From Candidatus Omnitrophota bacterium (GTDB lineage Bacteria > Omnitrophota > Gorgyraeia > Gygaellales > Profunditerraquicolaceae): a stretch of DNA of 64,000 bases. The notes below the pieces were generated by a model. That model did not search any database. It was not told the origin of the DNA and worked only from the letters and a program-made list of their open reading frames with translations. The translations under genes and the position numbers were made by a program. Positions 1-64,000 of this stretch are shown piece after piece. Positions within the stretch are counted from its first letter, which is position 1; each line of letters starts with the position of its first letter. Location of the stretch: positions 163,682 through 227,681 of the forward strand of contig JBAZKL010000003.1 of assembly GCA_041650835.1 (NCBI GenBank). Reading direction: 5' to 3'.

Positions 1-155
1 GCGCGGACATCGGTAACGGAACGCGATACCTTTGCCTTTTCAATCGCCCTGAAAGCATGCGGCGTGACCACAATGGCCAAAATAGCGATCACCGCTATCA
101 CCACGATTATTTCTACTAAGGTAAAGCCTCCGGATAAATTCTGTTTGGTATACAA
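1..155 (-). CDS. Type IV pilin / pseudopilin paralog, 5' part only; the C-terminus lies beyond the window start
   Basis: Minus-strand frame reads (TTG)YTKQNLSGG|[34 protein letters not shown]. This is a class III prepilin leader ending in Gly, with Phe+1 and Glu+5, followed by a hydrophobic helix. A GGTGAGG Shine-Dalgarno sits 7-13 nt upstream of the TTG. The N-terminus is almost identical to the two downstream pilins. Confidence 0.5.
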
Positions 156-169
156 GAAAACCTCACCGA

Positions 170-742
170 TTATAAAAGCGTCATCATTAACTGTGTTTCG
201 CTGTTAACCGCGCCATCTGCATCAAAACTGCTGTTTACCATTGATTGCTCTGAATGCGTCGGGATACCGTTTACGTCGGCATAATCCCGTTGGATACCCA
301 CATAACAACCCGGATCAACAGTAACCCCGTACCTCGTTGCTCCTGTCGGCCAATAATTCCAATCATACTTGCCCTTCCACGGAGTAAAACATGCCCATTT
401 CTCAACATACGGTCCCTCCCAAGTAGCTTGCACCCTGGCTTGCCAATCAGCAGGATAACCCGTCGTAACTAATCCCATCGGTCCTCCGTACCCATCTGGA
501 TTCCATGGCACCGGCCGCATAAACCCCGGGTCAAAACCTCTATTTATATCCGGAGGCCAGAAACCGATATCACTGTAATAACTTGTTGCTCCAACGCGAA
601 AAGCCTTCGCATCTCCCATAGCCCGGGAAATCTTACTTTTTTCAATAGCTTTAAAAGCATTTGGGGCAATTATCGAAGCCAAAATAGCGATGACAGCGAT
701 TACCACGATCAATTCGATTAAAGTAAACCCTTTCTTACGCAT
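170..742 (-). CDS. Type IV major pilin / pseudopilin with class III prepilin signal
   Basis: MRKKG|[32 protein letters not shown] has a short basic leader, G-1/F+1/E+5 and a hydrophobic N-terminal helix. The C-terminal domain is W/Y/P/G-rich and shares a GPYxEKW motif with the pilin at 3437..4003. Confidence 0.85.
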
Positions 743-882
743 AAGGCACCCGCCTTTCTAATAAGATATCTTAAAGTTTTTGCTCTAAGCATTCCTATAA
801 TAAGTATGCCTTATTATGGCATGCATTTCAATTAAAATCAACAAGTTAGAATATATTCTCCCTTGCAGAAAAAAGGCTTTTT

Positions 883-1698
883 CTAGAATAAACTTTTTAT
901 TTTACCCGGATTTTCCTCCCAATTCTTATCTAATTGATATCCTCTCCCAAAGGGGTCATCAGGGATCTTCTCGATCAAACCTTTTTGCACTAATTCGTTT
1001 AGATCCTTGGGCCAGAAACCAAAAAGTTCTTTAAATTTCCTTGTTTTGCCTTCTAAAAACACGATATTCTTTAACCAATCTATTTTCTTCTGAAAAAGCT
1101 TTATAAGTTGTTCGTCAGTAATGGTTTGAGCGAGGCTTTCTAAATATACAATGCCCATTTCCGCCTTGCCTGCTTTGTAATAAAACATTGCCTGATTAGT
1201 TTTAAGATACGGCGGCGCCCCGGGCAATAAAGACGATTTCTGATAATATTCGGCAGCCTTAAGATATTCACCAAGCTGCAAATAATTAAACCCTGTCCAG
1301 AACGGCACGCGCCAATCCCCCGGATTCAGGGAAGCCGCTTCTTCAAGAAAAGCAGTCCCCAGGGGAATATCGGTTTTCTTAACCGGCACAATACTCCCTC
1401 CAAAGAAATAAGCGCTCATTAATTTAGGGTCAAGATAAACAGCTGTCCTGAAAACATTGATCAGATACGGCACGCGGTTCGGGATCTCCTCGGTAAGCTC
1501 TAAGACGCCCTTAATAAACATCATTTCCGCGACCATTGGCCTGAATGTCCCGCTCACAGAAGAAAGATATTTGACCGAAGGCAGGTAAAAAAGGGGCTTT
1601 TTTTGTGCTAAAGCAACGGCTGATAAACGCCAGGATAGCGTAATAACGGCAAGGCAAAAGAAAAGAGAAAAAAACGCGGCCTTTTTTCTAACATCCAT
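883..1698 (-). CDS. Hypothetical secreted protein, possibly TPR-like, encoded upstream of the ABC transporter
   Basis: 271-aa ORF with an N-terminal hydrophobic signal (FFSLFFCLAVITLSWRLSAVALA). The sequence appears helical-repeat rich. No catalytic motif was recognised. Confidence 0.5.
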   Translation of the reverse strand: MDVRKKAAFFSLFFCLAVITLSWRLSAVALAQKKPLFYLPSVKYLSSVSGTFRPMVAEMMFIKGVLELTEEIPNRVPYLINVFRTAVYLDPKLMSAYFFGGSIVPVKKTDIPLGTAFLEEAASLNPGDWRVPFWTGFNYLQLGEYLKAAEYYQKSSLLPGAPPYLKTNQAMFYYKAGKAEMGIVYLESLAQTITDEQLIKLFQKKIDWLKNIVFLEGKTRKFKELFGFWPKDLNELVQKGLIEKIPDDPFGRGYQLDKNWEENPGKIKSLF

Positions 1699-1701
1699 AG
1701 G

Positions 1702-2463
1702 TTAATGCTCTTTATTGACGAATACCAGGACGCTTAAGGTAAAAGTAAGTAAAATATAAGCAAGAACATACAAAAAAATATATCCCGCGAAGGATGCGCT
1801 CATATTCTGCCCGTATATCGCCTGATATTTCAGGTCGATCTTATCCGTATTAGGCAGTATATGGTACAAAGACCTCATCGCTATTTTCATCACAACGTTT
1901 TCTGATACCGCGACGATCTTGAGCGCGCTCAGAGAAAACTCACTGGAAACATAGGCAAAAACAGTGGCGATGGTAGCCAGAAGCGGATACTCAAAAATAC
2001 AGGCGAATAAAAGGCATATTCCGCAAAACAAAGAGATCTTTAAGAAGATGCCAAAGCACCCCCAGAAATACTGCCAGAGAAAAGCCTTATTGAACACCAG
2101 GACGATGCCGGACAAAACAGAAGCCATTAAGATATACGTAAAACAGATCACCAGATAACCGAGCAATTTACCTGCCAGGTAGCTGGTTTGCGGAAAATAA
2201 GACAAATAAACTTCTTTTAACCGGGTTTCTTTTTCACGGTAGAAGTTATTCACGATCCCCAGGACAACTAAGAACAAACAGCTGATCTCGATGGCACAAA
2301 GGCTGATATTACGCAGGGCCACTTCTTTCTCACCGATAGACAATTCACCCAGAAAAAGAGAGAACGCCAAAAGGAACAAGAAAAAGAATGCCACCCCCCA
2401 AAAAGTCTTTTCCCTGATCCCCTGTTTGATATTGATCAACAATAATGATTTAACACTATTCAT
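1702..2463 (-). CDS. ABC-2 type transporter permease
   Basis: 253 aa, strongly hydrophobic with about 6 predicted TM segments. It overlaps the downstream-adjacent ATPase gene by 8 nt, which suggests translational coupling. Confidence 0.6.
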   Translation of the reverse strand: MNSVKSLLLINIKQGIREKTFWGVAFFFLFLLAFSLFLGELSIGEKEVALRNISLCAIEISCLFLVVLGIVNNFYREKETRLKEVYLSYFPQTSYLAGKLLGYLVICFTYILMASVLSGIVLVFNKAFLWQYFWGCFGIFLKISLFCGICLLFACIFEYPLLATIATVFAYVSSEFSLSALKIVAVSENVVMKIAMRSLYHILPNTDKIDLKYQAIYGQNMSASFAGYIFLYVLAYILLTFTLSVLVFVNKEH

Positions 2464-3169
2464 GACGGGTGATCCCTTTTATAAAAGCTTCTTCCAAAGA
2501 ACTGCTTTTATGTTTATCTATAAACCCTTTGACCGCGCCGGTAAATTCCAGCTTTCCATAATAAATGACCCCGATCCGGTCGCATAATTTCTCTGCCTGC
2601 GAAAGGTTATGAGAAGAAAAGAAAACAGTTTTACCCTGGCTACGCAGGTCCCTGATCAATGACATGATCTCATGCTGGCCGATAGGATCCAGGCCTAACA
2701 TCGGTTCATCAAGGATGACAAAAGCGGGATCCTTGAGCAATGCCGTTGCCAGCCCTAAACGCTGGACCATACCGCGGGAATAATGTTTTATTTTTTTCTT
2801 GCCGTCGAGCTTGACCTTTTCCAGAAACGCGTCGATCGCGGCAGCGCCGACCCCGATACTGAAACCCAGATTCCTTAGGAATTCTTGCCCGGTAAGCTCC
2901 CGCGGCGGGGTAAAATTCTCAGGCAGGTAACCGAAATCACGGTAGATATCTTCAGCAACAAGCGTTTTAGCTTTATAAAGATATTCGCCGCGGGTTATTT
3001 TCAACAATTGCAGGATACTCTTAATGAGCGTCGTCTTCCCTGCGCCATTCGGGCCCAGAAGCCCGAAGACTTCCCGCTCATTGATCGTAAGTGACACATC
3101 ATTAACAACACAAACCTTACCAAAATATTTGGATATATTTCTTGCTTCGAAAAGAACAGATACGCTCAT
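2456..3169 (-). CDS. ABC transporter ATP-binding protein
   Basis: Walker A GPNGAGKTTL, signature-like SRGMVQRLGLA, Walker B VILDEP, and an H-loop SSHN. Confidence 0.9.
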   Translation of the reverse strand: MSVSVLFEARNISKYFGKVCVVNDVSLTINEREVFGLLGPNGAGKTTLIKSILQLLKITRGEYLYKAKTLVAEDIYRDFGYLPENFTPPRELTGQEFLRNLGFSIGVGAAAIDAFLEKVKLDGKKKIKHYSRGMVQRLGLATALLKDPAFVILDEPMLGLDPIGQHEIMSLIRDLRSQGKTVFFSSHNLSQAEKLCDRIGVIYYGKLEFTGAVKGFIDKHKSSSLEEAFIKGITRHE

Positions 3170-3274
3170 ATATAATTTTATTGATACGGGGTTATAGAAT
3201 GCTTCTGGATACTGACTGTGCAGAAATTACGCCGCACCGTACTTTATTGGAAAGGCAAACGCGCACTTCCTGCG

Positions 3275-3340
3275 CAGGTGTGCTGCTTTCTGTCCAGCAC
3301 ACTGCGCTTATCGGAATTGCGCAGGTATGCGCCTTTCTGG
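3275..3340. repeat. Segment related to the 3' part of the ~160-nt intergenic repeat family, in inverted orientation, with an internal hairpin
   Basis: ctgcgcaggtgtgctgctttctg is the reverse complement of cagaaagcagcacacctgcgcag found at 34557-34580. ataagcgcag is also shared. The internal inverted repeat gcgcaggtgtgctg...cagcacactgcgc forms a hairpin. Confidence 0.35.
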
Positions 3341-3394
3341 CGCAAAAGGACGCACCCAGCAATCCTATTAAGCTGGGGTGCTGCAGCAAGACTT

Positions 3395-3421
3395 CCGTGC
3401 CCGGCAATGAACCGGGCACGG
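3395..3421 (-). terminator. GC-rich hairpin 16 nt downstream of the pilin stop, a possible terminator
   Basis: ccgtgcccgg-caatgaa-ccgggcacgg gives a perfect 10-bp stem. It is not followed by a clear U-tract on the minus strand, so confidence is limited. Confidence 0.35.
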
Positions 3422-3436
3422 AATAACGCCATTACA

Positions 3437-4003
3437 TTAGTCTTGAGAGATCAAATAATAAACATTAGCGGTAGAGCTATAACGGAAACCTCCCGTGGTC
3501 TGTGTCGCCCCAGGAGAAGCGGTCCCATCCAACTGGGTCTCCATCTTTTGCTCGGCAGCTAAAGGTACGGTACTGATCGTGATTACGCGGGTATTAGGCT
3601 GAGGAGCACCGGCAGTGCCGTCCCAGGCATACGAACCGACGTTCGCGTTTTCATCAGCCGCGGCATAATAGCTATAGTTACCGCTCCATCTTGCTAACGG
3701 CGGCCATTTCTCAATATACGGGCCATCCCAACCGGCAATTGTGGCAGTAGGAGTGGCGGCAATACCATTAGGAGCAGCACCGGCAGAAGCAGACGAAGTC
3801 GGCCAAATACCGCAATCAGAGTAAAATGACATAACTGCCGTCTTGATCGACCGGCAATCTTCAATACTGCTGGCAACCTTTGACTTTTCAATCGCCTTGA
3901 AGGCGTTCGGCGCGATGATCGCGGCTAAAATAGCGATAATAGCGATAACAACAATTAATTCAATCAATGTAAAACCTTTGTTTTTCATGTTTCCCCCTTT
4001 CAC
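3437..4003 (-). CDS. Type IV major pilin / pseudopilin paralog
   Basis: MKGGNMKNKG|[32 protein letters not shown]. The N-terminal ~35 aa after the leader are nearly identical to the pilin at 170..742. Translation may start at the internal Met, giving the leader MKNKG. A strong Shine-Dalgarno (AAGGGGGA) precedes the first ATG. Confidence 0.85.
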   Translation of the reverse strand: MKGGNMKNKGFTLIELIVVIAIIAILAAIIAPNAFKAIEKSKVASSIEDCRSIKTAVMSFYSDCGIWPTSSASAGAAPNGIAATPTATIAGWDGPYIEKWPPLARWSGNYSYYAAADENANVGSYAWDGTAGAPQPNTRVITISTVPLAAEQKMETQLDGTASPGATQTTGGFRYSSTANVYYLISQD

Positions 4004-4147
4004 TTTCTTTACATAAAAATGATATAATTAAGAACAAAAGTGCGCGACCCTCACCTCCTTTCACCAAATTAGGAATAAGACCCTACATAAAAAAGTGTAG
4101 CATATACTCCTAAGAAATTCAATCCTTTTAGCCAAAGCCTCATTTGC

Positions 4148-5824
4148 TTAGCCCGATTCCAAGGTGACCCTGACCACTTCTTCAGTTGTTGTAACACCCA
4201 GCATCAGCTTATCTAACGCGGCTTTACGCAGGGTAGTTAAGCCTTCTTTTACGGCTACCTCGCGGATCACCTCTGCCGAGCAGCGCTTCAAGACCATTTG
4301 CTGAATACCCGGGGACATCTTTAAAAGCTCATAAATACCTACCCTGCCCTTATACCCGCTTTTATTGCATATCTGGCAGCCGCGTCCCCGGCTGAATTTA
4401 ATATCCTGGCCTATCTTTTCTTCTAACCCCAAGCTTTTAAGCAATTCAGGCGCGGGGGTATAATATTCCTTGCATTTTTCGCAGACCCGCCTGACTAAGC
4501 GCTGGGCCAAAATTCCCAATAATGATGAAGAGACGAGGAACGGCTCAACGCCCATATCAATTAAGCGCGTAAAAGAAGACGGCGAATCATTGGTATGCAG
4601 CGTCGAAAAAACAAGGTGGCCGGTGAGCGCTGCCTGTACCGCGATCTCAGCGGTTTCCCTATCTCTGATCTCTCCCACCATGACAATATCCGGGTCCTGG
4701 CGCAAAAAAGAACGCAGCGCCGAAGCAAAGGTCAGGCCCGCGATAGGATTGACCTGGACCTGGCGCATCCCCGGGAATTGATACTCAACAGGATCCTCAA
4801 CAGTCATAATATTGACATCTTCTTTATTAAGCATTTGCATGCTGGAATAAAGCGTCGTAGTCTTACCGCTGCCGGTAGGGCCGGTAACCAGGACGATCCC
4901 GTAGGGAGAGCTTAGGATCTCTTTAAATAAAGCCATCTCCCGGGAAGGGAACCCCAGCGATTCCAGGCCGAGAACCAGCCCTGTTTTATCCAAGATCCTT
5001 AATACTACATTCTCTCCATGGACCGTAGGGCAGGTGGAAACGCGAAAATCAATATTCTTACTGCCGATCTTCATCATAATACGCCCGTCTTGCGGCAGGC
5101 GCTTTTCCGCGATATCCAGATTTGACATGATCTTAAACCGGGATATGATCGCCCCCGAGAGGTCGCGCGGCAGGGACGGCTGATGACGCAGGATCCCGTC
5201 GATACGATAACGGACACTTAAAAGCTTATCCTCCGGCTCTATATGAATATCGGAAGCTTTCATCTGCACTGCCTGCACAATAAGATGATTGACTATTTTT
5301 ATGATCGGGGCTTCTTCACCGAGCTTTTCTCCGTCGGCAAGTTTATCTTTGTCGATAGAGGCGATGATCTGCTGTAAATTAAAAGCGGAACCCCCATAAT
5401 ATTGGTCCTGGGCTTTTCGAATATCTAATTCTTCGGCCAAAACCGGCTCTACATTAAGCTTGGTTATACGCTGGAGCTCATCGATGATAAAAACATTCTT
5501 CGGGTCCTGCATCGCAACCGTCAACGTATTCTCAACCATAAAAACAGGGATCAATTTATATTTTCTGGCAAATTCCTCAGGGATAAGCTTGATAACATCG
5601 GGTTCAATGATATAGCCGGCAAGGTTGAATTTAGCGATACCGGATTGAGAGGCCAGCGCCCGCTCAATTTCCTCCTGGCTTACCAAGCCATTTTTGAGCA
5701 AAATCTCTCCCAGCCGCTCACTTGAGAATTTCTGCTGCTCAAGGGCTTCTTTCAACTGAGCCTGAGTGATCAAGCCGCGCTCGATCAGTATTTCGCCTAA
5801 TTGTTTATGAAAACTTTCTGCCAT
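4148..5824 (-). CDS. pilB: Type IV pilus / type II secretion assembly ATPase, GspE/PilB family
   Basis: Two N-terminal T2SE_N-like repeats (LGEILIERGLITQAQLKEALEQQ and LGEILLKNGLVSQEEIERALASQ). Walker A GPTGSGKTTTLYS. The C-terminus carries the tetracysteine motif CEKC...CQIC. Confidence 0.9.
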   Translation of the reverse strand: MAESFHKQLGEILIERGLITQAQLKEALEQQKFSSERLGEILLKNGLVSQEEIERALASQSGIAKFNLAGYIIEPDVIKLIPEEFARKYKLIPVFMVENTLTVAMQDPKNVFIIDELQRITKLNVEPVLAEELDIRKAQDQYYGGSAFNLQQIIASIDKDKLADGEKLGEEAPIIKIVNHLIVQAVQMKASDIHIEPEDKLLSVRYRIDGILRHQPSLPRDLSGAIISRFKIMSNLDIAEKRLPQDGRIMMKIGSKNIDFRVSTCPTVHGENVVLRILDKTGLVLGLESLGFPSREMALFKEILSSPYGIVLVTGPTGSGKTTTLYSSMQMLNKEDVNIMTVEDPVEYQFPGMRQVQVNPIAGLTFASALRSFLRQDPDIVMVGEIRDRETAEIAVQAALTGHLVFSTLHTNDSPSSFTRLIDMGVEPFLVSSSLLGILAQRLVRRVCEKCKEYYTPAPELLKSLGLEEKIGQDIKFSRGRGCQICNKSGYKGRVGIYELLKMSPGIQQMVLKRCSAEVIREVAVKEGLTTLRKAALDKLMLGVTTTEEVVRVTLESG

Positions 5825-5841
5825 AGTATTTTAAATAATTA

Positions 5842-8800
5842 TCACCATAGGACTTGACGCAGGCGGGCATCCATTTCTTCCAATTTATTTAACCAGCTTT
5901 TCACCGCTTTTTCTTTCTTAACCTGAGATGCTTCCTGGCTGGACTGCCGCACCTGATTGGAGCTGCGTTTATTCATTTGATACTCCAACTGCTCTTTATC
6001 GAGCTGCGCCTGCTTACGCCTGTCGATTACCGTTTGCTGCTGGTCAACCTTGGTTTTCGCCGCCATCTCCCGCTTATCGAACAGCGGCTGCTGGCTTTGA
6101 CGCCGCTGCTGCCGTAATTCAGCCTGAAGCTGCCGGTCTTCTATTGCGCGCTGGCGCCTTTCTTGTGCCTGCGCGACAAGCTCTTCCTTATGCTGGCGCG
6201 CTTCTTCTCGAGCGAGCTGCGCCTGCTTTTTTCTCTCTTCTTTGGCAGCCTTCAATTGTTGAACACGCTCAAGCTTTGCTTTTTCCTCCGCGAGCTGTTG
6301 TTCATGGATCTGTTTTTCCTCCTGGGCCTTTTGCTCTACGAGTTGGAGCCTGGATTCTTCTATCTTTTTCAAAGTCTCTAATTTTTGCTGCAGAGCCTCC
6401 TGGTGCTGGGCAAGGCGCTGCTTTTTCAATTCCTGCTCCTGTAAAGCTATTTGGCGCTTTTGCTCTTCAAGCTGATGAATACGCTCCTGTTCCTGCTTTT
6501 CAGCCGCTAAACGTTTTTCTTCTTCCTCCTTAGCCAACTGTTCCAGGCGACTTTTTTCTTCTTCTTCAGCGAAAACACGGGCTGCCGCCGCAGCCTGTTT
6601 TTGCTCCAAAAGCTCTTTATGTTTTTCCGCGACCCTAAGCTTTCTTACCTCTGCCAGCCTTGAGCGCTCCACTTCTGCCTGCTTCTCAGCTGCCAGGCGT
6701 TTTTCTTCTTCCTGTTTAGCCTGCTGCTCCTGGCGCTGATATTCCTCTTTAAGCTGCTTCAGGCGCTCTTGCCGTTTGGCCTCTTCAGCCAAACGCATTG
6801 CTTTCTTGACCCCCGCTTGCTCTTCTGCCAGCTGCTTTTGCTTTTCCTGGGCCTCTTTATCCGCTGCCAACTGCTTCTCTTCCGCTTCCTTGGCCAGGCG
6901 TTCCTGGCGCTGCTCTTCTTCTTTAAGCTGCTTCAGGCGCTCTTGCCGTTTGGCCTCTTCAACCAAACGCATTGCTTTCTTGACCCCCGCTTGCTCTTCT
7001 GCCAGCTGCTTTTGCTTTTCCTGGGCCTCTTTATCCGCTGCCAGCTGCTTCTCTTCCGCTTCCTTGGCCAGGCGTTCCTGACGCTGCTCTTCTTCTTTAA
7101 GCAGCCTTAGGCGTTCTTCCCTTTTCGCCTGCCCAACCAAACGCATTGCTTTCTTGACCCCCGCTTGCTCTTCTGCCAGCTGCTTTTGCTTTTCCTGGGC
7201 CTCTTTATCCGCTGCCAACTGCTTCTCTTCCGCTTCCTTGGCCAGGCGTTCCTGACGCTGGGCCTCCTCCTGCGCGGCTACCGACTTTGCTTCGGCTGCA
7301 ATTCTTTTTTGTTCTAAAAGCTGTTTTCTTTTTTCCGCTGCATTAATCTTATTCTTTGTTTTCAACTCTGCCTGCTCAGCGCTAAGCTGCGCAGACTTTT
7401 CCTGAGCTTCTTTCTCCGCCGCCAGCCGCTTCTCTTCTTCTTCCTGAGCGAGCTGCTCCTCCGATTTCTTTTCTGCAACAGGCTTACGCAAAGACGCCTG
7501 TTCATTCTCTTGCGCTAATTTATTCTTAAGCTTTCCCCTTGCCTTCTTTTGTAATTTCTGTTTACGCAACTCTTCTTTTTGTATCCGGGCCTCTTCTAAA
7601 GAAACCTCTTTTCTTATCGCAAGCCAGGTATCGACATCTTCTGCCTGCTGCTCTCCTGCCGCAGAATCCTGCGGTAGGAGTGAGGGCTCAACCGGAGCTG
7701 TTGCCCTTTCCGGTTTAAGCGCTTCCTGAGGCTTTAAAGCTTCAACCGATTTTTCAACTTCCAGAGCTCTTTTTTTTTCCTGATCCGCTCCCGGCGGCGC
7801 AGATTGAGCGGCTTTCTCTTTTTCCTTTAGACGATCCTGTTTTTCTTGTATTAACTGCTGCTTTTTTTCATCCCTGAGGCGCGCCTGTTCCAACGCTAAT
7901 TGATCCCGGCGTTCTTGCTCCTTCTTTTCAGCCTCAAGGCGCTTTTGCGCTTCCTGCTTCATGCGCTCTTGCCTATCTTTCTTTTCTTCAGCTTTCTTTT
8001 TTAAGCGCGCCTCTTTTGCCTGTTGAACTTCAAGCCTGCGCGCCTCTTTCTGTTTTTCTAACGCGCCCTTTTGCGCCTTCAGCAATTGCTTTTGTTCTTC
8101 GATCTTAGCAAGATACTCCTGCTCCTGCTCGGTCAATTGCTGGGTACATTCCTGCTTTAATTTTTCCTTCTCTTGCTGGAGCTTCTTCTGCGCCGCCTCT
8201 TTTTGCTTCTGTTTTTCTATTTTTATTTTTTCGGCTTCCTGCTTTTTTTCTTCTTCGGCACGAGCGAGTTCTGCGGCGCGCTCTTTTTCTTCCGCCTGCC
8301 GCCTTAACTCTTCCTGTTTTCTTTCTTCAGCCAGAAGCTTTCTTTCTTCCCGGATCTTTTCTTTTGCCGCGGCTAATTCCTGCAGGTGTTCCTGCTTTTC
8401 CCGGGCTGCTTCTCGCCGCTCCTCTTCCCGCTGCTTAAGAAGCTCTTCCTTAGCCTTCTTTGCTTCTTCAAGCTTCTTGAGGCGCGCTTGTTTTATTTGT
8501 TCTTCCTGAGATTTCTTTTCTTCTGCTGCTGCCTGCTTCTCAGCTGCCAGGCGCTTTTCTTCCTCCTGCTTAGCTAACGCATCCTGGCGCTTTTGCTCCT
8601 CTGCTGCCTGCTTCTCGGCTGCCAGGCGCTTTTCTTCCTCCTGCTTAGCTAACGCATCCTGGCGCTTTTGCTCCTCTGCGACCTGCTGAAGGCGCGCTTC
8701 TTTTTTTTGCTGAGCGAGCTTCCTTTTTTCTTCTTTACGCTTTTCCAATTCGCTCAAGCGCTGCCTGCGCTCTTCTTCTTTTTGTTTTTTACTCAGCATC

Positions 8801-9507
8801 TTCCGGCGCTCCTGCTCCGCGCGCTCGGCTTCCAATTGCTGCTGCTGGCGCATCCGTTCTAATTCGAGTTTTTGCGTGATCAATTCCTGCTTCTTCGCTT
8901 CTATCTCCGCCAGGCGTGCCTGCGCCAAGCGCTCGCGCTCTAATTTTTCTTCATTTAATTGTTTTTGCTCTTCTTGCTTTACCATCTCATCTTTACGCCT
9001 GCGCTCCTCATCCTGGGCAAAAAAACGGGCTTGCGTGAAGACTCTTTTTTCTTCCTCCAGATAGATCTGCCGCTGGATCTCTTCTTCTTCCTTTATATAC
9101 TGGTCTATCCTGTTGACCAACGCGCTGATCCTGCCGTCTTCGCCTAAATATTCTGCCTGTATGCCTGAAACGGTTTTCGAAGCCGGCGAGGCTTCACCTA
9201 TTTTTCTGTCCACTCCGCAGGCAGGCATAGCTGGGGCGGGAAAAGACTCAAGGTGCCCTATCTGCATGGTTACCGGCGACTGCTCCTGCAGAAAATCATT
9301 AATCTCTTGTTTCCGGCGTAAGATCTCTTCCTTTTTCTTACGCAGAGAACGAATATACTCTTCCTCTGCCTTGACCTTGCGCTGCATTTCTTCAAGGCGC
9401 AGCTCTTTTTCAGCCATATTATTATCTTGAGCGTAAACAACCCCCGCTCCCCAAACCATGCATCCCGTCACATAAAACCCAGCGATTATTAAAAATAGTC
9501 TTTTCAT
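5842..9507 (-). CDS. Giant coiled-coil lipoprotein (1221 aa, E/K/Q/A/R-rich) with internal tandem repeats
   Basis: Signal peptide with lipobox (FYVTGC). The remainder is almost entirely heptad-like charged low-complexity sequence. A 171-bp (57-aa) unit is repeated three times (about 6770-7260), and an ~80-bp unit twice (about 8520-8680). Antisense plus-strand ORFs also look repetitive for the same reason. Confidence 0.8.
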   Translation of the reverse strand: MKRLFLIIAGFYVTGCMVWGAGVVYAQDNNMAEKELRLEEMQRKVKAEEEYIRSLRKKKEEILRRKQEINDFLQEQSPVTMQIGHLESFPAPAMPACGVDRKIGEASPASKTVSGIQAEYLGEDGRISALVNRIDQYIKEEEEIQRQIYLEEEKRVFTQARFFAQDEERRRKDEMVKQEEQKQLNEEKLERERLAQARLAEIEAKKQELITQKLELERMRQQQQLEAERAEQERRKMLSKKQKEEERRQRLSELEKRKEEKRKLAQQKKEARLQQVAEEQKRQDALAKQEEEKRLAAEKQAAEEQKRQDALAKQEEEKRLAAEKQAAAEEKKSQEEQIKQARLKKLEEAKKAKEELLKQREEERREAAREKQEHLQELAAAKEKIREERKLLAEERKQEELRRQAEEKERAAELARAEEEKKQEAEKIKIEKQKQKEAAQKKLQQEKEKLKQECTQQLTEQEQEYLAKIEEQKQLLKAQKGALEKQKEARRLEVQQAKEARLKKKAEEKKDRQERMKQEAQKRLEAEKKEQERRDQLALEQARLRDEKKQQLIQEKQDRLKEKEKAAQSAPPGADQEKKRALEVEKSVEALKPQEALKPERATAPVEPSLLPQDSAAGEQQAEDVDTWLAIRKEVSLEEARIQKEELRKQKLQKKARGKLKNKLAQENEQASLRKPVAEKKSEEQLAQEEEEKRLAAEKEAQEKSAQLSAEQAELKTKNKINAAEKRKQLLEQKRIAAEAKSVAAQEEAQRQERLAKEAEEKQLAADKEAQEKQKQLAEEQAGVKKAMRLVGQAKREERLRLLKEEEQRQERLAKEAEEKQLAADKEAQEKQKQLAEEQAGVKKAMRLVEEAKRQERLKQLKEEEQRQERLAKEAEEKQLAADKEAQEKQKQLAEEQAGVKKAMRLAEEAKRQERLKQLKEEYQRQEQQAKQEEEKRLAAEKQAEVERSRLAEVRKLRVAEKHKELLEQKQAAAAARVFAEEEEKSRLEQLAKEEEEKRLAAEKQEQERIHQLEEQKRQIALQEQELKKQRLAQHQEALQQKLETLKKIEESRLQLVEQKAQEEKQIHEQQLAEEKAKLERVQQLKAAKEERKKQAQLAREEARQHKEELVAQAQERRQRAIEDRQLQAELRQQRRQSQQPLFDKREMAAKTKVDQQQTVIDRRKQAQLDKEQLEYQMNKRSSNQVRQSSQEASQVKKEKAVKSWLNKLEEMDARLRQVLW

Positions 9508-9517
9508 AAGATAACCT

Positions 9518-10801
9518 CTAATTATCCATCGCCTGTATTTTCCCCGCGACCGTCTTTTTAACTTCCTCTAAAACCCTTAAATCCTGCTCTTGCCTGCGCA
9601 GGTCCTGTTCCAATGCCTCTCTTTCTGAAACCAGGGAAGAATGTTTTTTATTCAACACTTCTACTTTCTTGACCGCTTCTTTCTGCTTATCTTTTTCCCG
9701 GGCCTCAGCTAACAACAATGCTTTTTCTTGCTTCTGCTTATCTTGATAATACGCTTTTCCGAGGCCGAACCGCTCCTGCTGCCCCATCTTAGCATATTCG
9801 TTAGGCGTAATGATAGTAGGAGAAACAAAAATCATTAATTCTGTCTTATCCCTGGTATCCTTCTGGCTCTTAAACAAATAGCCCAATACGGGAATATCTC
9901 CCAACAGAGGGATCTTGGTCTGGCCTTTTGTAACTTTATCTTTAATTAAACCTCCGATTATTAATGTTTGCCCGTTCCCTATAATAACCCTGGTTGTCGC
10001 TTGCCGTTTATCGATAATAGGGACATTATACGTTAAGCCGGAAATAGTCAAGGGCAAATCTCCCGTTTTCTCGCTTACCTGAGGGTCAAGATCCATAGCA
10101 ATTTGCCCATCTTCATTAATAGTCGGGGTAACCTTCAAGCTTATTCCTATTTCTTCAAAATGTATCGTCCAGGTGACCGTTTGATTGCCGGCATCGTCGA
10201 TCGTCACCGACGGCTCTGCCCAAGGATAACTCTGGATAATCTTTAATTCCGCCTGCCGGTTATTAATCGTTGTTATCCGGGGGGAAGAAAGGATATTCGT
10301 ATCCATCGCGTTAGCCAGCGTCTGCACGACAATATTAATATTATCGTCGAAAATAGCAAAGGTAAAAGGAGATTCCGATGTCCCGCCGGTGGCTTGGAGC
10401 GGAGGATAAATGGTATTTTTGTATGAAAGGCTCTGCGTGAGCGGGCCCGGCAACGCTCCTAAAGTACTTGCCGTTCCGGCCTTTAAACTTCCGATAGGGA
10501 GATATCCTTTGTCCGCGAATAACTGCCAGTTGACCCCCAAAGCGTGTTCCTTTTGCAATTTTGATTCAACGACCCGGGCTTCGATCAAAACCTGCTGCGG
10601 AGGCGCATCCGCCATCGCCAGATAATCCTCAACACGCTGGACGTTATCAGGATAATCGATCACAACAATAGAATTCGGCTCATTCCCATAGAGCACCTTT
10701 CCGTCTGTAGATAACAACGACCTAAGATTATCACTGATCTGCTGAGCATGGACTATGGAAAAACAAAAAAGAAAAAATAAAACGCACCCTATTCTTTTCA
10801 T
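9518..10801 (-). CDS. Secretin, GspD/PilQ family, short form with a C-terminal coiled-coil tail
   Basis: Signal peptide. Secretin_N-like SIVVIDYPDNVQRVEDYL. Secretin core motifs VLIEARVVE and TLIIGGLIKD...KIPLLGDIPVLGYLFKS...ELMIFVSP. The last ~80 aa are K/E/Q-rich coiled coil. The start is preceded by AAGGAG. Confidence 0.8.
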   Translation of the reverse strand: MKRIGCVLFFLFCFSIVHAQQISDNLRSLLSTDGKVLYGNEPNSIVVIDYPDNVQRVEDYLAMADAPPQQVLIEARVVESKLQKEHALGVNWQLFADKGYLPIGSLKAGTASTLGALPGPLTQSLSYKNTIYPPLQATGGTSESPFTFAIFDDNINIVVQTLANAMDTNILSSPRITTINNRQAELKIIQSYPWAEPSVTIDDAGNQTVTWTIHFEEIGISLKVTPTINEDGQIAMDLDPQVSEKTGDLPLTISGLTYNVPIIDKRQATTRVIIGNGQTLIIGGLIKDKVTKGQTKIPLLGDIPVLGYLFKSQKDTRDKTELMIFVSPTIITPNEYAKMGQQERFGLGKAYYQDKQKQEKALLLAEAREKDKQKEAVKKVEVLNKKHSSLVSEREALEQDLRRQEQDLRVLEEVKKTVAGKIQAMDN

Positions 10802-10819
10802 TTATTCTCCTTCTGGCTA

Positions 10820-11797
10820 TTAATTGCTTGTACTACTGCTCGTGCTACTGGTTGTAGATGCGCTGGTAGTCGAGGAGCCGGTACCGCTTTCAGTGGTCAC
10901 CACACCCACCACATCCGAAGCCTTTAAATATTTCATCTTAAAGACCTTACTGGTCATACGTTGGTCTATCTGCTGAAGATATGCTTCAATACGCGCGACA
11001 TAAGGAGGATAATCGATCACGATGATCGAATTCGGCACCTGCCCCAAAAGGATCTTTCCTTTCGCGGAAATAAGGTCATAGATCGTGCTTTCTTCCTTTT
11101 TCGCCTCTTCAAGTGCAGCGTCACCGGAGCCTGCGGCGGCCGAAGGCTGCGCCACAGTCGGAGAAGCCGCCTCGGTGCCTTGTGTCGCCTTCGCAGTATC
11201 AAGCAGCTTCCTAGCTTGAATATATTTTAAAACAACCATTTTGGTGATTAAATGCGGGCTGACCTTGACGATAGAGCCTTTTTTCTCCAGCACCAGATTA
11301 CTGATCTCGGCGATCCCTTCAAGAGCTTCTTCTAAGGAAATATTCGTAAAACTGGCGGTGATCTTTCCCTGGATATCTTTATCAACTAAAATATTCAAAT
11401 TATAATCATGCGCGATAACACGGAACAAATCGGACAATTCCACATTCCGCAGCTCGATCGAATACACCGGCAATTCATTTTCCAGGCGCTTGATCTCTAA
11501 AACCGGGACAGGAGCGGTCAATTCTTTCTTTACTTCTTTTTTCTTTTCCGCCTCTTTGCCGTCTTTGCTCTCCTGGTCATCGGCTTCTTCTTTTTCATCT
11601 CCCGGCTCTTCTTCACCATCATCGACACTGGAACTTTTTTGCCCGGCGCTTGACGCCGCAGGACTCATTTGAGCCGGTTTTTCATCAGCTTCATTTTCCA
11701 CCCCTGGCTGCGGCCTGGCAAACAAAGAATTCCCGCAATTGTAAAGCATAAACAAAAAACTGATCAACCCGATGAGCCCTATTTTCTTTAGTGTCAT
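10820..11797 (-). CDS. Secretin N-domain protein, the periplasmic N0/N1-like half of a split secretin
   Basis: Signal peptide with a lipoprotein-like Cys (LYNCG). An acidic linker, then secretin_N motifs (ILLGQVPNSIIVIDYPPYVARIEAYLQQID), and a Ser/Thr-rich C-terminal tail. It ends 18 nt before the secretin gene, which has its own RBS. Confidence 0.65.
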   Translation of the reverse strand: MTLKKIGLIGLISFLFMLYNCGNSLFARPQPGVENEADEKPAQMSPAASSAGQKSSSVDDGEEEPGDEKEEADDQESKDGKEAEKKKEVKKELTAPVPVLEIKRLENELPVYSIELRNVELSDLFRVIAHDYNLNILVDKDIQGKITASFTNISLEEALEGIAEISNLVLEKKGSIVKVSPHLITKMVVLKYIQARKLLDTAKATQGTEAASPTVAQPSAAAGSGDAALEEAKKEESTIYDLISAKGKILLGQVPNSIIVIDYPPYVARIEAYLQQIDQRMTSKVFKMKYLKASDVVGVVTTESGTGSSTTSASTTSSTSSSTSN

Positions 11798-13854
11798 TTT
11801 TTAAGTCCTTGTTCTGAATTCAAATCGTTGCTGCCGATGCTGGATTCGAATTCTGGTTTATCAAGCCCGTGTGCCCATATGATCGTCACCTGATTTTTGA
11901 AAACACCGTATACGGTAAAATCCTTCGTCCCGGGATTAAAAAAAAGATCACACCGCCCCGCCTTAAAAATCCCCTTTTTATTTTCTTCTAAGGCAATACC
12001 CGGGTATCTCTTCTGGAGCCACTGTTTATGCCCTTCGGCAAATTCGAGCGCGTCTTCAATGGTATCCCAGGATGACACAAAACGTATGAGACGGTTCCCC
12101 CGGTTATTTTCATACACCATGAGCCGGTCATCCAGCCAGCCGGAAACTGACTGATCAACGGCCTGCTTATCCAATAAACTGCTGAAAGACAAAAGGAGCG
12201 TGAATTCTCCTAAAGTAGTTTCATAGATCTTTTTCCATGGCTCGGAAGGCTTAACACCCTCATCAAGAACAGAGGGAGTTTTTTCTGCCGTAATTTCCCT
12301 GCCCGCGTATTTATGCGGATGCATGATCTCTTCCATGGAAACCGGAGGCGCCTTATAAATATTGCCGATATCGCTCCAATTGAACTGTCGTAAATACGAC
12401 TGGATAAACCGGGCGCCATAACCGTATATATTATACAGGATATTTCGCTTTGCATACTGCGATTGTTTCAAAAATTTATCTTCCAGCAGGACAAAAACAT
12501 CTTCAAGATGCTGCAGCTTCTTATCATCCTTGTTCAAAATATATTCAAGCATTACCGCGGAAGCATCGCCCTCTATGAGGGACTGCCGGGCAAACGCCAG
12601 GTCAAAATTATCCCGGGTATGAAGGCGGTCGGAGAATTTTTCAATATTGTAGTTTTTGTCCTGGAACGCGTGCGCCAATTCATGGACTACGACGATCTCG
12701 GCAAAATGAGGGGGAAGCCAATCCCCGATCAGGATCGTCTTGGTTTGAGGGTCATATAACCCCGCGATGGAAGAAATCTCCGAATTAAACGTACTTTCAA
12801 GGTAATCCGCGTCCTCGTTGACGACCCCTAACCATTTCATAACAAAACTTTCATTCTCCCGGACTTCGGGAGGCAGATCACGCTCCAATTGTTCACGTAA
12901 AAATTCCCCGAATGACACACGGTCTTTATATTCGACATTGATCGCCTCGGGCTTGCCCCAACCGCGTATCTGCATGACCGACTGCGTCAGACGAGGAAGC
13001 ATCCCTTTAAGCTTTTCTTTTTCTTGAATAACCTTATCTTCGACAAACGCGGGGACCTGTGTTGCACCCGGCACGCCGAAATCGTAATACTTGACGGTCT
13101 GCAGGATATACATATCGCCCAGCTTGCCTTCAGCGCGCAAGAGATGCGGCAAATACGTATCGGCGTCGATCCAGGTCTTAACAAAGATCTCTCCAACCAC
13201 ATTCCAATACGTCAACATCTCCGCGCCCAGCTTATACTGCAGCACAAAACAATCTTTACCGTTCCTTTTCTCCATACCCGCAAGCTTAACGGTTGAAGCA
13301 TCAGCCGCGCCCGCGTTAATTGAAGCAAGGCTGTTTAAGATCCCGTATTCTACCGCTTGTTGCGCGTCTTTAGCGGAAATCTTCAATTGTTCGCATTTCC
13401 ATTCCCGCTTATTCAGGTCCCACGTAAAAGGGATACCCCTGATCTTATACGTTTGCACCCATTGAGAAGTTGAAATGCTCTTTGATAAAATCGATGATAC
13501 GCTTACCCTGCCGGTTGTCCGGTAATCATCAATGTTGGTAATATCGCTCTTAAAATCCGATTTGATATGAAAAAGAGGGGTTTCCAGCCAAGTTTCCATT
13601 TCCATGCGCACAGAACGCTCTTTAAAAAATGCCGAGGTGGTTTTTTCCAAAACTTGATAGGGGGTACGCTGAACAGTTACCTGAGGGAAGCCGCAGGGCG
13701 CTTGATGTTCTTTTTTGTTTTCCACGCAGGTATCCGGTTTCGCAACCATACAGTCGCTTAAATTAACCCGCTGCCAGCCGGTGAGTAACGGCAGCACCAT
13801 AGCTAAGAAAATAACTCGAGAGGTTCCTTGTAATCCTGACCCTGTTTTCATCAA
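11794..13854 (-). CDS. Secreted zinc metalloprotease-like protein with HExxH
   Basis: 686 aa with an N-terminal signal sequence. IVVVHELAHAFQD contains an HExxH zincin motif. The 4-nt overlap (ATGA) with the downstream-adjacent gene suggests operon coupling. Confidence 0.55.
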   Translation of the reverse strand: MMKTGSGLQGTSRVIFLAMVLPLLTGWQRVNLSDCMVAKPDTCVENKKEHQAPCGFPQVTVQRTPYQVLEKTTSAFFKERSVRMEMETWLETPLFHIKSDFKSDITNIDDYRTTGRVSVSSILSKSISTSQWVQTYKIRGIPFTWDLNKREWKCEQLKISAKDAQQAVEYGILNSLASINAGAADASTVKLAGMEKRNGKDCFVLQYKLGAEMLTYWNVVGEIFVKTWIDADTYLPHLLRAEGKLGDMYILQTVKYYDFGVPGATQVPAFVEDKVIQEKEKLKGMLPRLTQSVMQIRGWGKPEAINVEYKDRVSFGEFLREQLERDLPPEVRENESFVMKWLGVVNEDADYLESTFNSEISSIAGLYDPQTKTILIGDWLPPHFAEIVVVHELAHAFQDKNYNIEKFSDRLHTRDNFDLAFARQSLIEGDASAVMLEYILNKDDKKLQHLEDVFVLLEDKFLKQSQYAKRNILYNIYGYGARFIQSYLRQFNWSDIGNIYKAPPVSMEEIMHPHKYAGREITAEKTPSVLDEGVKPSEPWKKIYETTLGEFTLLLSFSSLLDKQAVDQSVSGWLDDRLMVYENNRGNRLIRFVSSWDTIEDALEFAEGHKQWLQKRYPGIALEENKKGIFKAGRCDLFFNPGTKDFTVYGVFKNQVTIIWAHGLDKPEFESSIGSNDLNSEQGLKK

Positions 13855-14310
13855 CTACGACGCTCCCGGAACAACCGTTCCGATTTTAATAATATACTCC
13901 CCTTGAGTATCTTTTAAAATAACATCTTCGGCATTAATAACCACAACCTGCTTATTATCAAGGATGTCCCCGACCTGATAGACCTGTCCGTTAATAATTG
14001 CCTTACTTTTATTATCAGCCGAATGGATGATCGCTGATACCGTTAAATATTCAAGCGGGATTTGCGCGCTTTTATTTTCGAAAGACGATTCCTCGTCTGT
14101 GGTTAAAAAAGGGTTCAGACGGGGTAACGAGTCAAAATATGAAGCCTGCGAAGCCTGCGCCTGTACAGCTTCGGTTACCGGAAGAACGGCCTGCTTTTTG
14201 AGCGGAACAATAGAGTCATCCGTAAGCTTCGTTATTTCATCTTCAGGGCTGCAACCCGCGCCCAAAAAAGCAAACAATAAAATAAGTAAAATGGCCCTTA
14301 ACTTATTCAA
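13855..14310 (-). CDS. Small lipoprotein, hypothetical
   Basis: MNKLRAILLILLFAFLGAGCSPED gives a signal peptide plus lipobox LGAGC. The start overlaps the HTH gene by 8 nt. Confidence 0.5.
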   Translation of the reverse strand: MNKLRAILLILLFAFLGAGCSPEDEITKLTDDSIVPLKKQAVLPVTEAVQAQASQASYFDSLPRLNPFLTTDEESSFENKSAQIPLEYLTVSAIIHSADNKSKAIINGQVYQVGDILDNKQVVVINAEDVILKDTQGEYIIKIGTVVPGAS

Positions 14311-14494
14311 TGCTGCCCCTTATGATTTTACTTAATTCATTAAGGTCCTGTTGGCTGTATTGCCGCCAATGATTGATCGAGTTACGCTTTGGCCTTGGGA
14401 AAATCCCCTTTTTCTCATACCGAAAAAGGGTTTGTTTAGAGATCCCTAATTTCTCGGCAGCTTCCTTAGTTGTATATATTATTTCTTGTTCCAT
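14303..14494 (-). CDS. Small AlpA/excisionase-like (HTH_17-type) DNA-binding protein, free form
   Basis: 63 aa. TTKEAAEKLGISKQTLFRYEKKGIFPRPKRNSINHWRQYSQQDL matches the AlpA/Xis/MerR N-terminal HTH pattern. It is a close paralog of the N-terminal domain of the ORF at 30025..30678, with identity through ...KKGIFP.P.RN.IN.W..YS..DL. Confidence 0.75.
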   Translation of the reverse strand: MEQEIIYTTKEAAEKLGISKQTLFRYEKKGIFPRPKRNSINHWRQYSQQDLNELSKIIRGSIE

Positions 14495-14574
14495 ATGCTG
14501 TAACTAATTGTGACACAGCCAACAACGCTTAGAAAAGCCCGGATAAATAATAAAAATTCGCGTAACCATATCTG

Positions 14575-14620
14575 ATACTATTTGACTATACTTTAAACTA
14601 TTAGATATCAATTGTCAAGA
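14575..14620 (-). promoter_or_regulatory. Putative sigma70-like promoter plus conserved operator module upstream of the free HTH gene
   Basis: The minus strand has TTGACA (14618..14613), a 17-nt spacer and TAAAGT. The conserved motif GTCAAATAGTAT (14586..14575) lies at the predicted transcription start. The same two motifs, with the same ~35-nt spacing, occur upstream of the HTH-pilin fusion at 30702-30746. Confidence 0.45.
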
Positions 14621-14682
14621 GTTATATTATTTACTCAATAATATCGCAACCATCTGCAATATCGATAAATCCGTAAAATTAA

Positions 14683-15516
14683 CTATCCCGCAGCAAGCTT
14701 CAACAACTTGTTTTTGCCTTCTTTCGAAAGCTCTATGAATTTTATACCTAAATAATATCGTTTCCCTTCCTGTATATTACAATAAACGATCTCCCCCTTT
14801 GCCTGGACCGTTTCAGCTTCACTTATTATGCCGGAATTCAGTTTAAATTCTATAGATACTTCCAGGCCTTTAGGCAAAAACAAAAACACCTGCAAACCGA
14901 CAGCCATACCCGATTCCGATATATTGCAGGAAACCCCGTCAATAGGCGAGGCGCAACGCAGCCGTACCTCCTGCCCTTCAAGGGAAACGCGCACCGGAAC
15001 GGACAAGCTCCGGCGGCCGGATTCCCGATGGAAAGGGACCCCCCGTAAAGGATTCTTCTTGAACAGTAAATTTTCCAATTTAAAGAAATCCGCTTCTTGC
15101 CCGTAATATGAATCAAGCGCCTGCTGGATAGCGCGGGGTGAAGCGATCAAAGGCTCTACCGCCGATTCGCTTAAAGCAGACAGGCGGTCCAGGAAAGCCG
15201 TATTAAAAGGGTCTGAACAGGCAATATATAACGTATTCTTTACTTTAAATAACGGAATACACTGGTATTCGCGGCAGAATGATTCGCTTAATCCCCGGAA
15301 AACATCCGCGTTGATCGCATATTCCGTTAGTGAAACATAATTAAGGGCGCTTTCCTGGGCAAAAAGAATAAAAACATCTTCCTCGGTGAGATGGCCCCGC
15401 CTGACCAAAACACTCCACATGGATTTACCGAGCCTGAGAGCTTCTTGCTTGGCGGCAGAAAGCTGTTCTGAAGTAACCCGCTTGCTCCGGATAAGTTTTA
15501 ATTCAAACTCTTCCAT
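14683..15516 (-). CDS. T2SE_N (GspE N-terminal-like) domain fused to a PilZ domain; a putative c-di-GMP receptor
   Basis: The N-terminal ~140 aa resemble the GspE/PilB N-terminal domain (LGKSMWSVLVRRGHLTEEDV...CREYQCIPL...NTLYIACSDP). The C-terminus has PilZ motifs RESGRR (RxxxR) and NISESGM (D/NxSxxG). Confidence 0.7.
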   Translation of the reverse strand: MEEFELKLIRSKRVTSEQLSAAKQEALRLGKSMWSVLVRRGHLTEEDVFILFAQESALNYVSLTEYAINADVFRGLSESFCREYQCIPLFKVKNTLYIACSDPFNTAFLDRLSALSESAVEPLIASPRAIQQALDSYYGQEADFFKLENLLFKKNPLRGVPFHRESGRRSLSVPVRVSLEGQEVRLRCASPIDGVSCNISESGMAVGLQVFLFLPKGLEVSIEFKLNSGIISEAETVQAKGEIVYCNIQEGKRYYLGIKFIELSKEGKNKLLKLAAG

Positions 15517-15537
15517 TGTATAATGAGGTGCCCTTGA

Positions 15538-16122
15538 TTACAAAGAAGCGCTTCCCTTGTCCTGCTGCGGATAATATTTTTTAATGAAATCGGCCAGGTT
15601 TTCCGAGACTTTTTGCTCTTCTATAATATACATGCCTCCTTTATTCAATTCTTCGGGAGATACCTGAGGGTACTTCTTCTGCATCGCTTCAAGCCATTCA
15701 GCCTGCTGACGGGCGATCTTGATCAATACCCGGTTGTCGCGGATCACGTCAAAATAATCGAGCGACTGCTTCACGATCATTTTTAATTCTTCGTTTTCCC
15801 AGGGCTTGGTAATAAACCGGTACACCTGCCCCTTATTGATAGCCTGAATAGCGGCTTCCAGGTCGGGATAACCGGTAAAAAGTATCCGGATCGAATCAGG
15901 GTAAAGCTGCTTGACCTTGACCAGGAAATCAACCCCCTGTCCGTCGGGCAGGCGATTATCGGAGATCACCAGGTCAACCCCGCCCAAACTCTTGAGCTTA
16001 TCAATGCCCTCCTGAACACAGCCGGCAGTATTGATATCCCTGTCATCGGCGCGCAGCAACCTGCTTAAGCTGCTTAAGATATTCTGTTCATCATCAACGA
16101 TCAATATAGTATGGTTAGGCAT
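15538..16122 (-). CDS. Response regulator with CheY-like receiver and a C-terminal domain of unknown function
   Basis: ILIVDDEQNIL...VISDNRLPDGQG...ITKPW shows the receiver Asp and KP motifs. The ~70-aa C-terminal extension has no obvious DNA-binding HTH. Confidence 0.8.
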   Translation of the reverse strand: MPNHTILIVDDEQNILSSLSRLLRADDRDINTAGCVQEGIDKLKSLGGVDLVISDNRLPDGQGVDFLVKVKQLYPDSIRILFTGYPDLEAAIQAINKGQVYRFITKPWENEELKMIVKQSLDYFDVIRDNRVLIKIARQQAEWLEAMQKKYPQVSPEELNKGGMYIIEEQKVSENLADFIKKYYPQQDKGSASL

Positions 16123-16474
16123 TCTTTTGCTCCTCTAAGTTTTTAACATAGCGGTCGATATACTCCTTCCCGGAAGAAGGAAAGACCTTGGTGAACATGA
16201 TCCCCATGCCCGCCGCTTCCGCGGTGCCTGCCGGCCGGCTCCACTGCACGACCCCTTCCGCGTGAATGATCTTTTTTTCTTTCCCGCCTTCATCAAACTC
16301 AAACATCACTTCAATCTTGGCGTTAGCCGGCTCAACCTTATCGGTTGAAACGAACATGCCTCCCGCGGAAATATCGCGGGTTTCGACATACTGCCAAAAA
16401 CTTCTTCCCCTGACCTCCACCCGCAACTTAACAAACGCCCTTTTATATTGCCTCTTTTCGTCAAAAGCTCCCAT
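16115..16474 (-). CDS. PilZ domain protein, c-di-GMP binding
   Basis: RQYKR (RxxxR) and DISAGGMFV (DxSxGG) are canonical PilZ motifs. 119 aa. Confidence 0.8.
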   Translation of the reverse strand: MGAFDEKRQYKRAFVKLRVEVRGRSFWQYVETRDISAGGMFVSTDKVEPANAKIEVMFEFDEGGKEKKIIHAEGVVQWSRPAGTAEAAGMGIMFTKVFPSSGKEYIDRYVKNLEEQKNA

Positions 16475-16784
16475 CGCTTCTCCTGCGTTTTTTGTTTACT
16501 ATTAACTTTTTAGCCGTGGCATCCTCAACCCCGGCTTGACCGGCCGTAAAACTAAAAGAATATTACTGCTGCTTCCGGCTAAGCGCGATATCGTACAAAC
16601 TAAGCGCTATACTACAAAACAGGCAGATCACCGCGTTAATTATCAAAGCCCCGGGAAGCGCTCCCCATTTGATCTCTTCAATCCCTAATAATTTAAACAT
16701 GCCGCCGATTACCATTGCAAACAAACGCTATTGCCAGGAACAGATCATCTCCTAAATTATAAACCTTATTTATCCCACCCCTCC

Positions 16785-17633
16785 TTATCCCTGAGGCGCC
16801 CTCGGTAATTGCACCACAAACGTTGTCCCCGTTCCAACGGTACTTTCAACCTTCACGTCTCCGCCATGGTGTTTAATAATATTGTAACTGACCGATAACC
16901 CCAACCCCGTACTTTTCTTGGTCGAAAAAAACGGGTCGAAGATCTTCGGCAAGACATCTTTCGCGATACCGGAGCCGGTATCGACCACTTTAACATAGAC
17001 GCTTTTAGCATCTTCATAGGTGCTCATCGTAATCGTCCCTTTATCGGCAATGGCCTGGCTGGCATTGATCAGCAAATTAAGGAACACCTGGGACAATTGC
17101 GTCGTATCCGCGGATATCTTTGATTTTGCCTGATAGTCCTTGATGACCGTCACCTTATACTTGATCTCATTCCAGACGATCGAAAGCACCGACTCCAGGA
17201 CCTGATTGATCTCGATCAAGGAATTCTGCGTTTCGCTTCTTCGGGAAAAGGTCCGCAGGTCGGAAACGATCTTCTTGATACGTACCGCCCCGTCGAGTGA
17301 CTCCTGGTTCATCGCTTTCATATCTTCGATCAACACCTTGTTTTCTTTTTCGGCCAGAGAGATCTTTCCTTCGATCTGCTGGGTATAATCTATAAGGCTT
17401 TGCAGGTTACTGATCAAGAAGCCGAGCGGATTATTGATCTCATGCGCGATGCCGGCGGCCAACGTCCCCAGCGACGCCATCTTTTCCATGTGCACGATCT
17501 GGGCTTCGGCGTCCTTTACCAGCTTTGTCTTCTCATCGACCTTTTTTTTCCAAATACCGTTCATTACAACGGTATATACCCCGCAGGCTATACCGCTTAT
17601 CGCAACCACTACGAGTATTCCCCCCATATTCAT
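16785..17633 (-). CDS. Sensor histidine kinase
   Basis: One N-terminal TM segment and a coiled coil. H-box AGIAHEINNPL. HATPase_c motifs NLLINASQA and VVDTGSGI...GLGLSVS. Confidence 0.85.
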   Translation of the reverse strand: MNMGGILVVVAISGIACGVYTVVMNGIWKKKVDEKTKLVKDAEAQIVHMEKMASLGTLAAGIAHEINNPLGFLISNLQSLIDYTQQIEGKISLAEKENKVLIEDMKAMNQESLDGAVRIKKIVSDLRTFSRRSETQNSLIEINQVLESVLSIVWNEIKYKVTVIKDYQAKSKISADTTQLSQVFLNLLINASQAIADKGTITMSTYEDAKSVYVKVVDTGSGIAKDVLPKIFDPFFSTKKSTGLGLSVSYNIIKHHGGDVKVESTVGTGTTFVVQLPRAPQG

Positions 17634-17733
17634 CTGCTTACCCGGGTATTGCGTGTGAATATTGAAACCTCAGAATATTCTCTCCGCAAGGACCCGCCCC
17701 TTCCACAGCCGAAACTCTTTTATTATACCTGGA

Positions 17734-18972
17734 CTAGCTCCCTTTAATGACGCGAATCATATTCCACAACGGCAGGAATATTGCCAGTGCCATCCCGATA
17801 ACCACCAACCCCAGGACCGCCGTCATCACCGGCTCGATCATCGTCGTAAGATTTTTTATGGCGTTCTTTACTTCCAAAGTAAAATACTCGCACAAGGAGT
17901 CCAGCATGAGCGGTAAAGCCCCGCTCTTCTCTCCCACGGAGATCATGTAACCGACCAGGCGCGGGAAGAATTTACTGTTCAGCACTGCCCCGGAAATACC
18001 TTTACCGTCGGCGACATCGCGCTTAATAGCTTCTATCTCTTTTGCCAGGACGACATTGCCCAGCGTCATTCCGACGATATCTATCGTATTGAGCACCGGC
18101 AAACCCGCCTGGTATAAAACACTTAACATCGAGGCGAAGCGCAGCATCGTTATTTTCGTGTATACCTTTCCGTAAATATATATCTTGAACTTTAAGCCGT
18201 CCCACAAAAATCTCCCCGAAGACGTATTGACGTACCATTTCACAAAAACGAACAAGCCGGCGAGTAACGGGAACAGGATATACCAATAATACCGCAAGGC
18301 GTCGCTGATAAAGATCATCACCTGTGTCGGCAGGGGAAGCTCAACCTTTGCCGCCTTATAGATCTGGGCGAACTGAGGGATAACAAAGACCGAGAGCACG
18401 CCGACCGCGATCACCAGCGATATCACCACCATGATCGGATAACGAAGCGCTGCCTTAATATTCGTCTGGGTCTCAAGGTCTTCTTCCAGCATATGCGCCA
18501 GGCGCAGCAATACTTTTTCCAGGACGCCGGCGGATTCCCCCGCGATCACCGTATTCACGTACAGATCGGAAAAAACACCCGGGTGCTTGGACATGGCCTG
18601 AGATAAACTGGCTCCCCCTTCCACGTCGCGCACCACCTGATGCAAAGCTTCTTTAAGGGCGGGGTCCTCGCATTGTTCCGCCAAAGCGCTTAACCCTTCC
18701 AGGATAGGGACCGCTGCTTTAATGATCGTCGCGAACTGCCGCGAAAAAATAACCAACGATTCTGTTTTTACTTTTTTTGACTGGCCGAAAAGCCCCCCCG
18801 CGGAAGCCCTCGCAGGAGAGACAAACGCCGATTTGGCTTTAACGCTGACATTAACCGGCATATACCCCATCTTCGCCAGCTTCGTCGTCAACTCAACTTC
18901 AGTGGCGGCATCCATTTCGCCGTTAACAAGCTTGCCTTCCGCATCAACCGCCCGATAAGAATACGTCGACAT
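17734..18972 (-). CDS. pilC: Type IV pilus / type II secretion inner-membrane platform protein, GspF/PilC family
   Basis: Two T2SSF-like repeats (GLSALAEQCEDPALKEAL...GGASLSQAMSKHPGVF and KSGALPLMLDSL) with three TM segments. 412 aa. Confidence 0.9.
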   Translation of the reverse strand: MSTYSYRAVDAEGKLVNGEMDAATEVELTTKLAKMGYMPVNVSVKAKSAFVSPARASAGGLFGQSKKVKTESLVIFSRQFATIIKAAVPILEGLSALAEQCEDPALKEALHQVVRDVEGGASLSQAMSKHPGVFSDLYVNTVIAGESAGVLEKVLLRLAHMLEEDLETQTNIKAALRYPIMVVISLVIAVGVLSVFVIPQFAQIYKAAKVELPLPTQVMIFISDALRYYWYILFPLLAGLFVFVKWYVNTSSGRFLWDGLKFKIYIYGKVYTKITMLRFASMLSVLYQAGLPVLNTIDIVGMTLGNVVLAKEIEAIKRDVADGKGISGAVLNSKFFPRLVGYMISVGEKSGALPLMLDSLCEYFTLEVKNAIKNLTTMIEPVMTAVLGLVVIGMALAIFLPLWNMIRVIKGS

Positions 18973-18998
18973 GTGTTTTTTATACCTCTTTAGCCTTT

Positions 18999-20666
18999 TT
19001 ACACCTGTTCGGAGGAAACCCTTGAGATCTCTTCAATAGTCGTCATCCCTGCCAGGACTTTCGTTAACCCGTCTTCGCCTAAAAGCTTCATCCCGTTTTC
19101 CTGCGCCTTTTTACGCAAGGCAAGCGCTGAGGCCTGCTGCACGATCATCTCCCTCATTTCATCGCTGATCACCATCAATTCGAAGATACCGGCCCGGCCG
19201 CGGTAACCGGTGCCTTTACAATTATCGCAACCTTTTCCGTGGTATAACGTCACGTTGGGAATTTTCGTCAAACCCCATTTTTCTAAAATAACCTGTGACG
19301 GTTGATACGGCTCTTTACAAACATCGCAGATCTTGCGGACAAGCCTCTGAGCCATAACCCCGATCAAACAAGCGGAAATTAAAAACGGCTCCACGCCCAT
19401 ATTGACCAAGCGGGTCACCGCGGAAGGGGCATCATTCGTGTGGAGCGTTGAAAACACTAAATGTCCGGTAAGGGCCGCCTGCACGGCAATGACCGCGGTT
19501 TCCAGGTCCCTGATTTCCCCCACCATGATCACATCGGGGTCCTGGCGAAGGATAGCGCGCAAACCATTGGCAAAACTGATGCCGGCTTTTACGTTAACCT
19601 GGATCTGGCGGATCAGGCCTAAACGATATTCCACCGGGTCTTCGATCGTAATAATATGCCGGTCGATCGTATTGATCGTGGTAAGCGCAGAATAGAGCGT
19701 CGTGGTCTTTCCGCTTCCCGTCGGGCCGGTTGAAAGGATGATACCGTAAGGCTTGGTGATCAGGCCACGGTAACGCTTCAAATCCGTATCCGTGGCAAAT
19801 CCTAAGCGCTCAAGGCCGATCCGGACGGAGGCGGTATCCAAAAGCCTCATGACCAGGTTCTCACCATAAATAGTCGGGATGGTCGAAACGCGGAAGTCGA
19901 TGATCTTATCGTCTACCTTGACCTGAAAATGACCGTCCTGAGGGATCCTGCTTTCAGCGATATCCATCCCCGCCAACACCTTCAGGCGGGAAAGGATCGC
20001 CGGCTCCCATTCTTTAGGAGGAGAAGGGATCTCGTGCATAATACCGTCGATACGAAAGCGTATCCGCGTGATATCCTGTTCGGGCTCAATATGGATATCG
20101 GATGCCCTGTCATGGACTGCCTGGGAAATGATCAGGTCCACTAATTTAATGATGGAGGTGCCTTCCGAACGGGAATCCTTCGTCGGCGCGGCGGGCTCCT
20201 TGGTATTTAACCCGTCCAACAGGTTTTTCGTGATCTTTCGCTCAACATATAAACGCTGCTGCGCGTCGGCGATATCGGCAAGGGCAGCATAATAGATCTC
20301 GATAGGCATCCCGGTATGCATCTGTATCTGGTCAATAGCGTATAAATCGTTCGGGTCAGCCATGGCAACGCGCAGCGTATTATTATCGATCTTTACCGGT
20401 ATTGCCTGTGCCTGGCGCGCTAACGCCTCCGGCACCATTTTAATAAGCTCCTCGTTAAACTCGACATTTTCCAGGCTCAAATACTTGAACCCGAGAGACC
20501 GGGCGATAGTTTCATGCAAAAGAGGGCGGGAGACAATATTCATATCAACCAGGACCTTTTCCAGCGGGCGCTTTAATTTCCTCATTTCCTCACCCGCCTT
20601 GTCTATATCAGCCTGGTTAACCAATCCCGAACTTAATAATAGCCCTTCCAGATCTTTATCATTCAT
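18999..20666 (-). CDS. pilB: Type IV pilus assembly ATPase, GspE/PilB family; second paralog
   Basis: T2SE_N-like N-terminus, Walker A GPTGSGKTTTLYS and C-terminal CDVC...CDNC. The start is taken at ATG 20666 (MNDKDLEGLL), immediately after the stop of the TPR gene. The longer ORF (to 20765) would overlap the upstream gene by 98 nt. Confidence 0.9.
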   Translation of the reverse strand: MNDKDLEGLLLSSGLVNQADIDKAGEEMRKLKRPLEKVLVDMNIVSRPLLHETIARSLGFKYLSLENVEFNEELIKMVPEALARQAQAIPVKIDNNTLRVAMADPNDLYAIDQIQMHTGMPIEIYYAALADIADAQQRLYVERKITKNLLDGLNTKEPAAPTKDSRSEGTSIIKLVDLIISQAVHDRASDIHIEPEQDITRIRFRIDGIMHEIPSPPKEWEPAILSRLKVLAGMDIAESRIPQDGHFQVKVDDKIIDFRVSTIPTIYGENLVMRLLDTASVRIGLERLGFATDTDLKRYRGLITKPYGIILSTGPTGSGKTTTLYSALTTINTIDRHIITIEDPVEYRLGLIRQIQVNVKAGISFANGLRAILRQDPDVIMVGEIRDLETAVIAVQAALTGHLVFSTLHTNDAPSAVTRLVNMGVEPFLISACLIGVMAQRLVRKICDVCKEPYQPSQVILEKWGLTKIPNVTLYHGKGCDNCKGTGYRGRAGIFELMVISDEMREMIVQQASALALRKKAQENGMKLLGEDGLTKVLAGMTTIEEISRVSSEQV

Positions 20667-20667
20667 A

Positions 20668-21309
20668 TTAATCCCGCATGACTTGCAGCCGCGCGACCCA
20701 CGATTGCACCTCGTTTTTATCTTGCGCTTCAGGGGCGTATTTGAGGTATTTTTGATAATACTCAATCGCTTTTTTATTATCTTTTAACTGCTCTTCATAA
20801 ATGACACCCAGATTATAACAGGCGTCGGCCTGGTTCGGATTCAAGGAGAGCGACTTCAAGAACATATTGACTGCCAGGTTGAATTGCCTGGTTTTTAAAT
20901 ATTCTATCGCCAGGTTATAATATAAATCGCTGTTGCGGGGTTCGATCTCAACCGCTCGCAGGTAGAGCACAATAGCCTCTTTTGATTGTTCTTTTTTGGA
21001 TAAAAGCCATGCCCTGCGGGCTGACGACAAAGGGGCCTCTTCAGCGGCCAAAGAAGCCGGCGCAGGTAGCGCCCTACGCGCCGGGATCCCGCCCAAAAGC
21101 TCCTGCGCTTTTTTTAATTCTTCGTCGGCAAGGATATAATCGCCTTCCTGAAGGTATTTTTCTCCCGCAAGATAATACTCCTTTGCCTTTTTGAGCTTAT
21201 CGTCGGGAGAAAAAGACACCCCGGCGCGTTCCTGTCCGAAAACAAGCCCGGGGGCCAACAAAACCCCCAGAACGATCCCCCGGAACACGCTTCTCTTTGT
21301 TTTTTTCAC
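20668..21309 (-). CDS. TPR-repeat protein with signal peptide
   Basis: Signal peptide MKKTKRSVFRGIVLGVLLAPGLVFG. TPR-like repeats (AKEYYLAGEKYLQEGDY, LYYNLAIEYLKTRQF, ACYNLGVIYEEQLKDNKKAIEYYQKYLKYAP). Confidence 0.8.
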   Translation of the reverse strand: MKKTKRSVFRGIVLGVLLAPGLVFGQERAGVSFSPDDKLKKAKEYYLAGEKYLQEGDYILADEELKKAQELLGGIPARRALPAPASLAAEEAPLSSARRAWLLSKKEQSKEAIVLYLRAVEIEPRNSDLYYNLAIEYLKTRQFNLAVNMFLKSLSLNPNQADACYNLGVIYEEQLKDNKKAIEYYQKYLKYAPEAQDKNEVQSWVARLQVMRD

Positions 21310-21312
21310 CCG

Positions 21313-22653
21313 CTATTCTCCGTTATTTTGAGGCATCAGTTCAACTCCGACCTTCTTCCCGGCAGCCCCCGGCGTATCAACAGTATCATACGTCCGCTCC
21401 GGCTCAGCGAGTTTGAACATATTGCTGACCTGCTGGAACTTGTTCTGCAATTCATTTAATTTCGCCTTGGTCTGGTTCAGGTCATTGACCATGGTTTCCC
21501 GTTCTAATTGCACCGAAACATTCTGCTCCCGCAGCAACGCGGATTCTTTTTTCATCTCTTTATATTTTGAATAGACCTCAAATGTCTTGGCGTCCGCTTC
21601 CTCCAGCCGCTGCTTTATAAAAGCCACTTCTTCTTTTCGGCGGGACAACTCGGCCTCACCCTGCTTCATCGCTAACTGGGAGGTAGCGTGCTTATCGCCT
21701 AAATCGGAATAATCCTTATTCAATTTCGCAAGCTGCGACTTAAACAAATTGACCTCTTTTGCCAGCTCTTGGTTCTTCTTGCTCAAAAGAACCATGTTCA
21801 TCTTTTGCTTCTCGGTGCGTTGGGTATAATCCTGTTTTTCCTCTATAAGCCTTGCCTCCCTCGATTGAGCGTCCTTTAATTCCCTGTCCAGCTTTTCCAG
21901 AACCGGCTTCAGGTCAGGGCCGCCGAGGGAAAGCTCATTCAATGTTTTTTCCAGGTCAAGGGCCTTCTGCGCCAACAACGCTTTTTCATTCACTACTACC
22001 TGCAGCTGCCCGGAGACAGAAGACAAGGTATTCTGTAACGCTTCTTTCTGGGACTGCGCTTCCGCGAATTGCTTCTTAAGCGCCTGTAACTCTTCTTCCT
22101 TGCGCGCCAGGCTTTCACGGAACCGTTCCGTTTGCTCTTTATACGCCGCTATCTCGCTCAATAACGCCGGGACCTGAGCATTAACCACATCCAGGTCTTT
22201 GCCTAAGTTCTCTAATTGAGCGATAAACTCCGCCCCCTTATCCGGCTGGAGCTTAAGCTCCGTCAAAACGCGCTCGAGCTGACGGATCTTTTCTTTAACC
22301 GGCAGGGATATATCGGCATCGCCTTTAAGCCCGGCCAATTCTTTTTCCAGTTCATCTTTTTGCTTCATGGCGTCTTTCAACTGCCCCTGAAGATCAATGA
22401 TCTTTGCTCTCACATCGAGGGCCTTGGCTTTTTCCTCGTTGAACGCCTGATGCAGGGTAAGATTAAATTTACCGAAGCCATTGACTACGTCGCGCAACTG
22501 CTGCACCTCGGATTCCAGCACTGAAACGGCCATCCCGTTCTTATCCGCGAGAGTCACCTGGCGGGTTTTCTTAGAAAGCTTGACCGCCTGGAAGAGCACA
22601 AAAGAAAGCAGCATGACCACGACAAAAAGGATCAACAATTTTCTATCCGTCAT
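21313..22653 (-). CDS. Membrane-anchored coiled-coil protein in the pilus operon
   Basis: N-terminal TM segment (LLILFVVVMLLSFVLF) followed by ~400 aa of heptad-rich K/E/L/Q sequence. It sits between pilQ and pilB, the position occupied by the giant coiled-coil protein in locus B. Confidence 0.65.
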   Translation of the reverse strand: MTDRKLLILFVVVMLLSFVLFQAVKLSKKTRQVTLADKNGMAVSVLESEVQQLRDVVNGFGKFNLTLHQAFNEEKAKALDVRAKIIDLQGQLKDAMKQKDELEKELAGLKGDADISLPVKEKIRQLERVLTELKLQPDKGAEFIAQLENLGKDLDVVNAQVPALLSEIAAYKEQTERFRESLARKEEELQALKKQFAEAQSQKEALQNTLSSVSGQLQVVVNEKALLAQKALDLEKTLNELSLGGPDLKPVLEKLDRELKDAQSREARLIEEKQDYTQRTEKQKMNMVLLSKKNQELAKEVNLFKSQLAKLNKDYSDLGDKHATSQLAMKQGEAELSRRKEEVAFIKQRLEEADAKTFEVYSKYKEMKKESALLREQNVSVQLERETMVNDLNQTKAKLNELQNKFQQVSNMFKLAEPERTYDTVDTPGAAGKKVGVELMPQNNGE

Positions 22654-24065
22654 TTGATCTCTCTCATTTCAAGCTTCGCCGGACGAGGCAGCGCGGTAAC
22701 CATATTGCTCTCGCTGGCGATGAGCGGTAAATCATCGTCTTTAATAATATGGGCGGTAACGAATATCAACAAATCGGTCTTTTCAGTCGGGTTTTCAGTC
22801 GAACCGACTTCCTTGCGCCTAAAGAGCGCCCCCAGAAAGGGGATGTCCCCCAACAGGGGGATCTTTTTCTCTGTCGTCGCCGTTTCATCCTTTACCATTC
22901 CGCCGATGACAACCGTTTGGCCGTCCTTGATCTGGACTTCCGTCTGCGCGGAACGCGAAGACGTGATCGGTCCTTCTTTTACCCCGTCGCGTTCAGAGGC
23001 GTATCCGACAAGGCTGCTGACTTCAGGCTTAAGCTTTAATTTAATATGCCCGTCGGGGCTGACCTGCGGGGTCACGTCAAGCTTAACCCCGACATTATAA
23101 TTGGTCCAGCCGGTGATCTCCAGGTTCCCGGTAGTCTCGTTACGCTCATACGTCGGCAACGACAAAACCTTCCCGACATTGATCACGGCATTCTGGTTAT
23201 TGATGGTGACAATACGGGGATTCGCGACGAGTTTAGTTTTATTGCGTGATTTCAAGAAATCAAGAATGGTCTGGAAAGAAGAAAAATCAAGGGTTCCGAA
23301 GGTAAAATCCCCCAAGACGGTATAGGGAAAACCCGTAGGATTAGCCGCGTTAAAATCAGCGTCGGTAGAAGAAGCTTGCGGCAGAAAATTCTGCGCGAAC
23401 TCATTGCCGCCCTTCGGGCTGAAAGGGAACGTTATCGCCCGTTTCGCGCCGGTAGCCTTTATGGTCGTCGTCCAGTCGATCCCTAATTTATCGTTGACCG
23501 TAAGAGACGTCTCGATCATCTTGGCTTCGATCAAAACCTGGGAAGTCAATTCATCGAGAGAAGGGACCATCGCTTCGATCTTATTGATCACGGAGCTGGA
23601 ATCAGTGACGATGATCGAATTGGAACGGCTGTCTGATTCTATCGATCCGTCGGATGAGAGGACTTTGGCGAGCGTGACCTTGAGGGTGGCGGCGTCGGCA
23701 TTATTCAGTTTAAAAAGCTTTGTCTGATTGCCCTGTTTGACGACCTCATCCTGCGTCGTTACTTTATAAACATTATCTTTTTTGGAATAAGCAAACCCGT
23801 TGACCGTGATGATCGAATCCAGCGCCTGCTCAATGCTGACATTGTTCAACTGGACGGTGACCAGCCCCTTGACCGTTTCCGAAAAAATGATATTCAGGTT
23901 ATATTGTTTAGCGAGCTGGCGTAAAACATCCTTAATGTCAACCTCGCGGAATTCCAGCGATTCGATCATCTGCTGCTCTTGGGCAATAAGGAGGCCCGCC
24001 CAGGACAAAAAGAACCCTAACAAGATAACAACACATAATTTTAGCCTGACCCGCTTTTCAATCAT
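22650..24065 (-). CDS. pilQ: Type IV pilus secretin PilQ
   Basis: Signal peptide. STN/secretin N-domain (IKDVLRQLAKQYNLNIIFSETVKG). Secretin core motifs VLIEAKMIE and VVIGGMVKD...KIPLLGDIPFLGALFRRK...LLIFVTAHII. Confidence 0.85.
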   Translation of the reverse strand: MIEKRVRLKLCVVILLGFFLSWAGLLIAQEQQMIESLEFREVDIKDVLRQLAKQYNLNIIFSETVKGLVTVQLNNVSIEQALDSIITVNGFAYSKKDNVYKVTTQDEVVKQGNQTKLFKLNNADAATLKVTLAKVLSSDGSIESDSRSNSIIVTDSSSVINKIEAMVPSLDELTSQVLIEAKMIETSLTVNDKLGIDWTTTIKATGAKRAITFPFSPKGGNEFAQNFLPQASSTDADFNAANPTGFPYTVLGDFTFGTLDFSSFQTILDFLKSRNKTKLVANPRIVTINNQNAVINVGKVLSLPTYERNETTGNLEITGWTNYNVGVKLDVTPQVSPDGHIKLKLKPEVSSLVGYASERDGVKEGPITSSRSAQTEVQIKDGQTVVIGGMVKDETATTEKKIPLLGDIPFLGALFRRKEVGSTENPTEKTDLLIFVTAHIIKDDDLPLIASESNMVTALPRPAKLEMREIK

Positions 24066-24159
24066 GATGCATGCCTCTTGGATAATACCCGAATGTTTCC
24101 TGATAGAAAATTATACCACACTCCAACAAATAGTTTGACTATTTTTATACCCCCGGCCT

Positions 24160-24630
24160 TCATTGGTTTAATTCACCGGGAAACGTCAAATAAAAGCTCT
24201 GGCTTTCTTTTTTAAGCAGCACTTTTGCTTTCTCAACTTCAACGACCTCATAGCCGCCGACCGCATCTCCTTGTTTCACGATCTCATTATTAATAAAAGC
24301 GTACCCGGCCCTGTTTTTTCCGAAAGATATACCCTGCAGCTTTAATTCATCCATTTTAAACTCTTTATCAAACAGGCCGATAAAAGGGTCCCGCCCCCAG
24401 TTGAGCTTGCCGCGCTCCAACTGCTGGGCGCGCATCGTATCGCTCGTCGCCGCGGGTGAGGCCGGCGCAGCGGAAGAGGATATTGCCACCGGAGGAGCCA
24501 GCGCCACGGTTGACTGCGTCTGGGGCACCGGCGCGCGGGATGGCTTCTTCTTAATATTCCCCAGGGTAACCAGGGCCAAAACAACGATCAAACAGCCGGT
24601 GAGAATGAGTTGCTTTATCTGTTTAGACAT
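24160..24630 (-). CDS. PilP-like pilus assembly lipoprotein; assigned by position and topology
   Basis: 156 aa with an N-terminal signal/lipobox-like LTGC. A Pro/Ala-rich linker precedes a small C-terminal beta-rich domain. It lies between the PilO-like gene and pilQ. Confidence 0.4.
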   Translation of the reverse strand: MSKQIKQLILTGCLIVVLALVTLGNIKKKPSRAPVPQTQSTVALAPPVAISSSAAPASPAATSDTMRAQQLERGKLNWGRDPFIGLFDKEFKMDELKLQGISFGKNRAGYAFINNEIVKQGDAVGGYEVVEVEKAKVLLKKESQSFYLTFPGELNQ

Positions 24631-24640
24631 GCGTATCCTG

Positions 24641-25258
24641 TTATATTTCCAGGACCATATACGTGCTTAAAAGAAGCGTTGCCACAAGGTCGCGCGGCTT
24701 CGCCTGGTCCTTATCTTTGAGCTTATCCTGCACCACGACAGCAATATCCTTGCCCGCCTTCTTATCGATGGCTATCGATTCTACGATAAAAGCTACCTGC
24801 AATTTTCCCAGGTTAGCCAAGTATTCCCCTAACTCCTGATAAGAACAATTGAGCACCACCTCGATATACACCTTATTGACTCCCGGAGGAAGGTTTTCAC
24901 TTGACGCTCTTATATCATCGCGCGGGCGTATCGAAGCTACCGACATATTATACTGGCTTATCGAAGCACCCAGCAGGGTAACCAGCCGCGGGACCTGCTT
25001 TTTATTGATCTCCGCGTCTTTAAATTCCTCCGCCTTCTTAGCAATATCCTCCATGGCCTTTTTAGGGTCCGGCAGGGCGCGGATAAGCGCCTCTGATTCC
25101 TGGAGCTTAACTTGTTCGTCGCTGAATTCAACTTTAAGCTTATTCGCCGCTTTCGTCAAAGCCCCTCCTAAGAATACCTGGATAAGCGCCAAAACAACGG
25201 CAGACACCACAAAGATGACCGCGATCTCTTTTAACGTATTGCCGTTTTTTCTCGCCAT
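24641..25258 (-). CDS. PilO-like bitopic protein; assigned by position and topology
   Basis: 205 aa with a single N-terminal TM segment, then a coiled coil and a periplasmic domain. It lies immediately downstream of the PilM-N fusion. Confidence 0.45.
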   Translation of the reverse strand: MARKNGNTLKEIAVIFVVSAVVLALIQVFLGGALTKAANKLKVEFSDEQVKLQESEALIRALPDPKKAMEDIAKKAEEFKDAEINKKQVPRLVTLLGASISQYNMSVASIRPRDDIRASSENLPPGVNKVYIEVVLNCSYQELGEYLANLGKLQVAFIVESIAIDKKAGKDIAVVVQDKLKDKDQAKPRDLVATLLLSTYMVLEI

Positions 25259-25270
25259 GGCGCTTTTTTG

Positions 25271-27067
25271 CTAATACTCCAATTTACAGGTTATTTCAAA
25301 TGTCGCCGCCGGCAGCGGAGAATATTTATCCGGCTCGCTTGAAACCAGAATAACATCCTTGAAAAAAGGCGATTCTTCCAGCACCATCTGGTACTGAGAC
25401 AAAGCCAGGTCCACGATCGTATATTGGGAAACGATCCTGCCGAACAAATGTATTTCTTTGGTTTCTTTAGCCGGATCCGTATTGACCCTCGTTAACACGA
25501 CATTCTTCGGCGTAATATTACTAAGCTCTTTAAAGATCCCCCACCACAAAGGCTGCTTTCCTATCGCTTTTTCCAAAAGGTCTTTGCGCTGGTCTAAGCG
25601 CGTCTTCATGTCCAAATACCCTTTAACCTGGGTAACCGTCGGTTCAAGTCGCAGGATCTCCTCCTGCGTCGCCTGGATAAGGTTTTTATACCTGACATTG
25701 TTAAGATAGCTGAACCCGTGCATCACCAGGAACAAAAGCAGGGTTACCGGGAAGAACAGCTTGAGCAATAAACGCAAAAAGAGCGTTTTCTGCTCTAACT
25801 TTTCAGTGCTCGGCAGCAGGTTTATCTTCCCCCCGCCCCCGAGGCAAAGGCCAAAGGCTACCGCCAAATGAGGAGCAGCCTGCTCCATCACAAAATCCTG
25901 TTTTAAAACACCTTTTTCCGTCCATCCCTTGATCGCCTTAAGGACATTGAGCCGTTCAACCTTCTTTAAACGCTCAAGATTATACAAAAAGAACTTGTCC
26001 AGGTTCTTCAAACGGGAGCTGCCGCCGGTAATATATAATTCCTCGATATTTTCGGATTTAAACGTTTTAGCGTAATAACTGAGCGTACGGGTGATCTCCA
26101 TGATCAAACGTTCCAGGGTCGGACGGAACATGGTCGATATCTGCTCCCCCAGCAAGGCGCCGTAATCCGTCAAGAACTCGGTCCGGGACTCATCTTCCAA
26201 AGGGATCCCGCAGTTACGCTTTATCTTTTCCGCGTCATCAAAGCTCAGTTCAATGGTTTGAGCCCCCGAAGCTACCGGCTTTGCCATCGCCCGGGTCAAG
26301 TGGTCGCCGCCGACAGGGATATCACGCATAAATACCAGATCCCTGCCTTTATAAAAATTAAGCGTTGTATTATTAGCGCCCACATCAAGGAGCATTACGG
26401 TCTTGCCGACGGGAGCCTCGACACAAAAAGGCAAAAGGTTGCCAAGGGCATCCGGCACAATATTGATCGCCAGCGGGCGTATAGAGATATCTTTCAAGAA
26501 TTGCACCTGCTCATCAAGCACGGAGCGGTCAACCGCGATACAGGTTACCTGCAAATTAGGCCCCTTATCATCCTGAGCGCGGCCGGTAATAAAATAATCG
26601 AACGAAACGTGATTGATATCGACCTGGAAGGGCATGCGCTTCTTCAACTCTAAGCCGATCAACCCCCGCAGGTCTTTTTTATTGATCACCGGGACGCTCA
26701 AGGAAAAAACAAAGATGCCTTTACCTGAGACAGCCATGCGGGCAAAGCGTGTTTTAATCGGGCTATCGGCAATGAATTTTCTAATGATATCCTGAAACAT
26801 TTTTTTCTTCGCGGAAGCATCTTCCCGGATTTCCAGAGGGATACTGCGGATAACGCAATCGGTTATCAGGTATCCCTTGCTTATTTTCTGCAGCTGCAGC
26901 ACCTTGATATGGCTTGAGCCCAGGTCGATGCCGACAACATGCTGGCCGGAGGCGACAAAATTCCGGAAAGCCGCGGAAAACAAAAACAGGAAATCACGCA
27001 ACGAGAATGATGATTTCGGTTTTGGCGCTTTCACGGCAAACTGATTTTCCTGCTTCCGGTTATTCAT
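25271..27067 (-). CDS. pilM: PilM-PilN fusion: actin-like ATPase-fold domain plus bitopic PilN-like domain
   Basis: HVVGIDLGSSHIKVLQL matches the PilM/FtsA-like phosphate-1 motif. After ~420 aa comes a TM segment (LFFPVTLLLFLVMHGF), then a coiled coil and a periplasmic domain as in PilN. Confidence 0.7.
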   Translation of the reverse strand: MNNRKQENQFAVKAPKPKSSFSLRDFLFLFSAAFRNFVASGQHVVGIDLGSSHIKVLQLQKISKGYLITDCVIRSIPLEIREDASAKKKMFQDIIRKFIADSPIKTRFARMAVSGKGIFVFSLSVPVINKKDLRGLIGLELKKRMPFQVDINHVSFDYFITGRAQDDKGPNLQVTCIAVDRSVLDEQVQFLKDISIRPLAINIVPDALGNLLPFCVEAPVGKTVMLLDVGANNTTLNFYKGRDLVFMRDIPVGGDHLTRAMAKPVASGAQTIELSFDDAEKIKRNCGIPLEDESRTEFLTDYGALLGEQISTMFRPTLERLIMEITRTLSYYAKTFKSENIEELYITGGSSRLKNLDKFFLYNLERLKKVERLNVLKAIKGWTEKGVLKQDFVMEQAAPHLAVAFGLCLGGGGKINLLPSTEKLEQKTLFLRLLLKLFFPVTLLLFLVMHGFSYLNNVRYKNLIQATQEEILRLEPTVTQVKGYLDMKTRLDQRKDLLEKAIGKQPLWWGIFKELSNITPKNVVLTRVNTDPAKETKEIHLFGRIVSQYTIVDLALSQYQMVLEESPFFKDVILVSSEPDKYSPLPAATFEITCKLEY

Positions 27068-27133
27068 CTTATAATTTGCAACCGGCCCAACGGGCCGTTT
27101 CTTGTTTTAAGGAGCCCCGTCCTGCGGATACGG

Positions 27134-27397
27134 CTATCTTCTCGTAGCCCTCACCTTGACGATCTCCAGCTCTTTAAGTATCTTTTCCTGATTACTGATC
27201 ACCACCGCCAATTGAGCGAGGACCAGCTTATCCGTTTCATTCGTATGCGCCGCCAACTGATCGAATTTATCGACCAGGCGGGCGAACTCATCGACTGGGC
27301 CTGCCGGCTCAGCCGTTCGCTGGGCGCGCAGGGACGCAACCATACCCAAACAAACCACTACGGTCACTCCTATACCAACGGCTATTTTCTTTCCCAT
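27134..27397 (-). CDS. Small secreted coiled-coil protein, hypothetical
   Basis: 87 aa with a signal peptide (IAVGIGVTVVVCLGMVASLRA) and a helical remainder. Confidence 0.35.
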   Translation of the reverse strand: MGKKIAVGIGVTVVVCLGMVASLRAQRTAEPAGPVDEFARLVDKFDQLAAHTNETDKLVLAQLAVVISNQEKILKELEIVKVRATRR

Positions 27398-27406
27398 ATC
27401 CCCCCC

Positions 27407-28933
27407 TTACTGTTCCTGCCAGGAAATAGAATCAAACGCCCCGATAAAACCGTTATCTTTAACGAACCGTGTTGAATAGCGTATCCTCACCCGCCCGTCT
27501 AAATAAACATCACTGCCCATGACGGACCTTCCGTCAAGGTAGTTAAGATATACCGCGCCGTTCTGCGTATAAATAAGCCCGTCGAAATTCCGGGCGTCCC
27601 TCCTTTGCGTCTCATTATGGCCTGAGGGCGTCTCATAAGAAAGGATATTGCCGTATTGCGTTGCCAGGTTCGGATAGGTCAGGCGGATAACCCTGCGGGA
27701 ACGCCTCCCGCGGGGGATCCTTTGGCGCGAAGCGACCATGATGATCGGATCTTCGCCTTTAATAACGATATCTCTTTCCCCGACGAGGCTGGTACCGTTA
27801 AAGGTCAGATCATGACTTCTTACATCAAGAAGCAGATCTCCGGCGACATACCAGATGTTTTCATTATCATAATCATGATTGGGATTACTATGGCTTGAAT
27901 CATAGTAAAACCGCCTGACTAAAGCCACCTCTTCATTGACAAGCCAGCGGTCCGCAGGACGGGAATTAAAGTTAATGCTCCCGTCAAATTCCAGGGTGAC
28001 CGTATTATTGTTTATCCGGTTCACGATCACTCCCCAGTTCCTGTATCCCCATTTATCGTTAAGGACGGGGTCCTCCCGCTTATTCCGCAGCACAACCTCC
28101 TGGGTCCACGATGAACCCGACGGCCCGGGAGGGGGAGAGGTAAAAACATCGCTCTTTAAGCGCACCTGTAACTGCCGGGCGGAAACCACGCTCACATTAT
28201 CAATGACCGCGTCTAACTGTAAAGCTGAAGGGGCCCAGACGCGGCTGCCCGCCTCGTCGCGGAAATACTGCATATCGATCCCCTGATAACCGGTATCCAC
28301 CGGTACCCGGTCCCGTACACCGCTGGAGGTATCCGGAACATTCAGATCAGCGGCTTCATTATGGGTCGAATTATTATTTCCTTCATAGCCGTCGGTTGAA
28401 TCCCCCGGGCGGTCAACGACGACAATATCCCCGTCTATTAAAGAACCGCTATGCCACGCTGACCAGTCAAAAAGATGCTTGATCATACTGGCTTCATTGA
28501 TCGTTCCAGGCGTAACGCTCAATTTTAACTGGCGCATTGCCAGGTATGAATTCTCCGACGGGACATAGCCCCTTACCTCAATAACCGCATCGCCTGCTTC
28601 ACCTGCGAGCGCGTTGCGGCAGCAAACGGTATACTCGCCCGGGCTCAAAGCATATTTCGGCCGCTCAAGCGCGTCGTTACAATCACGGTCGTTATTAAGG
28701 TCCGTGCGCCAGGTTTCATCGTTCATATAGCGCACGAGCGCCCATTGGCCGCCGGCCTCTGCCAGATTCAACGCGCGTTCAGATTCCAATAAACGGGATG
28801 AAGCGTCAAAATCAGTCGAGATCATTGATGACAGAGTCCACCCCAGGAGCGCGAAAATAAGCATCGCGAAGATCACTATAACCAGGCTCATCCCTTTTTT
28901 ATTCGCCACGGGCGCTTCCTTTCTGCGCGACAA
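27407..28933 (-). CDS. PilX-like large minor-pilin / tip-associated protein
   Basis: The N-terminus KKGMSLVIVIFAMLIFALLGWTLSSM resembles the PilX_N class of pseudopilin-like helices, which lack Glu+5. The ~470-aa C-terminal domain has no catalytic motifs. Confidence 0.55.
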   Translation of the reverse strand: MSRRKEAPVANKKGMSLVIVIFAMLIFALLGWTLSSMISTDFDASSRLLESERALNLAEAGGQWALVRYMNDETWRTDLNNDRDCNDALERPKYALSPGEYTVCCRNALAGEAGDAVIEVRGYVPSENSYLAMRQLKLSVTPGTINEASMIKHLFDWSAWHSGSLIDGDIVVVDRPGDSTDGYEGNNNSTHNEAADLNVPDTSSGVRDRVPVDTGYQGIDMQYFRDEAGSRVWAPSALQLDAVIDNVSVVSARQLQVRLKSDVFTSPPPGPSGSSWTQEVVLRNKREDPVLNDKWGYRNWGVIVNRINNNTVTLEFDGSINFNSRPADRWLVNEEVALVRRFYYDSSHSNPNHDYDNENIWYVAGDLLLDVRSHDLTFNGTSLVGERDIVIKGEDPIIMVASRQRIPRGRRSRRVIRLTYPNLATQYGNILSYETPSGHNETQRRDARNFDGLIYTQNGAVYLNYLDGRSVMGSDVYLDGRVRIRYSTRFVKDNGFIGAFDSISWQEQ

Positions 28934-28946
28934 GATATTGCCTGCC

Positions 28947-29486
28947 TTAAAGATTCCTGAAAAACACCTGCGCGGTCACCGTCTTATCCAAGGTCCTGTC
29001 GGGGCCGCTGGAAACAAAAACCAGGGCGACCTCGACACGATAGATATCAGACTCTTGCGGATTGACCAGGGGGGATGCGATCAGCTGATTATCCGCGTTA
29101 TAATAAGTAAACGCCACCTCACTCAAGCCGCTTACCAGGACATTCTCAACAGCATTACTTCCCCGGATCAGGGCATTGCCTGAAAACCGGTAGCGGATCA
29201 TCGTATCGCTGACATCCAGGAATCGGAATTCCGAAGCGCCCGCCGTATAAACCGACAAAGCGTTTTTTATCTGCCGCATCTCCCGGGACATGCGCATCAA
29301 TGCCATGCGCCCCTGGCTGACCGACTCGCTGCGAAATGATATAAAGCGCCATAAATCGATCACTCCTTTGACATAAAACGATGAACCCGCGGCCAACACC
29401 CCCACGATCACCATGACCGTTACCAGCTCTATCAAGGTGACCGCTTTTTTCCGGCGCAAAGGCCAAGACACACCTTTAAAACCCAT
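28947..29486 (-). CDS. Minor pilin (prepilin-type N-terminal domain)
   Basis: RRKKAVTLIELVTVMVIVGVLA shows a basic leader, TLIEL with Glu+5 and a hydrophobic helix. 179 aa. Confidence 0.7.
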   Translation of the reverse strand: MGFKGVSWPLRRKKAVTLIELVTVMVIVGVLAAGSSFYVKGVIDLWRFISFRSESVSQGRMALMRMSREMRQIKNALSVYTAGASEFRFLDVSDTMIRYRFSGNALIRGSNAVENVLVSGLSEVAFTYYNADNQLIASPLVNPQESDIYRVEVALVFVSSGPDRTLDKTVTAQVFFRNL

Positions 29487-29500
29487 TGCTCATTATCCCC

Positions 29501-30043
29501 CTAATAAGCGCCGACGATAGTTGTCAAACTCACATCGCTGGCTAAATTATTGCTGCGGGAAACGCTTACCTGGACACGCTTAAAGCAGCATTCGGAACAA
29601 CTGCTGCAATCCGTCGGTTCCACGCAGGCGGATACCTCACCGCAGCCCTGCCAGGTATTGCCGCTCAAACGCATATAATCAACCGTTACCGCGCGCGTGT
29701 ATCCTATAACAGGCGTAGTAACTGAAATATCCGCGCATCCGACGTAATCATCCACGTCGTTAAAAGTCCTTTTATCATTACTATTTTCCCCGCTCTCAGC
29801 TCCGAAGGAAGTGCTCGCGGTCCAGGGAGCGGCATCGCCGTGGTCAAAACTTTTTGATTTTATCTCTTCCATTAATTGCTGCGCGAAAAAAGCCGCGTCC
29901 GCTAAAGATTCCGAACGGACCGACCTCCAGGAAACATCCGACCACATGGTCATCAATACCGGCACGCTGAAACCCAGGACCACGATCACGACGATCAGCT
30001 CAATTAACGACATACCCTTATTACTCATTGTACCCTCACCCAT
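29501..30043 (-). CDS. Minor pilin with Cys-rich C-terminal domain
   Basis: MSNKG|[20 protein letters not shown] is a prepilin motif. The C-terminus contains CGEVSACVEPTDCSSCSECC. Confidence 0.75.
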   Translation of the reverse strand: MGEGTMSNKGMSLIELIVVIVVLGFSVPVLMTMWSDVSWRSVRSESLADAAFFAQQLMEEIKSKSFDHGDAAPWTASTSFGAESGENSNDKRTFNDVDDYVGCADISVTTPVIGYTRAVTVDYMRLSGNTWQGCGEVSACVEPTDCSSCSECCFKRVQVSVSRSNNLASDVSLTTIVGAY

Positions 30044-30678
30044 CCTGTATTCGGCGAAACATAAACGCTTAAATCCTCGTTTCGGCAGCTAAACCTTACT
30101 TGCCCGTCGGCAACTAACGGGTTCCCCGCGGCATCCTGGGGAGCGCCCTGCCAATCAAAACGCAGGACATTCGAACTCCCGAAACTCACCGCGGCGATCC
30201 TGATCCCTTTATACTGCGGGTCATTGATAAAATCCACCCTGAAATTATTGCGGCCAAAAGGAGACAGCGCGAAGCTGTTATCCAGCTTCTGGACATCATA
30301 CCGATTTACGGGATTATTATAAAATGTTATCTTATACGACTCGTGGCGGGAAACAGCCAGCTGCTGGACATAGCGGATGTCCGATACAGTTTTTTGCACC
30401 GCGCCTGCCAGCTTCATGGAATAAAAGCTGTCGATGCGGGGAATTGCCAGGCCGACCATGATCCCGATAATAGCCATTACCATGATCAGTTCAACCAGGC
30501 TCATGCCCCGGCCCAAGATCTGCTCCATTTTTCGCAGGTCATCTTCGGAATATTCCCGCCATTGATTAATACGGTTCCTGCGCGGTTTAGGAAAAATTCC
30601 TTTTTTTTCATAGCGAACCAGAGTTTGCCGGGATAGCCTCAATTTTTCCGCAATCTCTGAAGCGCGAAAAATACGCAT
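30025..30678 (-). CDS. AlpA/excisionase-like HTH domain fused in frame to a minor pilin
   Basis: Residues 1-~50 (EIAEKLRLSRQTLVRYEKKGIFPKPRRNRINQWREYSEDDL) are paralogous to the 63-aa protein at 14303..14494. They are followed by ...MEQILGRG|MSLVELIMVMAIIGIMVGLAIP, which has G-1, Glu+5 and a hydrophobic helix. A strong Shine-Dalgarno (CAGGAG) precedes the first ATG, whereas the internal Met codons lack good ribosome-binding sites. Confidence 0.7.
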   Translation of the reverse strand: MRIFRASEIAEKLRLSRQTLVRYEKKGIFPKPRRNRINQWREYSEDDLRKMEQILGRGMSLVELIMVMAIIGIMVGLAIPRIDSFYSMKLAGAVQKTVSDIRYVQQLAVSRHESYKITFYNNPVNRYDVQKLDNSFALSPFGRNNFRVDFINDPQYKGIRIAAVSFGSSNVLRFDWQGAPQDAAGNPLVADGQVRFSCRNEDLSVYVSPNTGWVRVQ

Positions 30679-30701
30679 TTAGAATCTCCTGATATGGTTT
30701 A

Positions 30702-30746
30702 ATACTATTTGTCATAATTTTATTATATTATAGGAAATTGTCAAGA
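30702..30746 (-). promoter_or_regulatory. Sigma70-like promoter plus conserved operator module for the minor-pilin operon
   Basis: The minus strand has TTGACA (30744..30739), a 16-nt spacer and TAAAAT (30722..30717). The conserved GACAAATAGTAT (30713..30702) lies at the predicted transcription start. The same motif pair occurs at 14575-14620. Confidence 0.5.
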
Positions 30747-30854
30747 CAAATATCATTTAAATACTTATATTGTATTGGGTTAAATAGAATAGCACTGATT
30801 AGGAAAGCTGGATATGTAGGAAGGGAAAAATAAAAATGGGTAACTTAAATTTAA

Positions 30855-30975
30855 AGTATAAAGTCTAAATAACAAAGAAAGATCAAAGGTTTAAGGCTCC
30901 TGCCTACCGGCAGGTAGGAAATTTTAAGATTAAACCTTTAATCTTAAGGCTTCCTTTGCTTATTGAGACCTTAAC
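30855..30975. repeat. AT-rich palindromic intergenic element, family 2, copy X
   Basis: taaataacaaag...tcaaaggtttaa...ttaaaccttt...taatcttaag.cttcctttg is homologous to 52925-53045. aaaggtttaa and ttaaaccttt are reverse complements. This copy carries an extra GC hairpin, cctgcc-tacc-ggcagg, at 30899-30914. It starts right at the folC stop codon. Confidence 0.6.
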
Positions 30976-32395
30976 CTTTAAACTTATTATTTGTCAACAA
31001 TGCCTTTGCCTCTCCAATTACAAACATAGAGCCGGTGATAAGGATAACCTCATCGTGACGGGAGATCTTTCGAGCCAGGGATAAAGCGGTTTTAACATTA
31101 ACGGCGACCCGGACCCGCCCATCGCCGATCAAGCCTTCCATCCGCGTATAAATTTCCTGGGGCTTTGCCGCCCGGTTATTCCGGGCACGCGTAAGAATGA
31201 CCTGCTCACTCAAAGGGACAAGCGCTTTACATATGCCGGCAATATCCTTATCACGGGAAATCCCCAGCACAAGGATTACTTTCTTGCCGGGGACGAATTT
31301 TGCCAACGACTCTTTAAGCATCACCGCGGAAGCGGCATTGTGAGCGCCGTCTAAAATGATCCACGGCTGCCGGGATACGATCTCAAACCTCCCCGGCCAA
31401 AGCGTCTTGCGCAACCCATTTTTACACGCCTGCTGCGAAATCTTCACCCGGTAATGCTTCCTGAGCGCCCCGATAATTCCCAGAGCTACCGAAGCATTGA
31501 CCAATTGATGCTCTCCTAATAAAGAGATACGCATCTTGTAAAAATCGCCCAGGGCGCCACTCACCGAGAATTCCTGATAATCAAGCCGGCTGCGCAACTC
31601 GCGGAATATAATATCGCTTCCGACTTTATATAAGAGCGCGGGGATCCGGGAACATTTTTGCTCGATCACGCGTAATGCCGGCTTCTCTTGAGGGGCGGTG
31701 ATCACGACGGGCAACCTTCCCGAGCCGCCTGAACTCCCGGGCGCCTTAATAATGCCCGCCTTCTCTCCGGCGATCGCCGCGAGTGTTGCCCCCAGTTTAC
31801 GCGTATGATCATAGCTGATCGAGGTGATCGCGCAGACAAGAGAATGAGCCACGTTAGTAGAATCGATCCTCCCGCCTAAACCGGTCTCTAACACGACAAA
31901 GTCGGTTTTCTTCTCAAGATAATAAACAAACGCGAAAACAGTAATGGCCTCAAAAAAAGTCAGCGGCCCGTATTTCGACCTGCGGTTATACCTCACTATC
32001 AAAGGCTTAAGACGCAGCGTAAGGCGCGTCAGCTCTTTCTCGGTGATCATCCCTTCAAAATCATTTCCGGCCCCCTGCGGCATCCCCGGGGAAAGCGGTT
32101 TTTTTGATTTATCAAGGATCCTGATCCTCTCCCGCAGATTAAACAAATGCGGAGAAGTAAAAAGCCCGACGGTATATCCTGCTTCACGCAGCATATACGC
32201 GACCATCGAACAAACCGACCCCTTACCCTTCGTACCTGCGACATGGATGACCTTCAGGTTATCCTGAGGGTCATGAATGCTCGCCAAGAAATCCTTGATA
32301 CGCTCCAGCTTCAAAGATTGCTTATACGGATAATGGACCTTCTTTTCGTAATTGATAAAAGAATTTAAATACTGCAGTGTCTGCCGGTATGTCAT
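30971..32395 (-). CDS. folC: Folylpolyglutamate synthase / dihydrofolate synthase
   Basis: Mur-ligase P-loop VIHVAGTKGKGSV...TSPHL, a FolC central domain and a Mur ligase C-terminal domain. 474 aa. Confidence 0.9.
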   Translation of the reverse strand: MTYRQTLQYLNSFINYEKKVHYPYKQSLKLERIKDFLASIHDPQDNLKVIHVAGTKGKGSVCSMVAYMLREAGYTVGLFTSPHLFNLRERIRILDKSKKPLSPGMPQGAGNDFEGMITEKELTRLTLRLKPLIVRYNRRSKYGPLTFFEAITVFAFVYYLEKKTDFVVLETGLGGRIDSTNVAHSLVCAITSISYDHTRKLGATLAAIAGEKAGIIKAPGSSGGSGRLPVVITAPQEKPALRVIEQKCSRIPALLYKVGSDIIFRELRSRLDYQEFSVSGALGDFYKMRISLLGEHQLVNASVALGIIGALRKHYRVKISQQACKNGLRKTLWPGRFEIVSRQPWIILDGAHNAASAVMLKESLAKFVPGKKVILVLGISRDKDIAGICKALVPLSEQVILTRARNNRAAKPQEIYTRMEGLIGDGRVRVAVNVKTALSLARKISRHDEVILITGSMFVIGEAKALLTNNKFKG

Positions 32396-32415
32396 AACGG
32401 GGGGTAATAAAACGT

Positions 32416-33975
32416 TTAATGTTTAAAGTGGCGCACTCCTGTCAGGACCATGGCAATCTTATGCTTATCGCAGGCTTTAATGATCTCGGGATCGGCGATA
32501 GAACCGCCCGGCTGAATAATCGCGCGCACTCCCTTTTTGGCCGCCTCAAAGATCGAATCCGGCTTGGGAAAAAATCCATCGGAAGCCAGGCAGGAATTCA
32601 TAGTACGCCTGCCTGCTTTTGTTTTGGCGATAATAACCGAATCGACCCTCGACATTTGGCCCGCGCCGATGCCGATAGTTTTTGTCCCCTTCGCCAGGAC
32701 AATAGCGTTTGATTTAACGTGCTTGGCGACTTTCCAGGCGAATAAAAGCGCGCGCAACTGCGCCTGAGTCGGTTTCTTACGGGTAACGGTCTTAAGGGCT
32801 TCCTGGCGGACCAGCTCAATATCCTTATCCTGCAATAACAGCCCGCCGGATACTTTTTTAAAATCATACTCCTTACGCGTGCGGCTGTCCTTCAATTCCA
32901 GGACCCGCAGGTTTTTCTTCGCGCTGAAAACCGAGAGCGCCTCTGCGGCGTACCCCGGGGCGATAACGCACTCTAAAAAACCGCTCCCGACGATAACACG
33001 GGCGGCCTTTGCGTCGACCTGGCGGTTTAAACCCACGATCCCTCCGAAGGCGGAAAGTGGATCCCCCGCGAACGCATCCCGGTACGCCTGAGCAATGTCC
33101 TTTGCTTCGGCAACCCCGCAGGGATTATTATGCTTTAAAATGACCGCGGCAGGAGACAAGAATTCTTTCAGCAATTCCCAGGCGCTGTTGAGATCAAGGA
33201 TATTATTAAAAGACAGCTCTTTACCCTGCAGCTGGCGCACGGAAGCTATGCCGCGGAGTGACCCCAGGTCCCGGTAAAATGCCGCTTTCTGATGAGGATT
33301 TTCCCCATAACGCAGGTCCTGGATCTTAGTGAACGACAACTCCAGCTTTGCCGGAAAATCAATCCCCCGGTCTTTTCCGGGCAGCGGCGCGCCTCTGAAG
33401 TACTGATAAATTGCCGCGTCGTATTGCGCGGTATTCTTAAAAACCTCAACCGCTAATTGACGGGCAGTTTCCTGGCTGAGACCTCCCTGGTTCGACTCTA
33501 ATTCTTTCATAACCGCGGCGTACTGGGACACCTGAGAAACTACCGCGACCGAATCATGGTTCTTTGCCGCCGAACGCAGCATTGACGGCCCGCCGATATC
33601 GATATTTTCAATCGCTTCCTCATCGGTTACCGAGGGGCTGGATACGGCCTTTTCAAAAGGGTAGAGATTAACCACCACCATATCGATCAACCCGATCCCT
33701 AAACTTTCAAGCTTCTTCATATGCTCAAGATTATCGCGGACCGCCAAAAGCCCTCCGTGGATATTCGGATGCAGCGTCTTCACCCTGCCGTCGAGTATTT
33801 CCGGAAAACCGGTGTAATCAGACACATCCTTTACCTCAAGGCCGCTCTCCCGCAATAATTTTGCCGTGCCGCCCGTCGAAAGGATCTCCACGCCGAATTT
33901 ATTGAGCGTTTTCGCTAAATCCAAAACCCCTGTTTTATCCGATACGCTGATAAGCGCCCGCTTTATTTTTATCAT
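32416..33975 (-). CDS. purH: Bifunctional AICAR transformylase / IMP cyclohydrolase
   Basis: The N-terminal MGS-like domain (KRALISVSDKTGVLDLAK...ILSTGGTAKLL) and the AICARFT domain are conserved throughout. GAGGAG lies 5 nt upstream of the ATG. Confidence 0.95.
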   Translation of the reverse strand: MIKIKRALISVSDKTGVLDLAKTLNKFGVEILSTGGTAKLLRESGLEVKDVSDYTGFPEILDGRVKTLHPNIHGGLLAVRDNLEHMKKLESLGIGLIDMVVVNLYPFEKAVSSPSVTDEEAIENIDIGGPSMLRSAAKNHDSVAVVSQVSQYAAVMKELESNQGGLSQETARQLAVEVFKNTAQYDAAIYQYFRGAPLPGKDRGIDFPAKLELSFTKIQDLRYGENPHQKAAFYRDLGSLRGIASVRQLQGKELSFNNILDLNSAWELLKEFLSPAAVILKHNNPCGVAEAKDIAQAYRDAFAGDPLSAFGGIVGLNRQVDAKAARVIVGSGFLECVIAPGYAAEALSVFSAKKNLRVLELKDSRTRKEYDFKKVSGGLLLQDKDIELVRQEALKTVTRKKPTQAQLRALLFAWKVAKHVKSNAIVLAKGTKTIGIGAGQMSRVDSVIIAKTKAGRRTMNSCLASDGFFPKPDSIFEAAKKGVRAIIQPGGSIADPEIIKACDKHKIAMVLTGVRHFKH

Positions 33976-34262
33976 CGATCTCCTCTATTCTATAGCAACT
34001 TAATATTCAAGTAAGGATATCCTGTGACTTGTGTATAGATAGTATGTTTATTAGTGAACGGGTCTTTGTCTTGGACTGTTTTCTCGCGGGGACGTTTGCC
34101 CCGCCCCGGCGTGGCGGGGCTGCACTCAAGTCGGCTGCGTCGCTCTGCCCGACTTCGTTTATCGAGGGGCATCCGTGCCCGCTCCTTGCCTTTATGCCCC
34201 GCTCGTAAACAATCCAAGCCACCCGTTCAACGGAATCCAGAAACTTCAGACCTGCGACCTGT
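33976..34262 (-). promoter_or_regulatory. Long GC-rich structured 5' leader of purH-folC; candidate cis-regulatory RNA or riboswitch, class not assignable by eye
   Basis: About 285 nt with no credible ORF. It is locally much more GC-rich than its surroundings and has several strong hairpins, for example gcgggg-caaacgt-ccccgc. A GGGcAGAGCGAC segment loosely resembles the ZTP/pfl core. Sequence context fits ZTP/pfl-class regulation of purH and folate genes. Confidence 0.3.
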
Positions 34263-34366
34263 TTACCCTGAGCGTCTTATAACTTTACCTGTTAATTAAG
34301 TCGAAGGGTTTACCCTCCAGCGTCTTATAACTTTACCTGTTAATTAAGTCGAAGGGTTTACCCGAT
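34261..34366. repeat. Tandem direct repeat: 2 full units of 48 bp plus a partial leading unit
   Basis: agcgtcttataactttacctgttaattaagtcgaagggtttaccc occurs at 34271-34315 and again at 34319-34363. It is preceded by gtttaccc at 34261-34268. Each unit contains the palindrome TTAATTAA. Confidence 0.8.
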
Positions 34367-34392
34367 CTTGTCAAGGGTGATTTCTGTAATTT

Positions 34393-34549
34393 AACTTTAC
34401 GGTTTTTGCTTTAAGCGCACATTTGAAAACTTTCGGCACTGAAATCTATCTGTAGTGCGCAAAGATTTACGGCGAGTTGAAGCACGCTCTTTACGTAAGT
34501 CTATAGCGTAAACGAGCCGTAAACTGCAGCGCACGGCGAAAGTTTTTTT
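34393..34549 (+). repeat. ~157-nt structured intergenic element, family 1, copy B; candidate small RNA or MITE-like element
   Basis: It matches 47600-47756 nearly exactly apart from a ~20-nt central segment. Several hairpins are built from TTTACG/CGTAAA pairs (ctctttacg-taagtctatag-cgtaaacgag and tttacggc...gccgtaaa) and from gcgcac/gtgcgc. It ends with ggcgaaagttttttt. Confidence 0.75.
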
Positions 34550-34692
34550 GCTGCAGAAAGCAGCACACCTGCGCAAGTCCTATAAGCGCAGGGTGAAGCG
34601 TAAGCGAAAACCGGAAAGTTAAACGCCTACTATTAACTATCGACAATTTTGCGACCTGCCATCTGAGACTTGTGTCATGCGACCTGTAAATC

Positions 34693-35424
34693 CTATTTAT
34701 TAAACCTGAAATTCGCCAGGTCGGCATCCTGCATAATATAATCTTTTTGCTCAAGGCGCTGCTTTCCAGCTTGTTTTGCCTGCGTCTCCCCGCCTGCCTG
34801 TATAAAATCGTTAAAGCTGATGATCTCCGCGCGGATAAAGCCTTTCTGAATATCGGAATGGATCACGCCCGCGGCCTCCCAGGCAGTCGCCCCCTGCTTT
34901 AAGCTCCAGGCGCGGTTTTCTTTGTCGCCAACCGTAAAAAAACTGATATAACCGCTTTCTTTATACGCCTTGGCTAAAACACCGCTTAAATCCTCCAACT
35001 CCTGCTTCTCGACGCAAACAACGGGCTTGCCCGTCACCAAGCCGTAGCCGGCCATTAATTCTTTTTCTGCAGGGGTTAAAGGAGCGTTAAAAATAAATTC
35101 TTCTTTTTCCAGGAGTGTCTTTAGTTTTTGCAACAGCGCTTTTTCCTCTTCTGAAGCGCTGCGGCCCAGGCGGCCTTCGACAAATTCCAGGTCCTTGATG
35201 ATCAAATCGGTGCGGGAATCAGATAAGGTCAGGATAGCGTCGGCATTCGGGATATCATTCTCTCCGACAAGCTCAACCTGAACGGGGGTCTTTTTCTTTG
35301 CCTTGACTAACTTATCAGCCTGATCAAGGCGGGGGTCTTTAATATTTTGCTTGCCTACGGTTAAATCCGGGACGCAATAAAGGGCGATCTTCATGTTTTT
35401 TGTGCGCGCATAACTTATGAGCAC
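34693..35424 (-). CDS. YchF/Obg-family homolog with TGS/DUF933 C-terminal domain but lacking the P-loop; a possible pseudo-GTPase or 5'-truncated remnant
   Basis: The C-terminal 130 aa match the YchF consensus closely (FFTVGDKENRAWSLKQGATAWEAAGVIHSDIQKGFIRAE...QAGKQRLEQKDYIMQDADLANFRF). The N-terminus aligns only from YchF residue ~38 (DPRLDQ). No GxxxxGKS/T G1 motif is present. Confidence 0.6.
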   Translation of the reverse strand: MLISYARTKNMKIALYCVPDLTVGKQNIKDPRLDQADKLVKAKKKTPVQVELVGENDIPNADAILTLSDSRTDLIIKDLEFVEGRLGRSASEEEKALLQKLKTLLEKEEFIFNAPLTPAEKELMAGYGLVTGKPVVCVEKQELEDLSGVLAKAYKESGYISFFTVGDKENRAWSLKQGATAWEAAGVIHSDIQKGFIRAEIISFNDFIQAGGETQAKQAGKQRLEQKDYIMQDADLANFRFNK

Positions 35425-35469
35425 AAAAAACTCACCAAGCTATCGACGCTATTAGGTATCTTTTTTTAA

Positions 35470-37446
35470 TTAATGGTGTTCTGCGTGCGCGTGTTCTTCT
35501 TCATGCTTCTTAGAAGCCAGGTAGTGGCTAATGATCGGCTGAGCGACCTTATGAGGGGCTTCCGCGTAATGGGAAAACCGCATCGTATAGGAACCGCGGC
35601 CGCCGGTGATCGAACGCAGGTCATTGGCATACGTAAACATTTCAGAAGCCGGAACCTGCGCCTTAACGATCTGGGATTTTCCCACAACATCCATACCGAT
35701 CATGTGCCCCCGGCGGGAATTGATATCACCTGATATCGCGCCCAGGAATTCTTCAGGGAGAACGACTTCCACATCCATGATCGGTTCAAGTAAAACCGGG
35801 CCTGCTTCGGCAACCGCTTTTCGAAGCGCCATAGCTCCTGCGATCTGAAAAGCCATATCGGAAGAATCGACATCATGATATGAACCGTCAACAAGCGTGA
35901 CACGTACATCCACTATCGGGTATCCCGCGACCGCGCCTTCCGCGCAGGCCTGGCGTATCCCTTTTTCAGCCGAGGGGATAAAATTCCTCGGGATCGCCCC
36001 GCCAAAGACCTTATCAAGGAACTCAAAGCCTTTACTTCTCTCCAAAGGCTCGATCTCAATCCATACATCGCCGTATTGGCCGCGGCCGCCGGACTGCCGC
36101 TTGAACTTTCCCTGCACCCGCGCTTTTTTCGTGATCGTTTCTTTATAGGATACTTTCGGAGTACCCAGGTCGACCTCGACGTTAAACCTCTTTTTCATCC
36201 GCTCAACCATGATCCCCAAATGCAGATCGCCTAATCCGGAAACGATCAACTCTTTGGTCTGCTGGTCATGGGTCACTTTAAAGGTAAGGTCCTCCGCGGC
36301 GAGCTTATGCAAAGCATTGGCGATCTTATCCTCGTCATTGCGCGATTTCGGATGTACCGACGCGGATATCGCCGGCTCAGGAAAGACAAGCGGCTCAAAG
36401 ACCAAAGGATGCTTCTCATCGGCAAGCGAATCAGACGTAACGGTATCTTTTAATTTAGCGATAGCCACAATATCGCCGCAGGACGCCTGATCCACCAACC
36501 GTTGTTCTTTCCCCTGCAGGATATAGATATGGCCGATGCGCTCCTTAACCTGTTTACTCACATTAAAGAAAGCGGTGTTGGATAACAAGGACCCGGAAAA
36601 TACGCGCAAGAGCGTCAGATGCCCGACGTACGGGTCGGATATCGACTTAAAAACAAAAGCCGCAAAATTGGCTTCAGGAGAAAGAACGACCTCTATTTTC
36701 TCTTCCGGCGTAAGCGGATTACGCGCGATCACTTTCGCGCGTTCCCGGGGGTCCGGGAAATATTTAAGCACCGCGTCCAAGAGCTCAACCACGCCTTTAT
36801 CCGTGGCGGCAGAACCGGTGAGCACCGGAAAGATCTTTCGCCTGACCACTGCCTGCCGCAAGCTTACCGTTAATTCCTCTACTGATAACGCAGTGCCGTT
36901 CAAATATTTTTCCAGGAGCGCATCATCGCTTTCAGCCACGACTTCCACCAGTTCCGGAGCGCTCAGGTCAGCAATGATCACCGCTTTTTTGGAAAGGCAA
37001 TTCTGGATATCAACAAGGACCTTGGCAACATCAACGCCATCTTTATCGGTTTTGTTGATAAAAATAATGCCCGGCAAGCCGGCATCCTCTGCCATTTGCC
37101 AAGCCCGCTCAGTACCCACTTCAACGCCTGCGGTCGCCTCCACCACAATCACCGCGCTATCGACCGCCCGCAGGCCGGAAAGTACTTCCCCCAGGAAATC
37201 CGCGTAACCGGGAGCATCTACAATCTGGATCCGGGTATCCCTGCAATCGCAAAACAACAAACTCGCGTTAATGGAACTCTTGCGCGTTATTTCGTCAAAG
37301 CTGTAGTCGCTGACGGTCGTCCCGTCGGCAACAGCCCCTTTGCGCGTCGTCGCTTTACAGAGAGAAAGCATGCTTTCCGCAAGAGATGTCTTACCGGATT
37401 GCGCGTGGCCCAAAAGAATGAGACTGCGTTTATTTTTTACATCCAT
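35470..37446 (-). CDS. EF-G family translational GTPase paralog (EF-G-like) with His-rich C-terminal tail
   Basis: G1 GHAQSGKTSL, G3 DAPGYADF, G4 NKTD, then EF-G domains II-V. The C-terminus ends HEEEHAHAEHH. It is diverged from canonical fusA at the N-terminus. Confidence 0.8.
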   Translation of the reverse strand: MDVKNKRSLILLGHAQSGKTSLAESMLSLCKATTRKGAVADGTTVSDYSFDEITRKSSINASLLFCDCRDTRIQIVDAPGYADFLGEVLSGLRAVDSAVIVVEATAGVEVGTERAWQMAEDAGLPGIIFINKTDKDGVDVAKVLVDIQNCLSKKAVIIADLSAPELVEVVAESDDALLEKYLNGTALSVEELTVSLRQAVVRRKIFPVLTGSAATDKGVVELLDAVLKYFPDPRERAKVIARNPLTPEEKIEVVLSPEANFAAFVFKSISDPYVGHLTLLRVFSGSLLSNTAFFNVSKQVKERIGHIYILQGKEQRLVDQASCGDIVAIAKLKDTVTSDSLADEKHPLVFEPLVFPEPAISASVHPKSRNDEDKIANALHKLAAEDLTFKVTHDQQTKELIVSGLGDLHLGIMVERMKKRFNVEVDLGTPKVSYKETITKKARVQGKFKRQSGGRGQYGDVWIEIEPLERSKGFEFLDKVFGGAIPRNFIPSAEKGIRQACAEGAVAGYPIVDVRVTLVDGSYHDVDSSDMAFQIAGAMALRKAVAEAGPVLLEPIMDVEVVLPEEFLGAISGDINSRRGHMIGMDVVGKSQIVKAQVPASEMFTYANDLRSITGGRGSYTMRFSHYAEAPHKVAQPIISHYLASKKHEEEHAHAEHH

Positions 37447-37662
37447 ATGCCAACACTCCTTTGTAATAATAACATTAATAATTATTATTTATCGAGAGAG
37501 AAAACAGCATAAGTAGTAAAATAACCAGATTGTATATAATTATATATAGGTAAGATTATATCTCAGAGCAAAAAGCCGGTCAAGAAAATAAAAAGGAGAG
37601 GCAACAATACCTGGTAAGCAAAGAAGTAACCGGGAATATCTTTACTAAGGGCCATAGTGCGT

Positions 37663-38850
37663 TTATTCGAGATACGTATAGATTTTCCCTTTATAGTTAC
37701 GCAAAACGTACTTACCCTTAGCCTGGGAAAGCAAATAATTGGAGCTAATAGGTATTTTTCCTCCGCCGCCGGGTCCGTCAATAACATAGGTCGGGACCGC
37801 GTACCCTGAAGTATGGCCGCGGAGCTTTTCCATAATATTAATTCCCGCGGCTACGGGAGTGCGAAAATGGCCGCTGCCCTTGACCGGGTCACATTGATAA
37901 ATATAATACGGGCGCACCCTGATCTTAAGCAGGTCATGCATCAGTTTACGCATGATATAGGGCCGGTCATTGATCCCCTGCAGCAAAACAGTCTGACTGC
38001 CTAACGGGATGCCCGCTTCAGAGAGCATGTCACAGGCGATCTTACAGCGCCTGGTGATCTCCTTAGGATGGTTGAAATGGATGCTCATCCAGATCGGAGA
38101 ATACTTCTTAAGCATAGAGATCAAATCTTCGGTAATACGCTGCGGCAGGGTCACCGGGACCCGGGTGCCGATACGCAAAAATTCGACATGAGGGATCGCG
38201 CGCAATTTCTTAAGTAACTCCCCCAGTACGTCATCTTCAAGCAATAAGGGATCGCCGCCTGAAATCAAGACGTCGCGGATCTTTTTATTGCCGCGTATAT
38301 ACTCGAGGGCCGCATCCAGCTTATTTAAAGACCCGACAACTCCGTTATCTTCCTTGCCCACCAGCCTTCTCCTGGTGCAATGACGGCAATACATAGCGCA
38401 TTGCTCGGTGACCAGGAGTAATATCCGGTCGGGGTAGCGGTGCACTAAATGCGGAGCGGGAGAATCGCGGTCTTCCGCGCAAGGGTCGACCATTTCGTAA
38501 GGCCCGACCTGAAATTCATTCATCGTGGGAACCGCTTGCCGCCTGATCGGGCAGCGGGTATCTTCCTGATCTATCAAAGTCGCCCAATACGGGGTAATAG
38601 CCATTGCCATGCGCCCTTTGGCATTTTTAATTCCTTCTTCCTCTTCGGGAGTAAGCTTAATAATCTGGCTGATCTGATCTAATTTGGTAACACGGTTCTT
38701 TAACTGCCACCGCCAATCTTCCCAATCCAGGGGGTTTATATCCTTATATAAGCTGATCTGCTGGTAATCCCTGCCCCTTTTCCCGGGTCGAACGGCTATC
38801 AAATTTTCTGGCAGTAATTTTTGGCCTTCAGTTACCACCGGATTATTCAT
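37663..38850 (-). CDS. kamA: L-lysine 2,3-aminomutase (radical SAM, KamA family)
   Basis: CAMYCRHCTRRR radical-SAM cysteine triad. KamA-specific blocks ITPYWATLIDQEDTRCPIRRQAVPT, HRYPDRILLLVTEQC and LISGGDPL. 395 aa, longer than EpmB-type enzymes. Confidence 0.9.
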   Translation of the reverse strand: MNNPVVTEGQKLLPENLIAVRPGKRGRDYQQISLYKDINPLDWEDWRWQLKNRVTKLDQISQIIKLTPEEEEGIKNAKGRMAMAITPYWATLIDQEDTRCPIRRQAVPTMNEFQVGPYEMVDPCAEDRDSPAPHLVHRYPDRILLLVTEQCAMYCRHCTRRRLVGKEDNGVVGSLNKLDAALEYIRGNKKIRDVLISGGDPLLLEDDVLGELLKKLRAIPHVEFLRIGTRVPVTLPQRITEDLISMLKKYSPIWMSIHFNHPKEITRRCKIACDMLSEAGIPLGSQTVLLQGINDRPYIMRKLMHDLLKIRVRPYYIYQCDPVKGSGHFRTPVAAGINIMEKLRGHTSGYAVPTYVIDGPGGGGKIPISSNYLLSQAKGKYVLRNYKGKIYTYLE

Positions 38851-39850
38851 TTTTTGCTTTCCTCCTTTTATAAGCGCTCATTAATATTGATTCGATCAAG
38901 TCGCCATAGGTCAGTCCGGCCGCGTAGGCCATGATCGGGAAATTCGATTCCTTAGGATTAAGGCCGGGGAGAGGATTGATCTCCAGGACATAGGGAATAT
39001 TATCCGCGCTGAGGCGGATATCCGTGCGGGAAATATCCAGGCATCCGACTGCCCGATGCGTGCGTAACGCGACTTCTTTGATTTTCTTCTCGGTTTCTTT
39101 GTCCAGGCGCGCCGGGCAATAGAATGTCGGGGTCAACCCCATCTCTTCATTTCCCTGGAATTCTTTCATCCTCCAGGAATAAAAATATTCGCCGCTTTTA
39201 GCGCAGCTGGTAAAATCGATTTCCAGGATAGGCAAGACATCTATCTTACCGTTTTCCAGGATCCCGACGGTAAACTCCCTGCCTTCGATGAACTCCTCCA
39301 CTAACACTTCCTGCTTATAAAGAGAAATGATCTCATGGGCCTTGGCAAAAAGCTCTTTCGGCGAATGGACCACATTTGATTTATTAATACCCTTAGCGGA
39401 ACCCTCGCAATTCGGCTTGAGGATCAAAGGGAAGCGTAACGCCGGGTCTAATTTTTCATTCCCCTTAACTAAGATCTGGAACGCCGGGGTGGGAATATTC
39501 TCCGCTTTGAGGATTTTTTTGGTAAGCGCTTTGTTTAAAGCCAGCGCCAGCGAAAGGGTATTAGATCCGGTATACGGGATATCCAAGTAATCCAGGATCG
39601 CGGGAACCTCGGATTCGCGGAACTTGCCGTGGTTTCCTTCAGCGATATTAAAAACCATGTCCGCGCCATGCTTCTTGAAGAAAGAAAAAAGGTTGGAGCG
39701 CTCCACGTCGATATAATCGACACTATGCCCCCTGGAACGCAGCGCGGAAGTGATCGCATTGATGGTCTCTTCGGAATCAAACTCTGAAAAATAATCCGGA
39801 GGCTTTGTTCCGTCTTCTTTCTTTAAATTACACGTCAGGGTAATTTTCAC
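38843..39850 (-). CDS. ATP-grasp ligase, D-Ala-D-Ala ligase-like
   Basis: Ddl-like N-terminal domain. ATP-grasp motifs ILKPNCEGSAKGI, EEFIEGREFTVGIL and the C-terminal LEINPLPGL. It overlaps kamA by 8 nt. Confidence 0.75.
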   Translation of the reverse strand: MKITLTCNLKKEDGTKPPDYFSEFDSEETINAITSALRSRGHSVDYIDVERSNLFSFFKKHGADMVFNIAEGNHGKFRESEVPAILDYLDIPYTGSNTLSLALALNKALTKKILKAENIPTPAFQILVKGNEKLDPALRFPLILKPNCEGSAKGINKSNVVHSPKELFAKAHEIISLYKQEVLVEEFIEGREFTVGILENGKIDVLPILEIDFTSCAKSGEYFYSWRMKEFQGNEEMGLTPTFYCPARLDKETEKKIKEVALRTHRAVGCLDISRTDIRLSADNIPYVLEINPLPGLNPKESNFPIMAYAAGLTYGDLIESILMSAYKRRKAKNE

Positions 39851-39871
39851 CCTGCCCTTCCTTTCTTATAC

Positions 39872-40864
39872 TTATATAAGATTACACCGCTTCAACGCGC
39901 TTTTCAAGATCCTGCCGATGACCTCGTTATATGAAATACCGAGGGCCTTGGCAACCGCCATAAAGACATCCTCCGAGGAAAGCGACGGCAGCGGATTGAT
40001 CTCTAAAACATAGGGCTTGCCTTTTTCATCAACGCGGAAATCAACCCTGCCGAAATCACGGCATTCAATCGCGTTATACGTGGCAAGCGCCAGACTGGTT
40101 AATTCAGCAGCCAGCTCCGGCTTTATCTTTGCCGGGCAGACATATTCCAGGGCATCCGACTTAATATGCCCGAAGGTATAGAATTTATCATTGAGCTTCA
40201 ATTTACCGTCGATCTTGATCTGCACGATCGGCATCACCTCCGCGGGGTCATTGCCGATAACGGCGACGGTAAATTCTTCCCCGCGAATGAACTCCTCAAC
40301 CAGCGCGGGCTGTTTATAGGTATTGATCACGTAGTCGACCTGCCGCTTTAATTCATCTTTATTCTCCACGCGGGAATTATCGTTCATCCCTTTGGAAGAC
40401 CCTTCAAAGCGCGGTTTAACGATCATCGGGAAATGGGCGTGGTCCATCTCCGCGAATGAGGTATCATCCGGCTTGACCTCAAATGATTTCGGCGTCCTGA
40501 TACCGTCGGCAACGAAGATCTTCTTCGCCATCAGCTTATCGAGCGACAGACCCAGGCTCAAAGCGTCGGCGCCGACAAAAGGAACTCCTGCCATCTCCAG
40601 CAAAAGCGGCACCTGCGATTCACGGTTCCTGCCGGAAACACCTTCCGAGATATTAAAAACAATATCCACTTTCAGATTACTGATATTATCCAGGAGGTTA
40701 GCCACATTCCCGATCTTTTTTACCTTAAACCCTTGAGACTCGATGGCTTTGGCAATAACATCGATAGTCGACGGATGGTCGAATTCGGCGTTCGCGTCCG
40801 GAGGATCTCCCTCCTTGAATTCGTAATCAGATTTTAAGTCGTATGTTAAACCGATGATTTTCAT
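39872..40864 (-). CDS. ATP-grasp ligase, D-Ala-D-Ala ligase-like, second paralog
   Basis: MIVKPRFEGSSKGM, EEFIRGEEFTVAVIG, VDFRVDEKGKPYVLEINPLPSL. It is paralogous to the ATP-grasp gene downstream. Confidence 0.75.
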   Translation of the reverse strand: MKIIGLTYDLKSDYEFKEGDPPDANAEFDHPSTIDVIAKAIESQGFKVKKIGNVANLLDNISNLKVDIVFNISEGVSGRNRESQVPLLLEMAGVPFVGADALSLGLSLDKLMAKKIFVADGIRTPKSFEVKPDDTSFAEMDHAHFPMIVKPRFEGSSKGMNDNSRVENKDELKRQVDYVINTYKQPALVEEFIRGEEFTVAVIGNDPAEVMPIVQIKIDGKLKLNDKFYTFGHIKSDALEYVCPAKIKPELAAELTSLALATYNAIECRDFGRVDFRVDEKGKPYVLEINPLPSLSSEDVFMAVAKALGISYNEVIGRILKSALKRCNLI

Positions 40865-41078
40865 GGCATATAAAAAATAAAGGCTCTTCCGTCCAAGAGC
40901 CTTTTTAAGCTTTTACCTGATTTTTCCAATGTCCTTACCTATCCTCCATAAAATTGGTAAATACCTCATTGATACATTTATTTTTTTATCACATCTGCCG
41001 ACTTTGTCAAGTATTTTCTATCGACGGGAAAGCGGACTTGAGAAAAAATCTTTTCACCGCGGCGAATTATCGACGGAA

Positions 41079-41816
41079 TTACGCCGCGAATTCAACGTTT
41101 CCCCAGCTTGCGAAGCTGTTCCCCAGGACGACAACCACGCCGCTGACCCCTTTAAACGAGCGGGCAAAACCAACTGCCGCAGGCAGGTCTTTTTTTGCGT
41201 GCACGCGGTTGGCGACGGCGGTAGCGACGGCATCGGCAAATGAGGCATCGGCGGCGATAATAACGACGCTGTCGGCGCAACCGAAGCTCAGCGAATGCCC
41301 GAAGGTACCCGTTGATGCGCAAATCCCGATGGGGCGGCCCTGAGGCTTCACCTTAAGAAAAAGTTTCGCCGATACCAAGGAATCCCCCGCGTAAATACCG
41401 AGGATACGGGCGCGGGTTGTTTTCAGAAAAATGTCTCCCCCGTTCTCGATAATAACATCGCGATAGCCCCGGCGCAGAAGGCACTGCCCCAGGAACTTCG
41501 CGATCGCCCCTGCCACCGCCGCCATCGGCCCGACATTCGCCCGGCGAGCGGCCCGGCCCATATCTCTGACGATCGCCGGTGAGCGCGTTTCCACCGCAAG
41601 CGGGGTGAGGCTCGTCAGAAAACGGCGGTCTTTCTGAATATAACTTTCGATTTGCCGCCGGTAGTAAAGGACCTTGCCTTCAATAAAAGCACGATCAACC
41701 GGCTTGTCGGTTAAGATGTGCAAATCGGTTTCCCGCACAATAACTTCAGTCTTGCACAAACCTTCGGCCTTCACCCACTCCCGGTAAAACCGTTTCTGAT
41801 ACTTATTGCTTTTCAT
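41079..41816 (-). CDS. Conserved hypothetical protein, UPF0280-like
   Basis: 245 aa. GPMAAVAGAIAKFLG...ENGGDIF...GICASTGTFGHSLSFGCADSVVIIAADASFADAVATAVANRV is reminiscent of the UPF0280 family. The assignment is from memory only. Confidence 0.4.
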   Translation of the reverse strand: MKSNKYQKRFYREWVKAEGLCKTEVIVRETDLHILTDKPVDRAFIEGKVLYYRRQIESYIQKDRRFLTSLTPLAVETRSPAIVRDMGRAARRANVGPMAAVAGAIAKFLGQCLLRRGYRDVIIENGGDIFLKTTRARILGIYAGDSLVSAKLFLKVKPQGRPIGICASTGTFGHSLSFGCADSVVIIAADASFADAVATAVANRVHAKKDLPAAVGFARSFKGVSGVVVVLGNSFASWGNVEFAA

Positions 41817-42464
41817 TTATTCGTTATTTTCGTTAATCTCTTCTATCTTGACGCCGCAGGAAGCCAAGTCTTTTTTAAGCTGTGCTGTCCCCTGATAGAC
41901 AAACGCCCGGATACCCAGCAAACGGGCCTTCGCCACTAAATCCGCCCGGTCATCGACGTAAAAGGTTTCCGGCGGCGCCACCCCCAGCGCTTTCATTGCT
42001 TGAATATAGATCTGCGGATGAGGCTTCGTCAAGTGGGCTTCAAAAGAAGTAAAGATATCGGGGAAAATGTCAAAAAGCGCGTACTGTTTCTTGATATACT
42101 CAAAATGTAACACATTGGTATTAGAAAGGAGCGCCACAATATATTCCTGCCGCAGCCGCGCCGCTATTTGCGCCGTTGATATATTATCCTGCGTCAAAAA
42201 GAAGATCTCGTTCCATACCGGCTTGAAAGCCTTATAGCTGAGGGAAAGCCGCAGGATCTTTTTTATCTTTGAGAAAAAATCCTGCGGAGAGAGCCTGCCT
42301 TCTTCAAAAGACTTCAGGAGCTTAACCGCCCCGAACACGCGGGAGAAAATTTCCTCGGGCTTTTTGTCCGTGAAAGCGGATATCCTGGAGGCCGCCCGCA
42401 TAGTATCAAAGCTGACCAGGACATTGCCCAGGTCGAAAATAACCGCCTTCAGAGGGGTGCTCAT
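41817..42464 (-). CDS. HAD-superfamily hydrolase
   Basis: Motif I VIFDLGNVLV has the Asp nucleophile in the DxG context. The C-terminal YVDDR(A) is a motif IV-like acidic pair. 215 aa. Confidence 0.75.
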   Translation of the reverse strand: MSTPLKAVIFDLGNVLVSFDTMRAASRISAFTDKKPEEIFSRVFGAVKLLKSFEEGRLSPQDFFSKIKKILRLSLSYKAFKPVWNEIFFLTQDNISTAQIAARLRQEYIVALLSNTNVLHFEYIKKQYALFDIFPDIFTSFEAHLTKPHPQIYIQAMKALGVAPPETFYVDDRADLVAKARLLGIRAFVYQGTAQLKKDLASCGVKIEEINENNE

Positions 42465-42481
42465 AGTATGCTCAACAATAA

Positions 42482-43453
42482 TTAATTATTGGTATCCCGT
42501 GATTTTTTAAATAAGTCGAGGAACCGGTCTTCGTATTCCCGGTAGACATTCCACTTATCCAGTTCAGCTTTTAATTGATGGGCTTTTGAGATATCCGTCT
42601 TTGCGTCAACGAAAAGACTTTCGATCTTTTCTTTCACGGACTGAGGAAGCCTGGTGAGTTGGCTGAGGCTTTTCTTTATCTTTTCGATCTCTTCTTCGTT
42701 AATAGGCGCAGGCGACGAAGGGCCGCCGGCCTTCAAAAAGTCCAGAAGTTTATTGATCTGTTCCTCCACGCCATGGGTTTGTTCAATCAGGCCGGTAAAA
42801 TCTATCCGGAGATTAATGATCTTGCAGAGAGACTCCAGAAGGATAAGAGAAGCACGGGGATTCTCGATCTGGATAGTATAGAGCGGGATCTCCCCTAACA
42901 GGCAGAGGCCGTCCAGGCCTTCGCGTTTTGCCAAGCCTAAAAAGAGGCCGTTCAAACCGCTGATCTGGCCTTCGGATAACACCTGCAGGCCAAGCTTCTT
43001 TAAACCGGCGATAAGCTGCGGCGACGTCGCGGTTAACCAGACATTCGGCGGCTGATTATGATCGATAGGCTGCGGCATGGCGGCAAAGCCGATCACCGTT
43101 TTTACTTTATACGCCTTAGCCAGATTAATTATCCGTTCACAGTATTCTTCGGCCTGCTCTAAATCAGGCTGTGAATCGCTGGCAAAGATGATCAGGTCAT
43201 TTTTACCTGTTTTATTCTTCCAGAAATAGAATTTGTTTTTCGGCAGCTCAGGCAGCCGCAAGATCCCGTCAACGACATTACTTCCCGTCAGATAGAAGAA
43301 GTCTTTCGGTGGGATCTCGGCGAATTCAATAGCCGCGAGTTTTTCAATAAGGTATGTTGCCGCTTTGATCGCGACTTCCCCCATGCCGGGCCATGCCACA
43401 ATTAAATACGGGCTCTTCAGCCGCGGTTTTTTATACACCCTAATACCTTCCAT
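42482..43453 (-). CDS. PAC2-family (proteasome assembly chaperone-like) protein
   Basis: The N-terminal PYLIVAWPGMGEVAIKAATYLIEKL matches the PAC2 signature (LI.G.PG.G.V). 323 aa. Confidence 0.5.
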   Translation of the reverse strand: MEGIRVYKKPRLKSPYLIVAWPGMGEVAIKAATYLIEKLAAIEFAEIPPKDFFYLTGSNVVDGILRLPELPKNKFYFWKNKTGKNDLIIFASDSQPDLEQAEEYCERIINLAKAYKVKTVIGFAAMPQPIDHNQPPNVWLTATSPQLIAGLKKLGLQVLSEGQISGLNGLFLGLAKREGLDGLCLLGEIPLYTIQIENPRASLILLESLCKIINLRIDFTGLIEQTHGVEEQINKLLDFLKAGGPSSPAPINEEEIEKIKKSLSQLTRLPQSVKEKIESLFVDAKTDISKAHQLKAELDKWNVYREYEDRFLDLFKKSRDTNN

Positions 43454-43488
43454 AATATAATCTCCTTAATGAAGCCCAGTACTTAAGG

Positions 43489-44613
43489 CTAAAATTTAAG
43501 ATCTTTTAAGAACCTCTCCAGAACGACCGTCCCCTGATACAGGTTATCCAGCGAAACATATTCATTAATGATATGGGCGCAGCCTTCAGAACCAAAACCC
43601 GTTGCCACCGCGGGAATATGCCTGTCCTGAAAGAAGGTAATGACCGTCGCTCCTTCAGACCCGCAAATCCGCGGGGATACCTTACACTGGCGCATCGCGG
43701 CGGTCAAATATTTTACCAACGGATGCCCTTCATCGATGAGATAGGGTTTTTGGATACCCTCAACTTCTATCGCGAATTTCCGGCTGTGCTTCTTTACAAT
43801 ACTTTTTAACAACCGCAGGATAACTTGAGCGTCTGTCCCCGGTAAAAACCGGAAATCCAGTTCAAATTCACACCAATCGGCGACCACATTTACTTTATCG
43901 CCTCCTTTAATGGTCCCGACATTGATAGTGGGAGGCTGTAAATACCGGTTCTTTCTAAAAGGAATTTTGCTTTTTTTAAGCTCTGAAACTATCCTGACCG
44001 CGGCATCAATAGCGTTATCGCCGCGCCAGGGATAAGCGCCATGGGCCCTTTTGCCTTCAAGCACAACTTTAACGTGCAAAAGGCCTTTCTGCGCTACAAT
44101 AACCTCAAATTCCTCGGAATCAAGCACCACCGCCGCGTCAACTTTTATTATACCCTTTTTAAGCAGCGGAATCAATCCCCACGTAGAACCGCTTTCTTCG
44201 TCGGCTGTGGCAGCCAGTACCAGATTATAATACAAACCCGCCTTATCTTCAACAATACTGTTTATTGCTTCGACGCAGCAGGCAAGATTCCCCTTACAAT
44301 CGGTAGCGCCGATACCATAAAGTTTATTTTGAGCAACCACGCCGGCGAAAGGATCAATTCGCCATTTTCTGCCGGCAGGGACCGTATCTAAATGAGGCGT
44401 GACCAGGAGCGAATGCTTCGCATGTTTAGCCGGTAAATACGCAAGGAGATTAGGGCGGTTTTTCTTAAATTCCACTATTTTCACGCGCAGGCTGAGCTTT
44501 TCCAGGTATGCCTTAAGAAAACAGGCAATTGCCGTTTCATTACCGGGAGGATTTTGAGAATCTATCTTTATTAACGACCGGGTTAGATCTATTAATCGTT
44601 TTTTATTGATCAT
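43489..44613 (-). CDS. M20-family metallopeptidase / deacylase (ArgE/DapE-like)
   Basis: LLVTPHLDTVPAG and YGIGATDCKGNLA are metal-binding motifs of the M20 family. A dimerisation-domain insert is present. 374 aa. Confidence 0.85.
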   Translation of the reverse strand: MINKKRLIDLTRSLIKIDSQNPPGNETAIACFLKAYLEKLSLRVKIVEFKKNRPNLLAYLPAKHAKHSLLVTPHLDTVPAGRKWRIDPFAGVVAQNKLYGIGATDCKGNLACCVEAINSIVEDKAGLYYNLVLAATADEESGSTWGLIPLLKKGIIKVDAAVVLDSEEFEVIVAQKGLLHVKVVLEGKRAHGAYPWRGDNAIDAAVRIVSELKKSKIPFRKNRYLQPPTINVGTIKGGDKVNVVADWCEFELDFRFLPGTDAQVILRLLKSIVKKHSRKFAIEVEGIQKPYLIDEGHPLVKYLTAAMRQCKVSPRICGSEGATVITFFQDRHIPAVATGFGSEGCAHIINEYVSLDNLYQGTVVLERFLKDLKF

Positions 44614-44639
44614 GTTTTTCCTCGGTTATTGTCTCGGTA

Positions 44640-47543
44640 CTAGAACGCGTGGCTCAAACCTATCCAAAAATGCGTATCCTCTTTCGGATCATTGATAGGC
44701 CGGGCGATATCAAGGCGCAGCACCGCCTTTTCCAGAAATCCGGCAATATCAAAATGCAGGCGCAAGCCTAACCCCGCGTCCTTCTTAAAATGAGCGCCTT
44801 CAAAATCGTTATGCCAGGCCTTGGCGATATCAAAAAATCCGACGCCCTGAATTTTATTCAGGCAAAAAACATTGTCCAGGAAATACATTTTCATATCTTT
44901 GGTCAAAGGAAAACGGTACTCCGCCGTTCCTAAAACCATACGCGCCCCCTGGATCGTTTCCCTGCCATACCCCCGCAATCCATCCGCGCCTCCCAAATCA
45001 AAAAGGTCCTTATCTCCCGGGCCTCCCCATCCAACCTTGAGGCGTGTCGCTATTTTCTGTGAAAGCTTCGGCACCAGCAGGCGGTAATTATCCAATTCTA
45101 AACTCGTGCGCCAAAAAGATTCTTTTCCTCCCAGGAAATGTCCGGCAAATTCCTGCTGAGGGGTGAATTTCCAGCCATAATCCGGATCTGCATACGGGCC
45201 GTACCGGCACAAAGAAGCGGCCATGCCGACGATCGATTCATCCGTTTTTCGATAAACGGTATTGCGGGCGTCTTCCGCGCCATTAACAGCGGCCTGTTGA
45301 TCAAGTTTTTGATCCCTTAAAAGATACAAAGTAACATGATCATTAAGGTCAAAAATGCCGTACCGCGCCGGCCATAGTTCTCGCCTGATATAAAGCTTGC
45401 CGCCGGACACATCTTTACGGCGCGTACGGTAATTGCGGTTAAAAACCTCAAGCCCCACGGACACCTGTTTATTGAAAAGGTGGGGCAACTCATAGCCGGC
45501 CGTATATTCCGACTCTTTATCATTAAAATCGTAGAGAGAAGAAAATTTCACCAGCCCATCATAGGGCTTTGCCGCCGAGGCAGCCGCCCCCATCCGCGAC
45601 CCCCGAAGATCAGGGCCGAAAACCACATTATAAGATCCGGCAGGCATCAGGGAAGGGATCTCATAGGCAAAGAAATACCAGGGGACCGGCTTAAGAAAAA
45701 TATGCCGCGGCCAGGAATTGTTTACCCGGTCCACATCCAGGATGATCTTATTATCCGGATCGACCACGACTTGAGAAACCGCCTTGCCGGCATCAAGAGG
45801 TAAAGCTATATCCCGCCCGCGCCCGTCCCACTGAAAAACACTTTGCGTTTGGTCGCGATAAACGACCCTTGCTTCAACCGGCATTTCGATCGAACCGCGG
45901 TTTTCTAAAACAAACGCCCCTTCACCCGACGGCTTCACGGCATAATCGCAGGTTTTCTTGGTCTTCAGCCAATTATTAAAGAATCCGGTCAAGTCTTCGC
46001 CCGATTCCTCATTACAGATCCTCACAAGATCACTCAATGCGAAATTCTTGAACCTGAATTCTTCGGTATAACGCTTCATGATCCGCTCGAACACCCGGCT
46101 GCCGACGAAAGCCTCGAGCATTTCCAAAACAGCGGCGCCCTTGCCGTAGGTCAAGGCGAATATCGATGAGGGCTCCTGAAAGCTCGAAAGGTCGCTTACG
46201 ACCGGCCCATCGAGAGAATTTTTCGCCAGGTACAGGTAACGGGCGACCGTTGAGCCGTGAAATGTAAAATCAGGAATTAGCCACCGTAGCGCCGGCGGCA
46301 AAGTCAGAACGGAGGCGTTCTTCCCGTAAACATGCTCCAAATAACGTAATATCCAATATGAATTCATGCCCTCATCAAGGAACATCTCCCTGTATTCATC
46401 GGAACCGATGATATTATAAAACCATTGATGGCCGGTCTCATGCGATATGAGGAAATTAAAATAGCGCTCCAAAAACCCGGGGACCCGATAAACGCGCGTA
46501 TCAATAAATATAAAACTGGAAGACTGGCACCCGCCGTATCCTAAATAACTCGGGACAATGGAAAAATTCTTATACGGATACGGCCCGAAGCGTTCGGCGT
46601 AAAACCGCATTAATGACGCGGCGTAATCGGCGGCGGAAACCGCTCTTTTTTCGTCGCCTTTAAGATAATACGAATAGATCGTCGCATCGCCATACGCAAG
46701 TTTATGCACTAAAAATGACCTGCTGAGCCCCAATGAAAAGTCCCTCACCGGGAATTCCGTCTCCATAACAAGGGTTTTTGTCCCGTCAGGGTTGTCTGTT
46801 TGGCCTTTTACTAAAGCCGTTGAAGCCACGATCTCATCCCGCGGCAGAGTAAAGGTGACCTTATAATAAGCGGCTTCACTGAAATAAGGCTGGTGATAAA
46901 TATAAAAAGGATAATTATGCCACCCAGATTTATCCACAACGCTTAAGATCGGATACCAGCGGGCAAGGCTGGTGATCTCCCGGTGCCAGCCGAACCTGCC
47001 GTATGCGTGAGGTATCTCGACCTTGAAATCCAAGGTAACCTCTTGAGTATCACCGGGTTTAAGCGGTGAATCAAGCTCAACCTTAAGGATCGTCCGGTCA
47101 TCGCCTTCCACGCGGTAAGCAAGCGCCGAACCCTTCGCGGATACTTTTTCTATTTTTAGATCTCCCCCCTGAAATCCTTCAGGGAAAGGATTCATTTTGA
47201 AATAACCGGCATACCGGTACATGAAACCGATCTCTTTTTTTGTGTACGTGCGGTGAGGATAGATATGAAAATAAAGGGCATCAAGGGGAATGTCGGTGTT
47301 ATTGGTAAACGCGACTTTCTGGCTGGCCGCGATAGTATGATTTTTAGTATCCAACTCGGCGGTAATATCATAGCGGGGGCATTCGGCGGCGTAAGAAAGT
47401 AAGAAATTGAAAACAAAAAGGCAAAAGAAAAACGCAAGAAACAATACAAACCTTACGCTCTTATTCATATCAAAAACTCCTGATTTTCCGGGTGCCCCAG
47501 TCGCCAGTACACCAGTTACTATAACTATGGACCATAGTCTCAA
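44640..47543 (-). CDS. Fusion protein: N-terminal M1-type (aminopeptidase N-like) zinc metallopeptidase domain plus C-terminal Omp85/BamA-type outer-membrane beta-barrel
   Basis: The N-terminal hydrophobic region carries alternative starts (M1 or MNKSVRF). The gluzincin motif is HETGHQWFYNIIGSDEYREMFLDEGMNSYW (HExxH...E). The C-terminal ~350 aa have amphipathic beta-strand periodicity, the Omp85 signature FDLGGADGLRGYG (LGG...LRGY) and a terminal aromatic (...WIGLSHAF). Confidence 0.7.
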   Translation of the reverse strand: MRLWSIVIVTGVLATGAPGKSGVFDMNKSVRFVLFLAFFFCLFVFNFLLSYAAECPRYDITAELDTKNHTIAASQKVAFTNNTDIPLDALYFHIYPHRTYTKKEIGFMYRYAGYFKMNPFPEGFQGGDLKIEKVSAKGSALAYRVEGDDRTILKVELDSPLKPGDTQEVTLDFKVEIPHAYGRFGWHREITSLARWYPILSVVDKSGWHNYPFYIYHQPYFSEAAYYKVTFTLPRDEIVASTALVKGQTDNPDGTKTLVMETEFPVRDFSLGLSRSFLVHKLAYGDATIYSYYLKGDEKRAVSAADYAASLMRFYAERFGPYPYKNFSIVPSYLGYGGCQSSSFIFIDTRVYRVPGFLERYFNFLISHETGHQWFYNIIGSDEYREMFLDEGMNSYWILRYLEHVYGKNASVLTLPPALRWLIPDFTFHGSTVARYLYLAKNSLDGPVVSDLSSFQEPSSIFALTYGKGAAVLEMLEAFVGSRVFERIMKRYTEEFRFKNFALSDLVRICNEESGEDLTGFFNNWLKTKKTCDYAVKPSGEGAFVLENRGSIEMPVEARVVYRDQTQSVFQWDGRGRDIALPLDAGKAVSQVVVDPDNKIILDVDRVNNSWPRHIFLKPVPWYFFAYEIPSLMPAGSYNVVFGPDLRGSRMGAAASAAKPYDGLVKFSSLYDFNDKESEYTAGYELPHLFNKQVSVGLEVFNRNYRTRRKDVSGGKLYIRRELWPARYGIFDLNDHVTLYLLRDQKLDQQAAVNGAEDARNTVYRKTDESIVGMAASLCRYGPYADPDYGWKFTPQQEFAGHFLGGKESFWRTSLELDNYRLLVPKLSQKIATRLKVGWGGPGDKDLFDLGGADGLRGYGRETIQGARMVLGTAEYRFPLTKDMKMYFLDNVFCLNKIQGVGFFDIAKAWHNDFEGAHFKKDAGLGLRLHFDIAGFLEKAVLRLDIARPINDPKEDTHFWIGLSHAF

Positions 47544-47599
47544 GTCTCAAGTCGCAGGTCGCATGATACATGTTGTCGATGGTTCATGGAAGAAAGGAT

Positions 47600-47756
47600 A
47601 ACTTTACGGTTTTTGCTTTAAGCGCACATTTGAAAACTTTCGGCACAGGGGTTTCATCTACAGTGCGCAAAGATTTACGGCGAGTTGAAGCACGCTCTTT
47701 ACGTAAGTCTATAGCGTAAACGAGCCGTAAACTGTAGCGCACGGCGAAAGTTTTTT
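47600..47756 (+). repeat. ~157-nt structured intergenic element, family 1, copy C
   Basis: It matches copy B (34393-34549) nearly exactly over ~140 of 157 nt. The hairpin architecture and terminal gaaagtttttt are the same. Its flanks contain GCGACCTG/CAGGTCGC motifs, as do the flanks of copy B. Confidence 0.75.
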
Positions 47757-47798
47757 GTGCGCGTAAGCAAAAAGCGTAAAGTTTGCCCATGCCATGGA

Positions 47799-48449
47799 CT
47801 ATTTTGCAACCTGTGACTTTCCCAAGGGACAACACTCACACCGGGGCTTCCTCTTCAAGCAAAACTCCTTGCCTGCCCGCACCAAAAGAGCATGAAATTC
47901 ATTATAAAGCGGCGCATCGGGTTTAAGCCTGCTCATACATAAAAACTGTACGGTATGGTAACCGTCATTTTCCGCTATCAGCTTATGCCGGAGGAATATC
48001 CTTTTTGTGTACGCGTCGACGACAAAAACAGGTTTTTGGAACGCGTAAAGCAAGATCGCATCCGCGGTTTCCGGCCCGACCCCATTGACCAAAAGCAACT
48101 CCTCCCGCAAAAGAGGGGAGGCGACAACCGACATTTTTTCCAAATCCCCCCCATAACGGGAAAACAGGTATTCCAAGAAATTCTTCAAACGGTGAGCCTT
48201 AATATTATAATATCCCGCGGGAACAATTATTGCCGCTAATTTTTTCTCAGGCAAACGGTAGAGCTTCCCGGGAGACAATACCTTCTTTACTTTTAAATTA
48301 TCAAGCGCCCGTTCGACATTTACCCAACTTGTATTTTGCGTCAGGATCGCCCCGACGATAACTTCCCAGGGATCATCTGCCGGCCACCAGGCTTGCGGCC
48401 CGAAATGCTTGTATAACTTGTTATAAATTGAACGAAGAGTCGAAGTCAT
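47799..48449 (-). CDS. nth: Endonuclease III-family DNA glycosylase (HhH-GPD with [4Fe-4S] cluster)
   Basis: HhH-GPD LLLVNGVGPETADAILLYAF with the catalytic Asp context (VVDAY). The C-terminus has CLKRKPRCECCPLGKSQ (Cx6CxxCx5C-like). Confidence 0.85.
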   Translation of the reverse strand: MTSTLRSIYNKLYKHFGPQAWWPADDPWEVIVGAILTQNTSWVNVERALDNLKVKKVLSPGKLYRLPEKKLAAIIVPAGYYNIKAHRLKNFLEYLFSRYGGDLEKMSVVASPLLREELLLVNGVGPETADAILLYAFQKPVFVVDAYTKRIFLRHKLIAENDGYHTVQFLCMSRLKPDAPLYNEFHALLVRAGKEFCLKRKPRCECCPLGKSQVAK

Positions 48450-48451
48450 AT

Positions 48452-48524
48452 ACTCGGTATTCGGTACTCGGTGATCGGTGTTCGACCAGAATAGTCGCCG
48501 ATAACCGAGTACCGAATACCGAGT
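48452..48524. promoter_or_regulatory. Large near-perfect inverted repeat (28-bp arms, 17-nt loop) spanning the nth translation-initiation region
   Basis: actcggtattcggtactcggtgatcggtg (48452-48480) against gccgataaccgagtaccgaataccgagt (48497-48524). The left arm begins 3 nt upstream of the nth ATG. The upstream gene stops at 48533. Confidence 0.65.
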
Positions 48525-48532
48525 ACCGACAA

Positions 48533-50485
48533 CTAATTCTCAAGTTCCAAAGGATTGTAATTATAATACGCGAACAACGTATATACCGTTGCCGAAACAG
48601 CGCCTGTCTTTCTTCCCGCCGGAGTAGTCCATCCATGGCCGGTATCAACGGATGCGGCGGAAGCATACGGCAGGCATCCTGCCCCCTGGCCGGAGGGAGA
48701 AGCGCTGGAAATGATCAACGTGCACAGATCAACCATATATTCGTTTGCTTTTTGATCATAGACCTTTGCCTTGCCGAGCATATCTTTTTTCTTATAATAA
48801 TCCGCCATTATTTTGAATGACAGTATCATTTGAGCGGTCCATTCGGTCGAGATCACTCCTCCCCGGGAGAGATGCCGCTGCGGGGCAAAATCAAAGCCTT
48901 TGATCTTGATCGTTTCTCCTGACGGGCCTATCGAAGGGACCTCAACCACGCAATTTTCTTCGGCAAATTCAATTATTTTATCGGGCTGCATCGCGTTTTC
49001 CGCCAATTTTTCAGGCCCCAGCGCCGCGATCGCCCATGCGTACGTATCGGTAGCGATCGTTGAATCCCCCTTACCGCGGATGATCGGGATATCGACTTTA
49101 TCATAAATGTGCCCGAGCAACCAACCAAACACCTTGTCCCGCGCGTCCGCGTAATGCTGTTTCTTGGTCATTGTATACAGCATATTAAAGAACGCGTAAG
49201 CGTCCAGGTTATGCTCGGTAGAATACCAACTGATATTAGGGCCGCCGCGGATACCTCCTTGCCCGTCCTGTCCCTGTAAAACGATCATGACCTGAGCGAT
49301 CTCTTCGGCTATCTTCATATACCGGGTATCGGACGTTTTCTTCGTATAGTGGAGTATCGCGATCCCCAGCCAGATATTAGGGCCGCTGTGCACGATATAT
49401 TCCGCGGGGCTGCCGTCTTTAGCATCATAGGCATTGACAAAAAGCCCTTCCCTTTTCTTGGCTTTGTGCGCATAAAACTCTAATGTCTTCTGAGCACGCT
49501 CATAATCGGAAAAATTCGTGAAAGCCTGGATTACCAGGGACTGGTCATAGGTAAACGCCCAGCCGTCGACATTCGCGTCGCCCTCAAAGCTCATGACCAG
49601 GCCTGTCCGGGGATTTTGATGCAAGCTGAGCCATTGATACATTTTATTAAAATTTTCTTTCTGTAACGTCGCTTTTTTCTCATCCAGGCGCAGTAATTCT
49701 TCCGTCACCGAAGTCTCACGGTGCTGCAGGTCGATCAACTTCTCCTGGAGCGGGGCCTTTTGCTGCCTCAACTGCTCGATCAATTTTTTAAGCTCCTCTA
49801 CTTTCTTGATAGACTTGGCCTCTTCCAATTTAACGCCGTCTTCAAGAGAATTCTTTTCATCCTCCACGGTCTTAATACGCACCTGTAACGCTTCGATCTT
49901 AAGCTGCAGGTCCTCTTTATCCTTATTGATGTTCGTGATCTTTTGCTTGGCGATGATCGATTCCTGCAAGATATTAACCAACTGGCTGATCAAAGTCTTG
50001 TTGCCCTGGATAAGCTTGGCATTAACATAGCTGTTAACAACGAGCGCCGCGGAAAAAACCAGGATTATCGAATAAACTACCGGAACGAATAATTTTTTCA
50101 TCCAGACATACCGCATGAGCCGGGTATTCGCGTTGCGATCGATAGAATCATAATTTAAACCAATAACGTACTTATTGGCGTTGACCGCGGCGCCTTTTAC
50201 CCAGGAAACGCTTGCCCGGGCAAAAACCGGATGCCTCCCTAAAGGGCTTTCGATCTCTAAGATGACCCGGCTCGATTGGCTCTTTATGGTCTGGATCAAA
50301 TCGGGAGAAAGATTATTAACGCGCAGGCACAATCCGCCCTTTCCTATATTATTCGTAAAACCCTGCAGCCAACCGGAGAGGAACGCCTGCTCATCGGCGG
50401 CAAGCACCAGCCTAAACTGGACAGGAAAGACCGAATCAAGCCTCACATATTTTCTACGGTTGAGGGCTTCGTGATCTTTTTCCAT
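48533..50485 (-). CDS. PilZ-domain membrane protein with coiled coil and C-terminal (alpha/alpha)6 glycoside-hydrolase-like domain
   Basis: N-terminal PilZ motifs RRKYVR and NIGKGG. A TM segment (LFVPVVYSIILVFSAALVV) is followed by ~150 aa of coiled coil. The C-terminal ~330 aa (WAFTYDQSLVIQAF...GPNIWLGIAILHY...TEHNLDAYAFF...DTYAWAIAAL) have helical-hairpin repeat character, as in GH8 or epimerase-like toroids. Confidence 0.55.
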   Translation of the reverse strand: MEKDHEALNRRKYVRLDSVFPVQFRLVLAADEQAFLSGWLQGFTNNIGKGGLCLRVNNLSPDLIQTIKSQSSRVILEIESPLGRHPVFARASVSWVKGAAVNANKYVIGLNYDSIDRNANTRLMRYVWMKKLFVPVVYSIILVFSAALVVNSYVNAKLIQGNKTLISQLVNILQESIIAKQKITNINKDKEDLQLKIEALQVRIKTVEDEKNSLEDGVKLEEAKSIKKVEELKKLIEQLRQQKAPLQEKLIDLQHRETSVTEELLRLDEKKATLQKENFNKMYQWLSLHQNPRTGLVMSFEGDANVDGWAFTYDQSLVIQAFTNFSDYERAQKTLEFYAHKAKKREGLFVNAYDAKDGSPAEYIVHSGPNIWLGIAILHYTKKTSDTRYMKIAEEIAQVMIVLQGQDGQGGIRGGPNISWYSTEHNLDAYAFFNMLYTMTKKQHYADARDKVFGWLLGHIYDKVDIPIIRGKGDSTIATDTYAWAIAALGPEKLAENAMQPDKIIEFAEENCVVEVPSIGPSGETIKIKGFDFAPQRHLSRGGVISTEWTAQMILSFKIMADYYKKKDMLGKAKVYDQKANEYMVDLCTLIISSASPSGQGAGCLPYASAASVDTGHGWTTPAGRKTGAVSATVYTLFAYYNYNPLELEN

Positions 50486-50488
50486 AAA

Positions 50489-52897
50489 TTATTTTTTCCT
50501 CTCTACGACCACTTTCTGTTTAATTTTCTGGGCAAGATTCTCATATACCTTCTTAAAATCGGCATATTCTTCCTGCGGAATGAGCGTTTTTTTTAATTCA
50601 ATCGACTGTTTAAAAGATATCCTCTTATTTTTATAGGTATACCCCGCGCTAAAACGAAACCAGCTATTATCCTCCGCGATATTACCGGGGAGGAACTTCA
50701 CGTTAAAATCAGGAGGCATCTGAATTTCCGTCACCACCTCTTTAGTATTCAGGAAACCGAAATCAAGCGGATACCTGCGGCGACTTTGAGCGACTAAGGA
50801 GAGGTCCAAATATGCCAATTGAGGCAGGATACGCAGAGCACCGGCGATGGTCGCGTACTCGCTGCCGCTAAAGGCATATTCAAGCAATAAAGGTTTATTC
50901 GGATCATCGGCATTCTTAATATCATATTTACCTAAACGCGCCCCCACGGATATTTCCTGGATCCTGGCTTCCAGGTGCTGGCGGATCAATTCCGGCGGCG
51001 TATATAAAACCCAATACCGCTGCATCTGGTTATAGACCCCGGAAACCGCGACCGTTTTCTCTCCCGTAATACGGTCATCTCCTTGCACCGTAAGCGATAA
51101 ACCCTGGCTGATCTGATTATGCCCGGCCTCATAGAGCGGAGTCGTAAGGACTTCAAACCCTTGTTCTTTGCATAATAAAACCGTCCGCGCCTGGTCATCC
51201 TGGGGCAAATCGCCAAACGCGCATGTTTCCGCGGTGGGATCGACAAAAACTTTTTTTCCTTCCCATACCACCGCCGCGATAGCATGATTAAAAAGTATCG
51301 AAGGGAAATCCTCCCGCGCGTTATAAGCATCTTTTGTCGCGATAAGCACCGGATAGGCCTCAATGCCGGCCTGCCGCAGCATCGTCACTAACAAAACCGC
51401 CTTATCCTTGCAGTCGCCGTATTTATTCTGAAAGATATCCGCTGCTTTATGCGGTTCATAACCGGCCTGCCCGTATTCAACCGCAACATAACGGATCTTC
51501 TGCGCGGCAAAGCCGCACAACGCGCGGATCTTCTCCTCATCGGATACGGCAGAAGCGGTTAATTCTTTTACCTTGTTCCTGATCGAATCATCGGCCGTGA
51601 TCTTGTCCCGGGCGAGCGGCCACCACCAATCGTAAATCCCTTTCCACGACTCAAAGGTGGAGAACAACAGCGATGGATTGATCTCTGAAGCAGGCGGCAT
51701 ATCGGACTCGGGTATCACCTGCGGGATGTCCCTGAATTGCCATGAATAGACGGCTGAGCCTTTTTCTTCCCGGACAGAAGGATCTAAAGAAACTCCAAAA
51801 TCATTATATTTTTCGTTGATCTTTTTAATATTGAGTACTGTATCCTTCGGCACGGTAATGGAAAAATTCGCCCGGATCACCGGCTGGGAAGTTTGCAGGG
51901 GATACGGGAAAGCGAAATCTTTTTTGTTCACCAGCTGGTTACGCACGATCTTTACTTTGTATTCGATGATCGCTCCTTCCGTTATTTCCGGGAAAGAAAT
52001 TATAAAGATCCGCGCGTTGCTGTAAAGCGGGAAATTAAGGTATTTCGAGACATCGCGCATATGGCGGCTGCCGACATCAACGAGAGTACCGTCGGGCTTA
52101 ATGGTCCGCGCGTATTCCACCTCCAGCTTTTCATATGTTGAATCATACTCGATGTGCGCCTCTGAAAATTCATCCTTGCCCCGTTCATTTAAGATCTTCA
52201 CCAGATAATGCTCAGAGGAAACCTGGGTATTTTCCGCAGATACTACGACCGCTTCATCGGCAAGCAGGATCAACGCTCCTGCCTGAGGATATTTCTCCGA
52301 CGCAGGCGCGCCAAGCAGGATCGCATTGATCTCGGGGCTGACATCTTTAATGTGCAGTCCTTCCACCTGTTTCTCTATAAGCCGCATTCGCTCCCGCGCA
52401 AAGAAGGCAAAGCTTCCCGGGACGGGCATCAGTACACCGGGTATCTTTTTATACGCTTCAAGGGCGCTGTCAAAAAGATTGAGCTTTTCACAGGTCAAAC
52501 CGCGGTAATATAAATACTCGGCATCATCCTTCAACTCATTCTGATCAAAGACCGCCAAGGCATCGGTATAGCTGCCCGCCTTATAGTATGAGATCGCCAG
52601 CCACTTCCGCGCCCCGGGGGCATCCACGCGCTTAAATTCTTCCGCCGCCTCGGCGTATTTCCCCTGACGGTAATACAACTCTCCCAATTCAAAGCCTATT
52701 CTCCGGGGATCGGCCCCCTGAGAGAGCAATCGCTTATACAGGACAACCGCTTTCCGGTAATCAGCTTCGGAAACCTGCGCGTAAATACGGGCCTGCTCCA
52801 ACTCCGATTTCTGAGGGGTACAGCCGCATAAAGCTGAAAACACAAGAACAAATACAAAAGCGGATATAGATCTATTATTAATAATTTGATTATTCAT
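50489..52897 (-). CDS. Large lipoprotein with N-terminal TPR repeats and central transglutaminase-like cysteine-protease core (DUF3857-like architecture)
   Basis: Lipobox LCGC. TPR-like YRKAVVLYKRL...GELYYRQGKYAEAAEEFKRV. The transglutaminase-core motif KYGDCKDKAVLLVTMLRQAGIEAYPVL carries the catalytic Cys. 802 aa. Confidence 0.7.
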   Translation of the reverse strand: MNNQIINNRSISAFVFVLVFSALCGCTPQKSELEQARIYAQVSEADYRKAVVLYKRLLSQGADPRRIGFELGELYYRQGKYAEAAEEFKRVDAPGARKWLAISYYKAGSYTDALAVFDQNELKDDAEYLYYRGLTCEKLNLFDSALEAYKKIPGVLMPVPGSFAFFARERMRLIEKQVEGLHIKDVSPEINAILLGAPASEKYPQAGALILLADEAVVVSAENTQVSSEHYLVKILNERGKDEFSEAHIEYDSTYEKLEVEYARTIKPDGTLVDVGSRHMRDVSKYLNFPLYSNARIFIISFPEITEGAIIEYKVKIVRNQLVNKKDFAFPYPLQTSQPVIRANFSITVPKDTVLNIKKINEKYNDFGVSLDPSVREEKGSAVYSWQFRDIPQVIPESDMPPASEINPSLLFSTFESWKGIYDWWWPLARDKITADDSIRNKVKELTASAVSDEEKIRALCGFAAQKIRYVAVEYGQAGYEPHKAADIFQNKYGDCKDKAVLLVTMLRQAGIEAYPVLIATKDAYNAREDFPSILFNHAIAAVVWEGKKVFVDPTAETCAFGDLPQDDQARTVLLCKEQGFEVLTTPLYEAGHNQISQGLSLTVQGDDRITGEKTVAVSGVYNQMQRYWVLYTPPELIRQHLEARIQEISVGARLGKYDIKNADDPNKPLLLEYAFSGSEYATIAGALRILPQLAYLDLSLVAQSRRRYPLDFGFLNTKEVVTEIQMPPDFNVKFLPGNIAEDNSWFRFSAGYTYKNKRISFKQSIELKKTLIPQEEYADFKKVYENLAQKIKQKVVVERKK

Positions 52898-52924
52898 ATG
52901 AAATTATACTGAGCTGTAACGTTA

Positions 52925-53045
52925 ATAATAAAGTTTAAAGGTTAAATAACAAAGGAATTTCAAAGAATAAAGGTTTAATTTTAAAATTTAACCTTTTTAC
53001 TTTAATCTTCCTTTGATATTTAGTCTTTAATTTTTAACCTTGTAT
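52925..53045. repeat. AT-rich palindromic intergenic element, family 2, copy Y
   Basis: ttaaataacaaaggaatttcaaagaataaaggtttaattttaaaatttaacctttttactttaatcttcctttgatatttag is homologous to 30855-30975. It lies immediately downstream of the pabC stop and upstream of the transglutaminase-like lipoprotein gene. Confidence 0.6.
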
Positions 53046-53079
53046 ATTGACACGCCTGACAATCAAAATTATATCTCTT

Positions 53080-53937
53080 TTACTCACCGCTGCATAGCGC
53101 TTTATTCGAAGAGCGCTTCAGCAACAAAGCAGCGTAGCGCTCCATCAGGCCTTTAGTTATACTCCCGGGGATACCGCCGCCGATAGGACGGCCGCCGAGA
53201 GACACCAGCGGCATAACGCCCATAAGAGAGTTGGTCAAAAAGGCTTCATCGGCCGAACGCGCATCAGCGGGATCGAAACTCCCTTCGATAATTTTATACC
53301 CCTGTTTTCCCGCCAGGCCTATCACCACCGCGCGCGTAATGCCCGGCAGGCAGCCGCACGATACCGCAGGAGTCATGATCAATTTATTTTTCACCATAAA
53401 GATATTCGACCGGGACCCTTCCGCGACAACCCCCCGGCTATTTAAAATAAGGGCTTCATCATAACCCCTCTTGCGGGCTTCACTATAAGCTAATTGGAAC
53501 AAAAGCCGGCTGGTTGTTTTAACCTGCGCAAAGGGGCAATATTCATCCTGCCTGAACGAAGAAACACAGCCGCGGAAACCTTTCCCGTATTGCCTGCGCG
53601 TATACGCCTTGTAGGGTTTTACCGTGATGACCGTATGGACCACCGCGGCTGACCTGTAAAAACTTAACCTCACGACGGCGTCTTTATATCCGTTGAGAAG
53701 AACCACGCGGGCTATCGCCCTCGACAGACAGGAAGATGAATAGGGGGAGGCGATCTTAAGCCGGCGGGCAGCCGCAAAGATCCTTTTCATATGCAGCGGC
53801 AGGAAAACAATGGTGTTTCCAACGGCGCGCATGGTCTCGAAAACCCCCCAGCCAGAGAACAATTCAGGCTCTAAAGCCGTAAAAACCGCCTGCGCAGGCA
53901 GCAGGAACTTCCCGTTTATAAAAACCTTTTCACTCAC
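53080..53937 (-). CDS. pabC: Class IV aminotransferase; probably aminodeoxychorismate lyase
   Basis: Fold-type IV PLP-enzyme pattern (GWGVFETMRA, RLK, EAFLTNSLMGVMPV). The ATGA overlap with the upstream pabB-like gene supports a PabC role. Confidence 0.7.
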   Translation of the reverse strand: MSEKVFINGKFLLPAQAVFTALEPELFSGWGVFETMRAVGNTIVFLPLHMKRIFAAARRLKIASPYSSSCLSRAIARVVLLNGYKDAVVRLSFYRSAAVVHTVITVKPYKAYTRRQYGKGFRGCVSSFRQDEYCPFAQVKTTSRLLFQLAYSEARKRGYDEALILNSRGVVAEGSRSNIFMVKNKLIMTPAVSCGCLPGITRAVVIGLAGKQGYKIIEGSFDPADARSADEAFLTNSLMGVMPLVSLGGRPIGGGIPGSITKGLMERYAALLLKRSSNKALCSGE

Positions 53938-55295
53938 GTAATTGCCTCAAACATAGCCCGGGCCTTGACCAGCGTTTCCCGGTATTCTTTTTCAGGGTCT
54001 GAATCGGCGACGATCCCGCCTCCCACGCCGAAATACACCATATCAGCTTTTTTAACTATCGTGCGGATCAAAATATTAAAATCCATCTCGCCTGAAAAGC
54101 TGAAGTATCCCAAACTCCCCGTATAGAGCGAACGCCCGAACGGCTCTAATTCATCGATGATCTCCATAGCGCGGATCTTCGGGCACCCCGTGACCGATCC
54201 GCCGGGAAAACACGCCCGCATCAGATCAAATCCGTCCTTATCTCGCCGCAGGCGGCCCTCGACCGTCGCGGTAGTCTGAAAAACAGTAGCATACTCTTCC
54301 AGGGCGCGCAGCGTCTTTACCCCCACCGAACCGTATTCACAAACCCTGCCGAGATCGTTCCTTTCAAGATCGACGATCATCACTAATTCCGCCCGCTCCT
54401 TATGGCTGGAGAGTAATTCATTTCTCAACTTTGCGTCAAGCGCCCTGTTCTTTGAACGAGGGCGCGTGCCCTTCATCGGAGTAGTCTCAACTCTTCCCTT
54501 GCGCAGGCTTAAAAAGCGTTCCGGCGAAGAGCTTAAAACCTGGAAGCTGCCTGCGTCAAAATAAGCGCTGAAGCTTGACGGGCTGATACGCCGCAAACGC
54601 TCATAAATATCAAAAGATTCGTCGCTGCAATGGCCGCAAAAACGCTGAGATAAATTAACCTGATAAATATCCCCCCGCTTGATATATGCCTTGGCTTTCC
54701 TGACTGCCCGGTGATAGGCTTGCCTGCTGAAGTTTGATCTTAATCCTCCTGAAGCGCATATTAAAGGCTTTACCCGCGGCAGGCGGCGACTTTCTACCCG
54801 CGAGAGTATCGCGGCTGTTTTCTTGATATTATGCCCGCACAATGCTTTTGCCGCGTGATACTTCTTTTCGGGAAACCCCGCGGAGAAAATATAAAGTTTA
54901 CGCGCCGGGTTATCAATGATCACGACAGTATTATAAAAAGCGAAGTAACTCTGCGGGACCGACAAAGATCCTTTTTTCCTCCCGCGGTGAGATGCTTCCA
55001 TCTCTACCCCAAGGTCATAGGTAAGGTATCCCAAAGCGCCTCCCAGGAACGGGATATTGTTCCCGGGGACCGATAAACGGTAATCATTAAGCCTCCTGCG
55101 CAACGCGGAAAACGGATCCTTACTTGAGCTCTTTAAAATATAGAACGGATCCATACCGATAAATGAATACCGGCCGGTGGACCCCGCAGAAAGGCTGCTG
55201 TCGAGAAAAAAACAGTTTTTTTCATCCTTAAACGCGGCAAAAACGCTCAACGGGTCAACGCGTAATTTATATGATTTCAAGATGTAATATGCCAT
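53934..55295 (-). CDS. pabB: Aminodeoxychorismate synthase component I (chorismate-binding enzyme family)
   Basis: Chorismate-binding C-terminal domain motifs (LSQRF...ERLRRISPSSFSAYF, MKGTRPR, ERAELVMIVDLERNDL, PGGSVTGCPKIRAMEII, GYFSFSGEMDFNILIRT). No glutamine amidotransferase domain is fused. Confidence 0.85.
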   Translation of the reverse strand: MAYYILKSYKLRVDPLSVFAAFKDEKNCFFLDSSLSAGSTGRYSFIGMDPFYILKSSSKDPFSALRRRLNDYRLSVPGNNIPFLGGALGYLTYDLGVEMEASHRGRKKGSLSVPQSYFAFYNTVVIIDNPARKLYIFSAGFPEKKYHAAKALCGHNIKKTAAILSRVESRRLPRVKPLICASGGLRSNFSRQAYHRAVRKAKAYIKRGDIYQVNLSQRFCGHCSDESFDIYERLRRISPSSFSAYFDAGSFQVLSSSPERFLSLRKGRVETTPMKGTRPRSKNRALDAKLRNELLSSHKERAELVMIVDLERNDLGRVCEYGSVGVKTLRALEEYATVFQTTATVEGRLRRDKDGFDLMRACFPGGSVTGCPKIRAMEIIDELEPFGRSLYTGSLGYFSFSGEMDFNILIRTIVKKADMVYFGVGGGIVADSDPEKEYRETLVKARAMFEAIT

Positions 55296-56127
55296 CGATT
55301 CTAAACGTCCGTTCTTCGTTGCGTAAACAACAGAAACCGACCAGGTATAAGCGGCGCTTATCCTGTTTTATGGAGCGGGGGATCACTTCCCGTTCGGAGA
55401 TCTCCGCGGCGGAAGTGGAAAAATACCGGATCTTTAATTTAACGCCCAGGTCGATAGCCTCCCGGATCTCGGCCACCTTTTGATTATTGCTATCCTCAAG
55501 AAAATCGGCCTGGACGCCGAAAAGGCTGACAAAATCATGGAAATCGGTTATTCCTTTCTGCTCCATGGCAAGGCGCAGCTTCAAAAATACTCCCCACGTC
55601 ATTTCCACGTCGGCCAGCGCGCGGTGTTTTTGCGGCGCGGTAATGCCTAATTTCCGGGAAATAAACCACAAGGCGTAACGCTCCTGCCCCGGGAGCAGCT
55701 TGCGTGCCATCGAAAGTATATCGACAACGACCATTTCTTCGGATAATGCCATCCCCGCCAAGCCTAATTCAACCTTCAAGAATTCAAGGTCGAACGGCGC
55801 GTTATAAGAGCACAGGCAGCTGCCCGAAATAAAATCAAGGAATCGGGGGATGACCTCCCGCATGCGAGGGCACCCGAGCAATTCTTCCCGGGTGATCTGA
55901 TTGACCTGGAACGCGCCAGGCGAAATAGCCATTTCCGGATCAACCAGCATCTGGAAAGTCGCGATCCTTCTATCCGCCTGAAAGCGCAATCCCGCGATCT
56001 CAACTATCCGGTCGCCGGAGCCAGGATCCAAGCCGGTAGTCTCAGTATCAAAAATAGTAAACTCGACTTCATCCAGTTTTTTACGCAGCATCGGACCGCT
56101 CATTTCATGAAAAAGTTTTCTTAACAA
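55267..56127 (-). CDS. DEDDh 3'-5' exonuclease (DnaQ / Pol III epsilon-like) with C-terminal extension
   Basis: Exo I FTIFDTETTGLDP, Exo II ...YNAPFDLEFL, Exo III HRALADVEMT. The ~90-aa C-terminal domain is of unknown function. Confidence 0.8.
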   Translation of the reverse strand: MLRKLFHEMSGPMLRKKLDEVEFTIFDTETTGLDPGSGDRIVEIAGLRFQADRRIATFQMLVDPEMAISPGAFQVNQITREELLGCPRMREVIPRFLDFISGSCLCSYNAPFDLEFLKVELGLAGMALSEEMVVVDILSMARKLLPGQERYALWFISRKLGITAPQKHRALADVEMTWGVFLKLRLAMEQKGITDFHDFVSLFGVQADFLEDSNNQKVAEIREAIDLGVKLKIRYFSTSAAEISEREVIPRSIKQDKRRLYLVGFCCLRNEERTFRIDGILHLEII

Positions 56128-57004
56128 TATAATTAGGGACCACGCCGAGCGGATGATACGACTCTTTTACTCTCTTGAGGTTATCCAACCCCGAATCATC
56201 CATGATATTGATATACCGGTACTCTTTTAATTCATCGCAGAAGCGGCGGAAAATATATTGGCTTAACCCTTTAACCGCCAGATCGCTTACCTCATAGGCT
56301 ATGCAAAACGTATCCGCTGAAAGTTTAAAACCGAAGGTGAACGCCTTGACCCGGGAGTCGATCATGACCAGCCTCCCCGGCATTTTAAAGACAGGGTATT
56401 CCTCCAATAACACCGTCAGGCTCCGCAGACTGTCCCCCAACATCCCCTGATACAGCGTATCCGGGTTCAAGAGGCTGCGGGAGCGCATCCAACTCCGGTA
56501 AAGATCGAGGCACTCTTGTTTATATTCCTGCGTATAGGGCTGATAAGATGCGCGGGTATGTTTTTCAAAATAATTGACCGCCGAGCGCTTTGACTTAAAA
56601 CGCCCCCCCTTGAGCGCCGCCAGGTCATCGCGCAAAAACAGGTAATCGCCGAACTTGCTGCCGCAGGCAAACCCCTGCTGCAGGAAAAAAGCCCGATCGC
56701 CTTCTTCAATATTCTCAATACGCGAAACTCCGCGCGCGGTATTACGCTCGTCCATGAGCGTAAAGGCTCCCTCGATAACCGCGGGGCCGACGTCCTCTGC
56801 CAGAGGCGGCAGGTACATGAACGTGCCGATACCGTCGGTAAAAAAGACGCACAGGGCCCCCTGAACGATGTCCCACGATATTGAAAAAAGGCCCTTCCAG
56901 ATATAAATATTCTCAAAAGCGTAAGCGCTTAACGCGTGCGGCTTAAGCGCCAGGAACTCATCAAAAGTTTCCCTGTCTTCGGCGGTGAGTGTTTTGAGCT
57001 TCAT
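56105..57004 (-). CDS. Conserved hypothetical protein, possibly DUF2156-like (GNAT-fold, aminoacyl-transferase-like)
   Basis: 299 aa. The N-terminal LSAYAFENIYIWKGLF...FMYLPP pattern resembles DUF2156 or MprF C-terminal-like proteins. The assignment is tentative. Confidence 0.35.
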   Translation of the reverse strand: MKLKTLTAEDRETFDEFLALKPHALSAYAFENIYIWKGLFSISWDIVQGALCVFFTDGIGTFMYLPPLAEDVGPAVIEGAFTLMDERNTARGVSRIENIEEGDRAFFLQQGFACGSKFGDYLFLRDDLAALKGGRFKSKRSAVNYFEKHTRASYQPYTQEYKQECLDLYRSWMRSRSLLNPDTLYQGMLGDSLRSLTVLLEEYPVFKMPGRLVMIDSRVKAFTFGFKLSADTFCIAYEVSDLAVKGLSQYIFRRFCDELKEYRYINIMDDSGLDNLKRVKESYHPLGVVPNYIVKKTFS

Positions 57005-57007
57005 GAA

Positions 57008-57478
57008 TTACAGCATTATCTCAAAAATATCCAATACATGTACGTATGATTGGACCAATTGGGGGTTTGCTTTAAGGTTTTTTTTGACCTCGGGAGAATT
57101 AAAAAACGTGTTCAAATACTCGCAGTAATCTTTATAGCGCGCCAAATCCGTGTTCTCTTTCATATACAAACAGCGCAGGTCAACGGAAAGATAAACTTTC
57201 TTGCCTTGCCGGTTTATCAGGAACGGATAGAGCTGGCACTCAAACGGATGGATACCATGGATCTTGCACCGGTTATCTTTCTGGTTCAGGAACTGGCAGA
57301 CAAAATTCCCCTGCGCGGGGTTTGCGCGCAGTTCGATCTTCTTGGTATGAGGCGCCAGGCGGATTTGTTCATCTTCTAAAAGATGAGGCGTCCAAACAGT
57401 CTCCTGCTCGGCAAACCTGCAGCAGCCCTGACAGCGCAAACAAAAACCCGGAATAATAAACGGTTTTAATCGTTCCAT
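57008..57478 (-). CDS. YkgJ-family Cys-cluster protein (putative Fe-S / zinc-binding, UPF0153)
   Basis: CLRCQGCCRF...C...C...C cysteine-cluster pattern. The start is taken at the internal Met (MERLKPF) to avoid a 65-nt overlap with the upstream-adjacent gene. Confidence 0.65.
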   Translation of the reverse strand: MERLKPFIIPGFCLRCQGCCRFAEQETVWTPHLLEDEQIRLAPHTKKIELRANPAQGNFVCQFLNQKDNRCKIHGIHPFECQLYPFLINRQGKKVYLSVDLRCLYMKENTDLARYKDYCEYLNTFFNSPEVKKNLKANPQLVQSYVHVLDIFEIML

Positions 57479-57479
57479 T

Positions 57480-57800
57480 TTATTTAACGATGCTGCCCAG
57501 CTGCATCTGTCTCCCGGGAGAAACAACCGATATCCCCGCTTCATCAGAAGCGGCTAAAAGCATTCCCTGGCTTTCCACGCCTCGCAGCAGCGCCGGCTCC
57601 AGATTATCGACCACCACGACCTGCTTACCGAGAAGGTCTTCTTTTGCGTAGGCATTCCTTATGCCGGCAACGATCTGCTTGGTCTTATCCCCCAAGTCGA
57701 CGATCAGGACATAGAGCCTGTCCGCGTTGGGATGTTCACTAACCTCTTTGATCGTAGCGATTTTAAGCTCTAACTTTCTGAAATCTTCTATACTTGCCAT
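57480..57800 (-). CDS. tRNA-binding domain protein (CsaA / EMAP-II-like OB fold)
   Basis: FRKLELKIATIKEVSEHPNADRLYVLIVDLGD...QIVAGIRNAY...VVVVDNLEPA matches the CsaA/MetRS C-terminal tRNA-binding domain. Confidence 0.8.
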   Translation of the reverse strand: MASIEDFRKLELKIATIKEVSEHPNADRLYVLIVDLGDKTKQIVAGIRNAYAKEDLLGKQVVVVDNLEPALLRGVESQGMLLAASDEAGISVVSPGRQMQLGSIVK

Positions 57801-57826
57801 GTCTCCTCCGTTATCTTTCTTGAATA

Positions 57827-58474
57827 TTATTCCGGCTTATTTTCCTCAGGCGATAGCGTATGCTTTTTCAGGGAAGAGCTTGCAGGATTGATCATGCCTC
57901 CGGAAACGATCAATTTAATGGCATCTTTAATATTGATGTCAAGAAAGACCACTTCGCTTCGCGGGACAAAAAACAAAAAGCCGGTCGTCGGGTTCGGAAC
58001 GGTAGGGATAAAGACCGAAACCAGCTCGCTCTTGGTTTTTTCCTGCGCCTCAGGGAAGCCTTCATTGGTTACAAATCCGATCGTCAGAGTATTATTCGGC
58101 AGGCAGCGCACCAAGACCGTTTTCTTAAAAGCCACCTTATCTTCTGAGAATAAAAATTCGAAAATCTGTTTGAGCGGCTGATAAATATACCCCACAAAAG
58201 GGAATTTTATGATCATCCGCCCTAAAAAACGATGCGTCAGCCTGCCGATAAGGTTCTTGCTTAAGAACCCGATAGCAGTGATCAGGACTATAAAAAGGAT
58301 AAAACCCAACCCATAAATCTGGATACCCCAGTTCCTCTGCAGATAAACATTGATAAACCTGCCTAAAATATTATCGACAGCCATAAAAATAATAAAGAGG
58401 ATATACAGGCTTAAATATAAAGGAAGCAGGACAACCAGCCCGGTAATAAAATATCTCTGTAAACGTTTAATCAT
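57827..58474 (-). CDS. DUF502-family membrane protein
   Basis: MIKRLQRYFITGLVVLLPLYLSLYILFIIF is followed by a second TM segment and a conserved C-terminal domain typical of DUF502 proteins. Confidence 0.65.
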   Translation of the reverse strand: MIKRLQRYFITGLVVLLPLYLSLYILFIIFMAVDNILGRFINVYLQRNWGIQIYGLGFILFIVLITAIGFLSKNLIGRLTHRFLGRMIIKFPFVGYIYQPLKQIFEFLFSEDKVAFKKTVLVRCLPNNTLTIGFVTNEGFPEAQEKTKSELVSVFIPTVPNPTTGFLFFVPRSEVVFLDINIKDAIKLIVSGGMINPASSSLKKHTLSPEENKPE

Positions 58475-58480
58475 CGTGTT

Positions 58481-58783
58481 TTAGCGTAGCCGGGCCGCGA
58501 TATCAAATAAGGTCCGGACCAAAAATGATTGCAAGAAAATAATCAACAAGAAAGCGATAATAGGAGAAATATCGATACGCATTTTCAGGCTGAAAGGAAG
58601 CAGCCGGCGGATCGGTATCAACACCGGTTCGGTGACCATATGCAGGAACTGGACAATAGGATTATACGGGTCGGGACTAACCCAGCTTATTAAAGCACGT
58701 ACCAGGATAAGCCAATAGAATGCCGTTAAGACGAAATTGACAATATGCGCTATCGCTTGAACAAAATTTGCCAGCACGAACAT
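58481..58783 (-). CDS. yggT: YggT-family membrane protein
   Basis: 100 aa with two TM segments. LISWVSPDPYNPIVQFLHMVTEPVLIPIRRLLP matches the YggT/Ycf19 motif. Confidence 0.75.
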   Translation of the reverse strand: MFVLANFVQAIAHIVNFVLTAFYWLILVRALISWVSPDPYNPIVQFLHMVTEPVLIPIRRLLPFSLKMRIDISPIIAFLLIIFLQSFLVRTLFDIAARLR

Positions 58784-58952
58784 TTCTTGCGTCTCCTTCT
58801 CCTCAAAGGTGATTCACCGCCAAACGCCGCTTTCAGAAGCGGATTTAATAGTTTACTCTACCATAGAAAATCAAAATAATCAATTCAGGAAAAACCTTAC
58901 ATACCATAAAACGCTTAGGGGATTATTCAGGAAGGTCCTGCCCTTAAAAATC

Positions 58953-59966
58953 TTAACGAAGAGGGGCTATTTCCTGCAGTGATTTGACAAAATCCTGGTC
59001 TAACGTATACCGGAGGGCCTCGGCATGACGGACATCTTCCCAGGCTAAATCATATTTTTCCTGTACGGCATAAATCTTTGCGCGCAGCGCATAAGCGGCC
59101 GCATATTCCGGATCAAGCATTAAAGCTTGCTTGAGATCGGCCAAAGCAGCCCCATAGTCGGCCTTGTTAAAATAGACCGTCGCCCGCTCATAATAAGCCC
59201 AGCCGAGAGACGCTTTATTTACCTCCAGTTCGATTGCGTTAGAATAATCAGCAAGCGATGGATCAAACTCCCCTTTATAACAATACGCCGCCGCCCGGTT
59301 AAAATATGCGGCGGCAGAATAACGGTTTATTTCCAGCGCGTGATTGCAATCCTTAATAGCTTGGTCATAATCCCCTGTTTTACGCCAGGCGCGCGCCCGC
59401 AAAACCAAAGTAGGCTCATGATCCGGCTCGATCGTTAAAGCACGGGTAAAATCTTCAATAGCCAGAGCAAAGTCTTTTTTTTCCGCGTAAGCCTTACCTC
59501 TTGCCCTGTAAATTTGAGCATTTTCAGAGGCAAGCCCGGCAGCCTCGTTAAAATATTCGACGGCTCGATCAAAATTATTATTATTTAACTCCTCGATCCC
59601 GGCCTTATAGTGCTTTACGGCGGCAGCTCGCATTGCGCGCTCAGAAGCAGTTATTTCATTAGTTTGACCGCCCTCATTTCCAGCCTCACCTGCTTGCGGC
59701 TCAGGAGACGCGGGAGGTTTTTCAATAAGATTTATGATTTCTTTCCTGGGATATATCCGAAGAGAGCCGTTGACATTCTTAATAACATACTCCGGGTCTG
59801 GTTCGCTCAGATCGTTTTCTTCTTCAGCGGTTGATCCCCCGATAACATTGTCGGCAAGAACCAAGCAGGAACAAGATAAAACACAGAGCGCTACTACCGC
59901 GATTCCCCACCTCTCCAATACGCTATTATACATATCACACCTCAACGCCCGCGTTATTTCCTGCAA
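58953..59966 (-). CDS. TPR-repeat protein with N-terminal signal/TM
   Basis: At least six TPR units (AVEYFNEAAGL, AQIYRARGKAYAEKKDFALAIEDFTRALTIEPDH, AAAYFNRAAAYCYKGEF, and others). Confidence 0.8.
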   Translation of the reverse strand: MQEITRALRCDMYNSVLERWGIAVVALCVLSCSCLVLADNVIGGSTAEEENDLSEPDPEYVIKNVNGSLRIYPRKEIINLIEKPPASPEPQAGEAGNEGGQTNEITASERAMRAAAVKHYKAGIEELNNNNFDRAVEYFNEAAGLASENAQIYRARGKAYAEKKDFALAIEDFTRALTIEPDHEPTLVLRARAWRKTGDYDQAIKDCNHALEINRYSAAAYFNRAAAYCYKGEFDPSLADYSNAIELEVNKASLGWAYYERATVYFNKADYGAALADLKQALMLDPEYAAAYALRAKIYAVQEKYDLAWEDVRHAEALRYTLDQDFVKSLQEIAPLR

Positions 59967-60167
59967 ATCCCGGATAAAAACTACGCAGCATTCCCTTATA
60001 TTTACCTCACCTATTGCGCCAAACCACCCTGTCTCATCAAAAGCCGCTCACGTTACAATTGCATAATAAAGGTTTTTAGAAAGGTTGTCAAATAGTATAC
60101 GGGCATCAGGAATACCTATATTGCCCGTTCGGAAACAATCAATCACTCCCCTGCGGATATAAAATTC

Positions 60168-61214
60168 TTAAGGCGCCTCGCGGATATGTTCCTGCTCTTT
60201 TCCACCCGAGAAAGCATCGCGCAAACTTTTACCATCGCACGGATGCGTTTGAAGATCATACAAATACGCGACGGTTGCAAAAATATCCGCGTGTGAAATG
60301 GTTCGGTCGATACGCTCCCCTTTTTTAATATCAGGGCCGTAAATATAAAGCCAGACAAGGGAAGGATTGTCAAAACTATTTTCATGATGCTGCATGTAAT
60401 ACCTGTTCCTCAAATGGTCGACGGTAACAATAAGATACGTTCTCTTGGCATAGTACGGGTCACTCTGGATATCTTGCCAGATATTGAAAATTATTTCATC
60501 GGTATGCTTTAAGGCCAGCACATAATTAGCCCAAGTTGTAAAATGAGCGCATTCAACCTCTTCTAAGGCGTAATGGACCAATTTCGGCTTGAAAGCGCGC
60601 CGGATCTTTTGAAAAAGCCGGTACCGCACTAAAGACGTACTATCCCACTGGATCTTTAAGCTCAAAGGATTCGCCTTTATGCGCGCGTAGTGTTTTAAGA
60701 AAATCTTGTCTTCCCACGCCAATATCGATTCGCCTTCTTTCGAAAGATTAAAATGCTTCGGTAAGTAGCAGGGCAGCGTATCCGCGCCAAAATCGTTATT
60801 GCGCACCTTTGCCGGATCCTTAACAGAGGTGTCCCCGATAACCCAGGCTTTTGTCGCGGGCCAACGGAACTTTTTCCTCGCGTATTGAAAGAATGAAGGC
60901 GGTTCTTTTGACGGCTCAAATATGCCGTAGGAAAAACCCGTATTGATCGACTGTGTCGAAGGGATGTGAAATTGAACGTTGGCATCAACACAATGCGTGT
61001 ATAAAACACCGCGCGCGGCCATCTCGTTAAACAAATGCGGCATATATTGATGCTGAGGATCATCGATAGTATCAGCCCTATTGGCCCCCATGATGGTTAA
61101 GATAACTATATTCGGGGTTAAAAATTCACCCTCATCCTGGGCGGCAAGCGGGCCGGGACCCGCTGCTAAATATAATATAAGGAAAGCAAAGCACCCTTTT
61201 TTAAAAATGGCCAT
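60168..61214 (-). CDS. Secreted alkaline-phosphatase-superfamily (metalloenzyme-like) protein
   Basis: Start taken at MAIFKKG, which gives a signal peptide. PNIVILTIMGANRADT and VTVDHLRNRY...HHEN...SHADIFATV resemble the AlkP-core metal-ligand blocks. The longer ORF begins at 61304. Confidence 0.45.
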   Translation of the reverse strand: MAIFKKGCFAFLILYLAAGPGPLAAQDEGEFLTPNIVILTIMGANRADTIDDPQHQYMPHLFNEMAARGVLYTHCVDANVQFHIPSTQSINTGFSYGIFEPSKEPPSFFQYARKKFRWPATKAWVIGDTSVKDPAKVRNNDFGADTLPCYLPKHFNLSKEGESILAWEDKIFLKHYARIKANPLSLKIQWDSTSLVRYRLFQKIRRAFKPKLVHYALEEVECAHFTTWANYVLALKHTDEIIFNIWQDIQSDPYYAKRTYLIVTVDHLRNRYYMQHHENSFDNPSLVWLYIYGPDIKKGERIDRTISHADIFATVAYLYDLQTHPCDGKSLRDAFSGGKEQEHIREAP

Positions 61215-63987
61215 TATTCTTACCTTCGGCTTTGAGTTTATTACCCTGGATCGTATAAAGAAAATAATCCTGTGTTTGAAAAAAAGAGGAGCCTTCAAAA
61301 CCATTAATATATATCAACTCGCTGTCAGCGACATTCCCCGGCAATGATACCGAGCTCATGACCGACCCTGTCCCCGTATTAAGCGTAATTATTTTCGAGT
61401 CAGTCGCAACCACCGTGGCTTTATCGCATTCACTTATATCAGACGGGCAATTCTCAAAACAAGCGGTAGCTGTCACCAGAGCGACTTCGGTATCGGATTT
61501 CCCATACACAGACACATAATAAAGCTGGCCGCGGACACCGGGGAGCATGCGCTCCCACACTTTTTCTCCCGTAACCAGATCGAAACAAACCAGAAAAAAA
61601 TCACAGCCTGTCTTTTTCAGGGTCATGATACGGGGCCCTATTATTGTATAATAATTACTGCTTCTCTCAGGGAGCCCCCGCCAATAAAGACCTCCGCCGG
61701 AAGAACCGATATTTATTCTCCGCGTTTCCCGGATGATCCCCCCTTCCGCGGAATACACAAAAATCTTCCGAAAGGGCTCAACCAATACGAAGGATCCTCC
61801 CGCAAGCTGGCCGTACATCCTTGATCTCGCCTCCACCAATACGCTACTTTTTAAAACACCTGTCTGTTTATTAAACGATAGTATATTCGTTTCCTGGCGA
61901 ATAATGATCGCGTCTTTAAGGACAAAAACCTCCGGATATTCGTCTTTGTTCTTAATGAAATTCAGGTTGAAACTTCTTTTCAGCGATAATTCCCTATCGT
62001 AAACAGCGAACTTATCCAACTGAGAACTCAACACATAAATATATCCCTCTGAGACAATCAAACGTATCGCCGCTTCGATCCCCATGACGCTCTTTTGATA
62101 ACAATATCCTGTTAAAGGGTCCAGGGAAAAGATCCTGTTGCCATGAGTGACAATCAGCCTGTCATCCAGGAACTCGGTTTGAAAGGCTATCCCCTTAAGA
62201 TAAGAACGGCTGACACCGAACTTCTTATAAAGCTTATCAGGATTATCGGGGGGCAGATACTTTTCCGCGTTGAATTTTTCATCGGGATTCGTTACGCTCC
62301 AACGATAAGCGCCATCCTCCGCCTGGAAAGCAAGCATATTCCCGTGACAGTTAAGGATAAGGACATCATCAAACAAATACGCCCGGATATCATCCGCGTC
62401 CATGCGGCCTTGCCGGGCATCAAACCGGGGCCGCACAAAATAAGCCAATTCTTTAAAGGGGCTCAGGTTGAAAACCTTCCTTGCCCATTTGATCATGCCA
62501 TTTTCTGCTATACAAAAAAGCTGGTCATAATTGAGCATCAGATAAAAATCAGGAGCTTTCGCGCCACGGATAACTTGAAACGGCAAGAGCGAAAGCGACT
62601 CCCCGCGAACCTCATAACTTTTCCGTTCAAACGGAGTTACCTTTTGGCCAGATACAGGCAGCGTCAGAGGACCAGAGGACATGCTTTGCGGCAAACGCTG
62701 ACCGGCCAATTCAGCCTTTTCAAGAAAACAAGAAAGCTTTATCGAAATACCTTGATACTCCACAATTTCGTCGCCAAATCGTTCGCGCAATAAATCAAAT
62801 AAAGGCTTCCATAAAATCCGGTCTATATTCTTAATCTGTCCAGCTGCTTTTTCCATGAATTGCTTGACAGGAAAATCCTGTTCCCGCGCCTGAGTAAGAA
62901 GCCATTCACGCATGCCGGAGGCTTTTTCATCATCGGATTTCATGCTCAGAGCATCATGAAACACCTTAACTATTCGCTCTTTCTTCGCGATAAGATCTCT
63001 TATACGCGCAGGACCGGGGTCAACGGCCTCTTTTTCATTCATGATCGTCGCACCCATCAAACTCTTCCCATCCCCCAGGAATAAAAACGGCCCGTGGCAG
63101 CCCACCAGCCAACCGCTTCCCGGGCTTTTAGCCTGATGGTGTACAATATGCTCCTTATCGAATCTTAAAAAATGGATATTACCTGCTACCTTAAAGAACA
63201 ATTCATTATCATTCCTGGACTGCACCCCTTGCAGCGCCCCATATCCGAGGTATTGCTCATAAAGCTGCCGGCCTGAGTCAAGGTCGACAATACGAAGCCA
63301 ACCTTGAGCTTTCCGCGGGCCAGCAGGATCCGCATGTTCATCATCTGGCTTCTCTTTTCTTAAAAAAACAGCCTTCCGGTCATAAATCTTTAAAAGATAA
63401 TAGAGGGAAGGGTCAATTTTGAAGCTTTTATTGAGATCACCGGTTTCTGCGTTAATGATATACAGGTAATCTGACTCACGCGGCTTACAATAAAGCGTTC
63501 CATCGTTTAATTCCATGAATTGAGTGTCATAGCGTAAAAAACCGCGCCCCTGAAGCCTTTTTTTATATACTTTATTCTTCCAGAAGTGGTATATACTATA
63601 TTTCCTGACCGCGTACGTCCTGACCCAGGCTATGCCGCCTTTTAACGAATCAAGCGCCATTAATAAGCCTGTATTAGTCGCAAAAAAAAGCCTTCCATTT
63701 CTCTCGGCAGAGATCGTACATACCGGGGAAAGAGAAGACGTCAACCCTATATACGTACTCCATTGCAACTCTCCTGTCTTGACATCAAAACCGCATATCC
63801 AGATCTCTCTTCTCGTATTTATCAAACCGACAGCGAGAATATCTTTACTGACTAACGGTTTCATGAATACCGTATACTCTCCAAGCTCCCGCTTCCAAAG
63901 GATTTTGGGAGCGATCACATCGCTTAAGTCTATCGCCATCAATGTACCATTGAGCTCGGTATAACAGCGCTCAGATGACACAGACAA
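61201..63987 (-). CDS. Large PQQ-like beta-propeller repeat protein; the N-terminus may extend beyond the window end
   Basis: Multiple PQQ/BamB-like repeats (LFFATNTGLLMALDSLKGGIAW, LYCKPRESDYLYIINAETGDL, MLAFQAEDGAYRWS, FFLVCFDLVTGEKVWE). At least 928 aa. The ORF reaches within 13 nt of the window edge. Confidence 0.55.
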   Translation of the reverse strand: MSVSSERCYTELNGTLMAIDLSDVIAPKILWKRELGEYTVFMKPLVSKDILAVGLINTRREIWICGFDVKTGELQWSTYIGLTSSLSPVCTISAERNGRLFFATNTGLLMALDSLKGGIAWVRTYAVRKYSIYHFWKNKVYKKRLQGRGFLRYDTQFMELNDGTLYCKPRESDYLYIINAETGDLNKSFKIDPSLYYLLKIYDRKAVFLRKEKPDDEHADPAGPRKAQGWLRIVDLDSGRQLYEQYLGYGALQGVQSRNDNELFFKVAGNIHFLRFDKEHIVHHQAKSPGSGWLVGCHGPFLFLGDGKSLMGATIMNEKEAVDPGPARIRDLIAKKERIVKVFHDALSMKSDDEKASGMREWLLTQAREQDFPVKQFMEKAAGQIKNIDRILWKPLFDLLRERFGDEIVEYQGISIKLSCFLEKAELAGQRLPQSMSSGPLTLPVSGQKVTPFERKSYEVRGESLSLLPFQVIRGAKAPDFYLMLNYDQLFCIAENGMIKWARKVFNLSPFKELAYFVRPRFDARQGRMDADDIRAYLFDDVLILNCHGNMLAFQAEDGAYRWSVTNPDEKFNAEKYLPPDNPDKLYKKFGVSRSYLKGIAFQTEFLDDRLIVTHGNRIFSLDPLTGYCYQKSVMGIEAAIRLIVSEGYIYVLSSQLDKFAVYDRELSLKRSFNLNFIKNKDEYPEVFVLKDAIIIRQETNILSFNKQTGVLKSSVLVEARSRMYGQLAGGSFVLVEPFRKIFVYSAEGGIIRETRRINIGSSGGGLYWRGLPERSSNYYTIIGPRIMTLKKTGCDFFLVCFDLVTGEKVWERMLPGVRGQLYYVSVYGKSDTEVALVTATACFENCPSDISECDKATVVATDSKIITLNTGTGSVMSSVSLPGNVADSELIYINGFEGSSFFQTQDYFLYTIQGNKLKAEGKNNGHF

Positions 63988-64000
63988 CTCATAACCGACG

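What the first reader, a model, noticed from the sequence alone, without database searches (positions are those of the whole stretch)
3437..14494. Atypical secretin-ATPase-pilin locus B with split secretin, secreted metalloprotease and no platform or alignment proteins
Downstream of the free HTH gene, in one orientation with short or overlapping junctions, lie:
- a lipoprotein;
- a 686-aa HExxH protease;
- a secretin N-domain protein followed by a separate short secretin that has a C-terminal coiled-coil tail;
- a 1221-aa coiled-coil lipoprotein;
- a GspE/PilB ATPase;
- major pilin genes.

No PilC/GspF, PilMNOP or minor pilins are present here, whereas locus A upstream has them all.

The arrangement looks like a stripped-down secretion or fibre system that may borrow parts from locus A. 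Alternatively it could be a distinct protease-exporting T2SS-like device.
Basis: partly seen in the sequence, partly recalled or inferred. Interest (0 to 1): 0.7.

Follow-up and report, generated by a model that had tools for sequence, protein, structure and literature searches.

The report
Complete pilus/secretion machine with two-piece secretin
This is the front part of a complete, ordinary-looking pilus or secretion machine of uncultured Omnitrophota bacteria, and its one unusual feature is that the outer-membrane pore protein is made from two genes instead of one.

Summary
All the genes exist as described, on the minus strand. The "stripped-down, no platform" reading is a window-edge artefact.

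**What locus B is.** It is the promoter-proximal two-thirds of a complete type-IV-filament (T2SS/T4P-type) operon that recurs across Candidatus Omnitrophota. The gene order is:
- MerR-type HTH
- PilP/GspB-type HR lipoprotein
- DUF8575 HExxH protein
- secretin in two pieces
- coiled-coil protein
- c-di-GMP-type PilB/GspE ATPase
- pilins
- ABC trio
- four minor pilins
- GspF/PilC platform
- PilM-N fusion
- PilO

Everything after the pilin at 170-742 lies within about 8.5 kb beyond window position 1. This is seen on contigs 99.99-100% identical to the window.

**The split secretin.** It is real and found in every close relative examined.
- The cut falls inside a Secretin_N (N3) domain, just after its first strand, at a low-complexity loop that unsplit relatives still carry.
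- Joined in silico, the halves restore a full domain and a PulD/PilQ-like protomer.

**DUF8575.** It combines a LolA-like domain, a gluzincin domain and a PsbP-like domain. It occurs only in a subset of these loci, so it is an accessory and most plausibly a cargo.

**Precedent and verdict.** A split secretin is already known in Rhc-type T3SS. This is a new variant of a known kind, of moderate interest.

The parts
14590..14618 (-). Sigma-70-like promoter match (TTGACA-17-TAAAGT) in the 188-nt gap upstream of the MerR gene; possible operon start
   Evidence: This is a consensus match only.
14303..14494 (-). 63-aa MerR/excisionase-type HTH protein; the conserved first gene of the operon
   Evidence: Pfam MerR_1 scores 47 bits. 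It is present at this position in nearly all related loci.
13855..14310 (-). 151-aa lipobox protein with a C-terminal HR-type beta domain. It is the PilP/GspB/GspC equivalent and the predicted binder of the secretin N0 domain.
   Evidence: The window copy hits T2SSB, T2SSC and CdsD_C only weakly. Across the family, 27 of 31 members hit CdsD_C (best 8.7e-8) and 23 of 31 hit T2SSB (best 7.7e-7). hhalign gives 96.3% probability, E 1.7e-9, to the locus A protein at the pilP position, and the alignment includes the NPF/RDPF motif.
11794..13854 (-). 686-aa DUF8575/DUF6782 protein: short signal peptide, LolA/LprG-like beta domain, HExxH+E gluzincin domain and PsbP/Mog1-like C-terminal domain. It is a lineage-specific accessory and a candidate cargo.
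10820..11797 (-). SecN, the N-terminal secretin piece: signal peptide, acidic disordered region, N0 (STN), N1 (Secretin_N with a low-complexity insert), the first strand of the next N domain (SKVFKMKYLKASDVVG) and a variable S/T-rich tail
   Evidence: Domain hits are. The strand motif has mean column identity 0.72, against 0.38 for the tail. 78 of 82 close cluster representatives are stand-alone proteins of at most 395 aa.
10802..10819 (-). Split junction: second stop codon (TAG) after the TAA at 10820-10822, then a GGAGAA ribosome-binding site before the ATG of the second piece
9518..10801 (-). Sec, the C-terminal secretin piece: its own signal peptide (..VHA|QQ), the rest of the N3 domain starting at the mature N-terminus, the secretin pore domain and a roughly 85-aa K/E-rich helical tail
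   Evidence: PF00263 scores 164 bits and Secretin_N matches only profile positions 11-69. The closest PDB relatives are XcpQ (148 bits) and PilQ (118 bits).
5842..9507 (-). 1221-aa exported coiled-coil protein with a conserved C-terminal ..SWLNKLEEMDARLRQVLW motif. It contains a 174-nt x3.1 tandem repeat at 6728-7260.
   Evidence: It has no Pfam or NCBIfam hit. Orthologues range from 184 to 1221 aa in 0-2 genes and share the signal peptide and the terminal W motif. It is 1105 aa in the ENA assembly of the same population.
4148..5824 (-). PilB/GspE-type assembly ATPase with an N-terminal MshE-type c-di-GMP-binding motif and an MshEN domain
   Evidence: T2SSE scores 470 bits and MshEN 76 bits. 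PilB scores 664.6 against a cut-off of 675.65, GspE 614.7 against 630.25, and the c-di-GMP motif 66 against 38. In PDB, PilF/PilB score 550-565 bits and GspE 444. It is 45% identical to the locus A ATPase.
3437..4003 (-). Major pilin or pseudopilin with a G|FTLIE prepilin motif (probable start ATG at 3988) and a GspG-like globular domain
   Evidence: N_methyl scores 38.8 bits and T2SSG 31.9 bits. GspG scores 63.6 against a cut-off of 88.85.
883..3169 (-). ABC trio: a 237-aa ATPase, a 253-aa permease with about 5 hydrophobic (predicted TM) segments, and a 271-aa protein with a single N-terminal hydrophobic segment and one weak TPR hit. It is embedded between the major pilin and the remaining pilins.
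   Evidence: Domain and hydrophobicity results are. The trio holds the same position in at least 10 related loci.
170..742 (-). Second GspG-like pilin paralogue (190 aa). The operon continues beyond window position 1.
   Evidence: for the pilin assignment. for the continuation.
14683..15516 (-). 277-aa MshEN + PilZ protein immediately upstream. It is conserved next to the operon in many relatives and is a probable c-di-GMP input.
   Evidence: MshEN scores 76.7 bits and PilZ 39 bits. Synteny is shown.

Best explanation
**What it is.** Locus B is the first part of a complete second type-IV-filament machine of an Omnitrophota bacterium. The machine belongs to the secretin-containing T2SS/T4aP branch.

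**Shown by sequence and synteny.** The full gene set is:
- MerR-type HTH
- HR-domain lipoprotein (PilP/GspB-like)
- secretin
- PilB/GspE ATPase
- major pilins
- four minor pilins
- GspF/PilC platform
- PilM-N fusion (GspL-like)
- PilO/GspM

The order is T2SS-like: C-D-E-G-H-I-J-K-F-L-M. In this lineage there are three insertions: DUF8575, a coiled-coil protein and an ABC trio.

**The two-piece secretin.** The pore is encoded as two separately exported polypeptides.
- SecN carries N0, N1 and only the first strand of N3.
- Sec starts, right after its signal peptide, with the remainder of N3, followed by the pore domain.
- The cut sits in a low-complexity loop that unsplit relatives retain, so this looks like a gene fission.

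**Inferred mechanism.**
1. In the periplasm, SecN re-joins Sec by donating strand beta-1 to complete the N3 fold.
2. Its N0 domain is held by the HR lipoprotein, which couples the outer-membrane pore to the inner-membrane platform.
3. The c-di-GMP-responsive ATPase and the platform polymerise the pilins into a filament that passes through, or pushes cargo through, the pore.

**DUF8575.** It is a Sec-exported gluzincin with a LolA-like domain. It is a subclade-specific passenger, most likely a cargo or surface enzyme of this machine. My estimate is about 0.45 for cargo and about 0.25 for a periplasmic accessory.

**What stays open.** Whether the filament is a short pseudopilus (secretion) or an external pilus (adhesion) is undecided. 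I put it at roughly even odds.

**What the confidence figure covers.** It refers to the architectural claims: a complete machine and a genuine, conserved split inside N3. Re-association of the halves in trans is about 0.6.
For: **Domains.**

**Continuation beyond the window.** Seen on contigs 99.99-100% identical to the window.

**Synteny.**
- The contiguous canonical operon is seen in L086, L073 and L003, and with platform genes in other positions in L016, L061 and L082.
- Among loci where the upstream gene is visible, 31 are split and 4 unsplit.
- 78 of 82 close SecN cluster representatives (E at most 1e-30) are stand-alone proteins of at most 395 aa.

**Position of the cut.**
- SecN ends with the conserved [ST][KR][VI]FK[LM]KY[LI]KAxDVVG followed by a variable tail.
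- Mature Sec begins with ISxNIRSLLSxxGKVLYGxEPNSIVVIDYP.
- The strand motif is as conserved as the folded domains: 0.72, against 0.68-0.78 for the domains and 0.38 for the tail.
- The joined tail and head score 41.8 bits over Secretin_N profile positions 1-69. The head alone scores 26.0 bits over 15-69, below the gathering cut-off. The L003 pair gives the same pattern.
- Unsplit orthologues (47-51% identity, 97-99% coverage) carry an S/T-rich loop exactly at the cut.

**Structure prediction of the fused construct.**
- AF2 gives beta-1 at pLDDT about 91, a linker below 50, and then a confident alpha-beta-beta-alpha.
- The model aligns end to end with PulD, InvG, PilQ and GspD. The best match is 6hcg at E 6.6e-24 over 641 columns.

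**HR lipoprotein.**. The published GspB HR domain binds secretin N0 (PMC9239104).

**c-di-GMP motif.** 66 bits against a cut-off of 38.

**DUF8575.**. Its hydrophobic N-terminal stretch is too short to score as a membrane anchor, which fits a cleavable signal peptide.

**Precedent for cargo in the operon.** The metalloprotease SslE is encoded with its dedicated T2SS in E. coli (PMC3707838, PMC4014459, PMC5012682).
Against: - There is no experimental evidence at all.
- The genes beyond position 1 are inferred from other assemblies of the same population, not read in the window.
- The pilin is followed by a gap containing a weak terminator-like hairpin, then by the ABC trio. The distal genes may therefore be a separate transcription unit.
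- In the L004/L015/L076 lineage, no minor pilins or platform lie within 5-10 kb of the module. There the parts are elsewhere or shared.
- The AF2 model is a covalently fused construct, and unsplit homologues were in its alignment. It shows compatibility, not assembly in trans, and I could not inspect which strands beta-1 pairs with.
- No curated T2SS or T4aP equivalog cut-off is reached by any component.
- The lipo151 profile found nothing among PDB sequences.
- DUF8575 export beyond the periplasm is pure inference.
Confidence: 0.8

Rival explanations
1. The machine is a second adhesive or motility type IV pilus rather than a secretion system. DUF8575 is then a periplasmic or envelope accessory, for example a processing or lipid-handling factor, and not a cargo.
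For: - The ATPase aligns full length with PilB/PilF at 550-565 bits, against 444 for GspE, and has the PilB-type MshEN architecture.
- The alignment proteins hit PilM, PilN and PilO rather than GspL.
- There are several tandem major-pilin paralogues: three or four here and up to six in L110. This is unusual for a periplasmic pseudopilus.
- Omnitrophota clusters of this kind are classed as T4aP, and V. archaeovorus expresses T4aP (PMC10066038).
- DUF8575 has a LolA/LprG-type lipid-carrier fold.
Against: - The gene order is that of a T2SS.
- The best hits of the pilins and the platform are GspG and GspF.
- A separate T4aP-ordered locus A sits next door.
- No PilT-type retraction ATPase is in the window or the flanks examined.
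- DUF8575 is dispensable in about half of the loci.
Confidence: 0.4
2. SecN and Sec do not re-associate. Sec alone forms a short pore like the phage pIV or RcpA class. SecN is an independent periplasmic adaptor or regulator, and its terminal strand is a remnant or binds something else.
For: - Short secretins with few N domains function in other systems: pIV 7ofh and RcpA 8odn are among the matches.
- SecN ends in a long variable tail.
Against: - The 16-residue strand motif is as conserved as the folded domains across relatives down to about 42% identity.
- Without it, the Sec N3 domain falls below the Pfam cut-off and lacks profile positions 1-14.
- The two genes are always adjacent, 0-54 nt apart in 12 of 13 loci.
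Confidence: 0.2
3. One reading: a stripped-down system without its own platform or alignment proteins, which borrows them from locus A.
For: - Inside the window, no platform gene lies downstream of the pilin.
- In the L004/L015/L076 lineage, the module stands alone with unrelated neighbours.
- Locus A is adjacent in many genomes.
Against: - Dedicated GspF/PilC, PilM-N, PilO and minor pilins follow just beyond the window edge on identical contigs.
- They are contiguous with the module in L003, L073 and L086, and adjacent in other arrangements in L016, L061 and L082.
- The 151-aa protein already supplies the PilP-type link.
Confidence: 0.04
4. The split is a pseudogene or an assembly or sequencing artefact.
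For: None beyond the unusual architecture.
Against: - There is a double stop, an RBS and a new signal peptide.
- Independent assemblies agree.
- The split is present in every DUF8575-type locus and in 31 loci overall.
- There are 78 stand-alone SecN cluster representatives.
- Both halves are under evident constraint.
Confidence: 0.01

Closest known systems
Type II secretion system (Gsp/Pul/Eps: GspC-D-E-F-G-H-I-J-K-L-M)
   Same: - The gene order across the full operon is C-D-E-G-H-I-J-K-F-L-M.
- The pilins and the platform hit GspG and GspF best.
- An HR-domain protein sits before the secretin.
- The chimera model matches PulD best.
   Different: - The secretin is in two polypeptides.
- The alignment proteins hit PilM, PilN and PilO rather than GspL/M.
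- The ATPase has a PilB/MshE-type N-terminus.
- There are several major-pilin paralogues.
- No curated Gsp cut-off is reached.
- No pilotin is recognised.
- The ABC trio and the coiled-coil genes are embedded in the operon.
Type IVa pilus machine (PilB, PilC, PilMNOPQ) and the MSHA pilus ATPase MshE
   Same: - The ATPase is PilB-like over its full length and carries the MshE-type c-di-GMP motif.
- Roles equivalent to PilM, N, O and P are present.
- Published surveys class Omnitrophota clusters as T4aP.
   Different: - The gene order is not pilMNOPQ.
- No PilT is seen.
- The secretin is split and lacks AMIN domains.
- PilM and PilN are fused.
- Locus A in the same window is the more T4aP-like paralogue.
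Split secretin RhcC1 (NolW) / RhcC2 of Rhc-family type III secretion systems
   Same: The secretin N-terminal and C-terminal parts are encoded by two ORFs, as a family-wide trait of unknown significance (PMC3574062).
   Different: - That case is a T3SS, not a T2SS/T4P-type machine.
- Its two genes are separated by other genes or lie in different operon segments. Here they are adjacent, 0-54 nt apart in most loci.
- It is an independent event.
- The exact cut point relative to the N domains was not compared.
GspB/OutB, GspC HR domain and PilP
   Same: A small membrane-anchored protein whose C-terminal beta domain matches the T2SSB/CdsD_C models. It is encoded directly upstream of the secretin, and in Dickeya it is known to bind the secretin N0 domain.
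   Different: - It is only about 150 aa and has no PDZ, coiled-coil or peptidoglycan-binding extension.
- The window copy scores below the Pfam cut-offs.
- Binding was not tested.
E. coli T2SS-beta with its co-encoded metalloprotease lipoprotein SslE (YghJ)
   Same: A zinc-metalloprotease-type protein is encoded within or next to the operon of the machine that exports it.
   Different: - SslE is an M60-like lipoprotein of about 1500 aa.
- DUF8575 is an unrelated gluzincin with LolA-like and PsbP-like domains and no conserved lipobox.
- Export of DUF8575 is not shown.
Hvo_1808 / DUF6782 / DUF8575 family
   Same: The central HExxH...E domain is homologous. Hvo_1808 is a Sec-exported, cell-associated protein in Haloferax.
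   Different: - The Omnitrophota proteins add an N-terminal LolA/LprG-like domain.
- They score below the NCBIfam cut-off (117.8 against 200).
- No function is known for any member.

Membership tests
Secretin superfamily (PF00263) | C-terminal secretin pore domain | tested here: met
   The 427-aa ORF scores 164.3 bits against a cut-off of 27.5. Its PDB relatives are XcpQ, PilQ and GspD.
Canonical GspD/PilQ secretin | N0, the further N domains and the pore domain in one polypeptide | tested here: not met
   N0, N1 and strand 1 of N3 are on the 325-aa ORF. The rest of N3 and the pore are on the 427-aa ORF, with a double stop, an RBS and a second signal peptide between them.
Canonical GspD/PilQ secretin | Reaches the curated equivalog score (TIGR02517 GspD, TIGR02515 PilQ) | tested here: not met
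   GspD scores 230.1 against 351.35, and PilQ scores 206.5 against 284.35.
Type II secretion system | Full set of components C, D, E, F, G, H-K, L, M | tested here: inconclusive
   A homologue exists for every role when the sequence beyond the window is included. All are below the curated cut-offs: GspE 614.7/630.25, GspF 324.9/424, GspG 63.6/88.85, with GspH, GspI and GspM only weak.
Type II secretion system | Exports folded periplasmic proteins | not testable with these tools
   There is only a candidate cargo (DUF8575) with a signal-peptide-like N-terminus.
Type IVa pilus machine | PilB, PilC and PilM, N, O, P, Q | tested here: inconclusive
   PilB scores 664.6/675.65, PilC 293/700 and PilM 95.6/133. 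PilN and PilO are hit by Pfam, and the PilP-type role is supported by hhalign.
Type IVa pilus machine | Retraction ATPase PilT | tested here: inconclusive
   Among the window ORFs scanned with Pfam, only two T2SSE-family genes were found, and both are PilB/GspE-length. None appears in the 10-kb flanks of L005. About 20 ORFs of 40-64 kb and the rest of the genome were not searched.
MshE-type c-di-GMP-binding assembly ATPases | N-terminal c-di-GMP-binding motif (NF053729) plus MshEN domain | tested here: met
   The motif scores 66 bits against a cut-off of 38, and MshEN scores 75.8 bits. Binding itself was not tested.
Rhc-type split secretin (RhcC1/RhcC2) | Secretin encoded as separate N-terminal and C-terminal ORFs | tested here: met
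.
Rhc-type split secretin (RhcC1/RhcC2) | Part of a type III secretion gene cluster | tested here: not met
   The neighbours are pilins, a PilB/GspE ATPase, GspF and PilM, N, O. SctC scores 113.9 against 238.45.
DUF6782 / DUF8575 / Hvo_1808 putative metallopeptidases | Family HMM above its cut-off | tested here: met
   PF20573 scores 31.4 against 27. PF26686 is precomputed on all orthologues. The narrower NCBIfam Hvo_1808 model is not reached, at 117.8 against 200.
Gluzincin (clan MA(E)) metallopeptidases | HExxH plus a downstream Glu ligand in a thermolysin-like or M1-like fold | tested here: met
PilP / GspB / GspC HR-domain proteins | C-terminal HR beta domain, membrane or lipid anchor, gene adjacent to the secretin | tested here: inconclusive
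   The window copy scores 18.5 against 28.4 for T2SSB. Across the family, 23 of 31 members hit T2SSB and 27 of 31 hit CdsD_C. hhalign gives 96.3% to the locus A protein at the pilP position. The profile search of PDB sequences found nothing.
Bacterial lipoproteins (claim made for the 1221-aa protein) | Conserved lipobox cysteine after the signal peptide | tested here: not met
   The Cys is absent from most orthologues, which instead have AxA|Q-type signal-peptidase I sites.

The most novel reading that the evidence does not exclude
The secretin of this widespread Omnitrophota machine is a true two-component pore. The N0-N1 module is exported on its own and docks reversibly onto the channel subunit by donating one beta-strand to an otherwise incomplete N3 domain. 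Coupling of the outer-membrane pore to the inner-membrane platform would then be a separate assembly step that could be regulated. This would be a natural split-domain experiment on how secretins are built and gated.
Probability: 0.35. Interest if true: 0.65.

Novelty: new variant of a known kind. Interest (0 to 1): 0.45.

Why it matters
**For secretin biology.** Secretins of T2SS, T4P and T3SS are textbook single-chain pore subunits.
- A naturally split version is maintained in dozens of divergent lineages, with the cut inside a folded N domain.
- It gives a ready-made system for asking what the N0-N1 module contributes to targeting, gating and coupling to the inner membrane.
- It also shows that a domain can be completed in trans in the periplasm.

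**For Omnitrophota.** These are uncultured, ultra-small, putatively predatory or parasitic cells.
- The work shows they carry two adjacent, complete, c-di-GMP-wired filament machines.
- It flags a conserved gluzincin with a lipid-carrier-like domain as a candidate exported effector.

**For annotation.** The two halves are currently labelled 'hypothetical protein'. Automated counts that expect one secretin gene could therefore miscount this system.

Tried and rejected
1. **Frameshift or artefact as the cause of the split.** Rejected on the junction sequence, independent assemblies and universal conservation.
2. **DUF8575 and the split arising together or depending on each other.** This was suggested by the first two unsplit loci. 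It was rejected after the metagenome scan found 17 split loci without DUF8575. What remains true is that no unsplit locus has DUF8575.
3. **Profile of the 151-aa family against PDB sequences.** No significant hit. The identity of this protein rests on Pfam hits across the family and on hhalign to the locus A paralogue.
5. **Deciding T2SS versus T4aP from NCBIfam equivalogs and PDB relatives.** Not decisive. Every score is sub-threshold and the core ATPase scores are equal.
6. **Literature search for a split T2SS or T4P secretin, and for secretins in Omnitrophota.** Only the Rhc T3SS case turned up.
7. **Split secretins outside this family.** The 45 more distant secretin loci from the same scan (about 29-35% identity) showed no two-gene split. 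Their secretin ORFs are 355-1198 aa, and the few shorter than 470 aa lie on short contigs or at contig ends.
8. **Promoter and terminator scans.** They give only weak consensus matches.

Full report
**1. Observation**

The region 3437-14494 holds eight co-oriented minus-strand genes with tight junctions.

| Coordinates (minus strand) | Size | Call from Pfam/NCBIfam |
|---|---|---|
| 14494..14303 | 63 aa | MerR-type HTH |
| 14310..13855 | 151 aa | lipobox-like LGAGC; weak T2SSB/T2SSC/CdsD_C hits |
| 13854..11794 | 686 aa | HExxH protein; DUF6782 31.4 bits; Hvo_1808 117.8, below cut-off |
| 11797..10820 | 325 aa | STN/N0 + Secretin_N |
| 10801..9518 | 427 aa | Secretin, 164 bits; only a partial Secretin_N at its N-terminus |
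| 9507..5842 | 1221 aa | K/E/Q/R/A-rich; no family hit |
| 5824..4148 | 558 aa | PilB/GspE ATPase; MshEN domain; MshE-type c-di-GMP motif 66 bits against cut-off 38 |
| 4003..3437 | 188 aa | GspG-like prepilin |

The organism is Candidatus Omnitrophota, going by the names on identical and related proteins and on related MAG records.

Upstream lie a c-di-GMP/two-component block and locus A. Locus A runs MerR-fusion, pilins, PilM-N fusion, PilO, a 156-aa protein, secretin, coiled coil, TPR, PilB, PilC.

**2. The missing parts are just beyond the window**

- An ENA contig matches window 1-6912 at 99.99% identity. A Logan contig matches window 1-4886 at 100%.
- On both, the sequence continues past window position 1 with pilin-like genes of 219/198, 153/145, 127, 218 and 140 aa. 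Then come a GspF/PilC platform (406 aa), a PilM-N fusion (580/577 aa), PilO (178 aa), another pilin (125 aa) and a TPR protein.
- NCBIfam gives GspF 324.9 bits (PilC 293), PilM 95.6, weak GspM, GspH-like and PilV/XpsI-like minor pilins, and GspG-like major pilins. All are below the curated cut-offs.
- In relatives the whole set is contiguous. L086 reads MerR, HR protein, SecN, Sec, ATPase, pilin, four minor pilins, GspF, PilM-N, PilO. L073 is the same with the ABC trio. In L003 the pilin is followed directly by four minor pilins and GspF. L016, L061 and L082 carry the platform genes immediately upstream of MerR.
Locus B is not stripped down.
- One caveat: in the L004/L015/L076 lineage, the module from MerR to the pilin stands alone among unrelated genes.

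**3. The 151-aa protein is the PilP/GspB-type link**

- Thirty-one orthologues share an NPFL motif and a C-terminal beta domain of the form LSAIFYSP..S.AIIDGRIVKEGD.IDNK.IV.I.PE.VILKD.
- 27 of 31 hit Pfam CdsD_C (best 8.7e-8) and 23 of 31 hit T2SSB (best 7.7e-7).
- The family profile aligns with the locus A 156-aa protein, which sits at the pilP position. The hhalign probability is 96.3% (E 1.7e-9), and RDPF aligns to NPF.
- The HR domain of GspB/OutB binds the secretin N0 domain (PMC9239104).
- A profile search of PDB sequences found nothing. The assignment is therefore good but not structural.

**4. The split secretin is real, old and inside a domain**

*The junction.* It reads TAA-TAG, then GGAGAA, then ATG. 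The second ORF begins with a signal peptide.

*Conservation.*
- All 13 distinct Omnitrophota loci fetched through DUF8575 have SecN (272-332 aa) followed by Sec (403-784 aa). The gap is 0-54 nt or an overlap, apart from 245 nt in L004.
- A scan of metagenome contigs with secretin motifs added more loci. Among loci where the upstream gene is visible, 31 are split and 4 unsplit.
- Against 1.84 billion cluster representatives, 78 of the 82 closest SecN relatives (E at most 1e-30) are stand-alone proteins of at most 395 aa.

*Where the cut lies.*
- SecN always ends with [ST][KR][VI]FK[LM]KY[LI]KAxDVVG followed by a variable S/T/G-rich tail.
- Mature Sec always begins with ISxNIRSLLSxxGKVLYGxEPNSIVVIDYP.
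- The strand motif has mean column identity 0.72, like the folded domains (0.68-0.78). The tail has 0.38.
- Against Pfam Secretin_N, the Sec head alone scores 26.0 bits over profile positions 15-69, below the cut-off. SecN tail joined to Sec head scores 41.8 bits over positions 1-69. The L003 pair gives 23.7 rising to 34.9.

*Unsplit relatives.*
- Unsplit orthologues exist in other Omnitrophota: P0042, P0045, P0046, P0050, P0063 and P0094, of 671-750 aa. They are 47-51% identical and cover 97-99% of the joined sequence.
- They carry an S/T-rich low-complexity loop exactly where the cut lies.
- The simplest history is a gene fission in a disordered loop inserted between strand 1 and helix 1 of N3. 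A secondary fusion cannot be formally excluded.

*Structure prediction of the joined construct.*
- AlphaFold2 was run with 68 aligned sequences and gave mean pLDDT 80.8.
- It gives strand 193-198 (SecN-derived) at pLDDT about 91, a linker at 214-230 below 50, then helix 230-245, two strands and helix 267-280 at about 90, followed by the pore domain.
- Foldseek aligns the model end to end with PulD (6hcg, E 6.6e-24, 641 columns), InvG, V. cholerae PilQ and GspD.
- This shows the halves are compatible with one PulD/PilQ-like protomer. It does not prove assembly in trans.

*Outside this family.* The 45 more distant secretin loci from the same scan showed no two-gene split. Their secretin ORFs are 355-1198 aa, and the few shorter than 470 aa lie on short contigs or at contig ends.

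*Literature.* The only split secretin I found is RhcC1/RhcC2 of Rhc-family T3SS, whose significance is unknown (PMC3574062). I found nothing on T2SS/T4P secretins or on Omnitrophota secretins. The Omnitrophota survey counts these clusters as T4aP (PMC10066038).

**5. The HExxH protein**

- About 31 full-length orthologues, 29-84% identical, turned up. All that carry a name, and all 12 in species-representative genomes, are Omnitrophota. The central domain alone also occurs in other bacterial phyla and in haloarchaea.
- H391, E392, H395 and E428 are invariant.
- The AlphaFold2 model (pLDDT 77.7, pTM 0.78) has three domains:
- The N-terminus has a short hydrophobic stretch ending in a conserved P...G|W. 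This fits a cleavable signal peptide better than an anchor.
- The gene always sits between the HR protein and SecN, but it is absent from 17 split loci and from all unsplit loci. It is therefore an accessory of a subclade, not a core part and not linked to the split.
- A co-encoded metalloprotease cargo has a precedent in SslE of the E. coli T2SS-beta. Hvo_1808 itself is a Sec-exported, cell-associated protein of unknown function (PMC2945643).

**6. Other components**

*Coiled-coil protein.*
- It has a signal peptide and a conserved C-terminal ..SWLxKLxxxDxWxxxxLW motif.
- Orthologues range from 184 to 1221 aa, in zero to two genes.
- The window copy contains a 174-nt x3.1 repeat. The ENA assembly has two fewer units and encodes 1105 aa.
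- Its Cys is not conserved, so it is probably not a lipoprotein.
- In L017 and L018 the secretin itself carries a long C-terminal extension.

*ABC trio.* It consists of an ATPase, a permease with about five hydrophobic (predicted TM) segments and a protein with a single N-terminal hydrophobic segment and one weak TPR hit. It holds the same place in at least ten loci.

*ATPase B.* It is 45% identical to ATPase A. Full length it resembles PilB/PilF at 550-565 bits. Over the catalytic core it matches GspE and PilF equally, at about 422-425 bits.

**7. Mechanism**

*Shown:* the gene content, the synteny, the position of the cut and the conservation of both halves.

*Inferred:*
1. SecN and Sec are exported separately and re-join, with the SecN strand completing the N3 fold.
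2. The HR lipoprotein holds N0, tying the pore to the PilM-N/PilO/GspF platform.
3. The c-di-GMP-sensing ATPase drives pilin polymerisation.
4. DUF8575 is exported to the periplasm and is most likely handed out through this machine.

*T2SS-like points:* the gene order and the GspG and GspF best hits.

*T4aP-like points:* the ATPase architecture, the PilM/N/O hits, the several major-pilin paralogues and the published classification.

I cannot decide between a secretion role and a pilus role.

**8. Verdict**

The headline interpretation is an edge artefact.
- What remains is a conserved, naturally split secretin in a T2SS/T4P-type machine, plus a lineage-specific gluzincin passenger.
- This is a new variant of a known kind, of moderate interest mainly to secretin and type-IV-filament specialists.

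Noticed in passing
window 44640-47543 (-): A 967-aa ORF combines a Peptidase_M1 domain (residues 306-525) with a C-terminal Omp85-superfamily barrel (673-961). This is an unusual fusion of an aminopeptidase-type gluzincin to an outer-membrane barrel.
   Followed up: no
window 883-3169 (-); also L007, L010, L011, L013, L014, L017, L018, L073, L110; upstream of MerR in L053 and L135: A three-gene ABC module travels with this operon in many relatives. It consists of a 237-aa ATPase, a 253-aa permease with about five hydrophobic (predicted TM) segments, and a 271-aa protein with a single N-terminal hydrophobic segment and one weak TPR hit. It usually sits between the major and minor pilins. Its role is unknown.
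   Followed up: partly
window 5842-9507 (-), repeats at 6728-7260 and 8526-8687: The coiled-coil gene holds a 174-nt x3.1 tandem repeat (95% matches) and a 75-nt x2.2 repeat. Another assembly of the same population lacks two 174-nt units (1105 aa against 1221 aa). This is either real length polymorphism or assembly collapse.
   Followed up: partly
orthologues of window 5842-9507 in L003, L007, L010, L011, L014, L054, L056, L061, L062, L066, L110: The exported coiled-coil proteins between the secretin and the ATPase vary from 184 to 1221 aa, in 0-2 genes. They keep a C-terminal amphipathic motif ending in Trp (..SWLxKLxxxDxWxxxxLW). This suggests a conserved docking end on a spacer of variable length.
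   Followed up: partly
L017 12759-14387 and L018 4148-6502: In two divergent relatives the pore-forming piece is 542 and 784 aa. The extra length is a C-terminal extension of repeated TPR-like units (..LYSxAVSLYxxKxYxxAYxKFxxL..), in place of a separate coiled-coil gene.
   Followed up: no
proteins P0049, P0051, P0052, P0060, P0064, P0071; loci L063, L064, L069, L072: A third secretin type occurs in Omnitrophota. It is unsplit, 538-658 aa, with N0 and a single N domain. That domain carries the same kind of low-complexity insertion between its first strand and the rest.
   Followed up: partly
window 14683-17633 (-): A signalling block lies between loci A and B: histidine kinase (17633..16785), PilZ (16474..16115), response regulator (16122..15538) and an MshEN+PilZ protein (15516..14683). 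Together with the c-di-GMP motifs of both ATPases, it points to c-di-GMP control of both machines.
   Followed up: partly
window 17734-30678 (-): Locus A is a complete paralogous machine in T4aP-like order. It has a MerR HTH fused to a 217-aa protein, a PilM-PilN fusion (598 aa), an unsplit short secretin (471 aa), its own coiled-coil protein (446 aa) and a TPR protein.
   Followed up: partly
window 48533-52897 (-): Two neighbouring ORFs of unknown function. One is 650 aa with an N-terminal PilZ domain. The other is 802 aa and combines TPR, DUF3857, a transglutaminase core and DUF3858.
   Followed up: no
window 37663-40864 (-): A lysine-2,3-aminomutase-like radical SAM gene is followed by two tandem D-Ala-D-Ala-ligase-type ATP-grasp genes. 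This may be a small amino-acid ligation cassette.
   Followed up: no

Follow-up and report, generated by a model that had tools for sequence, protein, structure and literature searches.

Charged single alpha-helix (CSAH) domains with the ER/K motif are known, for instance, from myosin VI, myosin X and caldesmon. In the Tol-Pal system, domain II of TolA is a long Ala/Lys/Glu-rich helix that spans the periplasm, a compartment that typically measures about 25–30 nm, while the pilotins PulS/OutS bind the S-domain of secretins. Ruler proteins have conserved termini and a helical middle of variable length, and to our knowledge no ruler is known in any type IV filament system. The C-termini of type IV pilus secretins are reportedly extracellular.

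The window considered here (the whole stretch of DNA that was analyzed, 64,000 nucleotides) comes from a Candidatus Omnitrophota bacterium and contains a type IV filament operon of the MSHA/T2SS-like type that encodes a highly charged protein of 1221 amino acids. Like TolA, this protein has a hydrophobic stretch at its N-terminus, a long charged helix predicted for the envelope and a small C-terminal module. Its N-terminus, however, resembles a cleavable signal peptide and not a TolQR-coupled anchor, its C-terminal module is a helix of 27 residues, unlike TolA domain III, no TolA model was matched in Pfam or NCBIfam, no homology to TolQ/TolR was found, and the neighboring genes are pilus genes.

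The gene and its operon

The ORF (5842..9507, minus strand, stop codon included) runs through 1221 codons without interruption and is preceded by a GAGG ribosome-binding site. On the same strand, it is separated by 10 bp from the gene for the C-terminal half of a split secretin (9518..10801, minus strand; own signal peptide, N-domain and secretin domain) and by 17 bp from the gene immediately downstream, which encodes an MshE-type assembly ATPase (4148..5824, minus strand; MshEN and T2SSE domains). The N-terminal half of the secretin (10820..11797, minus strand) also has its own signal peptide, together with N0/STN and Secretin_N domains, and the major pilin of the operon is GspG-like (T2SSG).

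The composition of the protein (E 20%, K 15%, Q 14%, A 13%, L 10%, R 9%) is of low complexity, its full length had zero database matches, no domain was detected with Pfam and NCBIfam, a sequence search of the PDB was equally without match, and long shadow ORFs run along the opposite strand. These features could point to a low-complexity expansion without function or to a wrongly called ORF, an explanation that is extremely improbable and effectively refuted by the dN/dS ratios of 0.17 against the L005 orthologue and 0.12 against the L006 orthologue, obtained at dS values of up to 1.4. Orthologues of this type (1065–1069 aa) can be aligned to the 1221-aa protein over their entire length, and the ribosome-binding site and tight operon spacing also argue against a spurious ORF. 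Both charged arms of the protein have dN/dS values of 0.10–0.19, a purifying selection comparable to that on the neighboring genes. The ORF is a genuine gene under purifying selection.

Layout, helix character and repeats

The first 26 residues (9430..9507, minus strand) form a signal peptide (MKR followed by a hydrophobic stretch) that is recognizable in the sequence and in family alignments. The preliminary description had taken the protein for a lipoprotein on account of the string FYVTGC, which is indeed present, but the lipobox is not conserved and a type-I cleavage site is more widespread. The signal peptide holds both the lipobox-like VTGC16 and an equally good type-I site (VYA26|Q), and this AxA-type site occurs at the same place in most family members. 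While a Cys at the lipobox position is common across the family, a canonical lipobox ([LVI][ASTVI][GAS]C, here V-T-G-C16) is limited to the clade of the window protein (its closest orthologues) and a few others; most members have a non-canonical V, I, L, F, H or Y directly before the Cys, L028 and L045 carry Tyr in place of the Cys, and L029 and L037 lack it.

The signal peptide is followed by a conserved amphipathic heptad helix (N-motif, aa 30–75; 9283..9420, minus strand), which is supported by family alignment, HMM and AF2; its HMM matches family members at E-values of 1e-14 to 1e-17, a result that is partly circular, and AF2 models it as a helix with a pLDDT of about 72 (up to 89 in a 269-aa homologue). 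Next comes a non-helical linker rich in Pro, Gly and Ser (aa 76–122; 9142..9282, minus strand; AF2 pLDDT 29–41, no secondary structure), and then charged arm 1 (aa 123–567; 7807..9141, minus strand), predicted as one continuous helix of 445 residues. A proline-rich hinge (aa 568–622; 7642..7806, minus strand), supported by composition and AF2, is under relaxed constraint (dN/dS 0.38–0.48 for the interval aa 566–630) and leads to charged arm 2 (aa 623–1194; 5926..7641, minus strand), with five to six predicted helices. The protein ends with a conserved amphipathic helix that terminates in Trp (C-motif, aa 1195–1221, ...KAVKSWLNKLEEMDARLRQVLW; 5845..5925, minus strand), as seen in alignments and HMM matches. 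The two Pro/Gly linkers contradict the earlier view of ~1190 residues of unbroken E/K/Q/A/R sequence. In the AF2 monomer, about 88% of the protein is helical and no compact fold is formed (pTM 0.25, mean pLDDT about 58, helical parts 50–73), and the 269-aa homologue, modelled with an alignment, likewise consists of isolated helices (pTM 0.20), those of the N-motif and C-motif being confident.

The arms had previously been regarded as a heptad-like coiled coil, for which we found no heptad signal. The best-register a/d occupancy (0.338) equals that of shuffled sequence (0.34 ± 0.01), and the normalized hydrophobic power at 3.5 residues reaches 2.2 and 0.3 in the two arms, as opposed to 22.4 in the positive control, a 446-aa protein encoded elsewhere in the window; ~10% of the 28-residue windows are heptad-compatible (an occupancy of 0.625 or more), including the N-motif and aa 1000–1075. 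In comparison with composition-preserving shuffles, opposite charges are enriched in arm 1 at i+3 (z = 6.5) and i+4 (z = 4.0) and in arm 2 at i+4 (z = 5.0), and arm 1 also shows an excess of like charges at i+6 and i+7. The charge spectrum, in which a CSAH should have a periodicity of about 1/9 to 1/6 per residue, peaks at a period of 6.5. This peak is borderline: in arm 1 its power (7.4) only just passes the 95% level of the shuffles (7.0), and in arm 2 it stays below that level (5.0 versus 6.0). Because of this ER/K-like intrahelical salt-bridge pattern, which also recalls TolA domain II, and the lack of heptads, the arms are, judging from sequence and model, most likely extended, semi-rigid charged single helices and not a heptad coiled coil. 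With 10% Leu in the protein, parts of it may also pair or bundle.

With CSAH domains the protein shares the absence of a hydrophobic seam, opposite charges at i+3/i+4, a near-zero net charge and long predicted helices, and it could plausibly function as a semi-rigid spacer with a binding module at each end. Unlike classical ER/K helices, which are more highly charged, the arms have a charged fraction of 47–54% (0.54 in arm 1) and contain much Q, A and L. The protein further differs from typical eukaryotic SAH segments in being 10–20 times longer, extracytoplasmic and bacterial, and its helicity is a prediction.

Arm 2 contains a tandem repeat of a 174-bp (58-aa) unit in 3.1 copies (6728..7260, minus strand; TRF score 947, 95% matches), and arm 1 a 75-bp (25-aa) unit in 2.2 copies (8526..8687, minus strand; TRF score 303). 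The former had been reported as three exact copies of 171 bp; the repeat is real and far above chance, but the unit is 174 bp long and its copies differ from each other by 5–14 nt. The second one, described as a unit present twice near 8520–8680, is likewise real, with the 75-bp unit in 2.2 copies. Three related genomes contain 3, 2 and 1 full 58-aa units, and these are more alike within a genome (51–56 of 58 positions) than between genomes (38–46 of 58). The 25-aa unit occurs once in L006 and twice in L005, and the Logan contig L003 ends within the 75-bp repeat region. The suggestion that length changes through repeat gain and loss thus holds between species (3/2/1 units of 58 aa) and family-wide (105–1221 aa), but finds no support within a population: the sole variant found (1105 aa) comes from another assembly, in a contig that is 100% identical outside of the repeat, and it most likely represents a collapse of the repeat during short-read assembly.

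Family members, synteny and the 446-aa protein

On the basis of sequence comparisons, the 1221-aa protein is the longest member of an undescribed and unannotated family that is found only in Omnitrophota. An exhaustive phmmer search with the N-terminus led to a syntenic 200-aa homologue, and a profile search retrieved only 25 proteins, of which two are named (both 'hypothetical protein' from Omnitrophota MAGs) and the others unnamed; none of the 25 has a Pfam domain. Secretin-anchored loci hold in the same slot either no family gene or products of 105–110, 176–303, 518, 908 + 299, 227 + 384 + 458 and 1065–1221 aa, i.e., tandem as well as fused paralogues occur, with two or three of unequal length in several loci, and some otherwise intact loci have no family gene at all. 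Most members keep the signal peptide and the 45-aa N-terminal heptad helix, and most of those with about 180 aa or more also keep the C-terminal helix that ends in Trp ([VIL]W). This ending is absent from the 105–110-aa and 176-aa members, and in the 200-aa member the motif is present only as a degenerate copy at an internal position. Between the end helices, the middle region may be nearly absent or as long as about 1100 aa. The smallest members are, when mature, helical proteins of about 80 residues. For the 12-fold range in total length (about 100 to 1221 aa), there is no obvious mechanical rationale. The 1221-aa protein itself carries the signal peptide with the N-motif as well as the C-motif, and its gene sits between those of the split-secretin C-half and the MshE-type ATPase.

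The proposed tie to the secretin proved strong in every context examined, where the family gene lies directly after the secretin gene and, if the contig continues, before the gene for an MshE-type ATPase. All members with fully visible surroundings are flanked by the split-secretin C-half and an MshE-type ATPase. Homologues unlinked to secretins would have spoken against such a tie; all four members found independently of the secretin directly follow a secretin gene, three of them are then followed by the MshE ATPase gene, and the fourth contig stops at the family gene.

A second locus in the window (locus A) encodes the 446-aa protein (21313..22653, minus strand), which was correctly recognized early on as a membrane-anchored coiled coil: it has an N-terminal hydrophobic (TM) anchor and true heptad periodicity. 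It shares with the 1221-aa protein the N-terminal anchor, the helical character and a gene position immediately following that of a secretin, with an MshE-type ATPase gene further downstream. In locus A, the order secretin, coiled coil, ATPase put forward for both loci is interrupted by a TPR (MshN-like) gene between the coiled-coil and ATPase genes. The assumed equivalence of the two proteins was not borne out, as they are unrelated in sequence (BLASTP E = 0.16). Unlike its supposed counterpart, the 446-aa protein is moderately charged, has 14% Leu and no N- or C-motif, and belongs to a separate conserved family with lengths of only 292 to 446 aa that occupies the MshM slot in an MSHA-like arrangement of genes. 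No P-loop domain as in the AAA+ proteins MshM/GspA, whose usual place is between mshL and mshN/mshE, was detected in either protein with Pfam and NCBIfam.

Candidate docking site and possible functions

The C-terminal half of the split secretin ends in a conserved heptad-like helical tail of 96 aa (9521–9808, minus strand), which measures 76–100 residues among relatives. It has a weak likeness to the N-motif (hhalign probability 46%, E = 2e-4), and an HMM match to the secretin tail was obtained in L015 (E = 0.001). All loci with a tail-less secretin also lack the family gene, a joint absence that probably reflects one or two clades only, and in two lineages (L010 and L012/L038) the tail is kept without the gene.

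The preliminary model saw the protein as a lipid-anchored two- or three-stranded coiled-coil rod that, in association with the secretin, serves as a ruler or tether of fixed geometry across the envelope. The canonical V-T-G-C16 that the 1221-aa protein has in common with its closest orthologues, the frequent Cys in the family, the strict secretin linkage and some locally heptad-compatible segments are consistent with such a rod, but we regard it as quite unlikely, as the ~1050-residue charged region lacks heptad periodicity, the residue before the Cys is non-canonical in most members, and a straight helix of 445 residues (about 67 nm at 0.15 nm per residue) would exceed a typical periplasm. 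Lengths of 105–1221 aa and the absence of the gene from intact loci fit poorly with a ruler for an envelope of roughly constant width. A further reading is a molecular ruler or tape measure of the YscP/FliK or phage type, in which the number of residues in the helical middle would set the length of a (pseudo)pilus. The conserved termini, the variable helical middle and a repeat copy number that differs among relatives all recall these proteins; nevertheless, no homologue was found among T3S4 or tape-measure families, some loci do without the gene, several others have two or three unequal copies, and the missing precedent among type IV filament systems adds to making this reading very unlikely.

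A pilotin-like assembly factor, i.e., a helical (lipo)protein that binds the secretin tail and pilots or stabilizes the secretin, with the charged middle as a lineage-specific add-on, would explain why the gene adjoins that of the secretin, why tail-less secretins come without it, why some members have a lipobox, and why minimal members are small, exported and helical, as in pilotins and other S-domain partners (PulS/OutS, AspS, MxiM; PilF/PilW/Tgl). The conserved C-terminal extension of the secretin offers a candidate binding site, as in pilotin systems. In contrast to pilotins, and also to TsaP, FimV and GspA/B (the latter corresponding to the MshM slot), the family shows no sequence likeness, has a huge charged insertion and does not conserve the lipobox, a pilotin-defining feature; searches against Pfam, NCBIfam and PDB sequences gave no match to PulS/OutS, MxiM or PilF/PilW/Tgl, and no LysM, TPR or AAA+ domain was detected in the 1221-aa protein with Pfam and NCBIfam. 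Since the charged arms are under purifying selection, they are no neutral add-on, and a pilotin role in this form appears unlikely. It would also be rather improbable that the protein is a cargo, pushed through the secretin by the pseudopilus like a T2SS substrate, or a surface fibre whose length evolves fast from facing prey or hosts. An extracellular C-terminus of the secretin would place the tail outside of the cell. The GspG-like major pilin is in keeping with this reading, and so are the tandem paralogues, gene fusions and repeat turnover, all of which typify surface proteins. Omnitrophota have been proposed to live as epibionts or predators with the aid of type IV pili (PMC10066038). Against this, no globular, adhesin or enzyme domain is present and only two short end helices are conserved, the dN/dS is low and not diversifying, and the gene is always found within the operon of the machine, with a core gene on either side.

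The reading we prefer, whose chance of being correct we put at about even, is that of an accessory subunit which is exported and attached through its end helices, probably to the helical tail of the secretin, with an expandable charged spacer in between. The 1221-aa protein would be exported by Sec and almost wholly alpha-helical, without a globular domain, with a predicted layout of signal peptide, 45-residue heptad helix, disordered linker, two arms of about 445 and 570 residues with a hinge between them, and a 27-residue helix ending in Trp. Its conserved end helices may serve as docking modules, for which the heptad tail on the split-secretin C-half encoded just upstream is the best candidate partner, and the mature protein would lie either in the periplasm or on the cell surface. 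The middle grows through tandem duplication of the 25- and 58-residue units and through duplication and fusion of whole genes. For the Omnitrophota, the family would thus represent a lineage-specific accessory of a type IV filament machine, in which the charged middle may act as an expandable spacer or tether that projects from the secretin complex.

A secretin-adjacent gene in pilus locus B

The 1221-aa protein of pilus locus B is encoded by an open reading frame without interruption at 5842–9507 (−), with a GAGG ribosome-binding site 8 nt upstream of its ATG. It starts 10 bp past the stop of the secretin-domain gene (9518–10801) and ends 17 bp ahead of the gene for a T2SSE/MshEN ATPase (4148–5824), and its composition is rich in E (20.1%), K (14.7%), Q (14.0%), A (13.2%), L (9.9%), and R (9.3%). 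Orthologues from L005 (1069 aa) and L006 (1065 aa), two of the loci retrieved from genomes and metagenomes (numbered L001–L052), could be aligned with it from end to end. The dN/dS values obtained against these two by the Nei-Gojobori method were 0.17 and 0.12 for the whole gene (dS 0.57 and 1.41), 0.10–0.19 for its charged arms and 0.38–0.48 for the interval around the hinge between the arms (aa 566–630), next to 0.09–0.21 for the two secretin halves and 0.17 for the DUF8575 gene. These values rule out both a shadow ORF and a neutral expansion of low-complexity sequence, and the gene is real and constrained.

The order in locus B is MshK-like protein, DUF8575 putative metallopeptidase, secretin N-half, secretin C-half, the 1221-aa protein, MshE-type ATPase, and GspG-like major pilin, followed (as seen in L001) by minor pilins, platform protein, PilM-N, and PilO. 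The secretin is thus encoded by two genes, of which the N-half (10820–11797 (−)) has its own signal peptide, N0/STN and Secretin_N domains and a Ser/Thr-rich tail, while the C-half (9518–10801 (−)) has its own signal peptide, an N-domain, the secretin domain and a 96-aa heptad helical tail. The split site coincides with a domain boundary, and its conservation in the retrieved Omnitrophota-type relatives (L004–L020, L026–L052) argues that the split is functional and not a frameshift; the distant relatives L021–L025 have the secretin as a single ORF. The split secretin is new, and the literature on Omnitrophota pili yielded nothing on it.

Two other features of the operon were observed. The DUF8575 gene (11794–13854 (−)), inside the operon with the MshK-like gene on one side and a secretin gene on the other, encodes a 686-aa protein with weak similarity to DUF6782/DUF8575 (putative metallopeptidase) and to Hvo_1808-family surface proteins, and was present only in the window, L005, L006, L007, and L012. 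The stretch between the genes of the major pseudopilin and the minor pilins (883–3169 (−)) carries an insertion of an ABC-transporter ATPase gene and two unannotated ORFs, also kept in the ENA contig (L001/L002).

A protein family between secretin and ATPase

No match to the full-length protein was found in Pfam, NCBIfam or PDB sequences, no identical protein is on record, and word-indexed searches of 5.8 billion proteins returned no match either for the full length, where candidates were swamped by low-complexity words, or for the first 178 aa. With the N-terminus as query, exhaustive phmmer over 1.84 billion representatives left one genuine match, P0002 (200 aa, E = 3.9e-4), which has the signal peptide and the following helix in common with the query; its gene belongs to an Omnitrophota MAG, where it is flanked by a split secretin and an MshE-type ATPase. 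The stretch AEYLGEDGRISALVNRIDQYI at aa 117–140 (about 9088–9159) is similar to the repeat unit (..WLGEDGRVKDAITQFEQLL..) of P0001 (exhaustive phmmer, E = 3e-9), an actinobacterial NB-ARC/TPR-repeat protein, in a helix-turn resemblance that probably arose by chance. P0001, which matches only the 'LGEDGR...' stretch, was rejected as a homologue.

Genome and metagenome scans anchored on the secretin C-half recovered approximately 40 loci; almost all bear an Omnitrophota label, the few others being labelled Planctomycetes or unclassified MAGs. In the interval between the genes of the secretin C-half and the ATPase (hereafter the slot), the encoded proteins had 105–110 aa (L008, L009/L014/L031), 176–303 aa (L004, L019, L011, L020, L027, L028, L030, L033, L034, L045), 518 aa (L036) or 1065–1221 aa (L005, L006, and the window). 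Tandem paralogues occupied it in L015 (4240–7465; 227 + 384 + 458 aa) and L013 (11216–14838; 908 + 299 aa), where they are unfused, and it was empty in L010, L012/L038, L016, L017, and L039–L043, with no further family copies within ± 10 kb in the loci lacking a slot gene. The 518-aa protein (L036, 2042–3598) repeats the signal-peptide end and the following helix internally and is therefore a fusion of tandem paralogues. A weak resemblance of aa 626–640 of the 1221-aa protein (DVDTWLAIRKEVS) to the C-terminal helix of the family is a hint that it, too, could derive from an ancient fusion of two units.

In most members, a signal peptide is followed by a 45-residue helix (N-motif), whose conserved positions are heptad a/d positions (...L.E....[VI]..EE..[VI]..L+.+...IL++KQ...). 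Among those of roughly 180 aa and upwards, the majority also end in an amphipathic helix terminating in [VIL]W (C-motif; e.g., KAVKSWLNKLEEMDARLRQVLW, GFLGKAKKLDSWWREKVW, EWMDKVEQVDSWIKTNLW), which is missing from the 105–110-aa and 176-aa members and present only as a degenerate internal copy in the 200-aa member. A profile of 15 short members returned only 25 of the 5.8 billion proteins, two of them named 'hypothetical protein [Candidatus Omnitrophota bacterium]' and the rest unnamed, none with a Pfam domain. Four of these 25, picked without reference to secretin, are all encoded directly after a secretin gene, so that homologues unlinked to secretins were not encountered among them; the MshE ATPase gene came next in three, and the contig of the fourth (P0008) stops at the family gene. 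In the AlphaFold2 (AF2) model of a 269-aa member, based on a 19-sequence alignment, isolated helices were joined by disordered linkers (pTM 0.20; pLDDT ~89 for the N-motif and 70–75 for the C-motif), and packing of the two motifs into a bundle is unsupported. The family is new and well defined, while its function rests on inference.

The secretin tail is conserved as well (76–100 aa; ...KKQ..L...R+.LE..[IV]..EE..L..L) and weakly resembles the N-motif (hhalign probability 46%, E = 2e-4; HMM match E = 0.001). All loci with tail-less secretins (L016, L017, L039–L043) lack the family gene, and two lineages keep the tail without it; the losses of tail and gene are probably few independent events.

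The preliminary description had called the 1221-aa protein a lipoprotein. Its N-terminus (MKRLFLIIAGFYVTGC16MVWGAGVVYA26|QD) is indeed compatible with a lipobox (V-T-G-C), but also with a type-I cleavage site (V-Y-A|Q). A Cys at the lipobox position is frequent across the family, usually preceded by V, I, L, F, H or Y, but L028 and L045 have Tyr in its place and L029 and L037 lack it, whereas most members have an AxA-like site (typically ...YA, ...FA or ...RA) at the same place. Because of this varying Cys context and the commoner AxA-like site, lipidation is not a family trait, while the 1221-aa protein itself may be lipidated.

Charged helical arms and their repeats

The charged sequence had been described as an uninterrupted coiled coil. 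It is broken by two Pro/Gly-rich stretches (aa 76–122 and ~568–622), and its a/d positions in the best register are occupied by L/I/V/M/F/Y/W no more often than in shuffled sequences (0.338 vs. 0.34 ± 0.01). The normalised spectral power of hydrophobicity at period 3.5 was 2.2 for aa 170–565 and 0.3 for aa 630–1140, an outcome unchanged with Ala counted as hydrophobic, so the coiled-coil assignment is not supported. Compared with composition-preserving shuffles, opposite charges were enriched at i+3 (z = 6.5) and i+4 (z = 4.0) in arm 1 (aa 123–567) and at i+4 (z = 5.0) in arm 2 (aa 623–1194), while the enrichment of like charges, at i+6 and i+7, concerned arm 1. Near period 6.5 the charge spectrum had a borderline peak, which exceeded the 95% shuffle level only in arm 1. 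With a charged residue fraction of 0.47–0.54 in the arms and a net charge of +20 over 1195 residues, this pattern reads as the signature of charged single alpha-helices, although the protein appears less extreme in charge than classical ER/K motifs. The single-sequence AF2 model of the mature protein (mean pLDDT 57.8, pTM 0.25) had ~88% helix, including one 445-residue helix (aa 123–567), and no compact fold, and was thus not mostly disordered. Charged low-complexity helices are easily taken for coiled coils.

A true heptad coiled coil is found in locus A, which has an MSHA-like order (PilM-N, PilO/MshJ-like, MshK-like, secretin, 446-aa coiled coil, MshN-like TPR protein, MshE, platform protein). 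The 446-aa protein (21313–22653 (−)), with a TM anchor, reached an a/d occupancy of 0.666 (0.473 ± 0.017 shuffled) and a 3.5-period power of 22.4, and belongs to an Omnitrophota family of 292–446 aa in five other loci (L010, L012, L013, L014, L037). It was rightly described as a membrane-anchored coiled coil, but not as the counterpart of the 1221-aa protein: both are secretin-adjacent, and direct comparison found them unrelated. Its position is the MshM slot, occupied in MSHA operons by the AAA+ protein MshM. Between the two pilus loci (14683–17633 (−)), a signalling module encodes a histidine kinase, a response regulator and an MshEN-PilZ fusion protein, with an additional small PilZ protein in L002; MshEN domains are also present on both ATPases, which suggests c-di-GMP control. 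Elsewhere in the window, a 967-aa protein (44640–47543 (−)) combines a Peptidase_M1 domain (aa 306–525) with a C-terminal Omp85 beta-barrel domain (aa 673–961), in what looks like an unusual fusion.

Tandem Repeats Finder located two arrays in the gene of the 1221-aa protein, with a 174-bp unit × 3.1 at 6728–7260 (95% matches, score 947) and a 75-bp unit × 2.2 at 8526–8687 (96% matches). The repeats noted earlier are therefore real, but what had been given as three exact copies of 171 bp (57 aa) are inexact copies of 174 bp (58 aa). A 20-kb ENA contig (L001/L002; L002 = k141_2542458) encodes a 1105-aa version, shorter by exactly two 58-aa units, and differs from the window at 16 nucleotides, 16/16 inside the repeat, being otherwise 100% identical. 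Its single unit starts with the head of copy 1, continues with the tail of copy 3 and differs from window copies 1, 2, and 3 by 14, 5, and 1 nt, respectively. With all differences in the repeat and a chimaeric junction, this variant was not accepted as a real polymorphism. A contig 100% identical to the window (L003, Logan SRR8542065) ends inside the 25-aa repeat, and one from the species of L005 (L026, JGI Ga0105098_10001222) inside the 58-aa repeat. The most parsimonious account is that assembly from short reads collapses or breaks off at the repeats of this gene, a practical warning in itself, and length polymorphism within the population is not supported. Between species, the idea of length change by repeat gain or loss held, with three full 58-aa units in the window, two in L006 and one in L005, one caveat being that the latter two are short-read MAGs as well. 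Units are closer within (51–56/58 identical residues) than between genomes (38–46/58), which indicates lineage-specific amplification or concerted evolution.

Candidate roles and significance

The protein has no globular domain, consisting of two short conserved amphipathic end helices and a constrained, length-variable charged helical middle, and is strictly adjacent to a secretin bearing a conserved helical tail. From these features we infer that it would be an exported accessory subunit, whose end helices may dock it to the machine, with the secretin tail as the most plausible site, and whose charged middle would serve as an expandable semi-rigid single-helix spacer. It is rated a putative secretin-associated accessory protein with a single-helix spacer, which would work most like a charged single alpha-helix spacer or TolA domain II in a secretin-accessory position.

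Several alternatives were weighed against this accessory role. The lipid-anchored coiled-coil ruler of the preliminary description draws on the lipobox, but conflicts with the heptad statistics and the family-wide variation of the Cys. A pilotin-like assembly factor would also be exported and sit beside its secretin; when tested as a coiled coil, pilotin, TolA, MshM/GspA or LysM-type accessory, the protein was a member of none. The other two candidates are a secreted cargo or surface fibre and a filament ruler, and all four alternatives are considered less likely than the accessory role. As a straight helix, arm 1 would measure about 67 nm (0.15 nm per residue) and a typical periplasm about 25–30 nm, so that long versions cannot simply bridge both membranes at right angles. 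It seems rather improbable, on present evidence, that the family is a length-programmable single-helix strut on the secretin ring. In this reading, 12–15 copies of a charged helix of 15–170 nm would extend from the pore, either inward to the periplasm or as an outward crown in case the secretin tail is extracellular, and would set a stand-off distance or filament length for the pilus machine of these ultra-small bacteria, proposed to be epibiotic, with the 25- and 58-residue units as an evolutionary length dial. Such a strut, if real, would make the family the first component of ruler or spacer type to be described in a type IV filament system.

For Omnitrophota, an attachment or predatory lifestyle has been proposed, with type IV pili seen as central to it. 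Type IVa pili are reported to be widespread across the phylum, possibly as a means of attaching to hosts (PMC10066038). Searches of the literature on Omnitrophota pili or secretin and on single alpha-helices in the periplasm turned up nothing on the 1221-aa protein. The Omnitrophota machines examined here depart from the textbook in two linked ways, with the secretin made as two separately exported proteins and an unannotated protein, encoded between the secretin and ATPase genes, that has conserved ends and a middle of 0–1100 residues. If this middle is truly a single alpha-helix, it would stand out by its length among bacterial, extracytoplasmic examples, and the family would form a natural 'same ends, different spacer length' series, offering material for testing whether type IV filament machines have any dimension that is set by a protein spacer.

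Follow-up and report, generated by a model that had tools for sequence, protein, structure and literature searches.

A conserved two-gene secretin in Omnitrophota with a predicted cut inside the pore-proximal N domain

Type II and type III secretion systems (T2SS, T3SS), type IV pili and filamentous phages all use secretins as their gates in the outer membrane. The way in which the periplasmic N-domain rings of secretins assemble and are coupled to the inner-membrane platform has so far been worked out case by case. In the 64,000 nucleotides of Omnitrophota DNA that we analysed (the window), two adjacent genes, ORF1 and ORF2, each look like a part of a secretin. This raises two questions: Is the pair the remnant of one broken gene or a genuine secretin encoded by two genes, and in the latter case, how could the two products form one channel? 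Our analysis leaves hardly any doubt that this is a real and conserved two-gene secretin. By position in the window, its parts are:

10820..11797, minus strand: ORF1, 325 aa, the periplasmic half of the secretin (ORF list)
11717..11797, minus strand: ORF1 signal peptide, about residues 1-27, with cleavage at MTLKKIGLIGLISFLFMLYNCGNSLFA/RP (sequence)
11255..11461, minus strand: N0/STN domain, ORF1 residues 113-181 (Pfam STN, GspD N0 and FecR_C; AlphaFold2; Foldseek)
10955..11248, minus strand: complete N domain (N1), ORF1 residues 184-281 (Pfam Secretin_N 185-280)
10895..10948, minus strand: predicted orphan first strand and helix start, ORF1 residues 284-301, SKVFKMKYLKASDVVGVV (conservation, Pfam join, colinearity)
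10823..10891, minus strand: Ser/Thr tail, ORF1 residues 303-325 (sequence; aligns with the linker of unsplit relatives)
10802..10822, minus strand: junction, TAA TAG, CCAGAAGGAGAA, TAA, then the ORF2 ATG
9518..10801, minus strand: ORF2, 427 aa, the pore-forming half (ORF list)
10745..10801, minus strand: ORF2 signal peptide of the Sec type, residues 1-19, with cleavage at MKRIGCVLFFLFCFSIVHA/QQ (sequence)
10604..10744, minus strand: truncated N domain, ORF2 residues 20-66 (Pfam Secretin_N; AlphaFold2)
9794..10603, minus strand: secretin pore domain, ORF2 residues 67-336 (Pfam PF00263, phmmer, Foldseek)
9521..9784, minus strand: C-terminal helical tail, ORF2 residues ~340-427 (AlphaFold2; tails of homologues)

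The two co-oriented genes share one reading frame in the window and are separated by 18 nt. The junction sequence (AAT TAA TAG CCA GAA GGA GAA TAA ATG) holds three in-frame stop codons and an AAGGAG ribosome-binding site at 10807-10812, 5 nt 5' of the ORF2 ATG; no terminator-like site was found between ORF1 and ORF2. This bears out the view of the first-pass annotation that the ribosome-binding site and the stop speak against a simple frameshift. The same annotation had recognized a Secretin_N-like motif in each ORF, and the motif NSI[IV]VIDYP...YL is indeed present in both (NSIIVIDYPPYVARIEAYL in ORF1 and NSIVVIDYPDNVQRVEDYL in ORF2). However, an intact N domain is not present in each of them: the second domain is shared out between the two ORFs. 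The pore core is confined to ORF2, as had been proposed, with a match to Pfam PF00263 there and none in ORF1. The Sec signal peptide of ORF2, the shared frame and an additional conserved strand-like block in ORF1 go beyond what had been recorded before.

The ORF1 protein consists of a signal peptide, a disordered region of acidic and basic residues, N0, N1, the first strand of the next domain and a Ser/Thr tail, and it covers positions 5-168 of the NCBIfam PilQ model. The same arrangement is found in 119 homologues. The N0 region is matched by STN (134-181, 27.2 bits), GspD N0 (115-158) and FecR_C (115-177), it is predicted by AlphaFold2 with block-mean pLDDT values of 96-98 (residues ~101-190 of the concatenation), and Foldseek aligns it to the N0-N1 domains of MxiD, XcpQ and GspD. 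N1 corresponds to a Secretin_N match at residues 185-280 (32.2 bits, cut-off 28.2, profile positions 1-66). It harbours a low-complexity insert of ~45 aa (about residues 201-244) after the first strand and the short start of helix 1; AlphaFold2 gives the order strand, helix, disordered stretch, helix, strand, strand, helix. This insert is poorly conserved, and its position is homologous to the cut site in the split domain. The Ser/Thr-rich nature of the C-terminus noted earlier is plain: in ESGTGSSTTSASTTSSTSSSTSN, 19 of the 23 residues are Ser or Thr, and the low-complexity tails of the homologues are 25-60 aa long. The proposed lipoprotein-type cysteine, on the other hand, did not stand. Cys21 lies in L-Y-N-C, which is no canonical lipobox, and is a tyrosine in the close homologue P0124; the canonical lipobox [LVI][ASTVI][GAS]C is found in 3 of 119 ORF1-like proteins (and in 5 of 116 ORF2-like proteins). 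Most ORF1-like signal peptides end in ...FAQ, a site of the signal-peptidase-I type, and we reject ORF1 as a lipoprotein.

ORF2 is composed of a signal peptide, an N domain that lacks its first strand, the secretin core and a long C-terminal helix. What is present of the N domain is the second part of helix 1, strands 2 and 3 and helix 2; the whole ORF2 protein reaches 23.1 bits against Secretin_N (cut-off 28.2) and covers profile positions 11-69 only. The core is unambiguous: Pfam PF00263 matches residues 163-331 with 164.3 bits (cut-off 27.5), and ORF2 spans positions 125-427 of the NCBIfam PilQ model. Among solved structures, the nearest relatives are XcpQ (5wln, phmmer E-value 2.9e-42), V. 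cholerae PilQ and GspD, with XcpQ, PilQ and GspD entries ranging from 1e-27 to 1e-42, and Foldseek matches the pore to PulD, PilQ and InvG. About 90 residues rich in K, E, Q and R follow the core. For this tail, a K/E/Q-rich segment of ~80 aa had been described, and AlphaFold2 agrees: it predicts a short helix and then a continuous helix of 78 residues (~349-426; block-mean pLDDT 93-98). No Pfam or NCBIfam family match covers the tail. The homologues carry tails of 70-100 aa that are rich in K, E, R and Q, and some ORF2-like proteins bear long C-terminal coiled-coil or TPR extensions. Unsplit orthologues have such a helical tail too; the long helix is therefore independent of the split and a trait of the family. 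It is probably a protein-binding module at the place of the pilotin-binding S domain of other secretins.

Several observations argue that the division is genuine and that the stop is not peculiar to one strain. First, among the best 120 ORF2-like clusters (50-81% identity), nearly all (~115) have the same N-terminus, a signal peptide directly followed by Q[QE].S..I..LLS..GKVLYG.EPNSI. Second, on the ORF1 side, 115 of the best 120 ORF1-like clusters terminate in ID.KM.S+VFKLKYLKA.[DE]VVG and a low-complexity tail. Third, an ORF1-like gene is immediately followed by an ORF2-like gene in 36 of 37 informative GTDB species genomes, with gaps of -1 to 54 nt, with TAA, TAG or TGA as the stop codon and in varying frames. 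The split and the gene order persist at 50% (L001) and 38% identity (L004). Thus, the check that the first-pass annotation had suggested, conservation of the split in relatives, came out in favour of two genes, and the split is the dominant and ancient state in Omnitrophota. Continuous orthologues are the exceptions: P0241, P0390, P0391, P0396 and P0245 are rare single-chain forms in the same gene order that read N0-N1-strand-Ser/Thr linker-rest of the N domain-secretin, colinear with ORF1 plus ORF2. About 30 pairs of homologues that share a contig were identified, and concatenated pairs of this kind aligned well. In a simple neighbour-joining distance tree (271 columns, without support values) the split type occupies the deepest branches and the single-chain forms are scattered. 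This pattern, together with a junction between signal peptide and mature protein that is identical in kind across all split forms, fits one ancient split that was followed by later re-fusions.

Where, then, does the cut fall? Between N1 and the Ser/Thr tail, ORF1 contains the conserved block KVFKMKYLKASDVVG. Few stretches of the 119 ORF1-like proteins are as well conserved as its core VFKLKYLKA (at least 90% at six of nine positions and at least 60% at all of them), whereas conservation is lost in the insert and the tail that flank it. When ORF1 residues 278-302 were joined in silico to ORF2 residues 20-70, Secretin_N was matched over its entire length (positions 1-69 of 69) with 34.6 bits (cut-off 28.2), and for the split copy a full-length match above the cut-off exists solely for this in-silico join: the ORF2 segment alone scores 26.6 bits over positions 15-69, and the ORF1 block contributes positions 1-14. 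Moreover, alignment with the unsplit proteins P0241 and P0245 places the block at the first strand of their second N domain and the Ser/Thr tail at their Ser/Thr linker. The N1-N3 domains of secretins fold as strand-helix-strand-strand-helix, and the first strand belongs to a three-stranded sheet. Since ORF1 holds one complete N domain and the first strand of the second, and ORF2 the remainder, the cut lies, judged from these alignments, inside the pore-proximal N domain, in a low-complexity insert.

Structure prediction did not reproduce the corresponding contact. In a first AlphaFold2 run on concatenated ORF1 and ORF2 with unpaired homologues, N0, the core and the tail helix alone were interpreted; the junction was uninformative because MAFFT had placed the N1 and strand block of ORF1-like proteins onto the N domain and pore start of ORF2. 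For the final run, ORF1(96-325) was linked to ORF2(20-337), with five natural unsplit orthologues as bridges and 124 ORF2-like rows. Here, the KVFKMKY segment continues the last helix of N1 with falling confidence (block-mean pLDDT 83, 67 and 46), the ORF2 N domain stays helix-strand-strand-helix, and no docking of the ORF1 strand onto it is seen. This model is weak because it is a monomer with six sequences covering the ORF1 part. Even so, as a model it counts as a failed prediction for strand docking.

The surroundings of the pair contain further parts of a T2SS or type IV pilus-like machine:

13855..14310, minus strand: 151-aa protein, GspB/GspC/CdsD_C-like (weak Pfam T2SSB, T2SSC and CdsD_C matches)
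5842..9507, minus strand: coiled-coil protein of 1221 aa with a signal peptide (ORF; tandem repeats of 174 bp and 75 bp)
4148-5824 and 18999-20765: T2SSE ATPases (Pfam)
3437-4003 and 170-742: N_methyl/T2SSG pseudopilins (Pfam)
17734-18972: 412-aa ORF, putatively PilC-like (by position and T2SSF genes at the syntenic positions of L001 alone)
22650-24065: paralogous single-chain secretin, 471 aa

At the level of the system, the secretin is co-located with an ATPase, a putative platform protein and prepilin-like proteins, as is the case for T2SS and type IV filament machines. PilB-, PilC-, PilM- and PilO-like genes and MshEN/PilZ proteins occur in the neighbourhood, and in L001 a PilM gene lies downstream. 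A gene of the 151-aa type is kept directly upstream of the ORF1-like gene in L001, L003, L004 and L044, and its product is a candidate for the inner-membrane partner of N0. For the 1221-aa protein, no match was found in Pfam or NCBIfam. BLASTP of the ORF2 tail against it gave compositional matches only (best E = 0.05) and no specific similarity, and we reject a homology-based link between the two in the window. In L001, the position after the ORF2-like gene is taken by smaller coiled-coil proteins (343 and 447 aa) with a signal peptide, and in L044 an 878-aa protein without a Pfam match is encoded after the unsplit gene. The 1221-aa protein is a possible partner of the ORF2 tail, for which these neighbours and the coiled-coil or TPR extensions of some ORF2-like proteins are circumstantial support.

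With an old, phylum-wide cut and no broken gene, the two products, which are exported separately, have to come together in one channel. We regard it as fairly probable that ORF1 and ORF2 constitute one two-gene secretin of a T2SS/type IV pilus-like machine that assembles by docking of a strand. The two genes would be co-transcribed and each product exported via its own Sec signal peptide, ORF2 to become the outer-membrane pore with a partial pore-proximal N domain and ORF1 to provide N0 and N1 in the periplasm. The ancestral gene would have been cut in the disordered Ser/Thr-rich insert of the N domain, with the ORF1 tail as the leftover of the linker. KVFKMKYLKASDVVG at the C-terminus of ORF1 would be what the ORF2 N domain lacks, its first strand and the start of its first helix: in the periplasm, this orphan strand would dock non-covalently onto the incomplete domain, so that two chains together restore an N domain of three strands and two helices. 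The rebuilt domain would then tether the N0-N1 ring and, via N0, the inner-membrane platform to the pore. For the strand-complementation step taken alone, which we infer, the balance tips only slightly in its favour. It is tempting to go further and to think of a modular secretin in which strand complementation takes place in the periplasm, the ORF2 pore can insert first and the ORF1 ring is clipped on, and possibly released, in a step of its own, and the helices and the coiled-coil protein serve as an envelope-spanning scaffold; we consider this wider picture tentative and rather doubtful. If it were true, a ring of ~12-nm C-terminal helices and the next coiled-coil protein would add a periplasmic scaffold reaching across the envelope of these cells, which are very small and possibly live attached to a host.

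The strongest competing explanation, though an unlikely one, also builds one secretin from both halves, but holds them together otherwise than by a rebuilt N domain. Ordinary stacking of N-domain rings might do so, or the helices at the C-terminus of ORF2, or the coiled-coil protein encoded next to it; VFKLKYLKA would then play another role, e. g. in contacts inside the ring or to the GspC/PilP-like protein. The undocked block in the AlphaFold2 model agrees with this, as do the long helical tail that is conserved in ORF2-like proteins, the coiled-coil/TPR extensions on the pore protein of some relatives, and the proteins encoded after the secretin in L001 and L044. It is difficult to reconcile, however, with the fit of the block to the first strand and helix start of Secretin_N, which completes the partial match of ORF2, and with the unsplit orthologues, in which the block is the covalent first strand of the same domain and which possess the helical tail as well. 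Quite improbable is the idea that ORF2 is a self-sufficient minimal secretin of the short N3-plus-core type, like phage pIV, that ORF1 is an independent periplasmic protein and that their adjacency is historical. Short secretins have been solved (pIV, RcpA and GspD constructs of 387-420 aa), and the halves of the rhizobial T3SS secretin are differently regulated, with an additional function suggested for RhcC1 (PMC3973906). Yet the close spacing of the genes in 36 of 37 genomes, the repeated natural fusions of ORF1 and ORF2, the retention by ORF1 of N0 and N1, which elsewhere are meaningful only if attached to the pore, and the GspC/PilP-like gene that stays directly upstream of ORF1-like genes all speak against independence. 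Finally, a pseudogene, a sequencing or assembly error or read-through to a single chain, for which the shared frame in the window and the continuous gene of a few relatives might be cited, has virtually no chance of being correct and is rejected on the conservation data. The split is seen in more than 100 independent assemblies, among which frames, gaps and stop codons differ, and both halves are under purifying selection. In addition, three in-frame stops including a TAA-TAG tandem precede ORF2 along with its ribosome-binding site, and the signal peptide would fall into the middle of a fused chain.

A secretin whose pore and N0-N1 coupling module are separate products, cut within a domain, would offer a natural dissection of secretin assembly. 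The predicted docking element VFKLKYLKA is simple and testable, and the naturally fused forms can serve as controls. There is also a gain for annotation, as many Omnitrophota genomes now list these genes as 'hypothetical protein' or 'secretin and TonB N-terminal domain-containing protein'; this matters because members of the phylum are presumed to depend on hosts, and pilus and secretion clusters have repeatedly been linked to this way of life. A two-gene secretin does not open a new class of machinery.

How does the pair relate to known secretins? ORF2, but not ORF1, has the pore domain that defines the superfamily. The usual arrangement with N0 and Secretin_N on the polypeptide of the pore does not apply: N0 and the complete N domain sit on ORF1. 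None of the family models claims the proteins at its cut-off, neither GspD (TIGR02517, 351.35 bits; ORF2 230.1, ORF1 37.8) nor PilQ (TIGR02515, 284.35; ORF2 206.5, ORF1 65.6), MshL (TIGR02519, 250.2; ORF2 168) or SctC (TIGR02516, 238.45; ORF2 113.9), and the neighbours are of the T2SS/type IV pilus type (T2SSE, T2SSF, pseudopilins) and not of the T3SS type. GspD proteins (XcpQ, 5wln; K. pneumoniae PulD, 6hcg) are the best sequence and fold matches for the N domain and core of ORF2, their N0 and N-domain modules resemble those of ORF1, and GspE-, GspF- and GspG-like genes are found near the Omnitrophota pair. GspD is a single chain of the order N0-N1-N2-N3-secretin-S domain. The Omnitrophota secretin, in contrast, is made of two chains with two N domains in all, both of which contain a low-complexity insert, and AlphaFold2 predicts a helix of ~78 residues where T2SS secretins have their compact S domain. 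ORF1 also matches N0-N1 of Neisseria and Myxococcus PilQ and of HofQ; unlike PilQ, HofQ and MshL, however, the Omnitrophota protein has no AMIN domains and consists of two polypeptides, and it stays under the PilQ and MshL cut-offs. The paralogue in the window lies in a parallel gene order (GspB/C-like gene, secretin, coiled-coil protein), with a TPR protein, a PilB-like ATPase and a PilC-like protein in its cluster and a PilB-like ATPase in that of the split pair. It differs in being one chain with one uninterrupted N domain and a C-terminal tail of only ~25 aa.

Split secretins have a precedent in RhcC1 (NolW)/RhcC2 of the rhizobial-type T3SS and HrcIIC1/HrcIIC2 of the Pseudomonas syringae T3SS-2, and the functional meaning of that split is stated to be unknown (PMC3574062, PMC3973906). 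In the literature on split, bipartite, truncated or Omnitrophota secretins, these Rhc systems were the sole precedent that we found. The likeness is one of organisation only, with ORF2 in a different branch of the secretins from SctC. Moreover, the Rhc genes are non-adjacent, with other genes between them or on different segments, whereas the Omnitrophota gap is 18 nt. The cut in Omnitrophota falls inside an N domain, in a disordered insert. A split secretin as such is thus already known from RhcC1/RhcC2, and the Omnitrophota form differs from it as a variant.

The split secretin is encoded by two adjacent genes, ORF1 for the N0-N1 periplasmic half and ORF2 for the pore-forming half (WC695_07325 and WC695_07330 in the identical database entries), followed by the gene for a coiled-coil protein:

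10820-11797, minus strand: ORF1, 325 aa
9518-10801, minus strand: ORF2, 427 aa
5842-9507, minus strand: 1221-aa coiled-coil protein, K/E/Q/A-rich, with repeats at 6728-7260 and 8526-8687

Both genes are present on the minus strand in the ORF list of the window, as the first-pass annotation had claimed, and the independent ribosome-binding site and clean stop that it had seen between them can be read directly at the junction (AAT TAA TAG CCA GAA GGA GAA TAA ATG): a tandem stop is followed by the ribosome-binding site AAGGAG, a third in-frame stop and the ORF2 ATG. ORF1 and ORF2 have an identical reading frame, no terminator-like site was found between them, and the stop of the upstream gene overlaps the start of ORF1 (ATGA). 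This upstream gene (11794-13854, minus strand), which separates the GspB/C-like gene from ORF1, encodes a metallopeptidase-like 686-aa protein that matches the Hvo_1808 family and DUF6782; it is absent at the corresponding position in the related loci L001, L003, L004 and L044.

A continuous gene in relatives and a strain-specific stop would have pointed to a pseudogenised secretin. Our survey of one genome per GTDB species yielded 39 loci, nearly all labelled Omnitrophota: an ORF1-like gene is directly followed by an ORF2-like gene in 36 of the 37 informative loci, and the remaining one (L039) encodes a single chain. The gap between the genes varies from -1 to 54 nt, the stop can be TAA, TAG or TGA, and the frame relation is variable. 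The protein clusters give the same picture. The best 120 ORF2-like clusters (50-81% identity) have lengths of 385-446 aa with four exceptions, the fused P0080 and P0082 and two N-terminally truncated fragments, and nearly all have a signal peptide directly followed by Q[QE].S..I..LLS..GKVLYG.EPNSI. The ORF1-like clusters have 245-395 aa, and 115 of 120 finish with ID.KM.S+VFKLKYLKA.[DE]VVG and a tail of 25-60 residues, mostly Ser/Thr/Gly/Ala-rich and acidic in some. The partners are often found on one contig with adjacent locus tags. Even in L004 (38% identity) the pair is still split, the ORF1-like protein ending in ...KMFKLKYLSVKDLF and a charged tail. Because the split is kept across relatives, pseudogene or artefact readings are excluded, and ORF1 and ORF2 are almost certainly a real, conserved and functional two-gene secretin. 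In locus L040 (2863-4802, Omnitrophica bacterium 4484_213), the ORF that precedes the ORF2-like gene has a match to ORF1 in the N0 part only (query residues 1-104 of the core); here, the periplasmic half may have shrunk further or be arranged otherwise.

The entire neighbourhood is kept in L001 (50% identity), in the order single-chain secretin, coiled-coil protein, TPR protein, ATPase, PilC, PilZ proteins, MerR-like protein, GspB/C-like protein, ORF1-like and ORF2-like proteins, coiled-coil proteins, ATPase, pseudopilins, PilC and PilM. L001 also keeps together with the split secretin the second, parallel cluster of the window (20668-25258, minus strand), which is built around an ordinary single-chain secretin:

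24641-25258, minus strand: PilO/GspM-like protein, before the secretin
24160-24630, minus strand: GspB/CdsD_C-like protein, before the secretin
22650-24065, minus strand: single-chain secretin, 471 aa, with N0, one N domain and core
21313-22653, minus strand: coiled-coil protein after the secretin, 446 aa
20668-21309, minus strand: TPR protein, 213 aa
18999-20765: PilB-like ATPase

Between both clusters lies a block (14303-17633, minus strand) whose content suggests control by c-di-GMP, and the synteny of its MerR-like and MshEN/PilZ genes is kept in relatives:

14683-15516, minus strand: MshEN and PilZ protein (Pfam scan)
within 14303-17633, minus strand: MerR-like 63-aa protein (sequence reading)
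within 14303-17633, minus strand: 194-aa ORF resembling a response regulator (sequence reading)
within 14303-17633, minus strand: 282-aa ORF resembling a histidine kinase (sequence reading)
within 14303-17633, minus strand: 119-aa ORF, putative PilZ (position equals that of the L001 PilZ gene)

In the distant relatives L004 and L044 and in the window, the secretin cluster is accompanied by an ABC-transporter ATPase gene and two proteins of about 250 aa of unknown function:

1702-3169: ABC-ATPase group, ORFs 2456-3169 and 1702-2463
883-1698: third ORF of this group, sub-threshold TPR_2 match only

In ORF1, the signal peptide and a charged, disordered region are followed by an STN/N0 domain (residues 134-181, 27.2 bits, slightly below the Pfam cut-off of 28.4), with which GspD N0 and FecR_C matches coincide, and by Secretin_N (residues 185-280, profile positions 1-66, 32.2 bits), interrupted by a low-complexity insert of about 45 residues. 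The chain continues with QRMTSKVFKMKYLKASDVVGVV and ends in a tail of 23 residues, 19 of them Ser or Thr. In ORF2, a Sec signal peptide of typical form (MKRIGCVLFFLFCFSIVHA|QQ) precedes a Secretin_N match that is only partial (profile positions 11-69, 23.1 bits) and the secretin core (residues 163-331, 164 bits). Hence, the pore-forming core is indeed in the second ORF alone; the Secretin_N match of ORF1 is above the Pfam cut-off and that of ORF2 below it. The NCBIfam PilQ model is covered at positions 5-168 by ORF1 and 125-427 by ORF2; neither reaches a curated NCBIfam equivalog cut-off (bits/cut-off: GspD 230/351, PilQ 206/284, MshL 168/250, SctC 114/238). Among solved proteins, ORF2 is best matched by XcpQ (5wln, 2.9e-42), by V. 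cholerae PilQ and by a number of GspDs; ORF1 matches N0-N1 of PilQ and HofQ. ORF1 had also been regarded as a lipoprotein, an assignment that we reject: Cys21 stands in the context L-Y-N-C, which is no lipobox, P0124 (75% identical) has Tyr there, and a canonical lipobox occurs in only 3 of 119 ORF1-like proteins, most signal peptides finishing with ...FAQ.

Where is the chain cut? The canonical N domain, as in the single-chain paralogue of the window, consists of strand 1 (KLFKLNN), helix 1 (ADAATLKVTLAKVLS), strand 2, strand 3 (NSIIVTD) and helix 2. Strand 1 and the beginning of helix 1 come from the C-terminal block of ORF1, the remainder of helix 1, strands 2 and 3 and helix 2 from the mature N-terminus of ORF2 (ISDNLRSLLS...). 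Four observations tie the two segments together. First, the insert in the N1 domain of ORF1 is at the position homologous to the cut, so such inserts are a family trait. Second, in the rare orthologues P0241, P0390, P0391, P0396 and P0245, which align colinearly with ORF1+ORF2 concatenations, a single chain contains the strand, a linker rich in Ser/Thr and the remainder of the domain; the second Secretin_N match of P0241 (250-343) runs across the linker, and P0391 has the same gene order (ABC ATPase, two unknown genes, MerR-like, GspB/C-like, secretin, an 878-aa protein without Pfam match, ATPase). Third, when ORF1 278-302 and ORF2 20-70 are joined, the match covers the entire Secretin_N profile (1-69 of 69, 34.6 bits), compared to 26.6 bits over positions 15-69 for the ORF2 part without the ORF1 segment. 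Finally, six of the nine positions of VFKLKYLKA are at least 90% conserved among 119 ORF1-like proteins, level with N0 (first Val about 60%, last Leu-Lys about 80%), while the insert and tail of ORF1 are without conservation. The position of the cut is thus very probably a disordered insert within the N domain nearest the pore.

Further single-chain relatives have one N domain only, which is either of the N1 type (P0235, P0392, P0394, P0395, P0397, P0398, P0404) or of the strand-block type (P0080, P0082, P0242, P0257, P0393); P0082 is likewise found in the conserved gene order (L003). A neighbour-joining tree of the pore domain, for which the in-window paralogue served as root, has no support values and is only indicative; its deepest branches are nearly all split-type, with the single-chain P0257 also near the base and the other single-chain forms dispersed over shallower clades. 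The junction between signal peptide and mature protein is identical across all split forms, and a repeated invention of the signal peptide is unlikely; from this we infer that the gene was split once, long ago, with re-fusions or deletions occurring occasionally thereafter.

The two halves would associate by strand complementation that rebuilds the split N domain, a mode of docking that we slightly favour. A first AlphaFold2 run on the ORF1+ORF2 concatenation (733 residues) is silent on docking because the alignment was wrong around the junction; N0 and the secretin core were modelled with confidence, and the Foldseek matches (PulD, PilQ, InvG, BfpB, RcpA, pIV) are in line with a secretin. In a second run, with a verified alignment that had five unsplit orthologues as bridges and 124 ORF2-like rows, strand complementation was not reproduced: the KVFKMKY block was modelled as an extension of the last N1 helix (block-mean pLDDT 83, 67 and 46 in succession), and the ORF2 N domain as helix-strand-strand-helix without the third strand. 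Since this monomer model had only six sequences over the ORF1 part, it speaks weakly against strand complementation and does not refute it.

The K/E/Q-rich C-terminal tail, read as a coiled coil in the first-pass annotation, is present: the core of ORF2 is followed by about 90 residues rich in K/E/Q/R, and residues ~349-426 were predicted in the first run as one 78-residue helix (block-mean pLDDT 93-98). Almost all ORF2-like proteins, and also unsplit ones, have such a charged tail of 70-100 residues, compared to only about 25 in the paralogous single-chain secretin. In the split-type pore proteins P0243, P0246, P0248, P0256, P0412 and P0419 the tail is longer by 180-430 residues, which in P0243, P0246, P0248 and P0256 are coiled coil alternating with TPR units. 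In four of the six, charged helices separate single TPR units that each have the motif LY..A..LY....Y..A...F..V....PGY; this could be a built-in pilotin-like module. In L001 (10001-13683), the C-terminal ~50 residues of the ORF2-like P0112 (...KKLEEAVLKEEKNLKVMEVSKDSIIEKRKGLIKK) recur in closely similar form at the end of the 343-aa coiled-coil product of the next gene (...KKLEIEILKEEENLKALEASKNSIIEKRKELIKK), which points to a partial duplication or a shared interaction motif, and the end of a second coiled-coil protein resembles that of the 1221-aa protein (...W...VE..D.WIRKNLW vs ...SWLNKLEEMDARLRQVLW). Together with the consecutive genes for secretin, coiled-coil protein and TPR protein in the paralogous cluster, the extended tails and L001 make a recurring association of these three elements visible. 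Sequence comparison found no specific similarity of the ORF2 tail to the 1221-aa protein, and we consider it rather doubtful that the tail helix and this coiled-coil protein are functionally linked. The VTGC of the 1221-aa protein fits a lipobox; its L001 counterparts have no Cys and are much shorter (343 and 447 aa). Its gene contains repeats of 174 bp (3.1 copies, 95% identical) and 75 bp (2.2 copies), which suggests a recent expansion, and the region has a strong AT skew (-0.4 to -0.5). In L044, its position is held by an 878-aa protein without Pfam match.

Full-text literature searches returned nothing on Omnitrophota secretins or on split secretins of T2SS or T4P. The rhizobial-type T3SS is known for its split secretin gene (RhcC1/RhcC2), a hallmark that is shared by HrcIIC1/C2 of P. 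syringae and whose significance there is given as unknown (PMC3574062, PMC3973906). The Omnitrophota secretin resembles RhcC1/RhcC2 in being encoded as a split gene; however, it belongs to another branch, its genes are adjacent, each half has a signal peptide, and the cut maps within an N domain. Thus, a split already known from T3SS is found here in the GspD/PilQ-like branch.
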